Assembly (NCBI GenBank): GCA_030704615.1
Contig: CM060732.1
Location: 43,586,001-43,650,000 of the forward strand
DNA length: 64,000 nucleotides
From: Takakia lepidozioides
Lineage: Eukaryota > Plantae > Bryophyta
Direction of reading: 5' to 3'
The notes beneath the pieces were generated by a model, which searched no databases, was not told where the DNA came from, and saw only the letters and a program-made list of their open reading frames with translations. The first letter of the stretch is position 1; every line of letters starts with the position of its first letter. A program made the translations under genes and the position numbers. Positions 1 through 64,000 of this stretch are shown here, in pieces.

Positions 1-195
1 CAAGTTCGCGGTTCGCTGGTGTGCATAAATTACTTGTAGGGTTCTTTACTTAAGTTTGCGTCTCTTCTGCTTTTATTATTACATTGTGGTTGGCGGAAGA
101 AATGTAGGGAATCGGACACAATGATTTTTGAAATCGTCAATATTTTCATTAAGTGTTTCAAAACTGTACAACAAAAGGATCCAAATGAGACTTTG

Positions 196-3100
196 CTATG
201 GTGAGGATCCGCGATCACTGTCCGATGCATCCCCGGCCTCATGCAAGGATGGCTGCCTTCCACCTGCCTCCGAACCTGCACTGCCGCTACCGCTGTTACT
301 CTGAGAAGCCCTCCCCTCAAAAATACCATCCTTACCAGCTGGAATTGTCCACCTGGGTGCGGAACTGTCCTCATCATCCCCCTCGCTCTCGGACGCGGAT
401 TCTATGACGAACTTGCCTACTCTGCCTTTCACAATTCCATGTTTGGCCTCACGCCTCATTATAAGTCTTTGCTCATTCCCGAATATCAATTGCTCAAACC
501 GAGTAGGCCTATCCTCCCTCCTGATGGCTTCTCTGGCAGCCGTGTCTGCATAGGCTGGTAGAAAAAAGGGCTTCTGGGGACTCGCGAGAAACGATTTTCT
601 GGCAAAGAATGGCCGATGCGATTCTGTCTCATCCTCTGCAACAGGGTCCAATTCGGGCAAGTCTCCCAGCATTTCCTCGTCCGACGACTCTGCAAGGCTG
701 AGTGTACGCACAAACACAGAATAAAGCACATTAGAGCATTCAAACAGGGAATCATCGGCAGGTTGCATGGTCCCTACAACCGAAACCAATACACTTACTA
801 TGGTGCAACTCACTCGAAGACAGGCATTGGAGGAAGCGGCTTCGGACGCCCTTGCATCGTACAAATTTCCTGGACTTCCTCCTCTTCCTCTTCCTCGTCC
901 CCTTCCACGTCCTCTTCTGCGTTTTTGGGATCCTCAGTCGGAGGCAGACGCTGTAGGCCCGCCAAATTGAAATCGTACAAGGCCGTATCCCCCTCAAATG
1001 AGAACACAAATCGGTTGGACATCCTTCCAGCCCACATACAGGCACCTGCGAATTCATAAAACACAACCACAGCCAAAGTCAAGAATGACTCGCTTTCTCG
1101 CGCAAGCAAACATACACAATCGGAAACGGTGTCAATTTCTGTGCCGCAATCACTTAACGCTCTAACTTGTATTTGCAATGACGTCGAGGACCCTGCCTTC
1201 AACATCCGTACACGTTTCCATGAGCGTCTGGATGAATGCAGGACTCCTGGTCCTGCCATACCTCCAAGGCTTGCCCGACAAATCACAAAGCATGTCCTTC
1301 TCTCCCACATGGTTGAATAGGACGTTATACTCCAGTGGATCAACTGTGGAATCAACAAGTCTGTGTGCTTGACGTAATTTGAATTTCGAATGTTCCTTCA
1401 CGAAGCAGAATGCCTGAAAGATAAGAGTCTGCAAAGAAGGAAATGAAAACGTGAGAGGTGGCCTACACGTACATGGACAATTTCGGCGCTAAAATTGGCA
1501 GAGCAGAGGAGAACCGCAACATACCTTCTGACCATCGTTGAGAAAACCCTGCGTGTTGATGCAAGTCCAGATCTTTTTCAGGATGGGTGCTGCACTTCTC
1601 CCCGTTCATACTTTAATATCATTCTCAATGACTTCTCCATCGGCTGCTAGCACAACAACACAGCCGTCGTCGTCCAACATGTTGGCTGCGAACCCGAATG
1701 TGTGGCTCCAGTATCTTTCGTCGTACATGTTCCACCAGGGTAGTGAGCCCAGCCCCAGTATCTCTTGCCCATCCGGGATAACCACAAGGATCATGTCGAT
1801 GGAGGCTTTCACCGCCCTGCCCCAGACTGTGCTCTTTTTGCCGTGGCTCATCGCCACAAAATACTCCATCATCTTTGTGTAGCCAGGAGTGTCCTCCATA
1901 TCATTGCCAGTGGCCTTCCTCTTCCCCTTCCCCTGGTGGGCCTCGATCGCCTTCCTCAATCTCGTTTTCTCCAGCCTTCTGGTCAGAGCAGTTAGGAAAT
2001 TTTCATTAACACACTCTACAATTGTGGGTGTTTTGAGGACTTCCCTGCCTGCAATGTGCACCACACGGTAGGGTCTGCCAGGTGCATCCTCGTATAGTGA
2101 TCTCTTTGCAGCCGAACCCCCGGAGCGCTGGCCCTTGTGAATTTTCGGACGAGGTGTGGCCCCCTGAGTGTTATCTTGCTGGAAATCGTCGTCGGAAAGA
2201 TAATACATAGTATTTTGTTGGTAGCCTCTGCTTGCCCATTACCCTGTGGGTAATATCATCTGGCTGACTATGTTGCTGCTTCTTCTTCTTGGGTGTGGGG
2301 GTCTTCGTCTCTTGCCCCTGTTTGCGCGTTCTTTTCTTCCTGTCCTTGGGCTGCTCAGCTGTCTGCTTCTCCATCTGCTCCTTCGCCAACGCTGCCGCCT
2401 TGGCTAACTTTCTCAGTGCTTTCTGCTTGGCTGTCTCCTCTGGTTGGGGATCCGATTGCGCCTTCATAGCCCTAGCATTTGCTTCATTCTTCAAGTTAAC
2501 CTCCGAGAGGTCAACGGTCCCACTTGGGAGATCCACATACCAGGGACAGTCTACCAAATGCTCGGCATGCCACTCCTTCGCCATTACTTCTGTGTACACC
2601 GTACCACGACCTCCAGGTGTCCTCCACGCCAGGAAGAATGGTGGAACCCTTTGAATGGCTCCGGACGGAATGAGTGCAAAGTTTATGTACCTGCAATCAC
2701 GAGGCAGTTCAACAAAAATCATTATACTGATGCATCATGCAAGAGGAAGTTCTCAATGCACAAGGTATTTCGGCACCGAAATACGCAGTGGACCGTGCCC
2801 CAATTACCCAGCACTCACATCTTGCAGAGGTATATTTCGGCGCCACAATACCCACCGCTGCTTAGCTGAATCATCAAAACTGCAAATAGGGGGATGCATT
2901 GGCAGCAGATTACCTGAACATGACACGTATTGCCGCTTTGTCGGCACCCTCCTGCTCTTTGATGTATACGCTGCATCTTGCCTTTGCAATTTCTCTGAAA
3001 AAGAGGTTTGCGAAGTGCCCTCGCCAGGACTGCACGTAGTTCTCCATTGTCTCCGGTTTCGTCCAGTCGATCTGTAACTTGAAAGTGGTGGTGTTGCAAT

Positions 3101-4166
3101 CCAATTGCTCCTGGGCGTGGGTCAATACCTGCAGCAGTGCAGGTTTCCAAAACATTCATGAATTTGAAATTGCGATGATGTCCAACACACAGAAGAGGAG
3201 GAAATTATACCTGATGCCACCAAGTCATCACATTGAGCCAGTCGTTCATTTTGTCATCTGTTGGCTCGATGGGAAAGTGGTACAGCAGCTTCGTGTTTGT
3301 ATGGCCGTTCCAGATTCGCAGCCACCTCGTCTGCATGGCCTAACATCGGTCAGACATAAGAACTTCATCATGAGAATCGCGAAGACACAAAACAAGAACA
3401 AACACATGCTTACCTTCTCCGCCGGCTCAACACAGGACACTGCGATTTGATGAAGTTTCTCCATGGACATTTCCGGTTTCATGGGTCTGGAGTAATGCAG
3501 TCATATCTCCGCCAGGAACTCGGCACCAAGACCAGGGTCAGCGATTGCAACTTGCTTAACAAGTTTGGACCTGTACTTGGTCTGTGATTGCCTCCCTGCC
3601 TGCACAATGTGACTCTCTATCGACGCGTCCGCCTTGTTGGGGGCATCATTCTCAAAGAACTGCCTTTTGGCATAGGCCAAGTCATCCCTGATGTTTGTCT
3701 GCATACCCAGCGGATACAGTCAGGCCACTGATCCCTGCAACAAATAGCATTAAATCGGGAAATTTGAGATGAACCTCACCGAATAGAGGATCTCCACCAT
3801 GGCGTCCAGTGTTGGTCGGTACCAGGTGCGATCCGCTTTCGCAAGGGACTTCCTGTACAGCTCGGGATCGAGGGATTTTTGGAAGTCCGTCGGCGGTGCT
3901 GTTCCCACTTCTTGCACTCTGTAGAGCGTATGTGCCAGATGAGTTTCCACGAAGGCCCTCTCTATTACCCTACCATGGAGAAAAAAAAAAAAAAAAAACA
4001 TGAAAATATGATACAAAAATAACCAGATTTCGGCACAACAATCCAATTTCCAGTTCATAGAGTGCATGACAGTCAAGAACATTGTCTATTTCGGCGCCGC
4101 AATAGGCAGTACACAAGGATGTAGTTGTATACTTACAGATTTATATCCGCCATGGCACCCGTCAGC
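196..4166 (-). pseudogene. Multi-exon TE-type accessory gene with C-terminal divergent beta-class N4C/N6A DNA methyltransferase-like domain (paralog A); 5' part cut off by the MULE end at 4167
   Basis: ORF pieces 2171-2722, 1606-2208 (SIDMILVVIPDG..PWWN..ANMLDDDGCVVV), 1162-1434 (GKPWRYGRTRSPAFIQTLMETCTDVEGRVLDVIANT) and ~1045-960 (GACMWAGRMSNRFVFSFEGDTALY). These resemble motifs IV, VI and X-I-II of N6_N4_Mtase and are collinear with the gene at 25423-27597. GT-AG introns, stops and frameshifts are present. Confidence 0.6.
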
Positions 4167-4939
4167 CAGGGATGCCTCGGCGTGAGCCTGGTCACGTGAG
4201 CGCGTGAGCGCAACTGCGCTCACGCCACGTCACCTTGCGCAAATGCCACGTCACGGGGCTCACTCCACGTCATTACACGTGAAGGCCGCGTCACCGCGCC
4301 CAGAAAGAAGTGGAGTGTATTCCCGCAGATTGGCACCCTTTACCGCGGAAACAAGCTGGACGACATAATAAAAGGCATTGAATAAATGATGGATGAATGT
4401 ACAGTTGGATGATAAACAGATGGATGAGTGTGAAAAATGAATGTAGATGGATGAATGAGGGATGGATAAGAGTAAAATGGATGAATGTATAATGGATGTT
4501 GAGCAATGACAAAAATTCATGACATGAAGATGCATGATCAAAACTTTTGACGAATGCACAACGTATATGAAATGAGTGTGGAAGGTTTGTGGGGTGGATT
4601 AAAGAGTACAGAGGATGAATGTACAGTGGATGTTGAACAAAGGAAAAAATTCATGAATGGAGCACGCATGAATACACTGTAGATGAATGCACAATGGATA
4701 TGAGAAGAGTCAGGGAGGTTTGTGAGATGGATTCATACATATTGCAATTTAAATGAAAGTTGATTCTGTGATTATTATTTGTTCTAAGGAACAACTACGG
4801 TGGAGGAAGGGGATTCAACGTTTTCCAGATAGTATGAAAATGAATATTAAAATAATACAGTTCAGTCTGACTCAGAGTCAGTACAATGTATCCCCGCTTC
4901 CTCTACATCTAAGTCTATGTATTTTAGAACACCGGATCC

Positions 4940-5978
4940 ACGCTGGATACACCTACGGCTGGCCACTAAAAAGTCAGGGGATAGGGATTCGGCCGCGTGA
5001 AGTGCCATTGCTTCGGCATAAACAGGAAGCAGAAAATTGGAAAGGGGGCTGTCGAAAACAGACTCGCCAGAAATGACTGTATCTCCTGAAGATCCACCGC
5101 TGCCTTTCCTGAAAGACAGCCTGAAAAAGTTATTACTGTAACTTTGATGTTATTGAGAAATTGAGTATGGCTCCCAAAGAGGGTTTAGCACTTACTCACA
5201 TGAAAAGTCGTTGTCGACCTGCTTATCTTCGGGATCGTCATCATTTCAAATTTGAATCCGATCAGTCTGTGTGCCTGAAGTGGAGCCAGACAAAAGGGGG
5301 AGGAGCACTGTGTTGTAGAGGTCAAGAATCACCCTCCATGCCAAAAAGGCTTCTTCTGCCTGCCTTGCATGCATGGTAAGTTGCTCCTGCACCACACAGG
5401 AGGACATGAACAGTTTGGTGGGGGGGATTTAAGCAGATGAAACTGTTGAAAGAAAACCAATTCGGAAGGGAAAAGAACGAACATGTGGACACAGAAAGAT
5501 CGACCACCCGTGCAGAGCGGTGGCTGCATGACTCCAACAGTATTTGCATGAACGCTGGGGACTTTTCCTTTGCACCTCTCCAGGGAGTGCCATCTGGTCT
5601 CTTCAGAGTCTGACTGGACTGCATGAAGTTGTACAAAATGTCATCGACATGGGGCTCATAGGGGGGGTTGACGAAACAACCCTGGTCAGAAATCTCAAAG
5701 CTGCGGATGGAGGATGGTATCTTTGAGGTGCGAATCCTCCGCAGGCAGATCGCCTCGAACATCCTCGTCTGCCAAAGATAGCAGGTTAGTGTGGTAAACA
5801 CAATCTATAGTGGAAGTGTGTACATCGGCTATTCAGAACTCAGACACAAAAAAATCATTTTTATCACGAATCGGTGATGATCGTTGTCGATCATAACAGA
5901 TTCTACTAGAGTGGAGCTACAGAGAACATTGAAACTCATCATGAAAGCACAAGCAGAAGGGAGACGGCATACCAGTTG
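4940..5978 (-). pseudogene. 3' part of the N4C/N6A MTase-like accessory gene of the MULE
   Basis: ORF 5322-5801 (PWRGAKEKSPAFMQILLESCSHRSARVVDLSVST / GATYHACKAGRRSLFGMEGD). Inverted homolog of 26560-27597. Confidence 0.65.
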
Positions 5979-8665
5979 TGTAGATACTTTCTTCAGTCTG
6001 GGTTCACAATCAAAGCGAATTGGAGGGTCTGGCGGAAAATCCATTTAAGCCTGGGACTGCCTCTTTCGTTTGCAAATTCTGCAAACTTGGCGCTGTGCGG
6101 AGCAAGAATGTACTATGTTGTCCACCGTTTGAAAAAAATGACAAGAGCTTGTGTGCATTTCGGTTTCCATAGCCATCTTGTCTCGAAGGGGGATTACAGG
6201 GAGAGTGTTGAGACAGTATCGAGGTTGACTAAGCAGGATTACGAGAGAAACCCTCCGCAACAACATCTGCAATTGCTCTTGGCGCAAGCAAGTCCTTCTT
6301 GGAAAGCCATATTTTGAGTGAAGGGGATTCTATGGGGACTAAACTTGACGGTGCCGCATTGGACCTGGTCATGGATCATTTATCCACTTTGAGTTCACCT
6401 AATATTCGGCATCAGATCAATGCATTGAGAATGGGCTCTGGGATCAGAGGCTACATAGACAACATTTTGGAATTGAAACGACTGAGCAAGTACGACTACA
6501 TCCAGAACAATGTTTTCCCAGGTCAAGGTGCCATCAAAGTGTTTCTTTTCAAAATGTCGATTGTTGGGGAGGGCAGTGGCGTTAGCCTCGTGAAGTGGAT
6601 GCAGAAGACTGGGGACTTGCAGAATTGTTTTCTTATGTTTGATCATGTGAAACGAGTGAAAGACTGGACGACAATGGCTTGTCATGTGTACGATCCAGTG
6701 TACCAACGAGTTATGACAATTGCAGTTTGTGACATGCAATCCGAGGATACGGAATCCCAGAAGCTCATGTGGAATTCCCTGATACGTGTTATGGGCTGTC
6801 ATGGGGTGCCATCTCCAAATTTCGCAGGTTTCATGGCGGATAGTGCTCAGGCGAATTTCAATGCTGTTCGAATTGTCTTCGAATCGGGCGACCCAAAAGT
6901 GCCAATGCCGGGAAGAGAGCGTACATGTCTATTCCATTGGACACAATCTCTGGAGAAACATACAAAGGCGGACATTAAACCAGAGATGCAGACTCAGCAC
7001 CGTACATTGTGCAAAGAGTACAAAGATGCTAGAACAATGAAGGAGGCGGACACTTTGTTCCAGACAATTCATGCCTGGTGGTTCTCTTTTGGAGCTGCAT
7101 TGCTTGAGAGTATGAGAGCATTGAAAGATTGGCTGGCGTTTTGGCACTTCCAGTACAGACAGTGGGGAGCGGCCATGACAATGGTACGAGGCTTATATTT
7201 CTTGCTTTATTCATACATTTGTTTTCCATATTTTTGACTCATTGCTTTCTTTATGTTGTTTCCTGTGCACTGTTCTGAAGTGTGGTTCTCCTCTTTGCAA
7301 AACATGTCTATTGAGGAAATGGCGGACATGTCATCTCTTAATTTGGCAAAGACTGTGCACAATGCATGGTTGCAACAGTATGGGAAACGAGGTCGGGATT
7401 TGTATGTGGCAACTACAGATGATTTGATACGTGCCTTGCAACAACAAACCCGATACCATGATTTCTTGCGAGGTGGGGTTGGTGGCAAGGGTTCGGACAA
7501 ATTGGAGTTGATGTTGCGTGCTGCAAACAGATCTGGGGATCCAAGCAAGATAGCACGGGCGGTGAGCATGTATGACCAGGGAACGCCACTTGTTTCAAGA
7601 GTTCAACATCTTGAAGGGGATGAGAGATTCGGCTCGTGTAAGAGGAAATTGAACACTCCACCTGGTTCGGATTCCGATTCGCACAGGGCAGACCGTGATA
7701 ACTTCTCGAAGCCTCGTGTTCTCTTGCATGACAGATCCATGTCCGGAACCTCCAACACGACGACAGGCTCCAGCATCAAACAGTGCCACTAAAATGGTGC
7801 AGGAGAGAAACAACCCCCTTGATGTGCTTGAGTCCGCATGCCCGGACCACGTTTGGCACATAGAACACACAAGTGCAGGGTCTCGTGTGAAATGTACAGC
7901 GATCAGGGCAACTAATTTTGAGAAGTGCACTTCATCTATATCCAGAGGTGCCCGGACTCTTGCTCTGACTTTCATGGGTTTGATGCGTCCATACGGTCAA
8001 CCAGAAGCCAAGAACCACAAGTTCTGGTTCTGCGCAGATAATTGTGGCAGCTGTGTGCATGGAACTGTGCGTCCTTCCGTGGTGATGAAGCCAGCTCCTC
8101 CAACCGTTTGGCACGTCAAGGTGGGGGAACACTCACAAGTCAGGAGATTGCAATGCTGGAGGAGGCAGACTTTTCCCTTGCGAGACAACCCCAACTGCAT
8201 GCATGTGCTACTACTTATGCGTCCTCTCGGGTACCTCCGGCAAATCCTCACTTGTGGCCAACCAAACGAGATGGAAAGCTCGTTCGGCGTTTCCCTCCAA
8301 CCACTGAACATTTTGGCAAAGTGGAGTCCACAAGAATGCTCCAAGCTCGTGTTGCAAGCACCACAGAAGTGCCCGATCCCGGATATGGTCGGGTGTACAC
8401 AATGATCAGTTCGACATCTGTTGTTCATGACAGGGCCTACGATATCATGGTTTCCAATTTCCCCAATTGCACATGTCCTGATTTTGTGAATATGCTATCA
8501 ACCAGTTTGGGCAAGAGATGTAAATTCATACCCTGCAAACATTTGTATTTCATATTCTTGAAGAGGATGGTTTGCGATCCCAAACGTGACAACTTCGTTC
8601 ACCGGGCCACTCTGAGTTTCAACGAGGTCAATACTCTATTGCAGCGGGATACAACACATAGGTAG
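5979..8665 (+). pseudogene. MULE-type DDE transposase with N-terminal WRKY/GCM-like zinc-finger remnant and C-terminal SWIM finger; inactive
   Basis: FDHVKR, FMADSAQA and CLFHW (CxxH) in 6299-7237. NLAKTVH where the catalytic Glu is expected. SWIM motif CTCPDF..PCKH in 8042-8665. Frameshifts and a missing 5' end. Confidence 0.8.
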
Positions 8666-9789
8666 CATCAACTATGCAATGTGGTATGTGGACGACCATG
8701 CTATGAAATGTGCAATTTGCAACATTGTCATGGAAATTCAATTCAAATCAATTCGTTTGCAACATCGTCGGCGGTGCAATGATATGGCGTCCCTTGTCAA
8801 GTTATTTTACCACTAGTGTGAAGTTAGCTAGGAAATAGCTAGCTTTTATATATTGATATTTGGGATTGACCCAAGTGTCAATCCAGGGGCCAATACATGT
8901 TTGGGCACCTGGCGTTGTTATCTTCACGGCAGATCGCGGTGGCTCATCTTTCTCGAGTTGAGCCTCACCGCGCCTAGCTATGGCGCTGTAGTGTGGATTC
9001 CCCATGGCGTGGGGTGCACTTGGCTTGACTTGTATTTGAGTGATGAGGTTATATATGCATGAGTTTATGCTTCAGATTTGTGAGCTCGTGCTTGTATTCT
9101 TCATCTTTATCACTCGAGAAAGATGAGCTCGTATTTGTGAATGTCAGATACGAGTTAGTTGTAGTACTTGTGGTTTTTGCTTGAGAATGAGAGAAACCAG
9201 GTTGTTATGCAAGGAGCACCGTGGAGCTCTTGGTTGTTTGAAGCGGAGGCGATGTGGGTTATGAGGTGGTAGACCTTGGCATTCGATCTTCAGCTTCAGA
9301 GATGAAAGCACCATGCTGCAGGTAATTCCAGAGCACCTTGATGGTTTCAGATTGTGTACATGCATGAGCAAGCACGATTGGGAAGAGGACCAGTCAAGAG
9401 CAGGTTATAGTGGCTTTGGTGGCAAATCTGAGAACTAGCCTTGGGAATGCGAGCTTTCATTGTGTGAAGGATTGCAAGACCAAGCGAAAGGGCTGATTTG
9501 GCTTGGGGCAAATCAGTGCACTTTGTGGAGTATGTTGAGATTGGGTTTCAATCTCGAGCTTCAGCATTGAGAGGGCTCTTGTCATGGCAAGAGCAGGGCT
9601 GGAACAGGAGCTAAGAGGTGCGGCAAGACAATGGAATGTGCACCTAGGGTTTCAGAGCTTGGAAGAAGAGCTCTTGCACCACAAGAGGAGTGTCTTGTGG
9701 CTGGAAATATAAGCCTTAGGGTTTCAGGAGCTTGGCAAAGATTGTGGAGTGCTTAGTCTTGTCTTAGAGAGCATCAAGGAGCTAAGGAG

Positions 9790-10270
9790 CCAAGATAGGG
9801 GGCTGATACCTCTTGTGTGAAGAGGTTGCATGTGTAGAGCATGTATTCAGCTCATTGAAGCTTCCATCTTCAAGCTTGGAGGGCAAGCAAGGAAGAGGGA
9901 AGGGCTGACTTCCCTTATATGAGAGCAATGCATGTGTGGAGCATGCTTTCAGCCTGTTGAAGGCTTGTACTTTCAGGTTTGGGAGTGCAAGAAAGGAAGG
10001 AAGGGGCCGGTTTCCCTGTAGGGCATGTGTGGAGCATGCTTCCAACCCGCTGAAGCTTGTATTTTCAGGTTGGAGGGTGCAAGAAAGGAAGCAAAGGGGC
10101 TGATTCTCTTGTGGTGAGAGTGGGGCATGTGTGGAGCATGCCTTCAGTCCATTGGGCTTTTGTTTTCAAGTTTTAGAGAACTAGAAGAGAAGGTAAGGGG
10201 CTGATCTGCTCTTTTGTGACAGTCCGACACTTGTAGAGCGTGTTCTTAGTTGGGGTTTCAACCTCAAGCC
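9790..10270 (+). repeat. Degenerate ~100-bp tandem repeat (about 5 units) in the 5' region of Gypsy copy 1
   Basis: Core GCATGTGTGGAGCATG recurs near 9828, 9930, 10023, 10125 and (degenerate) 10228. Confidence 0.7.
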
Positions 10271-10649
10271 TAGATAGAGCATGGCTCTTGAAGTGGCAGA
10301 TGTAGGGGGCTGGAATAGGCTCTAAAATAGATGCTATGGCCAAGGAAAACGCTACAATGAGTGCTCACAAGGGCTGGAGACCAGCAAGGCTTGGTTGTTT
10401 GCCATTGAGTTTAGTGGCGTGTTTGGGGAGTCTAAGTGAGAAAGAAGGCTTGGTTTGTGGCAACCATCTTCCTCATGGCTTAGGGCTACTATTGGTGGTG
10501 TGTGGGAGCCGAAAGAGCAAGAATACCTTGCTGATTTCTTCATAGCCGCCATAGCTCGGTGCAAAGAAGCCTAGAGTCCAAGAGACACAAACCCTAGCTT
10601 GGCGTGGCTAAACCCCTTGGAGAAATGGCTAAACTGCCATGAGTGGCCA

Positions 10650-11070
10650 TTGGGGCTGTGAGGGGCTGTGGGGCACAGGGCTGTGGCTGTGCCCAGTGGC
10701 TTGTGGGGCTGTGAAGCTGTGCCTATGGCCCGTGGGGCTATGACTGAGGGGCTGTGACGAGCTGTGACGGGCTGTGACGGGATTTGTGAGGGGCTTGGTG
10801 AGGGGCTATGACAGGCTGTGCCTTTGGGGCTGTGATCCCTCTGACTGTGTAGGCCTGTGATGGGCTGTTGACAGGCTGTGGCTTGGGGCTGTGACCCTGT
10901 GTGACTGTGTAGGGCTGTGACAGGCTGTGGCCTATGGCTGATGGGGTTGTGATGGGCTGTGACGGCTTGTGTGACCTGTGGCTTTTGGGGCTGTGATGGG
11001 CTGTGATAGGTGGGTCATGTGTGGGATGGTTGCTGTTGTGTTGTGACGGCTGTTGTTTGATGTGACAAGG
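10650..11070 (+). repeat. Degenerate (GGGCTGTGA)n minisatellite
   Basis: Many GGCTGTG(A) units are directly visible. Confidence 0.85.
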
Positions 11071-11814
11071 GACCTGTGTGGGCCTGTTTGGTGGAATGTG
11101 GTGGCCAGTGTTGACCTGTGGACGCCTGTGTGCTGACTCAGGAGGAACTGGTAGACTGCCTAAGGACTGGCATGTGGTCTTGAAGGCCGAATTTTGAAGC
11201 TTGTGGAGGGCGGTTTGAGGAGTATCTTCAGGATATTCCCATGGTCAGCAAGTGAGGGAAGAGACCCAGAAGAGGAAAGGGGGGGGGGGGAGGAAGAGTG
11301 TGGGATGAGGCATGTGGGGTTAGGCATTGCTTTAGTTCTCTTCCTTGTAGTTTCCACCCTCTCATTAGACCAAGACCTTTCCGTAGGTGGAGGCAGGAGT
11401 CAGTCCGGGTTTGGGCTGGGGTGTCCTTGCAGGATCAACACCGTGGAGTTGTTTTGGTGTGGGGGAGTTGTCGTTCTGATTTCTTGAGTTGGATCCCTCC
11501 ATACTTGCATGCTTGACTGTGCGCCATGCTAGTTTTGTGTGGGCGCTTGTTTTTATAGTGATTGGTCCGGATTTGATCACCGGCCAGTCCTAGAGCATGC
11601 TGTCGATGGTGAGGCTGGGGTGATGACAAGCCAGACCATCATTGTTTCTCCTGTGGTGAGGTGGCGGTGATGACCAGCAACCATAGGAGTGCTTACGGTG
11701 GATGCAGATACAGGTGTAGGCTATGTTAGGAACTTAGTATTCCAACCATAAGCCGCAACAGGTTCTCTACCCGGTACCTTGTGGAGAGGGGGTTAGGGAC
11801 ATGTTCATGACCGG

Positions 11815-14400
11815 TTGAGTGTAACACGGAGGTGCCACTAATTGCTGGGGACAGTGCCGGTTCGAGCACTAGCGATACTAGTGGGTACACTAGACGAGGT
11901 GTTGCGGTTTAGGCACCTCACCTCCTGTGTCTTCTACGGAAGGTTCTGATCGGATTGTGAATCAGGAGGACTCATACGGGCGGTGCAAGTTGTTTCCTTG
12001 CCATTGTTGTGGGACACAATGGAGGAGATGTATGGAGCTACCAAGGGGCCACGAAGGTACTCTGGGGCGGTGGGCACCATCAAGTTGGATGATTTTTATC
12101 CAAGAGTTTGATAGTTGGTGTGATTGCAGCAAATGCGCAATCCACGACTATTTACGCCTTTCATGGCATGGAAGGGGCTGTTTCAGCACCTTGAGGGGCC
12201 GCCTATGGATGATTACCATGAGTTCAGGCGGGGGCATGAGTGAGATGGAGGAGTGGAGGATATACTGGTCACCCGACTATGTCTCCATCACTGGGGGCAC
12301 TAGAGCACGAGGGCAATGGCTACACCTGCCGCTGCACCGGCAGCTTCAGCAAGCAGCAATAGGACTAGGGGGACTGGTGGTACAGTAGCTACGACGTCCA
12401 CCCAAGCCACTACCGCACCAGCACTAGTACCCGTGCCTGCCTTCAACCCTGTTGTGAGTTCTTCGAAGAGTTGAGAGGGAACTACCAAGGGGTGAGGATA
12501 GGAAGTTGCGGAGCTTGCAAGAGTTCCAACGGAAGTCGACCGAGAGCTTGAGGGAAGCTTTCACTCGCATGAGGCGCTTGATAAATGTAACCCAAGGGGT
12601 TACGGAAGCTCAGGCAGTCCAATTCTGGTATGGGATATGGACAAGGAGCTGAGGAGAAGGGTACGGGATGCAACTCTCCTACAAAGGCCCAACCCACCTT
12701 AGCAAATGTGTTTCTGCTGGCAGAGCGGATAGAGCTCAACATGGTGGAGGAACAAGTGGTCATGGTGGGATTTGCTAACGAGACACCATGGGGGTAGTGG
12801 TGCTCCTAGCCAACCACTACCTCAATGTGCTCAAGGCAACAAGGGGGCTCAGGGTGAAAGCTCAGGGAAGGGCAGCAGATAGGACCTCAGATGCAGGGGT
12901 CTCTCCCTTATTTGCTGGCCAACAACGAGCGGATGTGGTGTGCTGAATGTGGAGGACCCATGTCAAGAATGATTGCCCGAGGGAGGCAAAAGGCCGGCAT
13001 ATGCACAGCCTGCACAGTTGCAGTGTGGGCATTGTGGCAAGCACGGGCATGGAGAGGCCCAGTGTTATGGTTTGCATCCTGAGTTGCGCCCAGGCCAGTT
13101 CCAATGGAACAATGGTGGCCGGTGGCGAGGTGGAGCAGCCCAGAGAGGACGAGGTGGCCAAGCACGAGGTGCAGGCCAAGGGCAAGCTCAACATAGCCAA
13201 GGACGCGGAGGTCAGGGTGTTGACCAAGGCATGGCCAACCGGCTTCAGCAGCTAGAGCAGAGGCTCGCTGCCATGGCTACAGCTCAGGTGGTACCGGCTC
13301 CAAGGCCGGATGGTCCACCTCCTATTCCTGAGGGAGGAGATATGGGAGGCATGGGATTCATGTGCGGAGCAGCCCTACCACTAGTGCAGGTGGAGTGAGT
13401 CTGCTGCAGCCGTGACTCGCGGAGCAGCACGAGTCCTAAGCCACGAGGTGCAGAGGTGGAGTTGGATCCACAGCGTGGGGAGGCAAGCCGTCAAGCTAGG
13501 CTTCCTCAGTCATTCACATTGGCGGAGACAGTGTCGACGCCATCCATGGCACCTAGTTCTCGCCCGACTGTTACCGAGGCGGAGGTTACTATGCCATTGG
13601 GGAGAGCTACACAGGTAGCACCACTACCTAGTATTGCCAAGGCTACGGTAGCTAGTGTGCTGCTAGGAGCAGCCACATTTGTGTGCCAGGTTCCATTGTT
13701 CTCGGCTACCATGATTGCGATGAGGGGGGTAAGACCAACTGAGGTGTTCAGGCTGGCAGCTACACTCTGTGAGAGTGGGGAGGTTACTTCATCTTCTGCG
13801 GAGATAGTGGGAGGTGTAGTGCCGGAGGGATCCTCGGATTTGAGGGTCAAGACTGCCACGGCGGTGCCATGGCAAGTTACAGCTGCTGCCACGTTGATGG
13901 AGCTCTGCCAGCTCGGCCACAGCCATTGAGTGCACCATGGTGACACTGGAGTTGTCATGTTGGACAACCATGATGGCAGTTTCTGTTTGAGTGGATCGGC
14001 AGGCAAGAGGTACCGGCCACTGCGGGTCTTGTTGGACTCAGGAGCTTAGCCATTGATGTTGGGCAGAGCTGCTATTGCAAGCTTAGGCCTCATGGAGGCA
14101 GATATGGAGCCTTGTCCTTTCCAGATACAGACGTCTCTGGGAGGATCAGATCAGGCTCGGGGCATGACACGACATGAGTTGGCTATCAGACTACAGCCGG
14201 ATCATCCTACAGATGGCTCAGTAATGAGAGCCAAGGCCATTGTGACAAACGCGGTCTCGTACAATGTCCTTGTTGGTGGGGCAATGTTGTACCCCATGGG
14301 CTTCACCCTGGATTTTTGGGAGGAGTCAGCTTCCTATAGGCTTGGATGGCAGTCAGGGGAGGGCCGGCATGTGCAGCTCCCTGTGATGTTCATAGGAGGA
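11815..14400 (+). pseudogene. Gag (two CCHC zinc knuckles) and aspartic protease, copy 1
   Basis: Collinear with copy 2 (56593-59200). CGHCGKHGHGEAQC knuckle; LLDSGA at ~14028-14045; several stops and frameshifts. Confidence 0.8.
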
Positions 14401-14744
14401 GTTGCGGTTGCCCAACGAGGCAAGATGCCGACACTAGCAGCATTCACAGCGGCAGTGAATTGGCCTGGAGAGTTGCTTGAGGGCAACGCTCATTCAAAGG
14501 ATGTGCCACCTCTAGGAGAGCAGGATGACATGTATGGTATGGCGGAGTTGCCTACCATGGTTGCTCAGACTCCATTGTGGGGCACGAGCAAGGATTTGCA
14601 GCGGGATGCTGGTCGACGGGTGCAACAAGCCTGGGTGGAGGCTTTTGTACCATCAGGAGAGGAGGAGAGTGCGGGGATTGCACCAGGACCACCTCAATTG
14701 TCTCCATTGGACACCACACCTATTGTGTGGCAGTATTCGGATAA

Positions 14745-15989
14745 AGACATTTGTCTTCTGGACTTGTTTGGCGGGATCAGCACCGGATTGGCTGCTGTGT
14801 TACAGGCAGGTGTACGAGTTTGGCGTTACCTGTATGTGGAGAAGGATGAGACTGCACGACGCATCTCACTCCATCATATTGCTCAGTTGGTGCAGCAGTA
14901 CCCTGAGTTGTTGCCGGTGTCGGCGGTTCGTGGATATCAGCAGGCCTTGCCAACAGACATCTCTTTGCTGGGGGCGCAAGATTTGGAGTGGGTTGGCTTC
15001 AATGATTTGGTAGTTGGCCCTGCCAAGGGTATTCATCAGCCGGGCATGGCAATGGATTGCGAGACTCGAGGTCGGGTCTGTTTTGGGAGATGGTGCGGGT
15101 TTTGCGCCACTTACAGCTTCATCAGGCTGTATCTCCAGCATACATCTTGGAGAATGTGCCACTGATGGGCGATTCTCGGGCCAAGATGATGGCCAGTGTG
15201 CATCAAGTCCGGTCGTGGCTTGGGTCAGCAGTGTTGCTGGATGCAGCTGCAGTGGGGTCACGGGCTCATCGTCCACGGTTATGGTGGACTAACTTGATGC
15301 CACCCGCACTACTTAAGCGTGCATTTGATGGGGTGCAGCGGCCAGCACACCTCACAGTGGATAGCATTTTGGACACATGGAGGCAGTCTCAGCGTGTGAG
15401 ACACGATGACCGTTTGCCTTTGGCAGTGGTCAACAAGGTGGGTCAACCACGAGCAGCACTACCTACACTGCTCAGCTTCCCAGGATCGCATGCTTTCCGG
15501 AATAATGGACCTGACCTCCTATGGGATCCTCAGTTGCAGCAATTAGTGGAGCCTAATGCCGACGAACGAGAGCGGGCTATGGGTTTTTCCACTGGGACCA
15601 CGGTGGTGCCTTCTCTTTCTGAGGCATCACGTCGTCAGGTGTTGGGGCAAGCAATGGATCTAAATTGCTTGACCTAGATTATCAGCTTGGCTATGGCTGA
15701 GCAACGAAGAGTGCGGAGTGCACTTCCCTTGACGGTCTCTCTGCCTACCGAGATGGTACAGGCAGTGAGTGGGGGCGAGCCGGTGAGGACCACAGGGTGT
15801 AGACATCCATGGCACACGTGGGAGGTGCTCGAGGTTCAGAGGGAGTTGGCAGCCAAGGCGGCTGTGATGGATGAGGTTTGGGATTCTTCTCGGGTTGAGG
15901 AGGTCCTCAAGGATGAGATGATGGGGCAGGATGAGGCCTTATCATTGACTGAGCAGGCAGGGAGTACTGCTCAAGAGGTTGCGGCATAG
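14745..15989 (+). pseudogene. Retrotransposon-borne DNMT3-like C5 cytosine methyltransferase plus linker, copy 1
   Basis: LLDLFGGISTG (motif I), YLYVEKD (II), WPCQG after a small frameshifting deletion (IV), ILENV (VI), AHRPRLWWTNL (VIII), ERERAMGF and RRQVLGQAMD (IX/X). Confidence 0.9.
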
Positions 15990-16324
15990 CAACCACGGGA
16001 CGCGTCCTCTACCTCTAAGTCTGTTGGACTTAAGGTTGCAGTTACGAAGGGCAATTGGGAGCCTGACATTGGACCTATTGTCACTAGAGGAGAGAGATGA
16101 CGTATACGGCGGTTCCTGAGGCTTACAAGAATTGCTTTGCCTCTCGTGCTACGGTGGAGGAGCATGAGAGACATGTTCAGGTTGTGCATCGACCAGGTTT
16201 GGTCAATAGGGATGCGGATGGATTGAGTCGCAATCCATGCACGAGCCAACAGGATGACATTGGAGCTCGGTGGCATGGTGAGACGGATGAGGAGATGGTG
16301 CCGGGATGACATGCATCTGCCTTT

Positions 16325-17830
16325 TTGTGTATCTTGGCATCGGGAGGTCAGGTTGGACCTACAACAGGGATGACTGTAGACGGAGTGTCTGAGGACCCTG
16401 AGGCTAGTGATGAGCCAGGTGGTGCCAGAGATATACATGAGGATTCGGTTGTGTTGGACTACCTCCGCACTAGAGACACGACAGCTAGTGTGACTGCCAA
16501 GGAGATGGATCGGATCCTAGAACAAGCCAAGAGGTTCAAGTGGGAGGGGATACACCTGCTTCAAGTGTGGGAGGATGGTCGGGTGAGGATCGTGCCTCAC
16601 CCAACACAGCGTGCACGGTTAGTGCGGCATGCCCATGAGAAGTTGGGGCATTTTGGAGTGCGACGCACTCATAGTTTACTGCAGGGGCAGTATTGGTGGC
16701 GTGGTATGCACGCAGAGGTGCAACAGTTCGTGGCTAGGTGCATGGTGTGTGACAGGGTGCGTGCTTCATTCAACGCCCCTACACCACAGTTGCATCCTTT
16801 ACCCATCATGGGATTGGGCTATAGGTGGAGTCTTGACTTTGCAGGGCCTTTGCCACTGACGATGCGTCACCACAGATATGTGTTGGTGATGGTGGAGTAC
16901 TTCTCCAAGTGGATTGAGTTGGTTCCATTGCCTGATAAGGCTAGTGAGGGGGCTGCGTATGCATTCCTAGATCGTGTGCTTAGCCAATTCGGTGCTCCAG
17001 CTGAGGTACTCACAGACCAAGGGAGAGAGTTATTGGGGGAGTTTCAGGCTTTGTGTGATAAAGCCTTGATAGACCACCGTACCACTTCTCGGGATCATCC
17101 TGAGGCCGATGGCTTGGCAGAGAGAGTGGTGCAGACTGTGAAGAGGGGTTTGCGCAAGTATGGCTTGCAAAAAGGACACCTAGGAGATTGGGATCTTCAG
17201 GTACCTTGGCTAGCCATGGGCTACAAGTTTAGCAAGCAAGCATCACTTGCCTCCTTCTCACCATATTTCCTTCTCTTTGGCCGAGAGCCAGATTTGCCTG
17301 CGTGTATTTGCAGGGAGGCTGCAGTAGTCCTCAACCTTGATGATCCGGATGTGTGGACACAAGCATGGGCCCAGCGGGCAGAGTTGTTCAAGAGAGTCAT
17401 GCCTATGGCTTTTGAGAATCTTGCTATTGACCAACACTGAGACACATTGAGGTATGCCACTATACGTGGAGGGGGATATCGGCCAGGTGTTCGGCGTTTC
17501 CACCCTGGGGACTATGTGTATCTGCAGCAGATAGCGCCTATGACCTTGGATGTCACAGCAGGATGTGTGATTCTAAGGGTCAGGGAGGTGTTGCCTTCAG
17601 GAGTGTTGATTCTGGAGGATCGAGATGGCATGGTATGGAAGGACCATGTGCGTTATTATGCGCCATGTCACCTTCCACATGTGGATGGGATGCTATGTGA
17701 GCATGCTCGTGGTGTCGCCACTATGCTGGTGTGTGATCGATGCTCAAGAGGTTGGCACATGGGATGCTTGACACCACCTCTTGAGAGGGTTCCTGATGGA
17801 GATTGGTTATGTCCACACTCCTTGGGATAG
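16325..17830 (+). pseudogene. Gypsy integrase with C-terminal PHD finger, copy 1
   Basis: HAHEKLGH..CMVC, SLDFAG, LTDQG, AERVVQ, FHPGDYV; then MLVCDRCSRGWHMGCLTPPLERVPDGDWLCP. One in-frame stop at 17438-17440. Confidence 0.9.
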
Positions 17831-18090
17831 TGGCAGTGGATATGACTAGTGGCAGCTCACAAGACATGGGAGGCCAAGCTCATAGGAGTCAATACCCAAG
17901 ATCTCAGGCTCAAGTTCACAGGTTGCAAGACGGCGACTAACGATAGGGCAACTCTTGTACCCGGCCTCTTGATCTATTGAGTTTGAGTGTAGTAGGGACA
18001 GTGGTGGAGGACTTAGTGAGGCTATGGCCACTATCACATCTTGTGGCAATCTGGACTTAGAGGGACCTAAGCGCCAGCTAGGGGGGCGAT

Positions 18091-18240
18091 TGTGATGGAC
18101 TAGTGGCAGCCTAGTGGTGGACTAGTGGCTGCACTAGTGGTGGCTAATGGCAGCCTAGTGTTGGACCAGTGGCTACACTAGTGGTGACTAGTGGTTGTCT
18201 AGTGGCAGCCTAGTGGTGCACTAGTGATAGACTAGTGTTT
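18091..18240 (+). repeat. CTAGTGG-based short tandem repeat directly after the polypurine tract
   Basis: About a dozen CTAGTG(G) units at ~10-bp spacing. Confidence 0.8.
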
Positions 18241-18851
18241 GGTGTGCACATATGTTGTGCGGTTTGGACAACGATGTAGTTGTGTAGCGATATGTATGCG
18301 CACGACACCCTTATCCCTCCATTATGCTTCCAACTATACTGAGTGAGCTCTGAGTGGCAACTTTTATAAGCACATGCATCATTGCACCGTTCGAAGTCTA
18401 CATGTCTTCCTGTCGCTATGCACTGCAATCATCTTTTGAAGATGATCATAACTGTCATTGTTATTTGGGGAGGGACTCTGGCCTTCTCGTGGCAGCCTCT
18501 ATGGCGCACACTTTGTGAGGATATTTTCTCGTCCTCGTAATTGTTAAAGTGAAAGAAACATTTGTAATTGCACAATGTTGGATGCTACAATTGTAGGCCT
18601 CATGGTAGTCTTGATTATATTCAGCCAAGGATTCCTTGCATTAATTCCATGGTCATAGGACCATCCTCGGTTATAGGCGACGCATGTTAGTGCTGACGTG
18701 GCAAATGACGGCGCAGTGCCATGTCATCATTTGCCGCCATATCAGCCTGCTGACATGACGCTCACGCCACGTCAGCGTGGGTGCAGGCTCACGCCACGTC
18801 AACTGGCGTGAGCGTACGCTCACGCACAAGGCTCACGCCATTGCGTCGTTG

Positions 18852-18950
18852 GTCAGCAGATCACTTGTAATTATGATTCGGTCATCATGATGTCCCGGGT
18901 GTTTTGGTCCAGATCTCCATGTGCGGCTCAAACCGTGTGGTCACGGGCTG
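18852..18950 (-). pseudogene. eIF4A: eIF4A (DEAD-box helicase) pseudogene, upstream piece
   Basis: Minus strand reads ARDHTV*AAHGDLDQNTRDIMM..IITSDLLT, matching eIF4A [28 protein letters not shown]. Confidence 0.8.
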
Positions 18951-19029
18951 CACTCACCATTAACACAAAAACAGACAGTGAGCACTTCATAAACAATTAT
19001 ACAAAGGATCTAAATTGTCGCTCCCAAAA

Positions 19030-20137
19030 CATCGCTAATTAGCGTCATCGGGGAATCGCAAACCCTCCGGCCGCGGCGCCGGCGCAACTTGCGACGTCCG
19101 GGCATCGCACCCAAAAAAAAAACAAAAAAAAAACATTTTTTTTTCTGCGACGCCACATTAGGGACGTCCGGGGGTCATAAATGCGACCCCCCGACGTCAC
19201 AGCTTAGGGGGGTACATCTGAATTTAGGTAGGAAATTTTGAATTTGAATTTGAAAAATTAGTTGACCATTGACTCCGGTTTTGTCCAATGGCAGTTTATA
19301 CAGTGTTCTACATATATTATGCAATGTATATTTGAACCTAGGACCTACACATTATAACATTTCTAAGACACTACACACTAACCAATAAATCTACAATACA
19401 TCTATGTATCACAAAAGTAGTCCAGTATATATATACATATCAAGAGTTAGCTTCTAGTGACTACCACTATCTCAATCCTATCATTGTGTTGCAGATTATG
19501 CGTACTCTATAGGAGCTCTCACAGCTGGAACTTGCATCGAGACTTGCCTCCAGAGTTCTTAAGAACAAATATCTATCAATGGCCTAAGTTTTGCAAAATT
19601 GCATTGCAACTTATTGTTGGACAATGGTTGTAGTCTGAGGATGCCAAGCCCATTATGCTCTACAATCTACTCCCAGAATCAATTTTCCGCGATGCCCCAG
19701 GACGCTAGGGAATCGCAGCGCTCCTGCGACGGCGGGGAATAAAAATAAAATAAAATAAAATAAACCGGGGGCATTGCGATTCCCTGCCGTCGCAGGAACG
19801 CCCGACCGTCGCAAAAGCGTCGCTAGGCTGCGACGCTGCGACGCCTCGTTGCGATTCTCCGGCGTTGCAGCATCCCGGGGGCGTCACAACAAATTGTTGC
19901 GACGCCCGGGCGTCGTAACCCCCCCAGCGCGTCGGCGGGGGAATGAGATCAGGCCCATTTCCGGCGACGGCATGACATTGCAAGATGCCACAACGTCGTC
20001 CGAGCGCCAGCGTTGCGACGCCCCGACGTCGCAAGTCCCGGGTCGGGCGCATGCGCGACGCTGCAGTCAAAGGGGGGTTGGCACGTCCGGCGCGCCCAGG
20101 GTCCCAACGTCGCTAACCCCCCCTACACGTAGTAGTG
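19030..20137. mobile_element. Non-autonomous CACTA-type element or end with GCGACG/CGTCGC subterminal repeats
   Basis: Ends ACGTAGTAGTG (reverse complement CACTACTACGT) at 20137. Dense GCGACG repeats at 19030-19200 and 19690-20120. Left terminus not identified. Confidence 0.6.
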
Positions 20138-23130
20138 GCGGCTAAGAGACATGATTTCTTTCCTCACACTAGGTTCTAGTAGATTGTGACTGACCACTGG
20201 AAAAATTTGTTGCATCATGACATGGTAGTCATGGGACTTCATGGACCCTAACTTGTTTCCAGTCACGTGCTTTTTGAAGGCCCCCGCATAGCCTGTTGGT
20301 ACTTTCAACGTCCCCAATCCCCGCAGAAAGGCAGACATCTCATCTGAACTGAAAACATAGGGGGCATCAGGCAATACCTCCCTGGTTTGCCCAGGTTGTC
20401 TTCCAGGCTCTTGAACAGGCCACAGGTGTTGTCGGATCCGCATTGCTTCCATGTCTTTCCGCACCCCTAGGTGTCTTTCTCTCCAAAAATTGTATTCATG
20501 ACGTTCTCTATGAGGTTTTTCTCATAGTGCATAACGTCAAGTGTATGATGAATAGTCAAGTCCCGCGTTGAGAAAAAGCACAAAGATCAACCTAATGTGA
20601 GAACTCTAATAAATGAAGACACAACACACAACACAAAAAATCCCATCCACCATAATGTAATCAGCTTGCATGATGTGGGAGGCAAGGCTGGTTCATTGCT
20701 CACCTGCCAGTATGGGAGGTCCCACCAACAAGATCTCCTCTTCACACCATGGCGCTTGGCAGGGCAACCCTTATCGTCATAGCTCCGACCTGTGATCTCC
20801 ATATAATTTTGTGTCTCAAGGGCTCTCTCCAAGATCTCAGCTGGAGTTACAGGAGGAGGGGGGTCGTGCCTCTCTATAGTGCCACCAAAGGCAGTTGCAG
20901 CCATTCTGTAGGGATGATGGCGCTTAGTGTACCGCCGGTGGCCAAGGTAAACATGCTTTTTCAAGTGCCCAGAGTGCCTTAAGTCCAGATCAGGCCCACA
21001 AGGGGGGCAGGCTTTGTAGCCCTTCGTTGAACATCCTGAAATCAGCCCATATGCTGGAAAATGTTGGATTGTCCACATTAGTACTGCCCTCATCCGGAAA
21101 TGCATGTTACCGAGCCCCGCCATATTTGCATCCACACAAGGCACCTTTTCCCACAATTCTAACAACTCCTCAAGTAAAGGTTGCAGGTATACGTCAATGT
21201 TCTCATTCACAACGCTGTTAGGGCCAGGAATTATGAGTGATAGCATCATGAAGAATTTCTTGACTGTAAGCTTGGGAGGTATGTTATAGTTTAGAAGTAC
21301 CACCGGCCATGTAGACCAAGTTGACCTCTTGTTAGAGAAGGGATTCAATCCATCCAATGTCAGGCCCAACCGAACATTCCGTGTCTCGCTTGCAAAGTTT
21401 GGAAATAGGTTGTCAATTCATCTCCATTGCTTACTGTCAACTGCATGGCGCACAAGTCCATCAGTGCTTGCCATGTCATCAGTTCAGCGATGGTTTTACA
21501 ACTGTACATCCTCTTCGGTCTTGGTATTAAGGGGAAGTGACGCAATACCTTCACAGGGAAAGCCTTCCTACCCACGTCCACAAACCGGGGCTCGTTGCAC
21601 TTGGGGCAATGTGTCCTGTCACGGTGTACACCACGGAAAAGGACACATCCCTTTGGACATGCATGAATCACATTGTAACTAAGCCCGAGCTTTCGTATCA
21701 TGGTTGAGGCTTCGTAATTTGTTGATGACAATGTGTTGTCGGGGGGGGGGGGGGGGCGAGAATTGACCTTTTTAGGATACATAGCAGCTCATTTGTGAAT
21801 GTTGATGACACACGGTGTGTCTAGCAGGCATTCAACAAAACCAAGGTGGCAGAGAAACGATCTATGGTGCTCCCAACATACAATGGTGTCTTTAGCACAT
21901 CCTGGAACTTAAGATAGTTAGGGTCAATGTTGGGGGCATCGTCCTCTTGCTATCTATCTGAATCCTCCTCTGAGGAAGAGTCACCTTGTCGACCATCATG
22001 AATTGGGCAGTTGCAGGATTGGGGGGATAAAAAAACGGCACATGTTGAGTCCATTGGAAGTCCATGAAAAAAAATAAAAAATTGAATCTATTGCTTTAAG
22101 TTTATTTTTTAAAATATAGATAGTAGTATATATAACATTTTTAGTAAATAATCCCTCCTCAAAGATTGAAAACATTCTTTACTAGATATTTTAATCTTTA
22201 ATTTGAAAAACATTTAGACATCAAAATCTAGAGTTTACAACCACTTGTCCATATATCACCTAGCACCTCTAGATTATAGGTTTGTATGCATTTTTAGTAA
22301 AAGAAGACACCTCAAAAACCCAAAACATAAGATGTTATGGACTAGAGCAAATCAACCTGTTTCTAGGTGCAAAATAGTCCATAGCTTTCAATTCCTAAGA
22401 TAATTAGTCCACATAAAAGTGGATTTGGGTTGGATTTAAAAATGGCACCCCTAGTGTGTTTTCCTTTGTGTCATTGTATGAGTGTACATGATGTTTTTTC
22501 AGTCCATAAGATTTTATGTGTAACATCTGCAGTCCACAGTACTCAACTTTAAAAGTCCATGGCTCTCTGGTACATGATTGTTTTTGCAATCTAACAATTG
22601 GTACACATACCTATTGCAGTTAGAAACTCTACACCATATAAATTTAGATGAAATATTGAGTTGTTGAACAAATATGGGTAAAACCATGTAGGGAGGTCAC
22701 TGCCGAAATTGCCATGTTACGCAAAAACTGAGACACCCAATCCTGCAAATACCCAATTGGTACCCCATCCTGACTTCCTTCCTCTTCCCCCCCTCTATGG
22801 CTCCTTCAGGTGTTGGCCTTCCTTCTAGTCTTATGTTAGATCGAGCAAGTTCGGCAGCCTCGTCTCTAAAAATAGGCAGCATTCCAGTCTTCATCTAAAG
22901 AGTCCCCTTCATCACTTGGGTGCTTTACCCTTAGTCTGGGGTCCTTATCTTCAACTGCAAGGTGTCTTTGGACCACCCACCTCAATCTCTTAACCCCCCC
23001 ATGGCAAACTCTACACGGACAACGAACCTTTCTGCGTCCCAACGCATTGGCACGACACTCCTCTCGTTGCTACAACTTTTCATCTCGCTTGCGTATCCTC
23101 CTAGGGTAAAAAATGCTTACCCTCCTTGGT
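20138..23130 (-). pseudogene. CACTA/EnSpm transposase (TnpD-like), decayed
   Basis: CPCRVC N-terminal motif (~23000), IHACPKGCVLF, LRHFPL, GLTLDGLNPF, STWSTWPV, GYKACPPC, MKSHDYHV. Confidence 0.9.
22005..22754. mobile_element. MITE with GGG...CCC termini and 4-bp TSD (AATT)
   Basis: GGGCAGTTGCAGGATTGGG / CCCAATCCTGCAAATACCC ends. AATT at 22001-22004 and 22755-22758. Removal restores the CACTA reading frame (GVPI-HDGRQGDSSSEED). Confidence 0.85.
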
Positions 23131-24941
23131 GCTTGTCCTACCATAATATGGGCCTACCATGACATCAACCACCACCATACGTTACAAGAAAGCTGAGGCC
23201 CAATTTATAGGTGAAATAATTAGGGTTGTGAACTGACATCCCTTTGGTTAATGCAGCAGCAACCTGGCAGCTAATGTATAAAACCCCCCAAGCCATAGAT
23301 GTTTCATGGCAACACATTAGTCGTAGCATCCTGCAACATATGATAATCTGCTCATATCTACTCATATCTGCTACAGCATAATTATACATACAAATGTAAG
23401 GAGCAATGTGACAAGAGGATGAAGCACGGTCACCTATGTCAAAGAAGCACTGCCCGCTTGTGAGTGCGTCAGCCACTACTGCTGTCTACTCCACCTGACA
23501 ACCCACCCAAGGCGCAAACTATCAGCTTTCAGCTAAGGTCACTGCTATCAGCTATCAGCTGACATTATCAGCTTTCCCAACCAGCTATGTCATAGCAATT
23601 GTCCTGAGCAGGAAGGTGGTAAAAGGCCAAACAGAAGAGAAGGAAAAGGCTGCAGTAATAAAAACAAGGACTATTGAGGATAATCACCTGGGGAAATGGC
23701 AGCATTGATCTGCTTAGAAGCAAAGTATATGTGTTTCACCAGTGATATCCACTTGATAAACCACTCCCAGCAAAGGGGCTTTGATCCATGATGACACAAA
23801 CACTTCCACCAAGAAGATAAACACAAATGATGTCACAAACCCCAGCCCTGCAAAAGCACCAACACCACGAACACCCGTGCTTGATGAGCAACTTACAATG
23901 AACACAAAAGAACATATGCACTGGGTATAAACTTTTGGCTGGGCTAGCATATAACAACCTCAATGGATTTACTGCAATATGAGCAGCATCAAGTATGCAT
24001 GATTCTCGAGAGCACCCCTCTCTGCATCCCCAGCTGCTGAATTAAACATCATGGACCAAAGACAACAACCTACTCATTGTCATGTCAAGACAAGACTTTA
24101 CAAAGTCATTGTCATTAAAAGACAAAGCAACCTTACAAAGGTTATATTTAACATCTTCTTCCCTTCACAACACCTGATTTGATTCATCATGAAAATAACC
24201 TTGTTTTGTTGTAAAGAGATTTCATCACCACACATTCAAACATGATTCTCATTCCATGGAGCATAATGTGGGTCTGGAAGTATTGTTCCAGAACCTGCTT
24301 ACAACCACTTTAGATCAAACAAAACAAAAATAGATTATCTAACAGGCAAAACCATGCTATAAAATGTTGTCCTAGATCCCTATCAACACGTCTCTGCTAT
24401 GTTTGAAGAAACAAGCTTACCAATTATGAACCTTATACCAGGTCAAAGAAATATTTGTTCGGAATTTCAATAGCTTGAACCAAGTAAGAGATTATTACTC
24501 CATAGCCTTATCAGTACACTGCCATAGTAGCAAGCAATGGAAAACAAATACCAGGAAGTAGGTAATGCATAGACAGATCTGTCTGAATTTTCAGAAGGTA
24601 GAATAATGTCATAAGGTGTTGTCAGGTCCTTATCAACATTCTGCCATATTTGAAAAAACAAACCCATCAAGCCCCTGCCTGATACCACATTCTTAATCCA
24701 GAAAACCACTGTTAAGTGGTTGAGTTTAATACAAATCTTTACAGCAACATAAATACTCAGTCACCACTGTAGCTACTGTTCGCAATCAAGAGACCAAGGG
24801 TGATAAAGAAGAGATAAACAGGGAAGAAGAAGAAAGGTGGGGCAGCCTCAGGGAAGACAGAACTCACCATGCAATTGTCACTACGACGATGCCAAAAACG
24901 AGTAACCCACACTTTGTTAGCAGTGTAATCATAGATCCAAA

Positions 24942-25330
24942 GTGAATGTCGGTGCCGACTTTCATTTCTATGTCTGTGTCCTTCCAAACCTAGAGATTGC
25001 ATTCACCTGGATTAGCAACTTAGTGTGTGTTTGCAGTGTCCTTGAATGGAATTTTGTGAATGGCGTTGACGACATTCACATCCAGAGCTATTGTGAGCTT
25101 CAGAGATTTTTTGTACATTTTGTATATTCCGTTGACATTTTGGTGAGAGTTCCTCACTCGAGGTTTCTGAATGTCGTTGCCGACATTCACTTCTATGTCT
25201 GTGTCCTTCCAAAGCCAGAGATTGCATTCACCTGGATTAGGAACTTATGGTGTGTTTGCAGTGTCCTTGAATGGAATTTTGTGAATGTCGTTGACGACAT
25301 TCACATCCAGAGCTGTTGTGAGCTCCTGAG
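24942..25330 (+). repeat. Tandem duplication of ~227 bp
   Basis: GAATGTCG.TGCCGAC.TTCA.TTCTATGTCTGTGTCC.. starts near 24943 and again near 25169. Confidence 0.75.
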
Positions 25331-25422
25331 AGCTCCTTAGAGCTGTTCTGAACTCCATTTCCTTCCTCGTTTTTTTCATTCTGTGCTACTGACATCTTAC
25401 TCACTTTGCACTTTGGTGGGTT

Positions 25423-27597
25423 GTGTTTTGTCTCGTGTTTCACAGGTACCCAAAATATGTGCTTATGGATGGAAATCACCTCAGCGGTATTCCAGACTAT
25501 CTTGACATGTGGTCAGACCCTACAAATAATCCTACCATGTACACTGTAGGGATATTGAAGGACTGGAGTCCTTCTCACTTCAGAGACTGTGGTTGGTACC
25601 TAGACTGCCCACCTGAGCACACGACCTTTAAAGAGCAGCACATGAAATATTTGAACAATAATGCTGAGATGTTGGCTCCTCTGAATGACGAGGAGTACCA
25701 AAGAAACATAGCAACATTGGTTGCCAAGGAGCCTGATGCTCAGGAAATGACGCAGAAGGGCAAGAAGGCGGGGCGCAAACCAAAAGACAAGGCTCCTGAT
25801 GTCATAGCCAGGTCACCAGCAAAGCCAAAGGACAAAGACAAGTCCAAGGACAAGGAGAAGGAAAATGACAAGGGGAAGGAGAAAGAAATAGAAAGGGAGA
25901 TGGAAAAAGAGAGTGAGAAGGACTTCACTGCTGAAAGGTATACCCGCACAATTCAGTGCGTGTTTGATGCCAGACCATACCCTTCCCATGCAGATTCGGC
26001 AGGCGAGATTAAGATTGTCAATGAGGGATGGTTGGCGATGATGCAGAGTCGAACGAGAGGATACACTGGGGTGCCTTCGCCTACCTGGGACAACATGATC
26101 TCATTCCTTAATCTGGTGACAATTTGATTTTCTTTCTTTGCATCTGTAAGTGTCATTTGTAGCCTTAAAATTTGGTTCTTTGAAAACATTCTTGTCTTCG
26201 TTCTAAAATTTGACATGTCTGTTGCAGGTGAGCACTGGTCCCACCTTTGTGTGCGGTGTGCAGAAAACATTTGCGGCTGACATTGTAATTCTCGACATCC
26301 CGGATGGCCAGGCTGTGCCAGAAGTTCTTCCGAAGGGAAAGACACCAAGCTGGAACAAATTCGATGACAACTACTAGAGTTGGGTGTTTGGGTTCTGCAA
26401 TAATTTCCTCTCAGATGCAGGGACACTTCTGCTTTTTCAATCATGTGACAAAGATAGTCGTCGGGCCTTGGCATCATACCTGAAGTCCTCTAGGTTTGAA
26501 GTTTTGCGCACATGGAATTGTGTGAACAGCCTATATCTTGTGAAAGGGGGTTGTCCTGGTCAGTTGGTATGCTGTCTCCCTTCTTCTTGTGCTTTCATGC
26601 TACGTTTCAATGTTATCTGCAGCTCCACTATAGAAGAATATGTAATGATCGACACCGATCATGACAGATTCGTGACAAAACAGATTGTTGTATGCCTTTG
26701 TTTTGAAATTCCAGTGTGCAAACTTCCACTATAGTTTGTGTTTACCACCCTAACCTGCAGTCTTTGGCAGACGAGGATGTTCGAGGCGATCTGTCTGCGG
26801 AGGATTCGCACCTCAAAGACACCATCCTCCGTCCGCAGCTTTGAGATTTCTGACCAAGGTTGTTTCGTCAACCCCCCGTATGAGCCGCATGTCGATGACA
26901 TTTTGTACAACTTCATGCAGTCCAGTCAGATTCTCAAGAGACCAGATGGCACTCCCTGGAGAGGTGCAAAGAAAAAAACCCTAGCGTTCATGCAGATACT
27001 GTTGGAGTCATGCAGCCACCATTCTGCACGGGTGGTCGATCTTTCTGTGTCCACGGGTTCGTTCTCTCCCTTCCGAATTGATTTTCTTTCACCAGTTTCA
27101 TCTTCTTAAATCCCTCCCCCACCAACCTGTCCATGTCCTCCTGTCTGGTGCAGGAGCAACTTACCATGTATGCAAGGCAGGCGGAAGAAGCTTTTTTGGC
27201 ATGGAGGGTGATTCTGACCTTTACAAGATAGTGCTCCTCCCCCTTTTGTCTAGCTCCACTTCAGGCACACAGACTGAGAGGATTTAAATCTGAAATGATG
27301 ACGATCCCGAGGATAAGCAGGTCGACAACGACTTGTCATGTGAGTAAGTCCAAAACCCTCTTTGGGAGCCATACTCAATTTCTCGGACATCAAATTTATA
27401 GTAATAACTTTTTTCGGGCTGTGACTTGCAGGAAATGCAGCAATGGATCTTCAGGAGATACCCCCATTTGTGACGAGTCTGTTTTCGACAGCCCCCTTTC
27501 CAATTTTTTGCTTCCTGTGTATGCCGAAGCAATGGCACTTCATGCGGCCAAGTCTCTATCCCCTGATTTTTTATTGCCCGGCCGTAGGTGTAGCTAG
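25423..27597 (+). pseudogene. MULE accessory gene with divergent beta-class N4C/N6A MTase-like domain (paralog B)
   Basis: Exon from 26228 reads ADIVILDIPDGQ..PSWNKFDDNY*SWVFGFCNNFLSDAGTLLLF. Later PWRGAKKKTLAFMQILLESCSHHSARVVDLSVST|GATYHVCKAGGRSFFGMEGDSDLY. Upstream KDWSPSHFRDCGWYLDCP aligns with KEWHAEHLVDCPWYVDLP of paralog A. Confidence 0.65.
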
Positions 27598-28382
27598 CGT
27601 AGATCCGGAGTTCTTCAATACTTAGACTTAGATGCAGAGGATGCGGGGATACATTGTACTGACTCTGAGTCAGACTGAACTTTGTTCTTTTAATGTTCTG
27701 TTTCATCCTCTTCGGAAAACATTGAATCCCCTTACTCCACTGTAGTTGTTCCGGCAGAAAAAAAAAGAAAATCAAAGAATCCACTTTCATTCAAATGACA
27801 ATATGTATGAATCCATCCCACAAACCCCACTCACTCTTGTCATATCCATTGTGCATTCATCTACTGTGCATTCATGCATGCTCCATTCGTGAATGTTTTC
27901 CTTTATAAAACATCCAGTATACATTCATCCACTGTACTCTGTAATCCACCCCACAAACCTACCACACTCATGTCATATACATTGTGTATTCATCTACAGT
28001 GTATTCATGCATCCTCCAGTCATGAATGTTTTTTATTATTCAACATCCATTATACATTCATCCATTTTACTATTACCCATCCCACATTCATCCATCTACT
28101 TTCATTTTTCGCACTCATCCATCTATTTATCATCCACTCTACATTCATCCATCCTTCATTCATCTGTTGCTTTCAGGTGGGATTGACCACGTCCTTTTAT
28201 TATGTCATCCAGCTTGTTTCCGCGGTGAAGGGTGCTCTTCCGCAGGAATACACTCCACTTTTTCTTTGGCGCGTGGTGACGGGGCCTTCAAGCGCGATGA
28301 CGTGGAGTGAGCCCCGTGATGTGGTGTGAGCGCAGATGCGCTCACGCGCTCATGCAACCAGGCTCACGCCGAGGCATCCCTG
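26560..28382 (-). mobile_element. Second copy of the MULE terminal 1.8 kb, inverted relative to 4167-5978
   Basis: Reverse-complement similarity along its length, ending GGCATCCCTG at 28382. The element probably extends further left through the accessory gene. Confidence 0.85.
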
Positions 28383-28612
28383 TTTGCTGACACATGGTAT
28401 GGATGTCCAACAAGTGTCCCTGGTCATTAACTATGACCTGCCCACCCAGCCGGAGAAGTATCTCCATCGTATTGGCCGCAGTGGGCGTTTTGGGCACAAG
28501 GATGTGGCCATTAATTTTGTCACAAAGGATGATGAGCGCATGCTCCAAGACCTCCAAAGGTTCTACAACACTATTATCAAGGAGCTGCCTCCAAATGTTG
28601 CAGATCTTTTGT
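28383..28612 (+). pseudogene. eIF4A: eIF4A pseudogene, C-terminal piece
   Basis: [47 protein letters not shown]. Confidence 0.92.
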
Positions 28613-28813
28613 CAGTTGAAGATAGCTTGTTCCATAAGTGAGGGGAGGGGGGCTTCGGAATCCCTACATCCCATTAGGATTGGTCATGGAATTACCAAGC
28701 ACTGTATGCATGCAAACGGATCTAGTCATAATGTTGAAAGTGCTGCTTGAGAAAGGGAGCTTGAAGTTACTTTCCAGCTGCTTACGAGGCACTTTAGCCG
28801 GATCTAAATGAAT

Positions 28814-29150
28814 GGAATATTCAAGACAGTGGAAGCAAGAAAGTGCTGGTTAGTACATGGTATCTTTAAAAGTTTTTCATATGCATATTCTAGGCAGCTG
28901 AGAGAGAGCAATTGATGGGGCAAGGGTGGAATATTCAAGACAGTGGAAGCAAGAAAGTGTTGGTTAGTACATGGTATCTTTAAAAGTTTTTTATATGCAT
29001 ATTCTAAGCAGCTGAGAGAGAGCAATTGATGGGGGCAGGGGTGGAATATTCAAAACAGTGGAAGCAAGAAAGTGCTGGTTAGTACATGGTATCATTAAAA
29101 GTTTTTCATATGCATATTCTACTAGGCAGCTAAGAGAGAGCAATTGATGG
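28814..29150 (+). repeat. Three tandem copies of a ~114-bp unit adjoining the PPR remnant
   Basis: GGAATATTCAA.ACAGTGGAAGCAAGAAAGTG at ~28814, 28928 and 29043. Confidence 0.85.
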
Positions 29151-29580
29151 GGGCAGGGGTGAAGCCCGAGCACATCACGTTTGTGTGTGTTTGTAGTTCG
29201 CGTCGAAGCCTGGCAGCCCTGGAAAAGGGCAAAGAGGTGCATGGTTGCATCACCAAAGATGGAATTGTACCAGATGTGATTATGAACAATACCCACGTGG
29301 ACATGTATGCCAAATGTGGGAGTGTTAAACAATATGGCTCAACGAGATTTGGTGTTGTGGAACGCCATGCTTGCAGGATATGCTCAACATGGGCGCGGGA
29401 CAGAAGCCTTGGAAACGTATGTGCAAATGATTGGGAAAGGGGTGAAGTGCAACCATATCATGTTTGTGTACAAAGTTGTATTTGTACTTGATGTCATTCT
29501 GAACACTGCTCTCATAGGCGTGTATGCAAAATGCGGCAGCATGAAGGTTACAAAAGGAGTGTTTGACATTATTGCACATC
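29144..29580 (+). pseudogene. PLS-class PPR protein fragment
   Basis: GVKPEHITF, GKEVH, DMYAKCGS, RDLVLWNAMLAGYAQHG, NTALIGVYAKCGS; frameshifts and deletions. Confidence 0.85.
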
Positions 29581-30066
29581 CGATTGGTGTTGTATTAGGT
29601 TTCTTGGGTGGAAGGGGCCTAGGCAGAGCCTTTGGTCATTCGACAGACCAGTCTTTGGCTTTCTAGTTCAGCAAAAGTGGAACCCGAGGACAAAATCCAC
29701 TATCCCATCTCAGATGTTTTATTGAATTTGCATTGCGTAAAATCTAATTGAACTATATTGTCTCATCCTTCTACCCTGTCTTCTTGAGGGTCACATGTCT
29801 TGTGTACAGGATCTTCATATTCATACATTCATCCGATAATTGCCAGCTTAGCGTTTTCATTATCATTCGTTCCTACGTTCATCCAATAGTTGTTAGCAAA
29901 GGCGTTTGATTTATCGTTCATTCATACGTTCATCCAGTGCACAAAAATTATATTTCATACGTTCATCCAATAGCTGCCAGCAAGGCGTTTGTTTATCATT
30001 CGTTCAAATAGTTCAGTTGTTTTGTTTCACTAACCTTTCATATGTTCATCCAATAGTTGCTAGCGA

Positions 30067-32158
30067 GGGCAGCAAAGACGTGAGCAGATTCCCCCAAGCG
30101 TGAGCAGATTGTAAGTGTGAGCAGATTATTGATGCGGACCCTAAAAGCGAGGGAACAAGTGGGCCTATTGCCGTGGACACAAACTCCACTGCAACGACGC
30201 AATCTTCTACTCTATCGGACCGAAGACAGACAGGCTCCATGACGACAATGTGACACGAATGTGCGATGAAAAATTGTCGGATGAATGTATCTATGATGAA
30301 CGTAAAAGGCAATGGATGAACATTGGATGAACGTTGGATGAGTGTCGGATGAAAAATTGCCCAGATGAGTGAACCATGGATGACTGCAACAACATGTGCA
30401 GAGATCCATGTGTTGTTGAGTTTAAATACGTGTATTTTAATATGGCGGAAGCTTAATTCCGGCCCAGAAGACCAGCCAGATTAAGCTGCCGTCAACACCA
30501 CCTTCATTTGGCACATTCAGAGGGGAAAAAACAAAAAATAATAAAAATATTATTTTTTGTTTTTTTGTTTTTTGGAAAACTTGCAAATGAACCCAACTCC
30601 TGCTTTGCAAGCAAAAGACCTGACGTTTTACCCAGCATGGATTTCTGGTCACCTGGAAGAAAGACATAACAACGAATCATAAGCCAAGCAATTTGTAGAT
30701 GTCATTCACCCCAAAATAACACACCAGAAGACCAGCCAGATTAAGGTGTCGTTGACCACACCTTAATCTGGCACATTCGGGAAAAATTAAAAAAATTAAA
30801 AAAATTATTTTTTGAAAACTTGCAAATGAACCCAGCCCTTGCTTTGCAACAAAAGACCTGGCGTTTACCCAACATGGATTTCTGGTCACTTGAAAGAAAG
30901 ACATGACAATGAATCATAAGCCGAGTAATTTATAGATGCCATTCACCCCAAATAGCACACCAAAAGACGAGCCAGATTAAGGTGTCGTTGACGACACCTT
31001 AATCTGGCACATTCGGGGAAAAATAAAATAAAATAAAAATAATTTTAAAAAAAAATGTTTTACTGAAAAACTTGCAAATGAACCCTACTCCTGCTTTTCA
31101 ACGACACCTTAATCTGGCACATTCGGGAAAAAAAATAAAAAAAATAAAAAACTTGCAAATGAACTCAACCCCTGCTTTGCAAGCAAAAGACCTAACGTTT
31201 ACCCAGCATGGATTTCTGGTCACATGAAAGAATGAAATGACAACGAATCATAAGTTATGTGGTCCGAGCAATTTGTAGATGCCATTCACCCCAAATAACA
31301 CACTAGAAGACTAGCCATATTAAGGTAGATTAAGGTAATCTGGCACATTCGGGGAAAATTAAAATAAAAATAAAAATTGAAAAACTTGCAAATGAACCCA
31401 ACCCCTACTTTGCAAGCAAAAGACCTGGCGTTTACCCAGCATGGATTTCTGGTCACATGGAAGAAGGACATGACAACAAATCATAAGTTATGTGGTCCGA
31501 ACAATTTGTAGATGTCATTTACCCCAAATAGCATATTAGAAGACGTTACAGATGTCATGTTATGCGGAGGCTGCAGCTTGCAAATTTAGTCTCCTCTCTT
31601 CTCCCCCTCCTGTGCTTTACGATAGAAAAGATTTTGTGCAGAGCAAGGCTAATGTCTTCATAGACAGTTCTTCCTTTGTTTTGGATTCCGACTCTAGTAG
31701 CAGTGGATATTCTTCGTCGGAATGAATCGGCTGTTTTCAAACGATTTATATTAAAGCACCAAATGGCCTTTCCACCTTCTTTGCAATTGGGTGTCAGCAT
31801 CTCTCTCGACTTAGGATACCTGGTGAAAGGACAACCACAACCCTCTGCAGTTGGCATAGGTGCACTCTGGAGCTCGGGGGATTTGTCAACCATTACTCAA
31901 AAATGCTTTTTAATTTTGCATTCAACCACAAACTACATTCATCCGTGTGCCATTCGTCCAACATACATTCATCGCCCATTCATCCATCATTCATCCGTCA
32001 TTCATCCATAACGATGAATTGGTAGGCATGTTATACTGGACACTACCCGCAGTAATAGGTCCTCTAAGCCGAATAGGTGTCCGCGGTTATAGGTGAGCAC
32101 ATCCAAAAGCGTGAGCAGAATTCTGCTCACGGATTCTGCTCACGGTTTAGCAATCCCC
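30067..32158. mobile_element. Non-autonomous MULE-like element with CGTGAGC subterminal motifs and ~11-bp TSD
   Basis: Ends GGGCAGCAAAGACGTGAGCAGA / TCTGCTCACGGTTTAGCAATCCCC. Flanks GTTGCTAGCGA (30056-30066) and GTTGCCAGCGA (32159-32169). Confidence 0.6.
30440..31550 (+). repeat. Tandem array of ~230-250-bp units (about 4.5 copies)
   Basis: Recurrent TGGCACATTCGGG, AACTTGCAAATGAAC and CATGGATTTCTGGTCAC blocks. Confidence 0.85.
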
Positions 32159-34670
32159 GTTGCCAGCGAGGCGATTGTTTATCATTCGTTCACATAATTC
32201 AGTTGTCTTGTTTCACTAACCTTTCATATTTTCATCCAATAGCTGCCAGCAAGGCGTTTTTTTTTATCATTCATTCAGATAATTTAGTTGTTTTGTTTCA
32301 CTAACCTTAACCAGCACACGATTAGTTTACTGTTAATGAGCTGGGTCAGTGAAAAAGTAGTTAAGTTGTTTTATTTCTTATTATCCACATATATATTGCT
32401 ATATAATTGATATATTGTGATTACACATGCCAATACTTAATTGGTTGTCTCAGTCAACTCATTTTAGGTAGTCAAAGTTTCTCACTACAGTAAAGCTTTT
32501 TGCGGTTGTCTAACATCTCGAATATTTTAATATAAATTTTGACTGCAAAATGGTTGGAACAGTCGAAAATGACAACAGTCAACGCCAGCGTCAAACAAAA
32601 TCGTCGAAATTATATAGGGTGTGTTGTAGTGCTCTTGATCGTGCGCAACAAGAGCCAACCAATTCCATCCGCGGGATTTCTTGAACCAAAAACCCACATA
32701 CAAAGTGTAGTCTGACCCCCAGTAACGGTCACTTCTCTAAGTTCGAGACAAGACAGTGCTCGGTGGCCAATGCCCGATGGAGTAAAAAACTTTCAGTTTG
32801 CGACTTGAGCGGAGAACGAATCGTTCGTGGGGAAGAATAACAAGATCTCTTTGAAGAGCCTTTTCGCTATGAACCGTGAGAGAATCAACAAGGTCGCGGG
32901 TAGTAGGTGTACACACCGTAAGACTCCCAAATCTTAACAATCGTAACAAAATCGCACCAATGCCACTGGTGAACAAAGCCAAATGCGAGGGATCCACAAA
33001 ATCATAGGATACCAGCGGAACGTTAAGGGATTGAACGGAGATTTGTTCGTAAAGCCCAAACTGCCTGAATTCTAACCGTAAGACAAAAATTGACTTTTGA
33101 GTTCGGGGATAGGCACCTTGAACTGTCTCCTCAAAGCTAGCTCTTTGTCAATCACACTATGAACTTCTCTCACTAGTAAAGCAGGATCGCTGATCCAGGC
33201 AGAGACTCTCTCCCGTTCAGTAGCAGAGAAACGCGAGACGTCCACAAAAATCGAGATTCAAATTTATCGATCCACACCAAGTTGTCACTGCTCAACTCGA
33301 GCTACTCACTATCAAACACAAGAGAGTCCTGGATTTGCGAGTTAACATCAAGCAGCCCCTCAAGATTGTAAGCAGACTCAACGTAGCCCAAACCGTAATC
33401 AGCTCTGTTAGGTCACCGCTTGGCAAAGAGCCCGAACTCACTGAGCCATGAGCCAAATATAAAGCTCTTTCTTCAAAGGCCGCTTCTGCCCTGGCATACG
33501 TTGAGTAGTTAGTGCCTGAGGAGGTAGGTCTTTCAATGTCAGGAATAGGAACCCCTGGAATCAACAATGGAACACGCGCGGGCAGGAGCTGCAGTCACTT
33601 CCAAGACGGGATGACCCTCCACTACCTGTAAACTGGAAGCAGACACAGGAACGCCCAAAACTAATTAGCTGGAACCAACCACGTTAGAACCTGCAACCTC
33701 CACTCTCAGTTCAATCTTAACTAAGATGGAACCACTGTCTTCTCTCTCGCTCGACAAACTACATAGAACTGCAGATGCCATTGTAACACAAGAAAAACAA
33801 GCAAGGCAAAGAAATGAAATTGCACAACGCGAAAAGTGAGGCTGCCACCGCCATCGCAACCTCCTCTTGAGCCCAAAGACTTTGCTTCAAAAACCAAATT
33901 CAACCCGAGGTAACCGGCGCAAAATCACTGTACATATGGAGCCGCCACTACCCACAAGACTCCACCATATTTTGTGCTTGAATGAGATTCTCCCGTCCTC
34001 ACAAGTGCACGTTAAACTAGGGGTGTAAGAGCTCGGAAGGAGCGGGCTTTACAACACGAGAAGAGAGATGAACATGTAGAGGATTCCACGTACATCATAT
34101 GTGCAGAGCTAACACACACACATCCAAGCTCACAGAGCACGTCCATAAATCCGTACGCCAGGTTGTACATACGAGAAGAAGGGCCCTGATTCAAGGTCAG
34201 GAACAAGCTTATATCCAAAACCTAGGGTGAGGCAACCCCCACATGGCACCATGCCACGGGTTGCCTAGATTACAAACAGATCTGGCCTGTAGACCAATGA
34301 AGGGGCCAGATGCAGCCACAAAGCTCTAGGATAACCTCAAACAAGTATATGTCAGGCTGTATATAACGGTCTCCCGCCGTAAATACTAATGGCATGGGAT
34401 GAACCTGTCAGACAGTAATGAATAGGCTGATAGTCAGGCTAGGAGAACATGAGCCATTACAAGGCAAAATGCCTCCAAACCTAGGTTATGAGCAAATAAT
34501 CAATGTCATATCCTAGAGAGATATGAAGACAAATAAGAGAGTAGTGAGGAACATCACACAAGAGTTGGGTTTCAGTACATTTTCAAGCTAAGTATCAACA
34601 TAGCGATAGTGTTGTTCCTAGACCACCCTCTAATCTTCACACCAACTTCAAACCTGGGCCCTTATGTACT

Positions 34671-34808
34671 GAACGCGCCCCCTAGGGCGCATTAAGGCTC
34701 CTAGTGAGTCACTAGGGCGAAGCCGGTAGGCCGAGACCTAGGTGCCATAGTACCGGCTTCGCCCTAGTGACTCACTAGGAGCCATAATGCGCCCTAGGGG
34801 GCGCGTTC
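34671..34808. repeat. Near-perfect hairpin: 58-bp arms (57/58 match), 22-bp loop
   Basis: 34671-34728 is the reverse complement of 34751-34808 with one mismatch. Confidence 0.95.
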
Positions 34809-34813
34809 CCTGG

Positions 34814-35012
34814 CGTAGAGGAATTTTGGGAGCAGATTCTGCGAGGCCCTGATTGGCTGCAGGCCATAATGAGTCAATACAAGTCAAATTGCTGATTAGG
34901 AGAGTCAAACAGCCGAGTAGGAATGCAGAATGCGCCAGCGCCGTGGAGCGTCGATCTTCTGCATCCTAATTTGCCTAAAAAATGGCAGAATCTGCCTCCA
35001 AAATCCTTAACG
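34814..35012. mobile_element. Small MITE-like element with ~28-bp imperfect terminal inverted repeats
   Basis: CGTAGAGGAATTTTGGGAGCAGATTCTGC versus GCAGAATCTGCCTCCAAAATCCTTAACG. No TSD recognised. Confidence 0.45.
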
Positions 35013-36084
35013 GAGTTCACATGGTGCGATAGTTAGTTCGGGATAGTGCGATTTCCCATTTGGGTGTTTCTCATATTTCTCTGTCAATGCCAACAATACA
35101 TCTCACAAAGATTACACCCTTGCAGGGTAAGGGGATGGCAATCCGGGCAAACCCAGATGACAGTTTGTGGGTTAGGTCGGTGCCGAACTGTAGAACGTGT
35201 TTGAAAGTTGAACACAGGACCATGACAGAGAGGGCAGCTGAGTGGGAGACAGAGGGGGCAGGGGAGGGAGGGACGGTGGGGCCAGTGGCAGTAATAACGG
35301 AACAATAACGGGTGGAGGCAGGGAGTGGCAGGCGGAGGACACATGTGCCCAGCCTGCCCTGCTCTCTAAGTATGTACCGCAGTGTCCAGTCTGTGCTTGA
35401 TGACTTGAGGTGTGCCGCGTGGCCCTCAACAGGTTCCAGCACCAGTCTGTGTACAACCCTGCTTCCTTCTTCTGCTGTTGGAAATTGGGGATTGATAGCA
35501 GTGCAGTGCAAGGAGCCCCTTGCACTCGGCGTTGGAATAGGGAGTGGTCGGGGAGCATCGCATTGGAGCATCCGCATGTGCTTTGGCGGTCCACCCCGTT
35601 GAATGTCCCCCCCTTTGTCCCTTGTGGAGACTCGGAAGACTTGCGTGGGTTTCCTTAGGGGCCCACTTAAGTGGTAGGGGTGTCCTTATTGAAGGGAAGT
35701 TTGTCTGCGGGAAACCACGGGGCCTGCGTGGTTGGGCAGTCGGTTGAGAGGCCGATGTTGGGTTGCATGTGTCCAAGTTTGTGATACATTGCAGGCTGGG
35801 GTTGCAGATCTTGATATAGGTTCGAAAGGGTCCGATTAGTCTGTCGGCATTCTTGTTTCCGATCAGTTCGTTCTGCAAGGGTTTGTGGAAGCCTGACAAT
35901 TGCAAGGATAACCTCCGTGACACTTCCATGGTGTTTGGGATTGACGCGGCCTTGTTTTGAAGTGTTCGAGCGTCGGACAGTGATCATAGCCTGGCCATTG
36001 GACTTCGGTAACGTGTCTGTCAGCAGATCGGACCGGAAAAGATTTGGATTTGAAAAGGGAGACGACGAATATAGAGAAGCTGGG

Positions 36085-38846
36085 ATGGGGTTTGCGGAAA
36101 TGAATGGCAAGCCTGCACAGGCTATCTCGCAAACCTCTCACAGGCAGCTGAAGCGGCGGCGAGACTCCAAGCCTCTGAAAGCCTCAGATGCTCTCCCCTT
36201 ACCTGTGGGCCTGACAAACAAGATCTTCATGGTTTTGTTTTTCTCAGCCTCTTATTATTTGATGCGGAGATGGCGAGAAAAGATAAGGACATCAACGCCG
36301 CTACATATGCTCAACCTTGGAGAAATTGCGGCCATTATCGCGCAGCTGGCTTCGTTCATTTACTTGATAGGGTTCTTTGGCATTGAGTATGTTCAAAACT
36401 TCATAAGCAAAAGCATTGACGGTTCGTGGGATTTAGACTACGAAAGAGAAGACATCCCAGGAAGCTGCCAAGCTCAGACAGGGATGTTAAGACCCCGAGT
36501 GCAGCTCAAGGGGAAGATACTAGGGGAGAATGCTGATGAAGATATTGCTTGTGCGGTCAGTGATGGGGCCGTTCCATCTTATTCTTTGGAAGCAGAGTTA
36601 GGGGACTGCACAAGAGCAGCCACAGTCAGACGGAGGGCAGTTGAGATGACAACAGGCAGATCGTTAGACGGCCTTCCTTCAACGGGGCTTGATTATAACA
36701 CAGTCCTCGGGCAATGCTGTGAGATGGTTGTCGGATATGTTCAAGTTCCAGTAGGTGTGGCTGGCCCTCTTTTGCTCGATGGTTTTGAGTTTACGGTACC
36801 AATGGCAACTACAGAAGGATGTCTTGTGGCGAGCACCAATCGTGGTTGTAAAGCAATTTTTCAGTCAGGTGGGGCCACCAGTATGCTATTGAAGGACGGC
36901 ATGACCAGGGCGCCAGTGGTTCGGTTCACTACAATCAAGCGTGCAGCAGAGCTGAAGTTTTATCTGGAAGATCCCAGCAATTTTGACACGTTATCGGTCA
37001 TTTTCAACAGGTAGTGGTGCGATCGGTATGAGTTACTGTGCAAATGAGTGAGGGCCCTAAGGAGCCGCGAAGTAAACTTCTCTTTGGGTCCTCTTAGACC
37101 CGTCGGTAGTCACAGGGAGATAGCCAGTCTTGCTTGTCATGCTATTGAATTGTATTTAGTGACTTTTCCATGATGGATAGAAGCTGGGGATATGCATGGT
37201 TATGGAGTTTGCTGACATCATTGGACCTAGCACATCTTGGTGAATTGTCAGGCGTCTCAATATGTGTTTTCTTCAGTCACCATACCATGTCCTTCTTTGA
37301 GAACTTTGAAGTTTGTCCAATTTTTGTGCCGTTCTGGCGCACAGTGACTTCTTCACTAAAACTTGAAGTTGATATCTTAGGCCAGAAGCTGTAAACTAAT
37401 CAATGTAAGTTGGTGGGGGATGCAGGACCAGCCGCTTTGCCCGACTGCAAGACGTTTATGGTGTCTTGGCTGGGCGGAATGTATATTTACGGTTTCGCAG
37501 TTCAACCGGGGATGCAATGGGCATGAATATGATATCAAAAGGCGTACAAAATGTTCTAAATTATCTTCAGCATGTCTTCCCTGATATGGAGGCCATCAGT
37601 GTTTCTGGTAGGTGGAATCTGGTATACATAATCTCAGTTTGATATTTATGGTCTCCAAGAGTTTATGACTTAAGGTTTTACACAGCTTGTTTCAGTTTGG
37701 AAAGTGTTTTCTTGCAGAGAGCTCCACAAGATCTGACTTGTGATGACAAAAGAAGTGGGGAAAGCTTGACTACCAGATGAGCAAGATTCTAGATGTGTCC
37801 ATGCAAAGTAATCTACACAAGGTTGGAAAGTGATTGAACCAAGCTCTTTTTTCCAGGCAACTTTTGTTCGGATAAAAAAGCGACGGCAGTCAACTGGGTA
37901 GAAGGCCGTGGCAAATCTGTTATCTGTGAGGTAGTCTTGAAAGGGGAAGTTGTGGCTAAGGTCTTGAAGACCTCAGTGGCTGCATTGGTGGAGCTGAACA
38001 TGGTGAAGAACTTGGCTGGCTCTGCCCTTGCTGGTGCTCTGGGAGGCTTCAATGCACATGCTTCCAACATTGTCTCCGCCATCTTTATTGCAACTGGACA
38101 AGACCCAGCTCAGAATGTTGAGAGTTCCCATTGCATTACAATGATGGAAGCAGTGAATGGGGGACAGGACTTGCATGTCTCTGTTACCATGCCCTCCATT
38201 GAGGTCAGTAATTCTACCTTTATTCGCGGAAGTTCAAGGTACATGTGTGTCCCACTTTTTTTGGCTGAATTTGATACCATTCTGACACAGTTTGAGAAAT
38301 GTACACATGACTTTTACTGGGTAATGACAACAAACTGGAGAAATACTGGCTGGGAAGAGGCAAATGAGTATCCCTTCAATTTTTAAGTTATGTTCCTCTC
38401 TCTCCTTGATGTGTTACAGCTTATCTAGAAAATAATGTCAATCTGAAGTCATTCATTCCCAAGGACACTATTTGATCTAATTCATTGTGAAGCTTGCTCT
38501 GCTGCAGTGAAAGCCTATTCTGATTGTAGAGTAAGTGAACCACTGAAAGTGAGCATATTATTCTCTGCAGGTGGGAACAATTGGTGGTGGAACGCAGTTA
38601 GCATCACAAGCAGCATGCTTGAACCTGTTAGGTGTGAAGGGGGCGAACGTAGAGTCGCCAGGGGCAAATTCACAGACATTGGCAAGGATAGTGGCAGGCT
38701 CAGTGTTGGCTGGTGAAATATCTCTGATGTCGGCGCTGGCAGCCGGCCAGCTGGTGCAGAGCCACATGAAGTACAACCGCTCAAGTCAAAATGTTGCAGC
38801 TGAAGTATCTGCCGATCTTCCATCCTCCAGAAAGTTGATAACCTGA
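36085..38846 (+). CDS. HMGR: 3-hydroxy-3-methylglutaryl-CoA reductase; exons 36085-37010, 37426-37607, 37857-38203, 38571-38846 (~576 aa)
   Basis: [55 protein letters not shown] motifs. GT-AG introns. Internal exons of 182 and 347 bp as in other plant HMGR genes. The start could alternatively be ATG 36100. Confidence 0.96.
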
Positions 38847-39992
38847 AACTCTTTGATTGTACACCTTACAACTTCTCGAGTGTTCAAACTGTTAGGTGTC
38901 ACAGGAGATTCAACTTCAAAGACAATGGAGTTGGTGTCCTCGAGGGTGCCGCCTGGTGGATGCATCCTGTTGTTATTGGGTCATCACATTGTGATGTGCA
39001 AGTCCAAGATGTATTTGTCACTGTAGCTGCTAGAATGGCACTTTGTACAATATTGGCTTAGCATGTGCACAGTTTTAGGGGCGTCAGTCAGTTTCATAAG
39101 TCATCTTATCACAATTGCCTGCCGTTTTCAATTCTGAATTAAGATGTCTGATCTGGATACCTTAGGAACACTTTGACTAGGTGAGCAATGGGAAGGTTAC
39201 AGCAAAAGTTTTATTGGCCCTTGAGAGTGTCTGAGACTTTTGGGCCTTGTTGACTTAGACCACCCGTTTCATCTTGATGTTCATTGATGAACCCATCACT
39301 GAGGTGCAATTCCATTTCTCAATTGTATGATATTGCTTATCAGTGATCCTTAGGTAGGTGTAGGTTTTGGCTGTTAACCTGTTATATGGGATTCCATTGT
39401 GGGCATTTCCACTTGCATTGTAAATAGGTGCACAAACTGTTCACTACAGCTTTTAGTAATCTGCAAAGGTTGTATGTCCATATTAGGAAAGCCTTCATTG
39501 TACTAGCATGTGGGAGGATGGATCTGAAATCTGAACCTTGCTATTGCAGTCTATCTTTTTGGAACTAAATGATGTCATGGTTTTTGATGTACATAAGTTC
39601 TGCCACATCTTATTCAGCTTAAATCTGCCTTTGTTGACCTCAGAAGCTTGGATATAATTTCACACATGGCAGGAAGTATGTAGCACTCAAGGTATGGCGA
39701 AGTCTTATTTCTTCTGCAGACTGGGGGATATAAGCGAACGCCAAATGTCAAATGGTTTCTGAAGAAAATTAGTTCACTTTTAGTAACAAAACACGGATGT
39801 CTCTGCATCAAGTTGGTAATGTAACGAAGAGATTTCATCAACGGAGTGTACATAGTGGCTCTTGCCAACGTTGGATGTGGCTGGGGTCTTATTTCTCCTC
39901 AAGTTTGAGAAAAGACGAGGTGGATGCAGAGGGAAAGCTTCACTCCCCTCCTGTAATAGTATGTACAATGTGTGCTTCTTCTGCATTTGCTG

Positions 39993-42900
39993 TTTTTTTT
40001 AATTATTATTATTTAAACAGAACAGGGGGATTATACATTGTACTCCTGGAAATTTTATTAATAGTAAGGAAAAAATAACCTTACAATAAAGCCATGGAGG
40101 CAGAGGAAAGAGGTTCCACTCAGAGCCAGCAGTCAAAGACAAGGGGGAGATGAGCAGGGAAGGCAGATTGCACAAGGAATCTGCAGGAGAAGCTCCTTTA
40201 AAAAAGCTGTTGCTAAGCACTAGGAAGCTGGACTAAGAAAGAAGAAAGCTGCACTAAGAAAGCTGCAGTTAAGCACTAAGGAAGCTGAAAGTTGCAACTA
40301 AACAGGCCAGACAAGGAAACAGCAGCAAGGGAGTTGCAGACAAAGGTAGTACTACCAAAGAGGCTGCATAACCACACCTGCAGCTCTACCAGAAGCTGCA
40401 CAACCACAAGAAGCAGAATTACTGACTGCCCCAATTCTATCTATACTACATACTGCTCCTTTTTCTTTTGGGAGCATAAAAAGACAGTTGCGTCTTTGAC
40501 TTGCCCTTCCTAAGGCTGCACTTATGCCTCCAATTGACTTCACCATCTTCAGCATCTAGAGGTGAGCTCTTGGCACTAGCGGAGCTGCCAGCAGGAAGGG
40601 AGAGCTTTGTTCCATTCAATTCGTTCTTCTGAATACCTGCAGCAGAAGACCAAATTTTGCCAAGAGTTGTCGAAGGATGCGAGGAACTGGGTTTTTCTCC
40701 TGTGACTGCATCTGGAAATAGCTGCCACAAGAACAAGCCAAGCTTTCCGAGCTTCAGAGACAATAAATCTGCGTGAGCTAAGCACAAAGCCTTCTGCAAA
40801 CAAGGAATATAATTTTGGAAAAGACAGAGCAACGCATTTTCCATATATGCCATAGGGCTGCCCCTGAGAGATTCCCAAACTGGGCAATTACAGAAAACCC
40901 TCCCCTCTTTGATGTTGAGCAGCAAGGCCGAAGCGGGGAAGGTGAAGCCATTGTCCCAGAGAGCCTTACAAGGAAGTAGCACGGGACGAGACAGCAGCAG
41001 CAAAGGGGCACGAAACGAGGTAATGCTCCAAATCCTCTGGGATATTCAGATTGCAGGTTGCACAGGAAGTAGGAGGGTCAGATATGAACTGACCAACAGA
41101 AACAATTCTATTTGCAATCTTCCAGAGAAAGGCTGAAATTTTAGAAGATCTCCGTTTCTTCCAACCCAAACCACTTTCCAAGGGATAGGTTGACCAATCA
41201 GGTGTTGCCACTTCTTAAACCATTTTCTATCAAAGGTTTGTTTGGGCATAAGCAAGGAGTAACCCGAATAGCAATATTCAGTTCAAGTTATTTGTGGCCA
41301 CCAAGAGAGCTTGAGGTATCTTGCAACAGGCTCTTGTGAAGGCAAATGAGGCAACGACAAGCCGTGCTCTCTTGATCAAGACAAGAGTGGGTCTGAGATA
41401 GAGGTTGCATTCAAGAAGGTATAGTTTAGGCTGGCTCCAAGCAGATCCAGATTATAGTTCTGTTTTAATTTCCTAATTGGTTTGGTAGGCCCTCCTAGGT
41501 CTGTCGGAAACCGTTGACAGACTCTTTTTGTTTTCCTCTTGTCCTTGAAGTGTGTCCATAGGCCTCTATGCTCCTACGAACATTTAGTAATTCTTTCGCT
41601 GTCACTATTCCTAGATTGTCTTGCATAAGATAAGTTGCATCCACAAATCGATGAAATCCATGCTGAGCTGAAGAGATTGGCACATGAAGTAGATTGTGCC
41701 TGACACGCGGTTTGTATTGGATGATTTGGAGGAGGAGCAAAAGCATATTGTCAACAACCTTCGAGTGTGTGGTGACTGTCACATAGGCATGAAGTTTATC
41801 TCTAAGATTGTGCTTGATGCCAGCTGCTTTCACCACTTTGAAGATGGGCTGCCTGGATCTTTCATATGAGGAGAAATCGGTTCCTATAGAAGATTGAATT
41901 GGAGAATGGGCTTCCAACAATTTAGTAAAGCAAAACTTATGGATGTAACATGTAACTGAACGCCCAAAGCCACCGTACTCTTTGGGAAGGCCCTTAAAGA
42001 AGAGAAACAGATAATCAGTGCATGTGGAAAGCTGCAGTTAAACAAACAATTGTGAATTACAGTTGCTCACCAGAGATGTGACATGGGTCATGAGAAATTC
42101 AAGCATCACGTGGGGTTTCAAAAACAAATCCTCAACTCCAGAACTCAGCCCTTTAATCTGCTTTACTTTGATGTACACAGTAGTGGTATTTGCATTCCTT
42201 CTACCAAAAATTTGCTAGGTCAGTATGAAGAATCTGAAGGGTCTGAGCTGAAAAGCTGTCCTAGTAAGCATTTGAATGTTGCAAACTTTGCCCACTGTTG
42301 AATTATAACCAAACACTGAGACTGTAACATGAATTGGTAAACTGATTTACAAATTTACATAGGGTCAGCTGCTTTGTCACCAGCAAGAATGATGGACTTC
42401 GGCTCAGTGAGCGAACTGAAGTAAGCTCACTGGAGCATAGAGGAACCAACGAGTTGCAGTAATGTTGGATATCAAAATACTCGTTTCGTTGACAATTTCT
42501 ACCGACCAACAAATTACCTAAAACTCATGATCAGGAGCAGCTGTGTCCGCACCCTAACCATGAAACTTAGGCAACGAAGAGCCTCGAGGACATACAAAGA
42601 TTTTGGCGCAGGGTGCACGATTCCGGCCCCACAGAGGAATGCAGATGGCCCGCCCTCCGGAGGTGGGTTGGGATTGGATTTACCAGAGATACTAGAGCAG
42701 AAGACTCTGATGTCATAGCAATGGGTACTGGTGGGCAGCACGGCAGGTTGAGGGAGGTGAAGGATACCATTTCCCCTCATGTTGAATCCAATACCCATAA
42801 CGCAGTCACTAACAGTGGAGGTAGCATGAATGGCTTTGAGCTCAGACCCGACAGAAAAACCCAGCCAAGTAGGGAATTTTCTGAGATGGCCCTGGGAAAG

Positions 42901-44330
42901 CAGATCAGTCCTCATGACCAAATCCCAACCAGCAGCTACACGTCTGCGGGAAAAGCCAACTGCAGCAGAGTCAGTTGAAATGGCTGCACCAGAATTCAGG
43001 TCCCAAAAGTGCAGAAGGTGAGACAGTCCTGCAACCTCCCAAAAAGACCATTTTTTTAGTGCAACGAACGAGACTCTCAGAGTCACGATTATAATTGCCA
43101 AACATTGGCTGTTGAGGACGGCTGAGTTTGGAGGAGAAATCCTCGCAGCTCCACGCAGACCAGATGGTTTGCCAAGCCTTTGATCCCACCATAGGGCTAA
43201 TATTAGTGTTTCCACAATGAACCGTCCATTTCAGGGAGGGAGGCCACAAGGGACTGGTTCTTGGAGTGGCTGCCGCTAGATGGTGCCTGACAATTCTACC
43301 CCATGGGCTAGCAAGATGAGTAAAAACTCTTGGTACCCACTTCGCTAACAGAGCATAGATCTGTGATTGCGGATCCAAGACCCCCAGCCCACCATGTTTT
43401 CTTTTTTGGCAGATTTGGGCCCAACTGACTAGAGCCATCTTATGGGAAGAGGCAGCTGTAGCGCCCTAGACGAAGTTTTGAATCAGAGATTTAATTTTCC
43501 TAATGATAGTGGTTCCCCGAGACCAAACGGAGGCGATGAACCAGGTTGAAGCTAGCAAAACTTGATTGGCCCCAAGAGCTCTTCCCACCAGAGTGAGGTG
43601 GAGAGAGCTCCAAAGGATAACTTCCTCTTCAGCCTGGTGAGAACAGCCGCAAAGCGATTGTCATCAGTAAGCCCATGCCCTATCTGATGGCCCAGAGATT
43701 CATGAGCCTGCCCGTCAGAGAGCCAATTAAGCCCCAATTCCTCGCCCCCAGGATCACAATGTTTGGAACTGGAGCTATCAGGTAATTGACTAAGAAGCCC
43801 AACAGATTTCCCCCAGTTGATCTTCAGGCCATAAGCATCACAGAAACTGCCAAGAGCATTCAGAGCGGAGGAAACATTGGAGCTGGAACTGTTATCAATG
43901 AACAAGGTGGTATCATCTGCGTAAAGAGAGGATCTTATAGAGGAAGAGGGGTCCAAAGACGGGGAGTGGGAAATGATTAGCCCAAGGAATCATCCATGAG
44001 GTGGCCTAACCATAAGCAGCAATAAGAAAGAGAAATGGGGCAAGGGGGCAGCCTTGTCGGACTGAAGCGGGAAGGATTAAGAAAGGGCTCCATTTATCAA
44101 GACTCTGCTGGAAGCTGAGGATAGGAGAATACCAATCCAAGACAGAAAGTTCCCGTTTGATTCCCGAGGCCTCCAAAGCACCAAGCAAGTAATCCCAGTT
44201 GATATTATCGAAGGCCTTCTGGAAATCCAACATCAAAAGCGCCAAGGGTTGTTGAGCAACACAAGTCATATATTGAAGAGCTCCATTGGTAAGTAAAATG
44301 TTGTCCAATATCATTCTGTTTTTGAGGAAG
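39993..44330 (-). mobile_element. 5'-truncated L1/Tx1-type LINE (ORF2 RT and zf-RVT, A-rich tail), decayed and interrupted
   Basis: LDFQKAFD, SVRQGCPLAPFLF, LYADDTT, GGLGVLD, FLWKIA..CATC..EDLEHYLVSC. T-run at 39993-40000 followed by ATT repeats gives the minus-strand tail. Confidence 0.88.
41628..41850 (+). pseudogene. PPR E+/DYW domain fragment with internal deletions, inside the LINE
   Basis: [64 protein letters not shown]. Confidence 0.8.
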
Positions 44331-45500
44331 CGTTTATTGTGGCACGATGCTTAGGTGCACGACAACTTTCCTGGATGGAAAGACTATTATTCGGCATAAT
44401 CGGAGGACTAGCCTATGCAACCAGATATTCTCCACTGTCCTTAGCGGAAATAGCCTTTGCTAATAAAGAGGATAAGATCTTCCAGAAACCCTATTCGTTA
44501 CGGATTATTCTTCCTAAATGGATAAAAAAAGGATGAAATTGTTGTAGGGGAGGGCAGATCTCTTCTTGCAGGCAGGCTGTTGATCGAGAGGCCCGTAGGT
44601 AGGTCGTAGGTGTACTATTAATTTGTGCTTCATACATCCTGAGAAAGTGCCCCTTGCTCAGGGTTTATCCAGGTTGATATCATGCGTTGACTCCGGGTTG
44701 ATATCAATGTATCCAGACCCAAAACTGCCATTTTTTAGTATTCGGGTGAGATGCATAACCGGTGGTTATGAAAATACGAAAAAAGAACTCCTATACCCGG
44801 TGTAAGACCCAGCGGATATCCAGTCAATACATGGCGGATCGAGCAGCCCTAAACTTAATAACCGGATGCATACCCGGATCCGCTGTTGTCATGTTGGTAA
44901 TACCCGGAACCGTCGGATATCTAAAACCAATTTTTTTAAAATATCCAGAACCCGCGTATATGAAAAAAATGTGTAGATCTGCCCGACAATGGGCTAAACA
45001 AGTGTTGGGCGGGTATATTGATTACCCTGATATATCCGGCGGGTATATCAGGGCATGTTGATATATATATACCCTAGTATGACAAGTACTTGGATGTATA
45101 GTATATTTTTATGATATACCCTTATCCTTATATTTACCCTGAATCAAGACGTCCAATATATCCTACTTTTCGGGAGGGTATATTTTAAAATGAAGGGTAT
45201 ATCTGTTGAAATAGATTATTGTAGATTAATCATAGTCACAGGTGGCAGTCCACCAAGTAGTGACACCAAGTAGAGACCAAGTAGTGACATGTGACGTGTA
45301 GTCCATCGAACAGTCACACATGTGGCAGTCTCTAAGCAATAGCATTTTGAATTTGTAGTTGGTTAGATCTCTCGCTATCTGCACCTGTATTTAGATGCAG
45401 ATGACAGACCGTGTTTCTTCGTCATTGAATCTGAAGAGCGGGTTGACTGATGTTGAAGGAGATAAAGTGTTCTTTGCAGGACGAACAATGGAGTAGCTGG

Positions 45501-48500
45501 TCAGAGAGAATTGTCAGCAACGTACCCTTTGAAATCCTTCATAGCCCGCTCCATAGGGTACATCCACCGGGAGGTCACAGGGCCACACAAATCCAGCTCG
45601 TCAACTAGGTGGATAAGCAAATGCGTCATTATATCAAAAAAAGAGGATGGGAACTCTTTTTCAAGGAGGCAGAGTGTGACAGTCACCTCCTTCTTCAGCT
45701 CTTCGTGCTCGCTGGGATCAACCACTTTTGCACAGAGTTTGCGAAACACTCGGGATACTCGCAATATGACATTCCGTACACCCTTAGCCACGTAGAGCAA
45801 GAGGGAGAACTTGTTGCATAAGCACATGGTAGTCATGTGACTTTAGTTGTGAGAGTTTTTTTTTAACAACATGTTTTTTAAAGGCATATGCATACCCCGT
45901 TGGCACATTTAGCTTTGTGATTGTGTCCAGGAACACCCTCAGCTCATCTCCTGTGAGCACATACGGCGATGCAGGCATCACAAATGCGTTCTCCCTCGTA
46001 GGATGCCTTTGCAACCACAGGTGGGGACGAATGCCTTGTAGCTCAAAGTCACAACGCACCTTCATGGTATCATTTTCCCCAAAAATTGTCTTGATGATAT
46101 TTTCTGTGACATTCTTCTCGCAATGCATCGCGTCAATGGTGTGGCGGATCAGTAGGTGCTGCAATTCATGTGCCAAAACGATTCACAAGATAGTAAAATT
46201 GTGACACAAATATGCCAACACACTAACACACATCTGTGAATAAAAAACAAATGCACAAATATGCGAAATAGACAAGCATGAGTGATGAGTCCCCGCACCT
46301 CCCAATAAGGCAGACGATACAGAATGAACGGCCACTTGACACCATGGATTTTTGAGGGATTAGCCTCTGCGATTGAATCCTCATGCTCAACCCATTTTGA
46401 GTATTCCTAAGCACGCGACTTGATTTCACTGGCTGTCAAGAGCAGTGGAGCAGGTCTCATTTCTCGTTCGCCATTGAAGAGCCTAGATCTCCTGTATGCA
46501 TGGTCGGTGGGAAGAAATCTCCGGTGCCCCTGGAATATAATTTTGTGATAGGCTACCGAATACCGCGAATCAACTCCAGAGCCACATGCAGGGCAAGCTA
46601 CATAGCCTTGGTGAACTTGACTTGCTAACATGCAGTACGCTGGGAAGTCGTGTATGCACCACATTAGGATGGCCCGCATGTTGAAAGCTTGTTCATCCCG
46701 AATGCTGGCCACATCATGGGCTGGGACTCCCACCCACAATTCCGCCAGCTCCTCCACGAGGGGTTCAAGATACATATCAATGTTCTCCATCTTCACGGAC
46801 TCATTCCATGGAATGAGCAGCGACAATATGACAAAGAATTTCTCGGTCACCAACCAAGGAAGTAAATTGTAGTTGAGTAGTAGAATGGGCCATGTTGACC
46901 AACTCGTAGATTTTGCGCCATAAAGATTCACCCCATCCAATGCCAAACCCAACGACGCTACCGCGTGAGCTTGGCGTGTGAGCGTGTGAGCGTAAGCTCA
47001 CACAATGGTGATGTGGCGTGAGCCTACGCTCATAGCGCTAACGTGGCGCTGGTGTTGATGTGGTGTGAGCCCACCCAAAGTCTTGCCACGTCACCACAAA
47101 GATGGTGGGCCTATAACCATGGAGCCTATAACTATGGGATTTCACCATCTGAAGGTGAGATGGGTTAAGGGTTTAGGGCGTCCGCAGAGATCAACCTTGT
47201 GTTAACATGAGGTTGATTTCAGATAACTTGAAATAAACCTTGTGTTAACATGAGGTTGATTTCAGATAACTTGAAATGAACCTTGTGTTAACATGAGGTT
47301 GATTTCAGATAACTTGAAATGAACCTTGTGTTAATACGAGGTTTCCTAGAACTGAAATCAACCTTGTGTTAACACGAGGTTGATTTCAAGTTCCGAGAAT
47401 GTTCATTTGAATGTGACTTGATGTGTTCGCAAATGAACAAATGAGTTTGAGGAACGAATGCAACAAATGGTAATCGCATGCGCCACACGATTGATGACGT
47501 GACATACACCGATAGACATACGACTTCAATTTATTTATTTATTTTTCTCCGGGGGGTGATGCAAATCAACCTTGCGTTGATGCAACCTTGATTTGAGAAA
47601 TGAAAGCATCATTTTTTGAAGTTTTTTTTTTTTTTTTTCCCCTTCCTTGGGGGGTGATACAAATCAACCTTGCGTTGACGCAACATTGATTTGAGAAATG
47701 AAAGCATCATTTTTTGAAAAAAAAAAAAAAAAAACTCAACAAAAAAAAAAACTCCCTTGGGGGTGATGGAGATCAACCTTGCATTGATGCAACCTTGATG
47801 GAAAAAATGAAAACATTTTTTTTTTAAGTTTGTGTTTTTTGTTTTTTTTGTTTTTGGGAGGGTGATGCAAATCAACCTTGCGTTGACGCAACCTTGATTT
47901 GAGAAATGAAAGCATTCTTTTTTGAGGACTATTTTTTGCATCTTGTATGGTTGCTGGCCCTGTTGTTCTTCGTTTCGTGTCTTGCATTGCAAATCTTGCG
48001 AACCTGTTCTGCACCATACTTTTTCATAAACCGCAAAGTCGCTTTAGGGATTTCCTGGTGTTTGTCTGGAGAACGTCTATCAATGAAAAGTGGATGTGAA
48101 TTGGGAGAAGGAGCTTCGTTAGAACAAACTCATTCTCCTTCGTGTTCATTACACAATAAGACATTGTACTCTATGAAATATCTTGTGCCCGTGGACAAAA
48201 ACCATCCACAAACACCCGTGATTTGTCATCCGACCAAGATTTGGATGAGGGAGGAGACTTCTCGGAAAATAAAGTTGGCAAATCTGGGGCATGGTAGTCG
48301 CCTACAGTTTTGCGGAAATAGGTGGCATCCGCGGAATTAGGTCCTAAACGTGGGAAACCTTGCTGACGTGGCGTGAGTCTGGCTGGGCTCACGCGCTCAC
48401 AGGTTCATGTGCAAGCATTCCCCTGCCAAACCAAGACGCAAGTTGCGTGGATCTGATGCGAACTCCGGCCAAGTGTTGTCAATGTGCGACCAGGCTTTGC

Positions 48501-49301
48501 TATCTGCAGCATGACGAACGAGCCTATCCTTGCTTTTGTGATTGATATGCCAACTCATGAGCTCTGCCACCGATTTCACTCTAAACATTCGTTTCAACCT
48601 CGGTATGACAGGGAAGTGCCGCAAAACTTTCTTAGGCACCTTCCCATGACCTGCAAAATACCTTCCACTTTGGCACTTTGGGCAAATCTCCGTTTTCTCA
48701 AGCTCTCCACGGAACAACACACAACCCTGTTCGCAGGCATGAATCTGTTTGTATGCTAGCCCCATCCTGATGATCATTGTTTTTGCCTCATAATGTGATT
48801 TCGGTAACACATTCTCTAAGTTAGGCAAAAATGAATCTTTCAGTAATGAGAGGAGCTCATCCACAAACGCATTTGTACACTTGTGGGTCGTGCAACAATT
48901 CAGCAGCATCAAAGTTGCTGTCAATCTACTGTGATGATACCCTTCATACAAAGGAATCTGTGATTCACTGCATATTTTGGCATAGTCTCATTCAGTTTGT
49001 TGTCTCTCATCCCACCTCCGTCGTGCAACCCAGTCGAATTTGTGGCATTGCCTGGTTCCTCAGTGCTTGTATGGGGAATGCCAAATTCATCTTCATTCAT
49101 TTGTGAAGTCGCCTCCCTTCTGATTCTGTCAGTTGTTTCAAAAACCTCTTGCAAAGCACGTTGCATCTCCTGTTGTAAAAGTTGTTCTTGGTCAGGTTCA
49201 CCCACACCCATCGTTTCAGGTGTAGGACTGGATGGTCCTTCCTCCCTGTCCGAATCTTCATCATACATAATGTGAGCCTGTAATTTGTAGCACTGAAGCA
49301 T
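45501..49301 (-). pseudogene. Second CACTA/EnSpm transposase, interrupted by a MULE-derived element
   Basis: IHACEQGCVLF, LRHFPVIPRL, DPRNLRLGLA|LDGVN, IDAMHCEKN, KSHDYHV, FFDIMTHL, RWMYPMER. Confidence 0.92.
46950..48423 (-). mobile_element. Non-autonomous MULE-family element, TSD TGCCAAACC
   Basis: CAACGACGC start and GCATTCCCC end. TGCCAAACC at 46941-46949 and 48424-48432. Internal palindromic tandem repeats, including 43-bp units at 47194-47390. Confidence 0.88.
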
Positions 49302-49905
49302 GACTCAGCAGTGCAGATACATCACTGAACGCGAAATGACAAGTCAATGTTGTCAGCTGGTATGCCTTGGGCCAGTTCAAATATCTGTAAGTACCCAGCT
49401 CAATGTAGGTCATGTGTAAGTATCCAGGCAGATAGAGAAACTACCCGTCCACAGTTGCATTGCCCCAATTTTGAAAGTACTTGCCAAGTACTTTATGGAA
49501 AGGAAGAATACATACCCCATTACAGGGGGGCAAACACAGTGCATGAGAATATGGTGGTTGTATTTGCCAAAAAGAAGCAATTGAATTGACCTCTCTAGCA
49601 TTCAAGGAAAGAGGCATTGGTAGCATGCCAAAAGAGGGTGAAAGCCAACCATTCATGCACCGGACGCGCAACAAGAGTGAGGCCTATTACATTTGGTCGA
49701 TTTTCTGCCCAAGACCTGCATGACTTCTTGGTAAATGGCACCTGATTTCTATTTTGTCATTGTATGATCCTCATTACCAATGTTTTTCCCTGGTGGTTGT
49801 GTGAGGGTTGAGTTTTTGCCAATTGTCTAGGGTGAGTTTTGACCAGCATTGTGTTGTGTGTTGCACAGGAGGAAGAAGCGTGCATCGGTTGGTGGACCCA
49901 ACACT

Positions 49906-51300
49906 AGGGGAATGCTTGCGCGTGAGCCCAGCCAGGCTCACGCCACGTCAGCAAGGTTTCCCACGTGTAGGACCTAATTCCGCGGATGCCACCTATTTCC
50001 GCAGAACTGTAGGCAACTACCACGCCACAGATTTGCCAACTTTATTTTCCTAGAAGTCTGCTCCCTCATCCAAATCTTGGTCGGATGAGAAATCACGGGT
50101 GGTTTGTGGATGGTTTTTGTCCACGGGCACAAGATATTTCAGAGAGTACAATGTCATGTTGTGTAATGAACACGAAGAAGAATGAGTTTGTTCTAATGAA
50201 GTTCCTTCGCCCAATTCACATCCACTTTTCATTGATAGACGTTTTCCAGACAAACACCAAGAAATCCCTAAAGCGACTTTGCGGTTTATGAAAAAACATG
50301 GTGCAGAACAGGTTCGCAAGACTTGCAATGTAAGACACGAAATGAAGAACAACATGGCCAGTAACCATACAAAATGCAAAAAACAGTCCTAAAAAAAGAT
50401 GCTTTCATTTCTCAAATCAAGGTTGCGTCAATGCAAGGTTGATTTGCATCACCTTCCCGAAAAAAAGAAAAAAATAGAAAAAAAAAACTTTCAAAAAAAG
50501 ATGTTTTCATTTCTCAAATCAAGGTTGCGTCAACGCAAGGTTGATTTGCATCACCCCATAGAGATTTAAAAAAATAAATAAAAATTCAAAAAATCAAAAA
50601 ATGATGCTTTCATTTCTCAAATCAACGTTGCATCAACGCAAGGTTGATTTGTATCATCCCCCAAGGGAGGGGAAAAAAAACAAATCTTCAGAAAAAGATG
50701 TTTTTATTTTTCAAATCAATGTTGCGTCAACGCAAGGTTGATTTGCATCACCCCCCATGGAGGATATATATATATATATATATATATATAAAGATGCTTT
50801 CATTTCTCAAATCAAGGTTGCGTCAACGCAAGGTTGATTTGCATCACCCCCAAGGGAGGAAAAAAAATATAAATAAATAAATAAATAAAAAAAAATAATA
50901 ATTTGAAGTCGTATGTTTATCTGTGTATGTCACGTTATCAATCGTGTTGTGCATGCGTCTACCATTTGTTGCATTCGTTCCTCAAACTCATTTGTTCATT
51001 TGCGAAAACATCAAGTCACATTCAAATGAACATTCTCGGAACTTAAAATCAACCTCGTGTTAACACAAGGTTGATCTCTGCGGATGCCTAAACCCTTAAT
51101 CCATCTCACCTTCAGATTGTGAAATCCCACAGTTATAGGCTCCACGGTTATAGGCCCACCATATTTGTGGTGACGTGGCACGACCTTGGGTGGGCTCACG
51201 CCACATTAGCGCCACATCAGCGCGGTGAGCGTAGGCTCACGCCACATCACCATTGTGTGAGCATACGCTCACACGCCAGGCTCACGCGGTAGCGTCGTTG
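49906..51300 (+). mobile_element. Second copy of the same non-autonomous element, opposite orientation, TSD CCCAACACT
   Basis: Reverse complement of 46950-48423. CCCAACACT at 49897-49905 and 51301-51309. Confidence 0.88.
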
Positions 51301-51309
51301 CCCAACACT

Positions 51310-52809
51310 GCCATACAATGCAGCCCATCGGGGCATGGTTTGCTGAAACAGGTGAACCCAACTGTTGGCAAGACTCCACCTTCCAAACGCCTTCCCACCC
51401 GGCCTCTTGCCAGTTATCCTCCATTCACACATTACCCTCATGCTTGTCCTCATCCAATGCACTATGATCCTCACTGTCAATACCCCCGACCCCGATTTGG
51501 TTATGCAGAGTAGGCCTATGGCCATTCTCCACCCCCTCATCTTTGCCTCATAGCTACCCTCAACCTGCAATGTGACCGCCATACCCACCCTATGCCATTT
51601 ACCCTGGGCCCTATGTCACATCTCCCCAGCTCCAGTCACAGCCCCCAGTGGATGAAGTCCCTAGTGATGTCCCCGAGCCCCCAATTGAATGTCTAAGAAG
51701 GACAGAGCCAATGCACTGCGGCGTTAGAACCTGAGAGCAAAGACAGTGGCAACAAAGGTGAAAGTGGAGCAGGAGCAGCTCGGCCTTCCCTCGCATATCG
51801 TTGTTGTCAACAAGTTTGGGGAGCCAGTAGGCCATTCTCGCAATTCTTGGCATGCAGCCCTTAAAGGGCAGATGTTTCGATTGTGTGACTTATTATTGGC
51901 CATTCAAGAGTAGGATGAGGAGGACATTAAGGCAGTCCAACGAGTGCTGGCATCCACTTTTTCATACACTCCACGCAGTCTGGACTATGAGCACATGCGA
52001 CACACCATTGGCAAGGCTTTGAAGACACAACGAAGTGAACTGTATGCAAAGTTTAAGGGAGGGGAGGGCAGACCTTTGTATGTGGACGAAGGGCAATGGA
52101 CCAGGCTTGTTGCGTACTGGTCAACCCCAAATTTCAGCACCGTATCAACCAAGATGAAGAAGGCAAATTCGTGTATACAGAATCCATCAAAAACTGGTCG
52201 TGGTGGGAAGACATTTGTGGAGGCACGTCTGGTAAGTTATTGATCACACCCCCTGGCACAACCTATTGCTAAGGTACTTCAACAGTATGATATGTGGCAT
52301 TAATTCTTTAACCTGACCTGCAATTTGATTTATTTCTTCAACCCGATTGATTGATTGGTTTACTGACTGATTGATGGTTGATTGGTTTACTGATTGATTT
52401 AATTGATAGTTGATTGGTTTAAATATCAGCCAATTACTGAGGGTAGCTAGGCACTTCAGGCCATCCTTACATCCCTACGGCCATACTTTACAACATCCTT
52501 GGAAAGATCAAAGAGCTTATGGGACAGGAGAAGGCATGCATGAAACAAGAAAAGAGAGTGCCTTGCACAAAATGGGAGGGTCTCTCTCTGTCTAGGTGGT
52601 TTTTGAATGCTCCTAGACATCTTGCAAGTATGATATGGTAGGTTTGTGTCATCGAGTGAAGGCTTTGATTGTCTCGTGTATACTTTCAGGATGTTATATC
52701 ATGTCATGTTAGTAAATTGTCGCTCAGTACGTGGCTGCATTTTGACTTTGCTGGCTGATTTGCAGGAAGCCCATTGCGGACGATCAGTCGAGCTGCAAGA
52801 AATCCAGGA
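51310..52809 (+). pseudogene. CACTA second gene (TnpA/Ptta-like), divergent from the transposase and interrupted by Gypsy copy 2
   Basis: RPLYVDEGQWTRLVAYWST..SKTGRGG in 51944-52243, preceded by a proline-rich region. Probably begins before the insertion at 49906. Confidence 0.7.
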
Positions 52810-54229
52810 TGTCAAGTTAAATAAGCACAGTGTGAAAACAACTAGAATAAAGCAAGTTATTTGTATTTAACACTTGGATTTAGGTCAAGTGTTAAATCAG
52901 GTGTCAAGTTTAGTTTGACACATGAACCGCCTTATCTTCACGAGAGCGGCAGTCGCGCAGCTCATCTCTCTCGGGTTGAGCCTGCGCGACCGAGCTCCTG
53001 CATCGTTTAGGACTGAGTGTGCTTATGATGGGAGTATAGGTTGTTGTGGGGTGGAGTCCCCATAGCTTGGGGTGCCCCTGACTCGACTTCTGTTTTAACG
53101 AGTGATAGCGATGGATTTCATGTTGTTTCTGGTGTGAACAGTGTGTCTCTTAGCTTGTTCTATCACTCGAGAGAGATGAGTTTGCATCTGTGAGTGCAAG
53201 ATGTGAGCTTAATTAGTTTTTAGCACTTGTGGGTTTTGTATGAAGATGAGAGAGAAACACGAGGGTGCAATGGCAAGTTAGGCTTCTGTGTGTTGAAAGC
53301 GGTAACACGAAAGTGCATGGGTATTCTCCCTTTATAACTGTCACTGGCTGAGCGGCAGATTGAGAGCCGAGCATGGTGAAACGATTAGCATTATTGTTGT
53401 CTCGCAAGGCTGGGATGCAAGCTTTCATTGTCTTGGTGGTTAGAAGCGGAGGTGCAGCTGGTTACGCGAGTAGGTGGACCGTGGTCTTCGACTTCAGCTG
53501 CAGAGATAAAAATACCATGCTATAGGTAATTCCTGAGCAGACTGATGGTTTCAGACCTGCACATAGTGAGCAGCCAAGGTGTTGGACTGGTTGATGGGCT
53601 CATGTCTACAAGTCGTCGTGCCAATGTTATATGGGTACTGATGACAAACGATTTGGTGAAGTTGTTCATGGCATATATCATGGTGTGCAATCAGTAAAGG
53701 CCGAGTTGAGAAGTTGGCTGGCTATCGTTGGGTTTCTTGGTCAGCGAGCAGGGACAGGCTGGCATGAAGGCAGATTGTGCCGTCGTTGGCTTTCATGTGG
53801 AATAGTTACAGCAGAACCGGTGGGAATATTTGTAGTCAAATAAGATCAACAAGCAAGTGAGGCTTGGTGATTATGCTTGAGGAATTCGATCTTGAACTTG
53901 GACGGGTCTGTAATAATTTTTATAAAAAAACGAGCATGGATGAACTGGCCAAGTGGCGATGGTGCTGTCCTCGATTAGCTGTGGATTGCAATAGGACAAT
54001 GAGAGCAAGAATAGGGTGATGAAGGGGTGCAGACAACGACACCTAGTTCCATCAAGGCTTGGTTAAGGTCTCCAGGCCTCTTTGCATCCATCAACTGTGT
54101 GGCTAGAGCCCATAAAGCTTGACTATAGCTGATGTTTTGTTAGAAGATATGGCTCGTAGCCTGCAGAGAACACAAATAACATTGCCATCCACCACTGGGA
54201 CTGCATGCTAGAAAGCCATGGAGGCGATG

Positions 54230-54655
54230 GCACCTGCCGTGTAGTTGCCAGTGCAGAAGAGGTTGAGGGAGAAGCCATGAAGCAGCGTCAGCCACGGTAG
54301 TTTGATCATCATCCTTCAACAAGTCGCTACATTCAGTTTCAGGCACTGCAGCAACGAAGTTGTTAACGCGGGCCTCTTTTACAACATTCGGACACTCAAA
54401 GAAAGGAGTGACTGATACATGCTCATGCCGACAGGCAAGTGAGTTGGCTGAATGGATATCTGTGTCGCCTGAAACGCAAAGTGCAGCTACATCGTCCTTA
54501 CAAGTGACAACGGCTTGAGCTAGCCCACACACCTCGCACATCCACACACGCCAGCTTGTTTATGCCATGCACCTTGCCATCGCAACCTACACACAAAAAT
54601 GTTGCATCTGCCCTGCAGTACATAGCCATGCTTGACGCATGACAAGACGTGTCTA
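54230..54655 (-). pseudogene. CONSTANS-like double B-box fragment inside the 5' region of Gypsy copy 2
   Basis: YCRADATFLCVGCDGKVHGINKLA, WMCEVC..VTCKDDVAALC..DIHSANSLACRHE, AASWLL. No CCT domain seen. Confidence 0.85.
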
Positions 54656-55234
54656 TGGTAGCCAGGCTTCCTGAATGAGGGAGAAGGACGCCGGTGCACG
54701 TTTGAGGACAGACAATCCCTGCACAGCAACTCCCGAAGTTGAAGATTTCTCCAAAGAACGAGCAGCAATGGCCATAGTTACCAAAATGGCTGGTACAGTT
54801 GTAACGACCATGCTTGCAAGATCGCATCTCGGATTTAATGAAACAGGTTCGGGATGAACTGACTCCCTTGTCATTCCTTCCAGGATTCTTGCTGTGAGTG
54901 AGATCTTCACATTCTATAAGGGAGGCCGGACGGAGTGGATCGTAGCCCAAGATATTTTCGTGCTGGGAGCTCAAAAATGTTGTTTATAGTGGAGAACTTA
55001 GAATTCGCAGGGAACCGAGGAACAGGGAACCAAGACGGATTATTGGAAATAGATTTTTCATTTGAATGACATATATTATGTTTAAAGAGCCTGTTTGGCC
55101 ATAACTTTGTCATACAAAGGCTGTTTGACTTCAAATTTGCGCGAGGACCTGCAGATTGTGGAAATCCACATACTCAAACCTGGTTTTAGTTTTTTGGACT
55201 CTGCTAAAAATCTATGGATTTTTTTTGAGTGTGA

Positions 55235-56074
55235 GTGTGTGGATGCTATGAAAGATCCACAACTCTGTTTCAGCTAGAACCTGTTGTGGTCTACATGAGA
55301 GACAAGTTTTGTGGATGTCCTCCTTGTATGGCTGGGGGCAATGAGGATGTAATTGAAGGGCAGGTCTCTTCTCTTAGCCTGTGCACACACGGAGACAAGA
55401 TTTATGTTTCTCAAGGAACTCAGACTGATTTGAGTGGAGAGCAGTTGGACGAGTTGATTGCATACTGGGAGTCGGGCATTAGCAATAGACAACAAACTGC
55501 TGTAGTTGGCGTTGAGGGCCTCAATATTGCTTTGGCCAGTCAAAACTCTGTTGGAGCAAGCAGTTCTGCTGTAGGTGAAATACCAAAGTGGGTGAAAGCT
55601 AGGCTTGGAACACAGCCAAAGACAGCCCCAGGGACCAAGGTGTTCAGCCACAAGGCCGTGGTGTACTGGAGCAGAGGAGCAGGAGCTGCACAAGTTTGTG
55701 CAATCAGACATGGTTGCAGCCGGATACGCTCTGCACAAGGCAACCACGAGCGGGGGTTCATTAGCAATGTCAAGTTTGTTTTGCTTGAAGGAGATGCAGT
55801 CATTCGTAATGAGGACACCCGCAACCGTCTCAAAGCTTTTGAGTTGAGAGACTATCAGACCCTACCTTTGTTTTCTTTAGTGTTCAATGAGCGGGAGATA
55901 TGGGAGTATTGCTTTGTCTCTACCTGGCAGAAAGAGGAGGAGGGTTGGTTAGAGCGAGCTACTGTAGCTTGGGACAAGGTTAGTGGCAGGTTTCTGGACA
56001 TAGATATACCTCCTACACCTTACCATCAAGCAGAGCGAGGCACTTTGAGAGAAGTCTGGCAGTTGATAGCATAG
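55235..56074 (+). CDS. Unassigned open reading frame (up to 279 aa; first ATG at 55295) upstream of gag in copy 2
   Basis: 840 bp without a stop in otherwise decayed DNA. No motif recognised. Confidence 0.4.
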   Translation: MCGCYERSTTLFQLEPVVVYMRDKFCGCPPCMAGGNEDVIEGQVSSLSLCTHGDKIYVSQGTQTDLSGEQLDELIAYWESGISNRQQTAVVGVEGLNIALASQNSVGASSSAVGEIPKWVKARLGTQPKTAPGTKVFSHKAVVYWSRGAGAAQVCAIRHGCSRIRSAQGNHERGFISNVKFVLLEGDAVIRNEDTRNRLKAFELRDYQTLPLFSLVFNEREIWEYCFVSTWQKEEEGWLERATVAWDKVSGRFLDIDIPPTPYHQAERGTLREVWQLIA

Positions 56075-56592
56075 ATCAGGATTAGATCTTGCTTGGGCGG
56101 GCTTCTATTCTTCCCCTCCATCTCTGTACTATTTTCATTACCTTGTACTCGTAGTTGCCAAAGCCTCTCTTGGTGGAGGCTAGTCAGTCCGGGGTTTTGG
56201 GCTGGGATATTCTGCAGGTCAGCACTGCAGATGGATTTTGGTGTGGGGGTGTTGATGTTTTGATTTCTTGTGTTTGGATCCCCCCAACACCTGCATGCTT
56301 GACTGTGCGCCATGTTGGTTTTGTGTGGGCGCTTGCTTTCATAGGGATTAGGCCGGATTTGATCACCGGTCAATCCTAGAGTATGTTGTCGGTGGTGAGG
56401 CTGGAGTGATGACCAGCAAGACCACCAGTGTTTCTTCTATGGTGAGACTGGGTTGATGACCAGCCAACCATAGGAGTTCTTGCGGTGGATGCAGGTGCAG
56501 GTGCCATGAGCCACTGGGATATGACCCTTAAATTGCAACAGGTGCCTACCCGTGTCACTATTAGAATTAGTAATAGAGCCTTATAGTGTCAC

Positions 56593-59500
56593 GTGGGGGA
56601 GGTGCACATTGTGAGTGTCATCACGGAGATACCCAGGGGTTCTGAGGGGAGTACGGCTACAGGCAGTAGCAATGAGAGTGGGTTCACCAGACGAGGTGTT
56701 CGTTTCAGACCACCTTCACCTCCACCCTCAACTAGTGCAGAGTCAGACACAGATTCGGAGGCTTCATCAATAGGTATGCAGTTTCATTCGCCATTGTTGT
56801 GGGACGACATGGAGGAGATGTATGGAGCTACCAAGGGGCCTCGTAGGTACTCTGGAGCTGTGGGCACGATCGAGTTGGATGACTTTATCCAGGAGTTCGA
56901 CAGCTGGTGTGATTTGCAGCAGATGCGCAATCCACAGTTATTCACCCCATTCATGGCGTGGAAGGGACTGTTCCAGCATTTGGAAGGCCCGCCTATGGAC
57001 GATTACCACGAGTTCAGGCGAGGACATGAAGCAGAGATTAAGGAGTGGAGGATGTATTGGTCACCTGACTACGTCTCCATTACTCGAGGCACGACGCGAC
57101 TAGTAGCTGCATCAGTACCAATATCTCCCACTGCCAGCACTAGTAGTGGAGCAAGTAGTGCCGGTACTTCTGTAGGTGGTACTAGTGCAAAAGGTGCTAC
57201 TACTCCTCCTGCCACGACTACAACACATGTGCCTAGATTCAACCCGGTGGTGGAGTTCTTCCAGGAGTTGCGGAGGAACTACCAAGGTGTAAGGACAGAG
57301 AAGCTGCGAAGTTTGCAAGACTTCCAGCGCAAACCCAGTGAGAGCATGCGAGAGACGTACACTCGTATGAGGCGCTTGATAAGTGTGACCCAAGGGGTTA
57401 CTGAAGCTCAGGCAATCCAGTTTTGGTATGGAATTCTGGACAAGAGAAGGGTGCGAGATGCAACCCTGTTACAAGCAGCCCAACCCACATTAGCAGATGT
57501 GTTTCTGCTGGTTGAACGGATTGAGCTCAACATGATGGAGGAGCGAATTGTTACCATTGGATTTGGCAAGGACATGCCTGCACGAGGCGCAGCTGCCAGC
57601 CCACAGGCACAAGGGACTGCCCAACAGCGTGGTCAGGGGGGCAAGGGTTCCATGGAGCTTAAAGGGGACATCAGGTGCAGAGGCCCGTGGCATCTTTTGC
57701 AGGCCAACAACAACCAGGGGTGATATGTTGGACATGTGGAGGACCCCATGTCAAGAGAGATTGCCCAGAGAGTGGCAGAAGGCCGGCACAAGCACAGTTG
57801 CAGTGTGGGCATTGTGGCAAGTATGGGCATGGAGATGCCCAGTGTTATGACTTGTATCCTCAGTTGTGCCCAGGCCAGTTCCAAGGGAACAATGGTGGTC
57901 GGGGGCAAGGTGGACCAGCCTAGAGAGGACGAGGTGGTCGGGCACGAGGTGCAGGCCAAGGGCAAGCTCAACATGGCCAAGGACGCGGTGGTCAGGGTGT
58001 TGACCAAGGCATGGCCAACCGGCTTCAGCAGCTAGAGCAGAGGCTCACTGCAATGGCTATAGCTCAGGCGGTACCGGCTCCCAGGCGGGATGGTCTACCT
58101 CCTGCTCCTGAGGGAGGAGATATGGGAGGCATGGGATTCATGTGCGGAGCAGCACTACCACTAGTGCAGGTGGAGTCTGCTGCAGCCGTGACTCGAGGAA
58201 CAGCACGAGTTCCTGAGCCACGAGGTGCAGAGGTGGAATTGGATCCACAGAGTGGGGAGGCAAGCCGTCAGGCGAGGCTTCCTCAGTCATTCACATTGGC
58301 GGAGACTGTGTCGACGCCATCCATGACACCTAGTTCTCGCTCGACTGTTACCGAGGCGGAGGTTACTATGCCATTGGGGAGAGCTACACATGCAGCACTG
58401 ACACCTGCTACCAAGGCTAGTGCAGCCGGTGTGTTATTGGGGGCAGCCACCTCTGTGTGTCAAGCCCCACTGTTCTCGGCAACCATGATTGCGACGCCAG
58501 GGGTAAGGCCAGCTGTAGTGTTCAGACTAGCAGCAACACTTTGTGAGAGTGGGGAGGTCACTTCATCTTCTGCGGAGTTACTGGAAGGTGTAGTGGCAGA
58601 GGGATCCTCAGATTTGAGGGTCAAGACTGCCACGGCTGCGCCATGGCAAGCTGCAGCTGCCAGGTTGATGGAACTGCCAGCTAGGTCAGCCTTTGAGCGC
58701 GCCATGGTGACACCTGGAGTTGTCTTGTTAGACAACCAGGATGGCATTTTCTCTTTGAGTGGACCGGCAGGCAAGAAGTACCGGCCACTGCGGGTCTTGT
58801 TGGACTCGGGAGCTCAGCCACTGATGTTGGGCAGAGCTGCTATTGCAGGTTTGGGCCTCATGGAGGCAGATATGGAGCCTTGTCATTTCCAGATACAGAC
58901 ATCTCTGGGAGGATCAGAGCAGGCTCGGGGCATGACACGGCGTGAGTTGGCCATTGGACTACAAGCAGATCATCCTGTAGATGGCTCAGTGATGCGAGCC
59001 AAGGCCATTGTGACAGACGCGGTCTCTTACAATGTCCTCGTTGGTGGGGCAGTGTTATATCCCATGGGCTTCACCCTGGACTTTTGGGAGAAGTCAGCAT
59101 CCTACAGGCCTGGATGGCAGTCAGGGGATGGTCGTCGTGCACAGCTCCCTGTGACATTCATTGGGGGTATTGCGGCTGCCCAACGGGGCAAGATGCCAAC
59201 ACTAGCCGCCTTTACAGCTGCAGTTAGTTGGCCTGGAGAGTTGCTGGAGGGCAATGCCCATGCAGAGGATGTGCCACCTCCAGCAGAGCAGGATGACATG
59301 CATGGTATGGCGGAGTTGCCTGCCATGGTTGCTCACACTCCATCGTGGGGTACGAGCAACGATTTGCAGCAGATTGCTGATGGACGGGTGCAACAAGCTT
59401 GGGTAGAAGCTTTCATACCGTCAGGAGAGGAGGAGAGTGCGGTGATTGCACCAGGACCATCCCAGTTGTCGCCATTGGACACCACACCTCTTGTGTGGCA

Positions 59501-61499
59501 GTGCCCGGATGAAGGCATATGCCTTCTGGACTTGTTTGGCGGGATCAGCACTGGATTGGCTGCAGTGCTGCAGGCAGGTGTACGAGTTCGACGTTACTTG
59601 TATGTGGAGAGGGATGAGACTACTCGACGCATCTCACTGCGCCATGTTGCTCAGTTGGTACAGCAGTACCCTGTTTTGTTGCCAATGTCTGCAGTTCGTG
59701 GATACCAACAAGCCTTGCCAGCAGACATTTCGTTGTTGGGGGCGTAGGATTTGGAGCAGGTTGGCTCGATTGATCTAGTAATGCCAGGTTGGCCCTGCCA
59801 AGGGCATTCATCAGCCGGGCATGGCAATGGATTGCGAGACTCGAGGACGGGTCTGTTTTGGGAGATGATGCGGGTTTTGCGCCACTTGCAGCTTCATCAA
59901 GCTGTATCTCTACCATACATCTTGGAGAATGTGCCACTGATGGGTGATTCTCGGGCCAGGGTGATGGCCAGTGTGCATCAAGTCCGGTCGTGGCTTGGGT
60001 CAGCAGTGTTGCTGGATGCAGCTGCAGTGGGGTCACGGGCTCATCGTCCACAGCTTTGGTGGACTAACTTGATGCCACCCGCACTGCTCAAGCGTGCATT
60101 TGATGGGGTGCAACGGCCAGCACACCTCACCGTGGATGGCATTTTGGACACAGGGAGGCAGTCTCAACGTGTGAGACACGATGACCGTTTGCCTTTGGCA
60201 GTGGTCAACGGGGTGGGTCAACCACGAGCAGCATTACCTACACTACTCAGCTTCCCAGGGGGTCAATGCAGGATAGGGTCCACCCAAAACTGGCAGAATC
60301 TGGGAGTCCTCGACTTCACGTTCATGGACAATGTATGTTTAGACAAACCTATTTGTGAAACCTTGAAGACTACATACATATGATATCATGCTACCTCCCT
60401 AGGTTTATTTATCAATCTCACCCTTTATTGACATCAATTCATAGATTGAAAATTTGCAAGTCTTCATAGGTGGGTTCGATTCTAAATTTTGTAGGCATAT
60501 TTCCCTCCATAAGCTTTCAATCCATCTTATTGTGAAAGGAGATATAAAAAATAATGAAGATTGCATGTCCAAAATCAATGTGCTAATTCACGAAATTTAT
60601 AAATATTTAATTACGTCTAAAACTTGTAGGGGAGGAAATTTTGACCTTTGAACCAGATTTTCATATAACAAGGGAGATCAATGAAGGTGGTTAAATTTTC
60701 CATCTACAATGGATGTCGGATTCATTTCCCAATGAGTCCATGAAGGGCATATCACCCGTTGAGACCGCACAAGCTTCATGCACTCATGGACTTATATGGA
60801 TTTTCAAATCTTGTCAGATTTGTCTGATTCAAATTTCATTATGTTCGAAACGTCAACAATGGTCTAGATTTTGCTTCATAACCAATAAAAAATTCCAACT
60901 TAACATCTTCATTGAGTCCTATATATACAAAATGCAAAAATAAACTGTCTGGGACTTCCATTTTGGGCTGACCCTACCATGCTTTCACCCCAGGATCCCA
61001 TGCTTTTCGGGATGGTGGACCTGGCCTCTTGTGGGATAGCCAGTTGCAACAGTTAGTGGAGCCTAATGCCGACGAGCGAGAGCGGGCTATAGGATTTTCC
61101 ACTGGGACCACGGCGGTGCCTTCTCTTTCTGAGGCATCACGTCGTCAGGTGTTGGGGCAAACAATGGATCTCAATTGCTTGACCTGGATTATCAGCTTGG
61201 CTATGGCTGAGCAACGTAGAGTGCGGAGTGCACTTCCCTTGACGGTCTCTCTGCCTACCGAGACGGTACAGGCAGCGAGTGGGGGCGAGCCGGTGAGGAC
61301 CACGGGGTGTAGACATCCATGGCACACGTGGGAGGTGCTCGAGGTTCAGAGGGAGTTGGCAGCCAAGGCAGCTGTGATGGATGAGGTTGGGGATTCTTCT
61401 CGGGATGAGGAGGTTCTCAATGATGAGATGATGGGGCAGGATGAGGCCTTGTCATTGACTGAGCAGGAAGGGAGTACTGCTCAAGAGGTTGCAGCATAG
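56593..61499 (+). pseudogene. Gag-protease-DNMT3-like C5 methyltransferase polyprotein region, copy 2
   Basis: CWTCGGPHVKRDC and CGHCGKYGHGDAQC knuckles; LLDSGAQP; LLDLFGGISTG, GWPCQGHS, ILENV, AHRPQLWWTNL, RRQVLGQ. Protease and DNMT motif I share one frame (58011-59747). Stop at 59745 and MITE at 60260. Confidence 0.92.
60260..60990. mobile_element. MITE with GGG...CCC termini and 4-bp TSD (CAGG), inserted in the DNMT domain
   Basis: 30-bp TIRs (24/30 match). Copy 1 shows the empty site CTTCCCAGGATC. CAGG at 60256-60259 and 60991-60994. Confidence 0.88.
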
Positions 61500-63903
61500 C
61501 AACCAGGGGACGCGTCCTCTATCTCTAAGCCCACTGGACTTAAGGTTGCAGTTACGGAGGACAATTGGGAGCCTGACATTGGACCCATTGTCACCGGAGG
61601 AGAGAGACGACGTATACGGCGGTTCCTGAGGGCTTACAGGAATTGCTTTGCCTTCAGTTTGAAGGACTTGGGAGCACTGAAGGGTCAAGAGATCCGTATT
61701 GAGTTGGCCACTGACACGCCAATCTTTCGGAGACCCTATAGATACAGTGACATGGAGAGGTCTTTGATTCAGATGAGGACTCAAGATCTCTGGGAGGCAG
61801 GTTTGGTGGAGCTCTCTGGTGGAGAGTATGCTTCGGCCACAGTGATGCCAGCCAAGAGTCTATGGCAATTGGACGGAGAGACGTATGTGCGGTGATTACC
61901 GACCTGTAAATCGTCAGACCAAGTCCGATAGGTATGCCATGCCGACACCAGAGGAGATCTTTGATGCCATTGGGCATTCCAAGGTCTTTAGCACGTTGGA
62001 TTTACGATCCGGATATCACCAGTTGCCGATCAAGGAGACGGATAAGCAAAAGACGCCATTCTGGGGGATCAATGAGCACGGGAAGGATTGCCTATACCAG
62101 TGGCGGTTCTTACCATTTGGGCTTAAAAACGCTCCCGCTGAGTTTCAAAGAGTCATGGACAGGATTCTAGCAGGGGTGGAGTTTGCTTGGTGCTACATAG
62201 ATGACATCATCATCTTTAGTGCTACGGTGGAGGAGCATGAGAGACACCTTCAGGGGGTATTTGAGCGCTTGAGGACGCACGGATTGAAGTTACATCCGGG
62301 CAAGTGCAAGTTTTTCCATAACCAGATTGAGTATATGGGTCACATGATATATCCTGGAGGATTGGGGGTACAGCAGACTAAGGTAGAGTCCATTGCACAT
62401 GTTCCACACCCCACGGATGTGAGCCGAGTTTGAGCTTTCATGGGGTTAGCAAACTATTACAGACGGTTTGTTAAGGGATTTAGTGCCATTGCAAAGGCTC
62501 TAACTAAGCTGACCAAGGTGGACCAGGAGTGGCAGTGGGAAGATGAGCAAGAACAAGCTTTTCAAGAGCTCAAGGCGAGGTTGACCTCGGCGCCCATCTT
62601 GAGACGACCTATCAGGGGGCGTCCTTTTCAGCTGCATACAGATTGGAGCATGCTGGGGCTTGGAGCGGTGCTCACACAGGTGGATAATGAGGGAAGAGAG
62701 TTCGTAGTGGCTTATGCTAGCCGCTCGAACAATGCTGCAGAGTCTAAGTATAGCTCATATGAGGGAGAATGCTTAGCTGCAGTGTGGGCCGTGGCACACT
62801 TCAGGTGCTATCTATACGGCAATCTCTTCACCCTTGTCACGGATCACCAACCACTCAAATGGTTGATGGAGTCAGACAAGCTTACGGGGAAGCTTGCACG
62901 GTGGGCACTCATCCTTCAAGAGTATGACTTTCAGGTGGTGCATCGACCGGGTTTGGTCAATCGCAATGCAGATGGGTTGAGTCGGAATCCATGCACGAGC
63001 CAGCAGGATGACACTGGAGCTCGGTGGCATGGTGAGACGGACGAGGAGATGGTGCCCGGATGGCATACATCTGCATTTCTGTGTATCTTGGCAGCGGAAG
63101 GCCAGGTTGGACCTGCAACAGGGATGACTGTAGATCAAGTGTCTGAGGACCCTGAGGCCAACAATGAGCAAGGTGGCGCCAAAGATATACATGAGGATTC
63201 AGTTGTGTTGGACTACCTCCACACTGGAGACACTGCAGCCACTGTGACTGCCAAGGAGAGGGATCGGATCCTACAACGAGCCAAGAGGTTCAAGTGGGAG
63301 GGGACACACCTACTCCAAGTGTGGGAGGATGGTCGAGTGAGGATTGTGCCTCACCCAACACAGCGGGCACGGTTAGTGCGGCATGCCCATGAGGAGTTGG
63401 GGCATTTTGGGGTGCGACGCACTCATAGTCTACTGCAGGGGCAGTATTGGTGGCGTGGTATGCACACAGAGGTGCAACAATTTGTGGCTAGGTGCATGGT
63501 GTGTGACAGGGTGCGTGCTTCATTCAACGCCCCTACTCCACAATTGCACCCTCTTCCGATCATGGGATTGGGCTATAGGTGGAGTCTTGATTTCGCAGGG
63601 CCATTGTCACTGACCATGCGTCACAACAAGTACGTGTTGGTGATGGTAGAACACTTCTCCAAGTGGATTGAGTTGGTTCCATTGCCTGATAAGGCTAGTG
63701 AGGGAGCTGCGTATGTATTCTTGGATTGTGTGCTTAGCCGATTCGGTGCTCCAGCTGAGGTACTCACGGACCAAGGGAGAGAGTTCTTGGGGGAGTTTCA
63801 GGCTTTGTGTGACAAGGCCTTGATATACCACCGCACCACTTCTCGGGATCATCCTGAGGCCGATGGCTTGGCAGATAGAGTTGTTCAGACTGCGCAAGTA
63901 TGA
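61500..63903 (+). pseudogene. Reverse transcriptase, RNase H and integrase, copy 2
   Basis: MCGDYRPVN, LDLRSGYHQ, LPFGLKNAP, YIDDII, LHTDWS, YEGECLA, TDHQPL, ADGLSR, HHCC and DDE. Frameshift near 61855 and stop at 62431. Confidence 0.95.
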
Positions 63904-64000
63904 CTTGCAGAAGGGACACCTAGGGTGGGACCTTCAGTTACCCTGGTTAGCCATGGGCTACAGGTTCAGCAAGCAAGCATCACTTGTCTCCTTCTCACCA

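Follow-up and report, generated by a model that had tools for sequence, protein, structure and literature searches.

A Ty3/Gypsy retrotransposon in the moss Takakia lepidozioides, probably of the KnitGypsy-Dnmt3 lineage, with an integrase PHD finger and a DNMT3-like domain at the end of its Gag-protease frame

Retrotransposons known to carry DNMT domains

The closest described system is KnitGypsy-Dnmt3 of Klebsormidium nitens (de Mendoza et al. 2018, PMC5890265), a Gypsy element with A-coding-B-A-B repeats whose DNMT was placed in the Pol ORF, as an acquisition of the K. nitens lineage, and evolves under purifying selection (Ka/Ks <0.2). The isolated domain produced no DNA methylation in yeast, a result that the authors call inconclusive (PMC5890265). 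SymbioDIRS-Dnmt3 of Symbiodinium, which establishes de novo CG methylation in yeast (PMC5890265), likewise has a DNMT3-clade domain in a retrotransposon polyprotein, but it is a dinoflagellate element of the DIRS class with a tyrosine recombinase, whereas the element described here has a DDE integrase and, in its relatives, TG...CA ends with 4-bp duplications. The EpiLTRs of Cymbomonas and Euglena (bioRxiv 10.64898/2026.05.21.726589) are also LTR elements in which a C5 DNMT is combined with a domain that reads chromatin; their DNMTs, however, are sister to DNMT4 and accompanied by Dam and a chromodomain, and the same preprint sets them apart from 'streptophytes (Gypsy-DNMT3)'. Among host enzymes, PpDNMT3b (Yaari et al. 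2019, PMC6453930) and animal DNMT3A/B have their fold, linear motif order and de novo class in common with the domain predicted here, but host DNMT3 genes have extra N-terminal domains and occur in single or few copies, whereas here a bare catalytic domain lies in a retrotransposon polyprotein. The link to the RdDM-independent host DNMT3 of mosses is one of analogy only.

The window, a stretch of 64,000 nucleotides from Takakia lepidozioides, contains two copies of such an element. A host HMGR maps as far as Streptophyta (score 0.88, a lead), and the place of the element in our trees makes a land-plant host likely. The copies are not a new family type and probably represent the land-plant side of the KnitGypsy-Dnmt3 lineage already published: the Gypsy gene set and order (PR, RT, RH, IN) and the unrearranged, intronless DNMT3-related domain are the same, and A-coding-B-A-B repeats are seen in the relatives L025, L045 and L068 (the three complete ones among 22 loci compared with themselves; copy 2 runs off the window). 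The earlier note was not aware of any characterisation of such elements in land plants. We indeed found no paper describing a Gypsy-DNMT3 element there, and the text of the REXdb paper makes no mention of PHD, methyltransferase, Marchantia or Klebsormidium, but the family type was already known. What is new is that the DNMT forms the end of the Gag-protease ORF and is followed by a conserved stop-CAR-YY.

Two decayed copies in the window

Each copy is a Ty3/Gypsy element that includes a C5-methyltransferase domain (Table 1). PF00145, which the earlier note had proposed as a check, matches copy 1 at 15006-15674 (E 1.4e-10) and copy 2 at 59748-60380 (E 1.1e-9). The copies are 82-93% identical, depending on the segment, and were inserted separately. 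Pfam places a weak protease upstream of the copy 2 DNMT and RVT_1, RT_RNaseH (E 2.6e-36), Integrase_H2C2 (E 1.6e-16) and rve (E 1.2e-12) downstream. In copy 1, RT and RNase H were deleted near 16140-16180, so the protease-DNMT-RT order is directly visible in copy 2 only: the note's claim of two separate insertions with a methyltransferase between protease and RT stands for domains, motifs and insertions, and for the order in one copy. Its motif set is present as well, but AHRPRL (motif VIII) and ERERAMGF (motif IX) belong to copy 1, copy 2 having AHRPQLWWTNL and ERERAIGF. Similarly, the copy 2 DNMT does begin in frame with the protease, as had been claimed, but an internal TAG (59745-59747) and a 732-bp MITE (60259-60990) interrupt it, and in motif VIII a Gln stands in place of the second Arg. 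Copy 1 has a frameshift at ~15010 and a stop at 15675-15677, directly past motif X. Both window copies are dead, and neither can encode an active enzyme. The MITE has ~30-bp imperfect terminal inverted repeats and a 3-bp CAG duplication; it is skipped, at the joint 60253>60989, in three of four runs, and its depth is ~1,000-fold lower.

Table 1. Features of the two copies in the window
Feature	Position	Strand	Basis or remark
Probable 5' terminus (TG), copy 2	55325..55330	+	inferred from depth step and contig start
279-codon open frame in 5' non-coding region, copy 2	55235..56074	+	ORF list
Gag-like region, copy 2	56809..57723	+	purpose-built GAG HMM; frame broken ~57.65 kb
Aspartic protease (LLDSG), copy 2	58692..59135	+	Asp_protease_2 E 0.0046, below cut-off; purpose-built HMM
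DNMT3-like C5-MTase, motifs I-VIII and target-recognition region, copy 2	59511..60258	+	in protease frame; PF00145
MITE, 732 bp, AT-rich, inside copy 2 DNMT	60259..60990	.	absent from copy 1
DNMT C-terminal part, motifs IX and X, copy 2	60991..61196	+	comparison with copy 1; HMM
Stop TAG-CAA-CCA closing Gag-PR-DNMT frame, copy 2	61497..61505	+	stop-CARYYA context; pol in same frame
Reverse transcriptase, copy 2	61846..62433	+	RVT_1 E 4.5e-32; frame broken ~61.86 kb; stop 62431
RNase H and DDE integrase, copy 2, running off window	62434..64000	+	Pfam
Decayed gag and protease, copy 1	12019..14367	+	copy comparison; HMM
DNMT3-like domain, copy 1	14749..15686	+	PF00145 E 1.4e-10
TAG-CAA-CCA readthrough-type stop, copy 1	15987..15995	+	
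Integrase, copy 1 (RT, RNase H deleted upstream)	16310..17440	+	Pfam; copy comparison
PHD finger ending integrase, copy 1	17669..17815	+	PF00628 E 3.2e-9
3' terminus, copy 1 (...GCACGACA)	18269..18307	+	matches conserved B-repeat end of relatives

The depth of contigs in host DNA steps up ~12-fold between the 55000-55300 bin and the next, and a contig begins at 55325, the probable 5' terminus of copy 2, where TGTATGGC begins. The 279-codon frame has no match in Pfam or among the fetched loci or proteins. The Gag-like region has no Pfam match and is 60% identical to the N-terminus of Marchantia Mp4g09160. In copy 1, which closes at its B terminus, a 5' A repeat was looked for and not found, and the search for a target duplication returned candidates at chance level only. 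Relatives have TG...CA ends with 4-bp target duplications, the duplications being present in five of the six in which both ends were tried (L016 was left out of this count, as its 3' coordinate is not a terminus). A DIRS order, which implies a tyrosine recombinase and no target duplication, was rejected in view of these duplications and of the DDE integrase.

The tail of copy 1 has no Pfam match to a chromodomain. The best PDB matches of its PHD finger are CHD4, PHF12, PHF21A and ATXR5, and the nearest solved relatives also include KDM5B, BAZ2A and AIRE. The PHD fingers of CHD4, PHF21A, ATXR5, KDM5B, BAZ2A and AIRE are readers of unmethylated H3K4, a logic also followed by the ADD domain of DNMT3A.

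The DNMT domain in its family

Sequence and predicted fold both make the domain DNMT3-like, as the earlier note had read it, with DNMT3A/B as the nearest solved relatives: phmmer ranks DNMT3A (6e-12) before DNMT3B (1e-9), DRM (1e-8 to 2e-4) and M.HaeIII/M.HhaI (4e-4 to 4e-3), and all 35 Foldseek matches listed are DNMT3A/B/C (best E 3.8e-19, at 19-24% identity), the query being an AF2 model (mean pLDDT 90.4) of P0002, a natural homologue of the same family as the window domain. The best PDB match of the copy 1 domain itself is DNMT3A (E 0.0011). Motifs I-X lie in linear order, intronless and unrearranged, within the polyprotein region. Membership in DRM was rejected because the motifs are linear and not circularly rearranged; DRM2 matches just motifs I-V, at its C-terminal end. 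Among 56 family elements, the catalytic Cys and the ENV Glu are found in all and each motif VIII Arg in 53.

The DNMT is kept under purifying selection. Between copies 1 and 2 its dN/dS is 0.25 (bootstrap 0.14-0.40, 311 codons), slightly higher than in K. nitens, next to 0.24 for the protease and 0.15 for the integrase, with a method that drops stop codons and poorly aligned windows and is thereby biased downward; among 22 related loci the values are 0.38 for the DNMT, 0.38 for RNase H and 0.84 for the PR-DNMT linker. Summed contig depth in host DNA, which is not a copy number, is 0.63-1.26 million in the uninterrupted DNMT bins, 0.91-1.24 million over RT-IN and 1,109 in the MITE, and DNMT, RT, RH and IN lie together on a 5-kb contig that has a second species label. 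A broad alignment gave no conserved pattern for the related-locus search, and a narrower one was used instead. In the resulting 79 loci, most of which derive from few related metagenomes, RT/RH/IN are present in 43 of the 45 whose downstream sequence reaches 1.5 kb or more, and a protease in 39 of the 53 whose upstream sequence reaches 1.2 kb or more. Profile matches at E<=1e-30 form 624 clusters at 50% identity, the domain order having been checked for the 150 listed. The CpG o/e is ~0.5 in the element and 0.65 in a host HMGR exon; it is uninformative, since ordinary host methylation suffices to explain the depletion.

Relatives occur in Marchantia, Calypogeia, Riccia, Sphagnum, Closterium and chlorophytes, and in Coleochaete as pol only. 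They show two arrangements, the DNMT lying before RT (land-plant type) or between RNase H and integrase (chlorophyte type). The Marchantia relatives are near-identical, motif-complete ORFs of ~1,280 aa; M. polymorpha has several Gag-PR-DNMT gene models, 95-98% identical, five with 7/7 checked motifs, and these versions are apparently intact and unrecognised. No break interrupts the DNMT domain of the models Mp4g09160, Mp5g06330, Mp5g06860 and MpVg00370. Taken with the selection measured and a DNMT depth equal to that of RT/IN, the named proteins from Marchantia, Calypogeia, Riccia and Sphagnum uphold the earlier view, dN/dS check included, that the domain is not neutral but integral to a family that transposed in embryophytes. 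The leaky-stop context, the integrase PHD finger, the relatives' split terminal repeats and the wide green-plant range were not part of that view. A bacterial origin was rejected: among 131 candidate stretches there was one GTDB locus, L078, and this complete retrotransposon, found on a MAG contig of 9 kb, reads as eukaryotic contamination. A viral origin was likewise rejected, given one weak IMG/VR match of 20 (E 7e-7, 64 aa), and the viral C5-MTase clusters of the Atlas are generic look-alikes.

In K. nitens, KFL_013780020 (zf-CCHC, PR, DNMT) adjoins KFL_013780010 (RT, RH, IN) on a 7,497-bp contig; presumably they form one of the published KnitGypsy-Dnmt3 copies. Identity with copy 2 is 37% in the DNMT and 59% in RT-RH, and both pol and DNMT fall among type-A elements in our trees, in which deep nodes, the place of K. 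nitens included, are poorly supported. These are quick SH-aLRT trees without a host DNMT3/DRM outgroup, built from 20/20 type-A proteins, 25 of the 65 type-B proteins with both domains, 9/79 loci, copy 2 and four gene pairs, three of them paired by equal-sized contigs only. The DNMT and RT trees have matching clades and the two sets of distances are correlated (rho 0.59, n=56, 0/999 permutations higher), an agreement that points to one old capture. Repeated horizontal transfer among algae and bryophytes, as opposed to descent from a streptophyte ancestor, would fit an RT-RH in the window that is 81-82% identical to that of Marchantia or Sphagnum-type elements, a Coleochaete pol closer to the bryophyte clade than Closterium elements are, and a patchy distribution, with no named seed-plant, fern or Physcomitrium match among the matches listed. 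We consider it doubtful, as synonymous sites are saturated between the window and moss-type copies (pS ~0.73), and the succession K. nitens/Closterium, then Coleochaete, then bryophytes, with the chlorophytes set apart, largely tracks the host tree.

The domain order is gag-PR-DNMT-stop-RT-RH-IN-PHD. A stop-CAR-YY lies between DNMT and RT in 51/58 type-A copies, against 5% by shuffling, and is absent in seven. Three type-B loci were left out of this count, which uses a fixed window chosen after seeing the data; a strict CARYYA regex had matched 13/61, two of them off-position. The stop-CARYYA readthrough consensus is that given in PMC5397192. Full CARYYA is found in distinct subfamilies, and the Sphagnum-type majority (38/51) has stop-CAA-CCC. 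Wherever DNMT and RT share one frame, a stop intervenes (30/30 loci), and the Marchantia gene models terminate there. The stop has no stable RNA structure after it (z -0.87). Because the DNMT closes the Gag-protease ORF before this conserved context, it is probably made at the Gag level, RT and IN being reached by readthrough.

Proposed Gag-level expression and role of the DNMT domain

We thus propose, with a probability of about 0.6, that the window elements are PHD-bearing Ty3/Gypsy elements of the KnitGypsy-Dnmt3 lineage whose DNMT, at the end of the Gag-protease frame, likely methylates the element's new cDNA; self-methylation is our best inference on the role of the domain. In this mechanism: (i), most ribosomes would halt past the DNMT and few would read through into RT/RH/IN, so that the DNMT would be present at Gag stoichiometry; (ii), the DNMT would be packaged in the particle and freed by the protease; (iii), it would methylate the double-stranded cDNA, most likely in CG context by analogy with DNMT3A and SymbioDIRS-Dnmt3, and new insertions would therefore be already methylated on arrival, which would let them pass as 'self' or silence themselves; and (iv), the PHD finger would steer integration toward chromatin without H3K4 methylation.

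The DNMT could also be active mainly after integration, riding with the PHD-bearing integration complex and methylating flanking chromatin or other copies, as a seeder of heterochromatin or a copy-number control. An integrase ending in a PHD finger with the solved relatives named above, the chlorophyte-type DNMT directly preceding the integrase and the de novo methylation of heterochromatin by moss host DNMT3b (PMC6453930) speak for such a role; we think it unlikely for the land-plant type, where the DNMT lies in the Gag-level frame and is parted from the integrase by a stop, so that a particle-bound role fits better. Retention for a task other than DNA C5 methylation, be it RNA methylation or nucleic-acid binding in packaging or priming (linked to the split repeats), would account for the lack of DNA methylation by the KnitGypsy domain in yeast and suit a protein of Gag-level, structural abundance, and for another TE DNMT, RNA methylation is a possibility brought up by de Mendoza et al. 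(PMC5890265). It appears improbable given that 56 distant elements show almost no variation at the catalytic Cys, the Glu of ENV and the arginines of motif VIII, that the nearest fold is DNMT3 and not DNMT2, and that the related SymbioDIRS-Dnmt3 enzymes methylate CG (PMC5890265). As for the passive capture of a host gene fragment that does nothing for the element, the broken state of both copies is what it would predict, but the selection and distribution data already refute it and leave it scarcely credible: dN/dS is 0.25, the DNMT keeps its position in liverworts, mosses and algae, its depth equals that of RT/IN, and 624 clusters match the profile (order checked for the 150 listed).

Self-methylation of the cDNA thus being the preferred reading, it is tempting to speculate further, and only tentatively, that a DNMT3 was captured by one Gypsy lineage no later than the chlorophyte-streptophyte split and has been kept since; that the domain moved from the RH-IN junction to the Gag-PR end, where a leaky stop would yield capsid-level DNMT; and that copies may be born methylated and aimed by the PHD finger at H3K4-unmethylated chromatin. 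With the present data, what seemed the oddity of a single alga becomes an old green-plant lineage, and PF00145 counts in bryophyte genomes, together with a few bacterial MAG genes, should be read with caution as transposon-derived. The role of retrotransposon-encoded DNMTs has been open since 2018, Symbiodinium and Klebsormidium being hard hosts and the Gypsy enzyme silent in yeast. With motif-complete models in Marchantia polymorpha, the question can be put to the test in a genetic model for which methylation mutants exist. On the same tentative reading, the lineage would be potentially active in this liverwort, its ORFs annotated as hypothetical host genes, and it may add RdDM-independent de novo methylation to bryophytes.

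Two decayed copies of the element

The retrotransposon copies that the earlier note had described as carrying a C5-methyltransferase (DNMT) are real: they are 82-93% identical depending on the segment, and the PF00145 score exceeds its cut-off in both. The full motif set claimed for them is present in the DNMT region of both copies, except that in copy 2 the second Arg of motif VIII is replaced by Gln. Both copies are dead. The copy 2 DNMT is interrupted by a TAG (59745-59747), and frameshifts occur at several points of that copy; in copy 1 the frame shifts near 15010, a stop follows motif X, and both reverse transcriptase (RT) and RNase H (RH) are missing. The MITE inserted in the copy 2 DNMT, which we take to be PIF/Harbinger-like, has imperfect TIRs of about 30 bp (GGG...CCC), is single-copy within the window and has a read depth far below that of the retrotransposon.

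A 279-codon open frame (55235-56074, +) spans the probable 5' repeat of copy 2; it has no Pfam match and no homologue among the retrieved related loci or proteins. Elsewhere in the window, the Orbi_NS1 match of the 334-aa ORF is probably spurious and this ORF looks like a DNA-transposon remnant. The inverted repeats around the second CACTA set occupy 47.0-48.4 and 49.9-51.2 kb, and another repeat occurs in two inverted copies (4295-5974 and 26565-28273; 83-94% complementary, about 20-24 kb apart).

Features of the window and of two related loci
Feature	Position	Strand	Remarks
334-aa ORF	6233-7237	+	weak Orbi_NS1 Pfam match, 20.7 bits (cut-off 27)
Copy 1	about 11.4-18.3 kb	+	related to copy 2
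Copy 1 DNMT-frame stop	15987	+	TAG-CAA-CCA
Copy 1 PHD finger	3' part, on integrase	+	E 3.2e-9
Copy 1 3' terminus	ending at 18307	+	...GCACGACA
CACTA Tnp2 transposase remnant	20587-21417	-	PF02992, E 7e-62
PPR fragments	29126-29666		
HMG-CoA reductase exons (host gene)	35815-38386	+	PF00368
CACTA Tnp2 transposase remnants, second set	45784-49304	-	between long inverted repeats
Copy 2	about 55.3 kb to window end	+	related to copy 1
Copy 2 gag	from 56809	+	
Copy 2 protease	58692-59135	+	
Copy 2 C5-methyltransferase	59511-61196	+	PF00145
MITE in copy 2 DNMT	60259-60990		732 bp, AT-rich; 3-bp CAG duplication
Copy 2 DNMT-frame stop	61497	+	TAG-CAA-CCA
Copy 2 RT	from 61846	+	then RNase H and integrase
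Type-B loci	L070 2541-3509; L072 8001-8978		RT-RH-DNMT-IN-PHD, one ORF

Identity and lineage of the methyltransferase element

The proposed DNMT3 likeness is borne out by sequence and by structure. P0002, a natural unbroken homologue, ranks DNMT3A first in PDB (E 6e-12), then DNMT3B, DRM and bacterial enzymes, and its predicted model (pLDDT 90.4) retrieves DNMT3A/B/C in 35/35 of the Foldseek matches listed; the window's own 223-aa fragment also finds DNMT3A best in PDB, weakly (E 0.0011). DRM identity was ruled out because the motif order is linear. In the 56 elements that combine a DNMT with RT, no change is seen at the catalytic Cys or at the ENV Glu, and each Arg of motif VIII is conserved in 53.

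The RT-RH and DNMT trees recover the same clades: one of 15 rows comprising the window, liverworts and Sphagnum-type loci (SH-aLRT 97 in either tree), one of Closterium, and type B (100 and 96). DNMT and RT distances are correlated (rho 0.59, n=56; 0/999 permutations higher). Copy 2 is sister to liverwort and moss rows; its DNMT is 70% identical to that of Marchantia and 37% to that of Klebsormidium nitens, its RT-RH 82% and 59%, respectively. In K. nitens, KFL_013780020 (zf-CCHC, protease (PR), DNMT) adjoins KFL_013780010 (RT, RH, integrase (IN)). The accessible text of PMC5890265 describes KnitGypsy-Dnmt3 of K. nitens with split terminal repeats, A-coding-B-A-B, and the relatives L025, L045 and L068 share them, starting with TG and finishing with CA. 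On the strength of the shared clades, the K. nitens gene pair and these repeats, the window element very probably belongs to the KnitGypsy-Dnmt3 lineage, the repeats being known from relatives rather than from the window copies and the deep nodes of both trees being without firm support. Target duplications of 4 bp were found in 5/6 relatives tried. The internal B|A junction of L025, L045 and L068 (CA-NN-TG) resembles a two-LTR circle junction. Locus L030 (4065-12704) is an A-coding-B copy whose 4-bp duplication is intact, a form that recombination between split repeats should produce and that copy 1 may share.

The novelty in land plants put forward earlier holds in part: the element is a land-plant member of an already published architecture, but no land-plant description was found in the non-subscription literature searched, including the accessible text of PMC5890265, bioRxiv 10.64898/2026.05.21.726589, PMC12344493, PMC6317226, PMC6453930, PMC5397192, PMC11982613, PMC10952607 and PMC9246332. 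In the same search the name KnitGypsy occurs in one paper only; the accessible text of two later papers of that group, whose trees may include bryophyte sequences, mentions TE DNMT3s of 'streptophytes'.

An integral domain across green plants

That the DNMT is integral to the family, as had been suggested, agrees with the host DNA run: summed contig depth, of which only the ratio between bins is used since it is not copy number, was 0.63, 1.26 and 0.98 million in uninterrupted DNMT bins, 0.91-1.24 million across RT-integrase and 1,109 in the MITE bin. The similar depths argue for a DNMT in most copies. Under a second species label, one 5,009-nt contig runs through DNMT, RT, RH and IN and lacks the MITE. 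The DNMT is also under selection: between the two copies its dN/dS was 0.25 (0.14-0.40), that of protease 0.24 and that of integrase 0.15, and among 22 related loci the DNMT had 0.38 vs 0.84 for the adjacent linker, all values being lowered by the removal of stops and poor windows.

The DNMT profile matched 624 clusters (50% identity) at E<=1e-30. Named homologues among the matches listed (best 120 per list) come from Marchantia polymorpha, M. paleacea, Riccia sorocarpa, Calypogeia fissa, three Sphagnum species and the alga Closterium, with none from a seed plant, fern or Physcomitrium; hosts among 20 further representatives include K. nitens, Closterium, Scenedesmus and Cymbomonas, and a Coleochaete transcript encodes a close pol. 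RT/RH/IN are present in 43/45 DNMT-anchored loci with enough downstream DNA and protease in 39/53 with enough upstream DNA, the 79 loci not being independent because most are near-relatives grouping with Sphagnum proteins. Two domain orders occur: type A (PR-DNMT-RT-RH-IN-PHD) and type B (RT-RH-DNMT-IN-PHD), the latter in full in at least 44 proteins among the matches listed (Scenedesmus being the only named example), often with WEC instead of WPC in motif IV, and with no description in the accessible text of the literature searched. This order is found within one ORF, examples being P0352 and the Scenedesmus pol KAF8056149. In Marchantia, cluster P0124 comprises 18 members. Identities of 95-98% link six ORFs of 1,194-1,281 aa, which are annotated as hypothetical or CCHC proteins and of which five contain all seven checked motifs. 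A complete element, L078 (1-9206; P0151 and P0493 listed with it), in a cyanobacterial MAG and a related annotated DNMT in an Obscuribacterales MAG are probably eukaryotic contamination. P0310, among the RT matches, is a Gypsy polyprotein with a Dam domain (PF05869), in agreement with the DAM-LTR preprint.

A probable leaky stop and possible self-methylation

In both window copies the stop lies about 100 codons past the DNMT, with pol-type sequence in frame beyond. Stop-CAR-YY occurs in 51/58 type-A copies, vs 5% by shuffling, and not at type-B loci; where DNMT and RT share one frame (30 loci), one or more stops separate them in every case. According to the accessible text of PMC5397192, readthrough in plants has the consensus stop-CARYYA; its full form is present in the window, L020, L054-L056, L058, L066, L067 and L078, and the majority, of Sphagnum type, has CAA-CCC. 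Gag, PR and DNMT form a single ORF in Marchantia models and L078. From these contexts we infer that most translation would end past the DNMT, producing it at Gag level, and that readthrough would give RT/IN.

The PHD finger has CHD4, PHF12, PHF21A, ATXR5, KDM5B, BAZ2A and AIRE as nearest relatives, whose PHDs are readers of unmethylated H3K4; it has Gly in 63/66 at the presumed site of the cage Trp in H3K4me3 readers.

An abundant, particle-associated DNMT3 would meet double-stranded DNA first as the element's own cDNA, so that putative methylation of this newly made cDNA is our best reading, with a probability of about 0.6 for the whole. The K. nitens KnitGypsy domain, which showed no activity in yeast according to the accessible text of PMC5890265, counts against methylation. 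What the domain does can be tested directly, given the range of the family, the leaky-stop expression model and the Marchantia copies with complete motifs.
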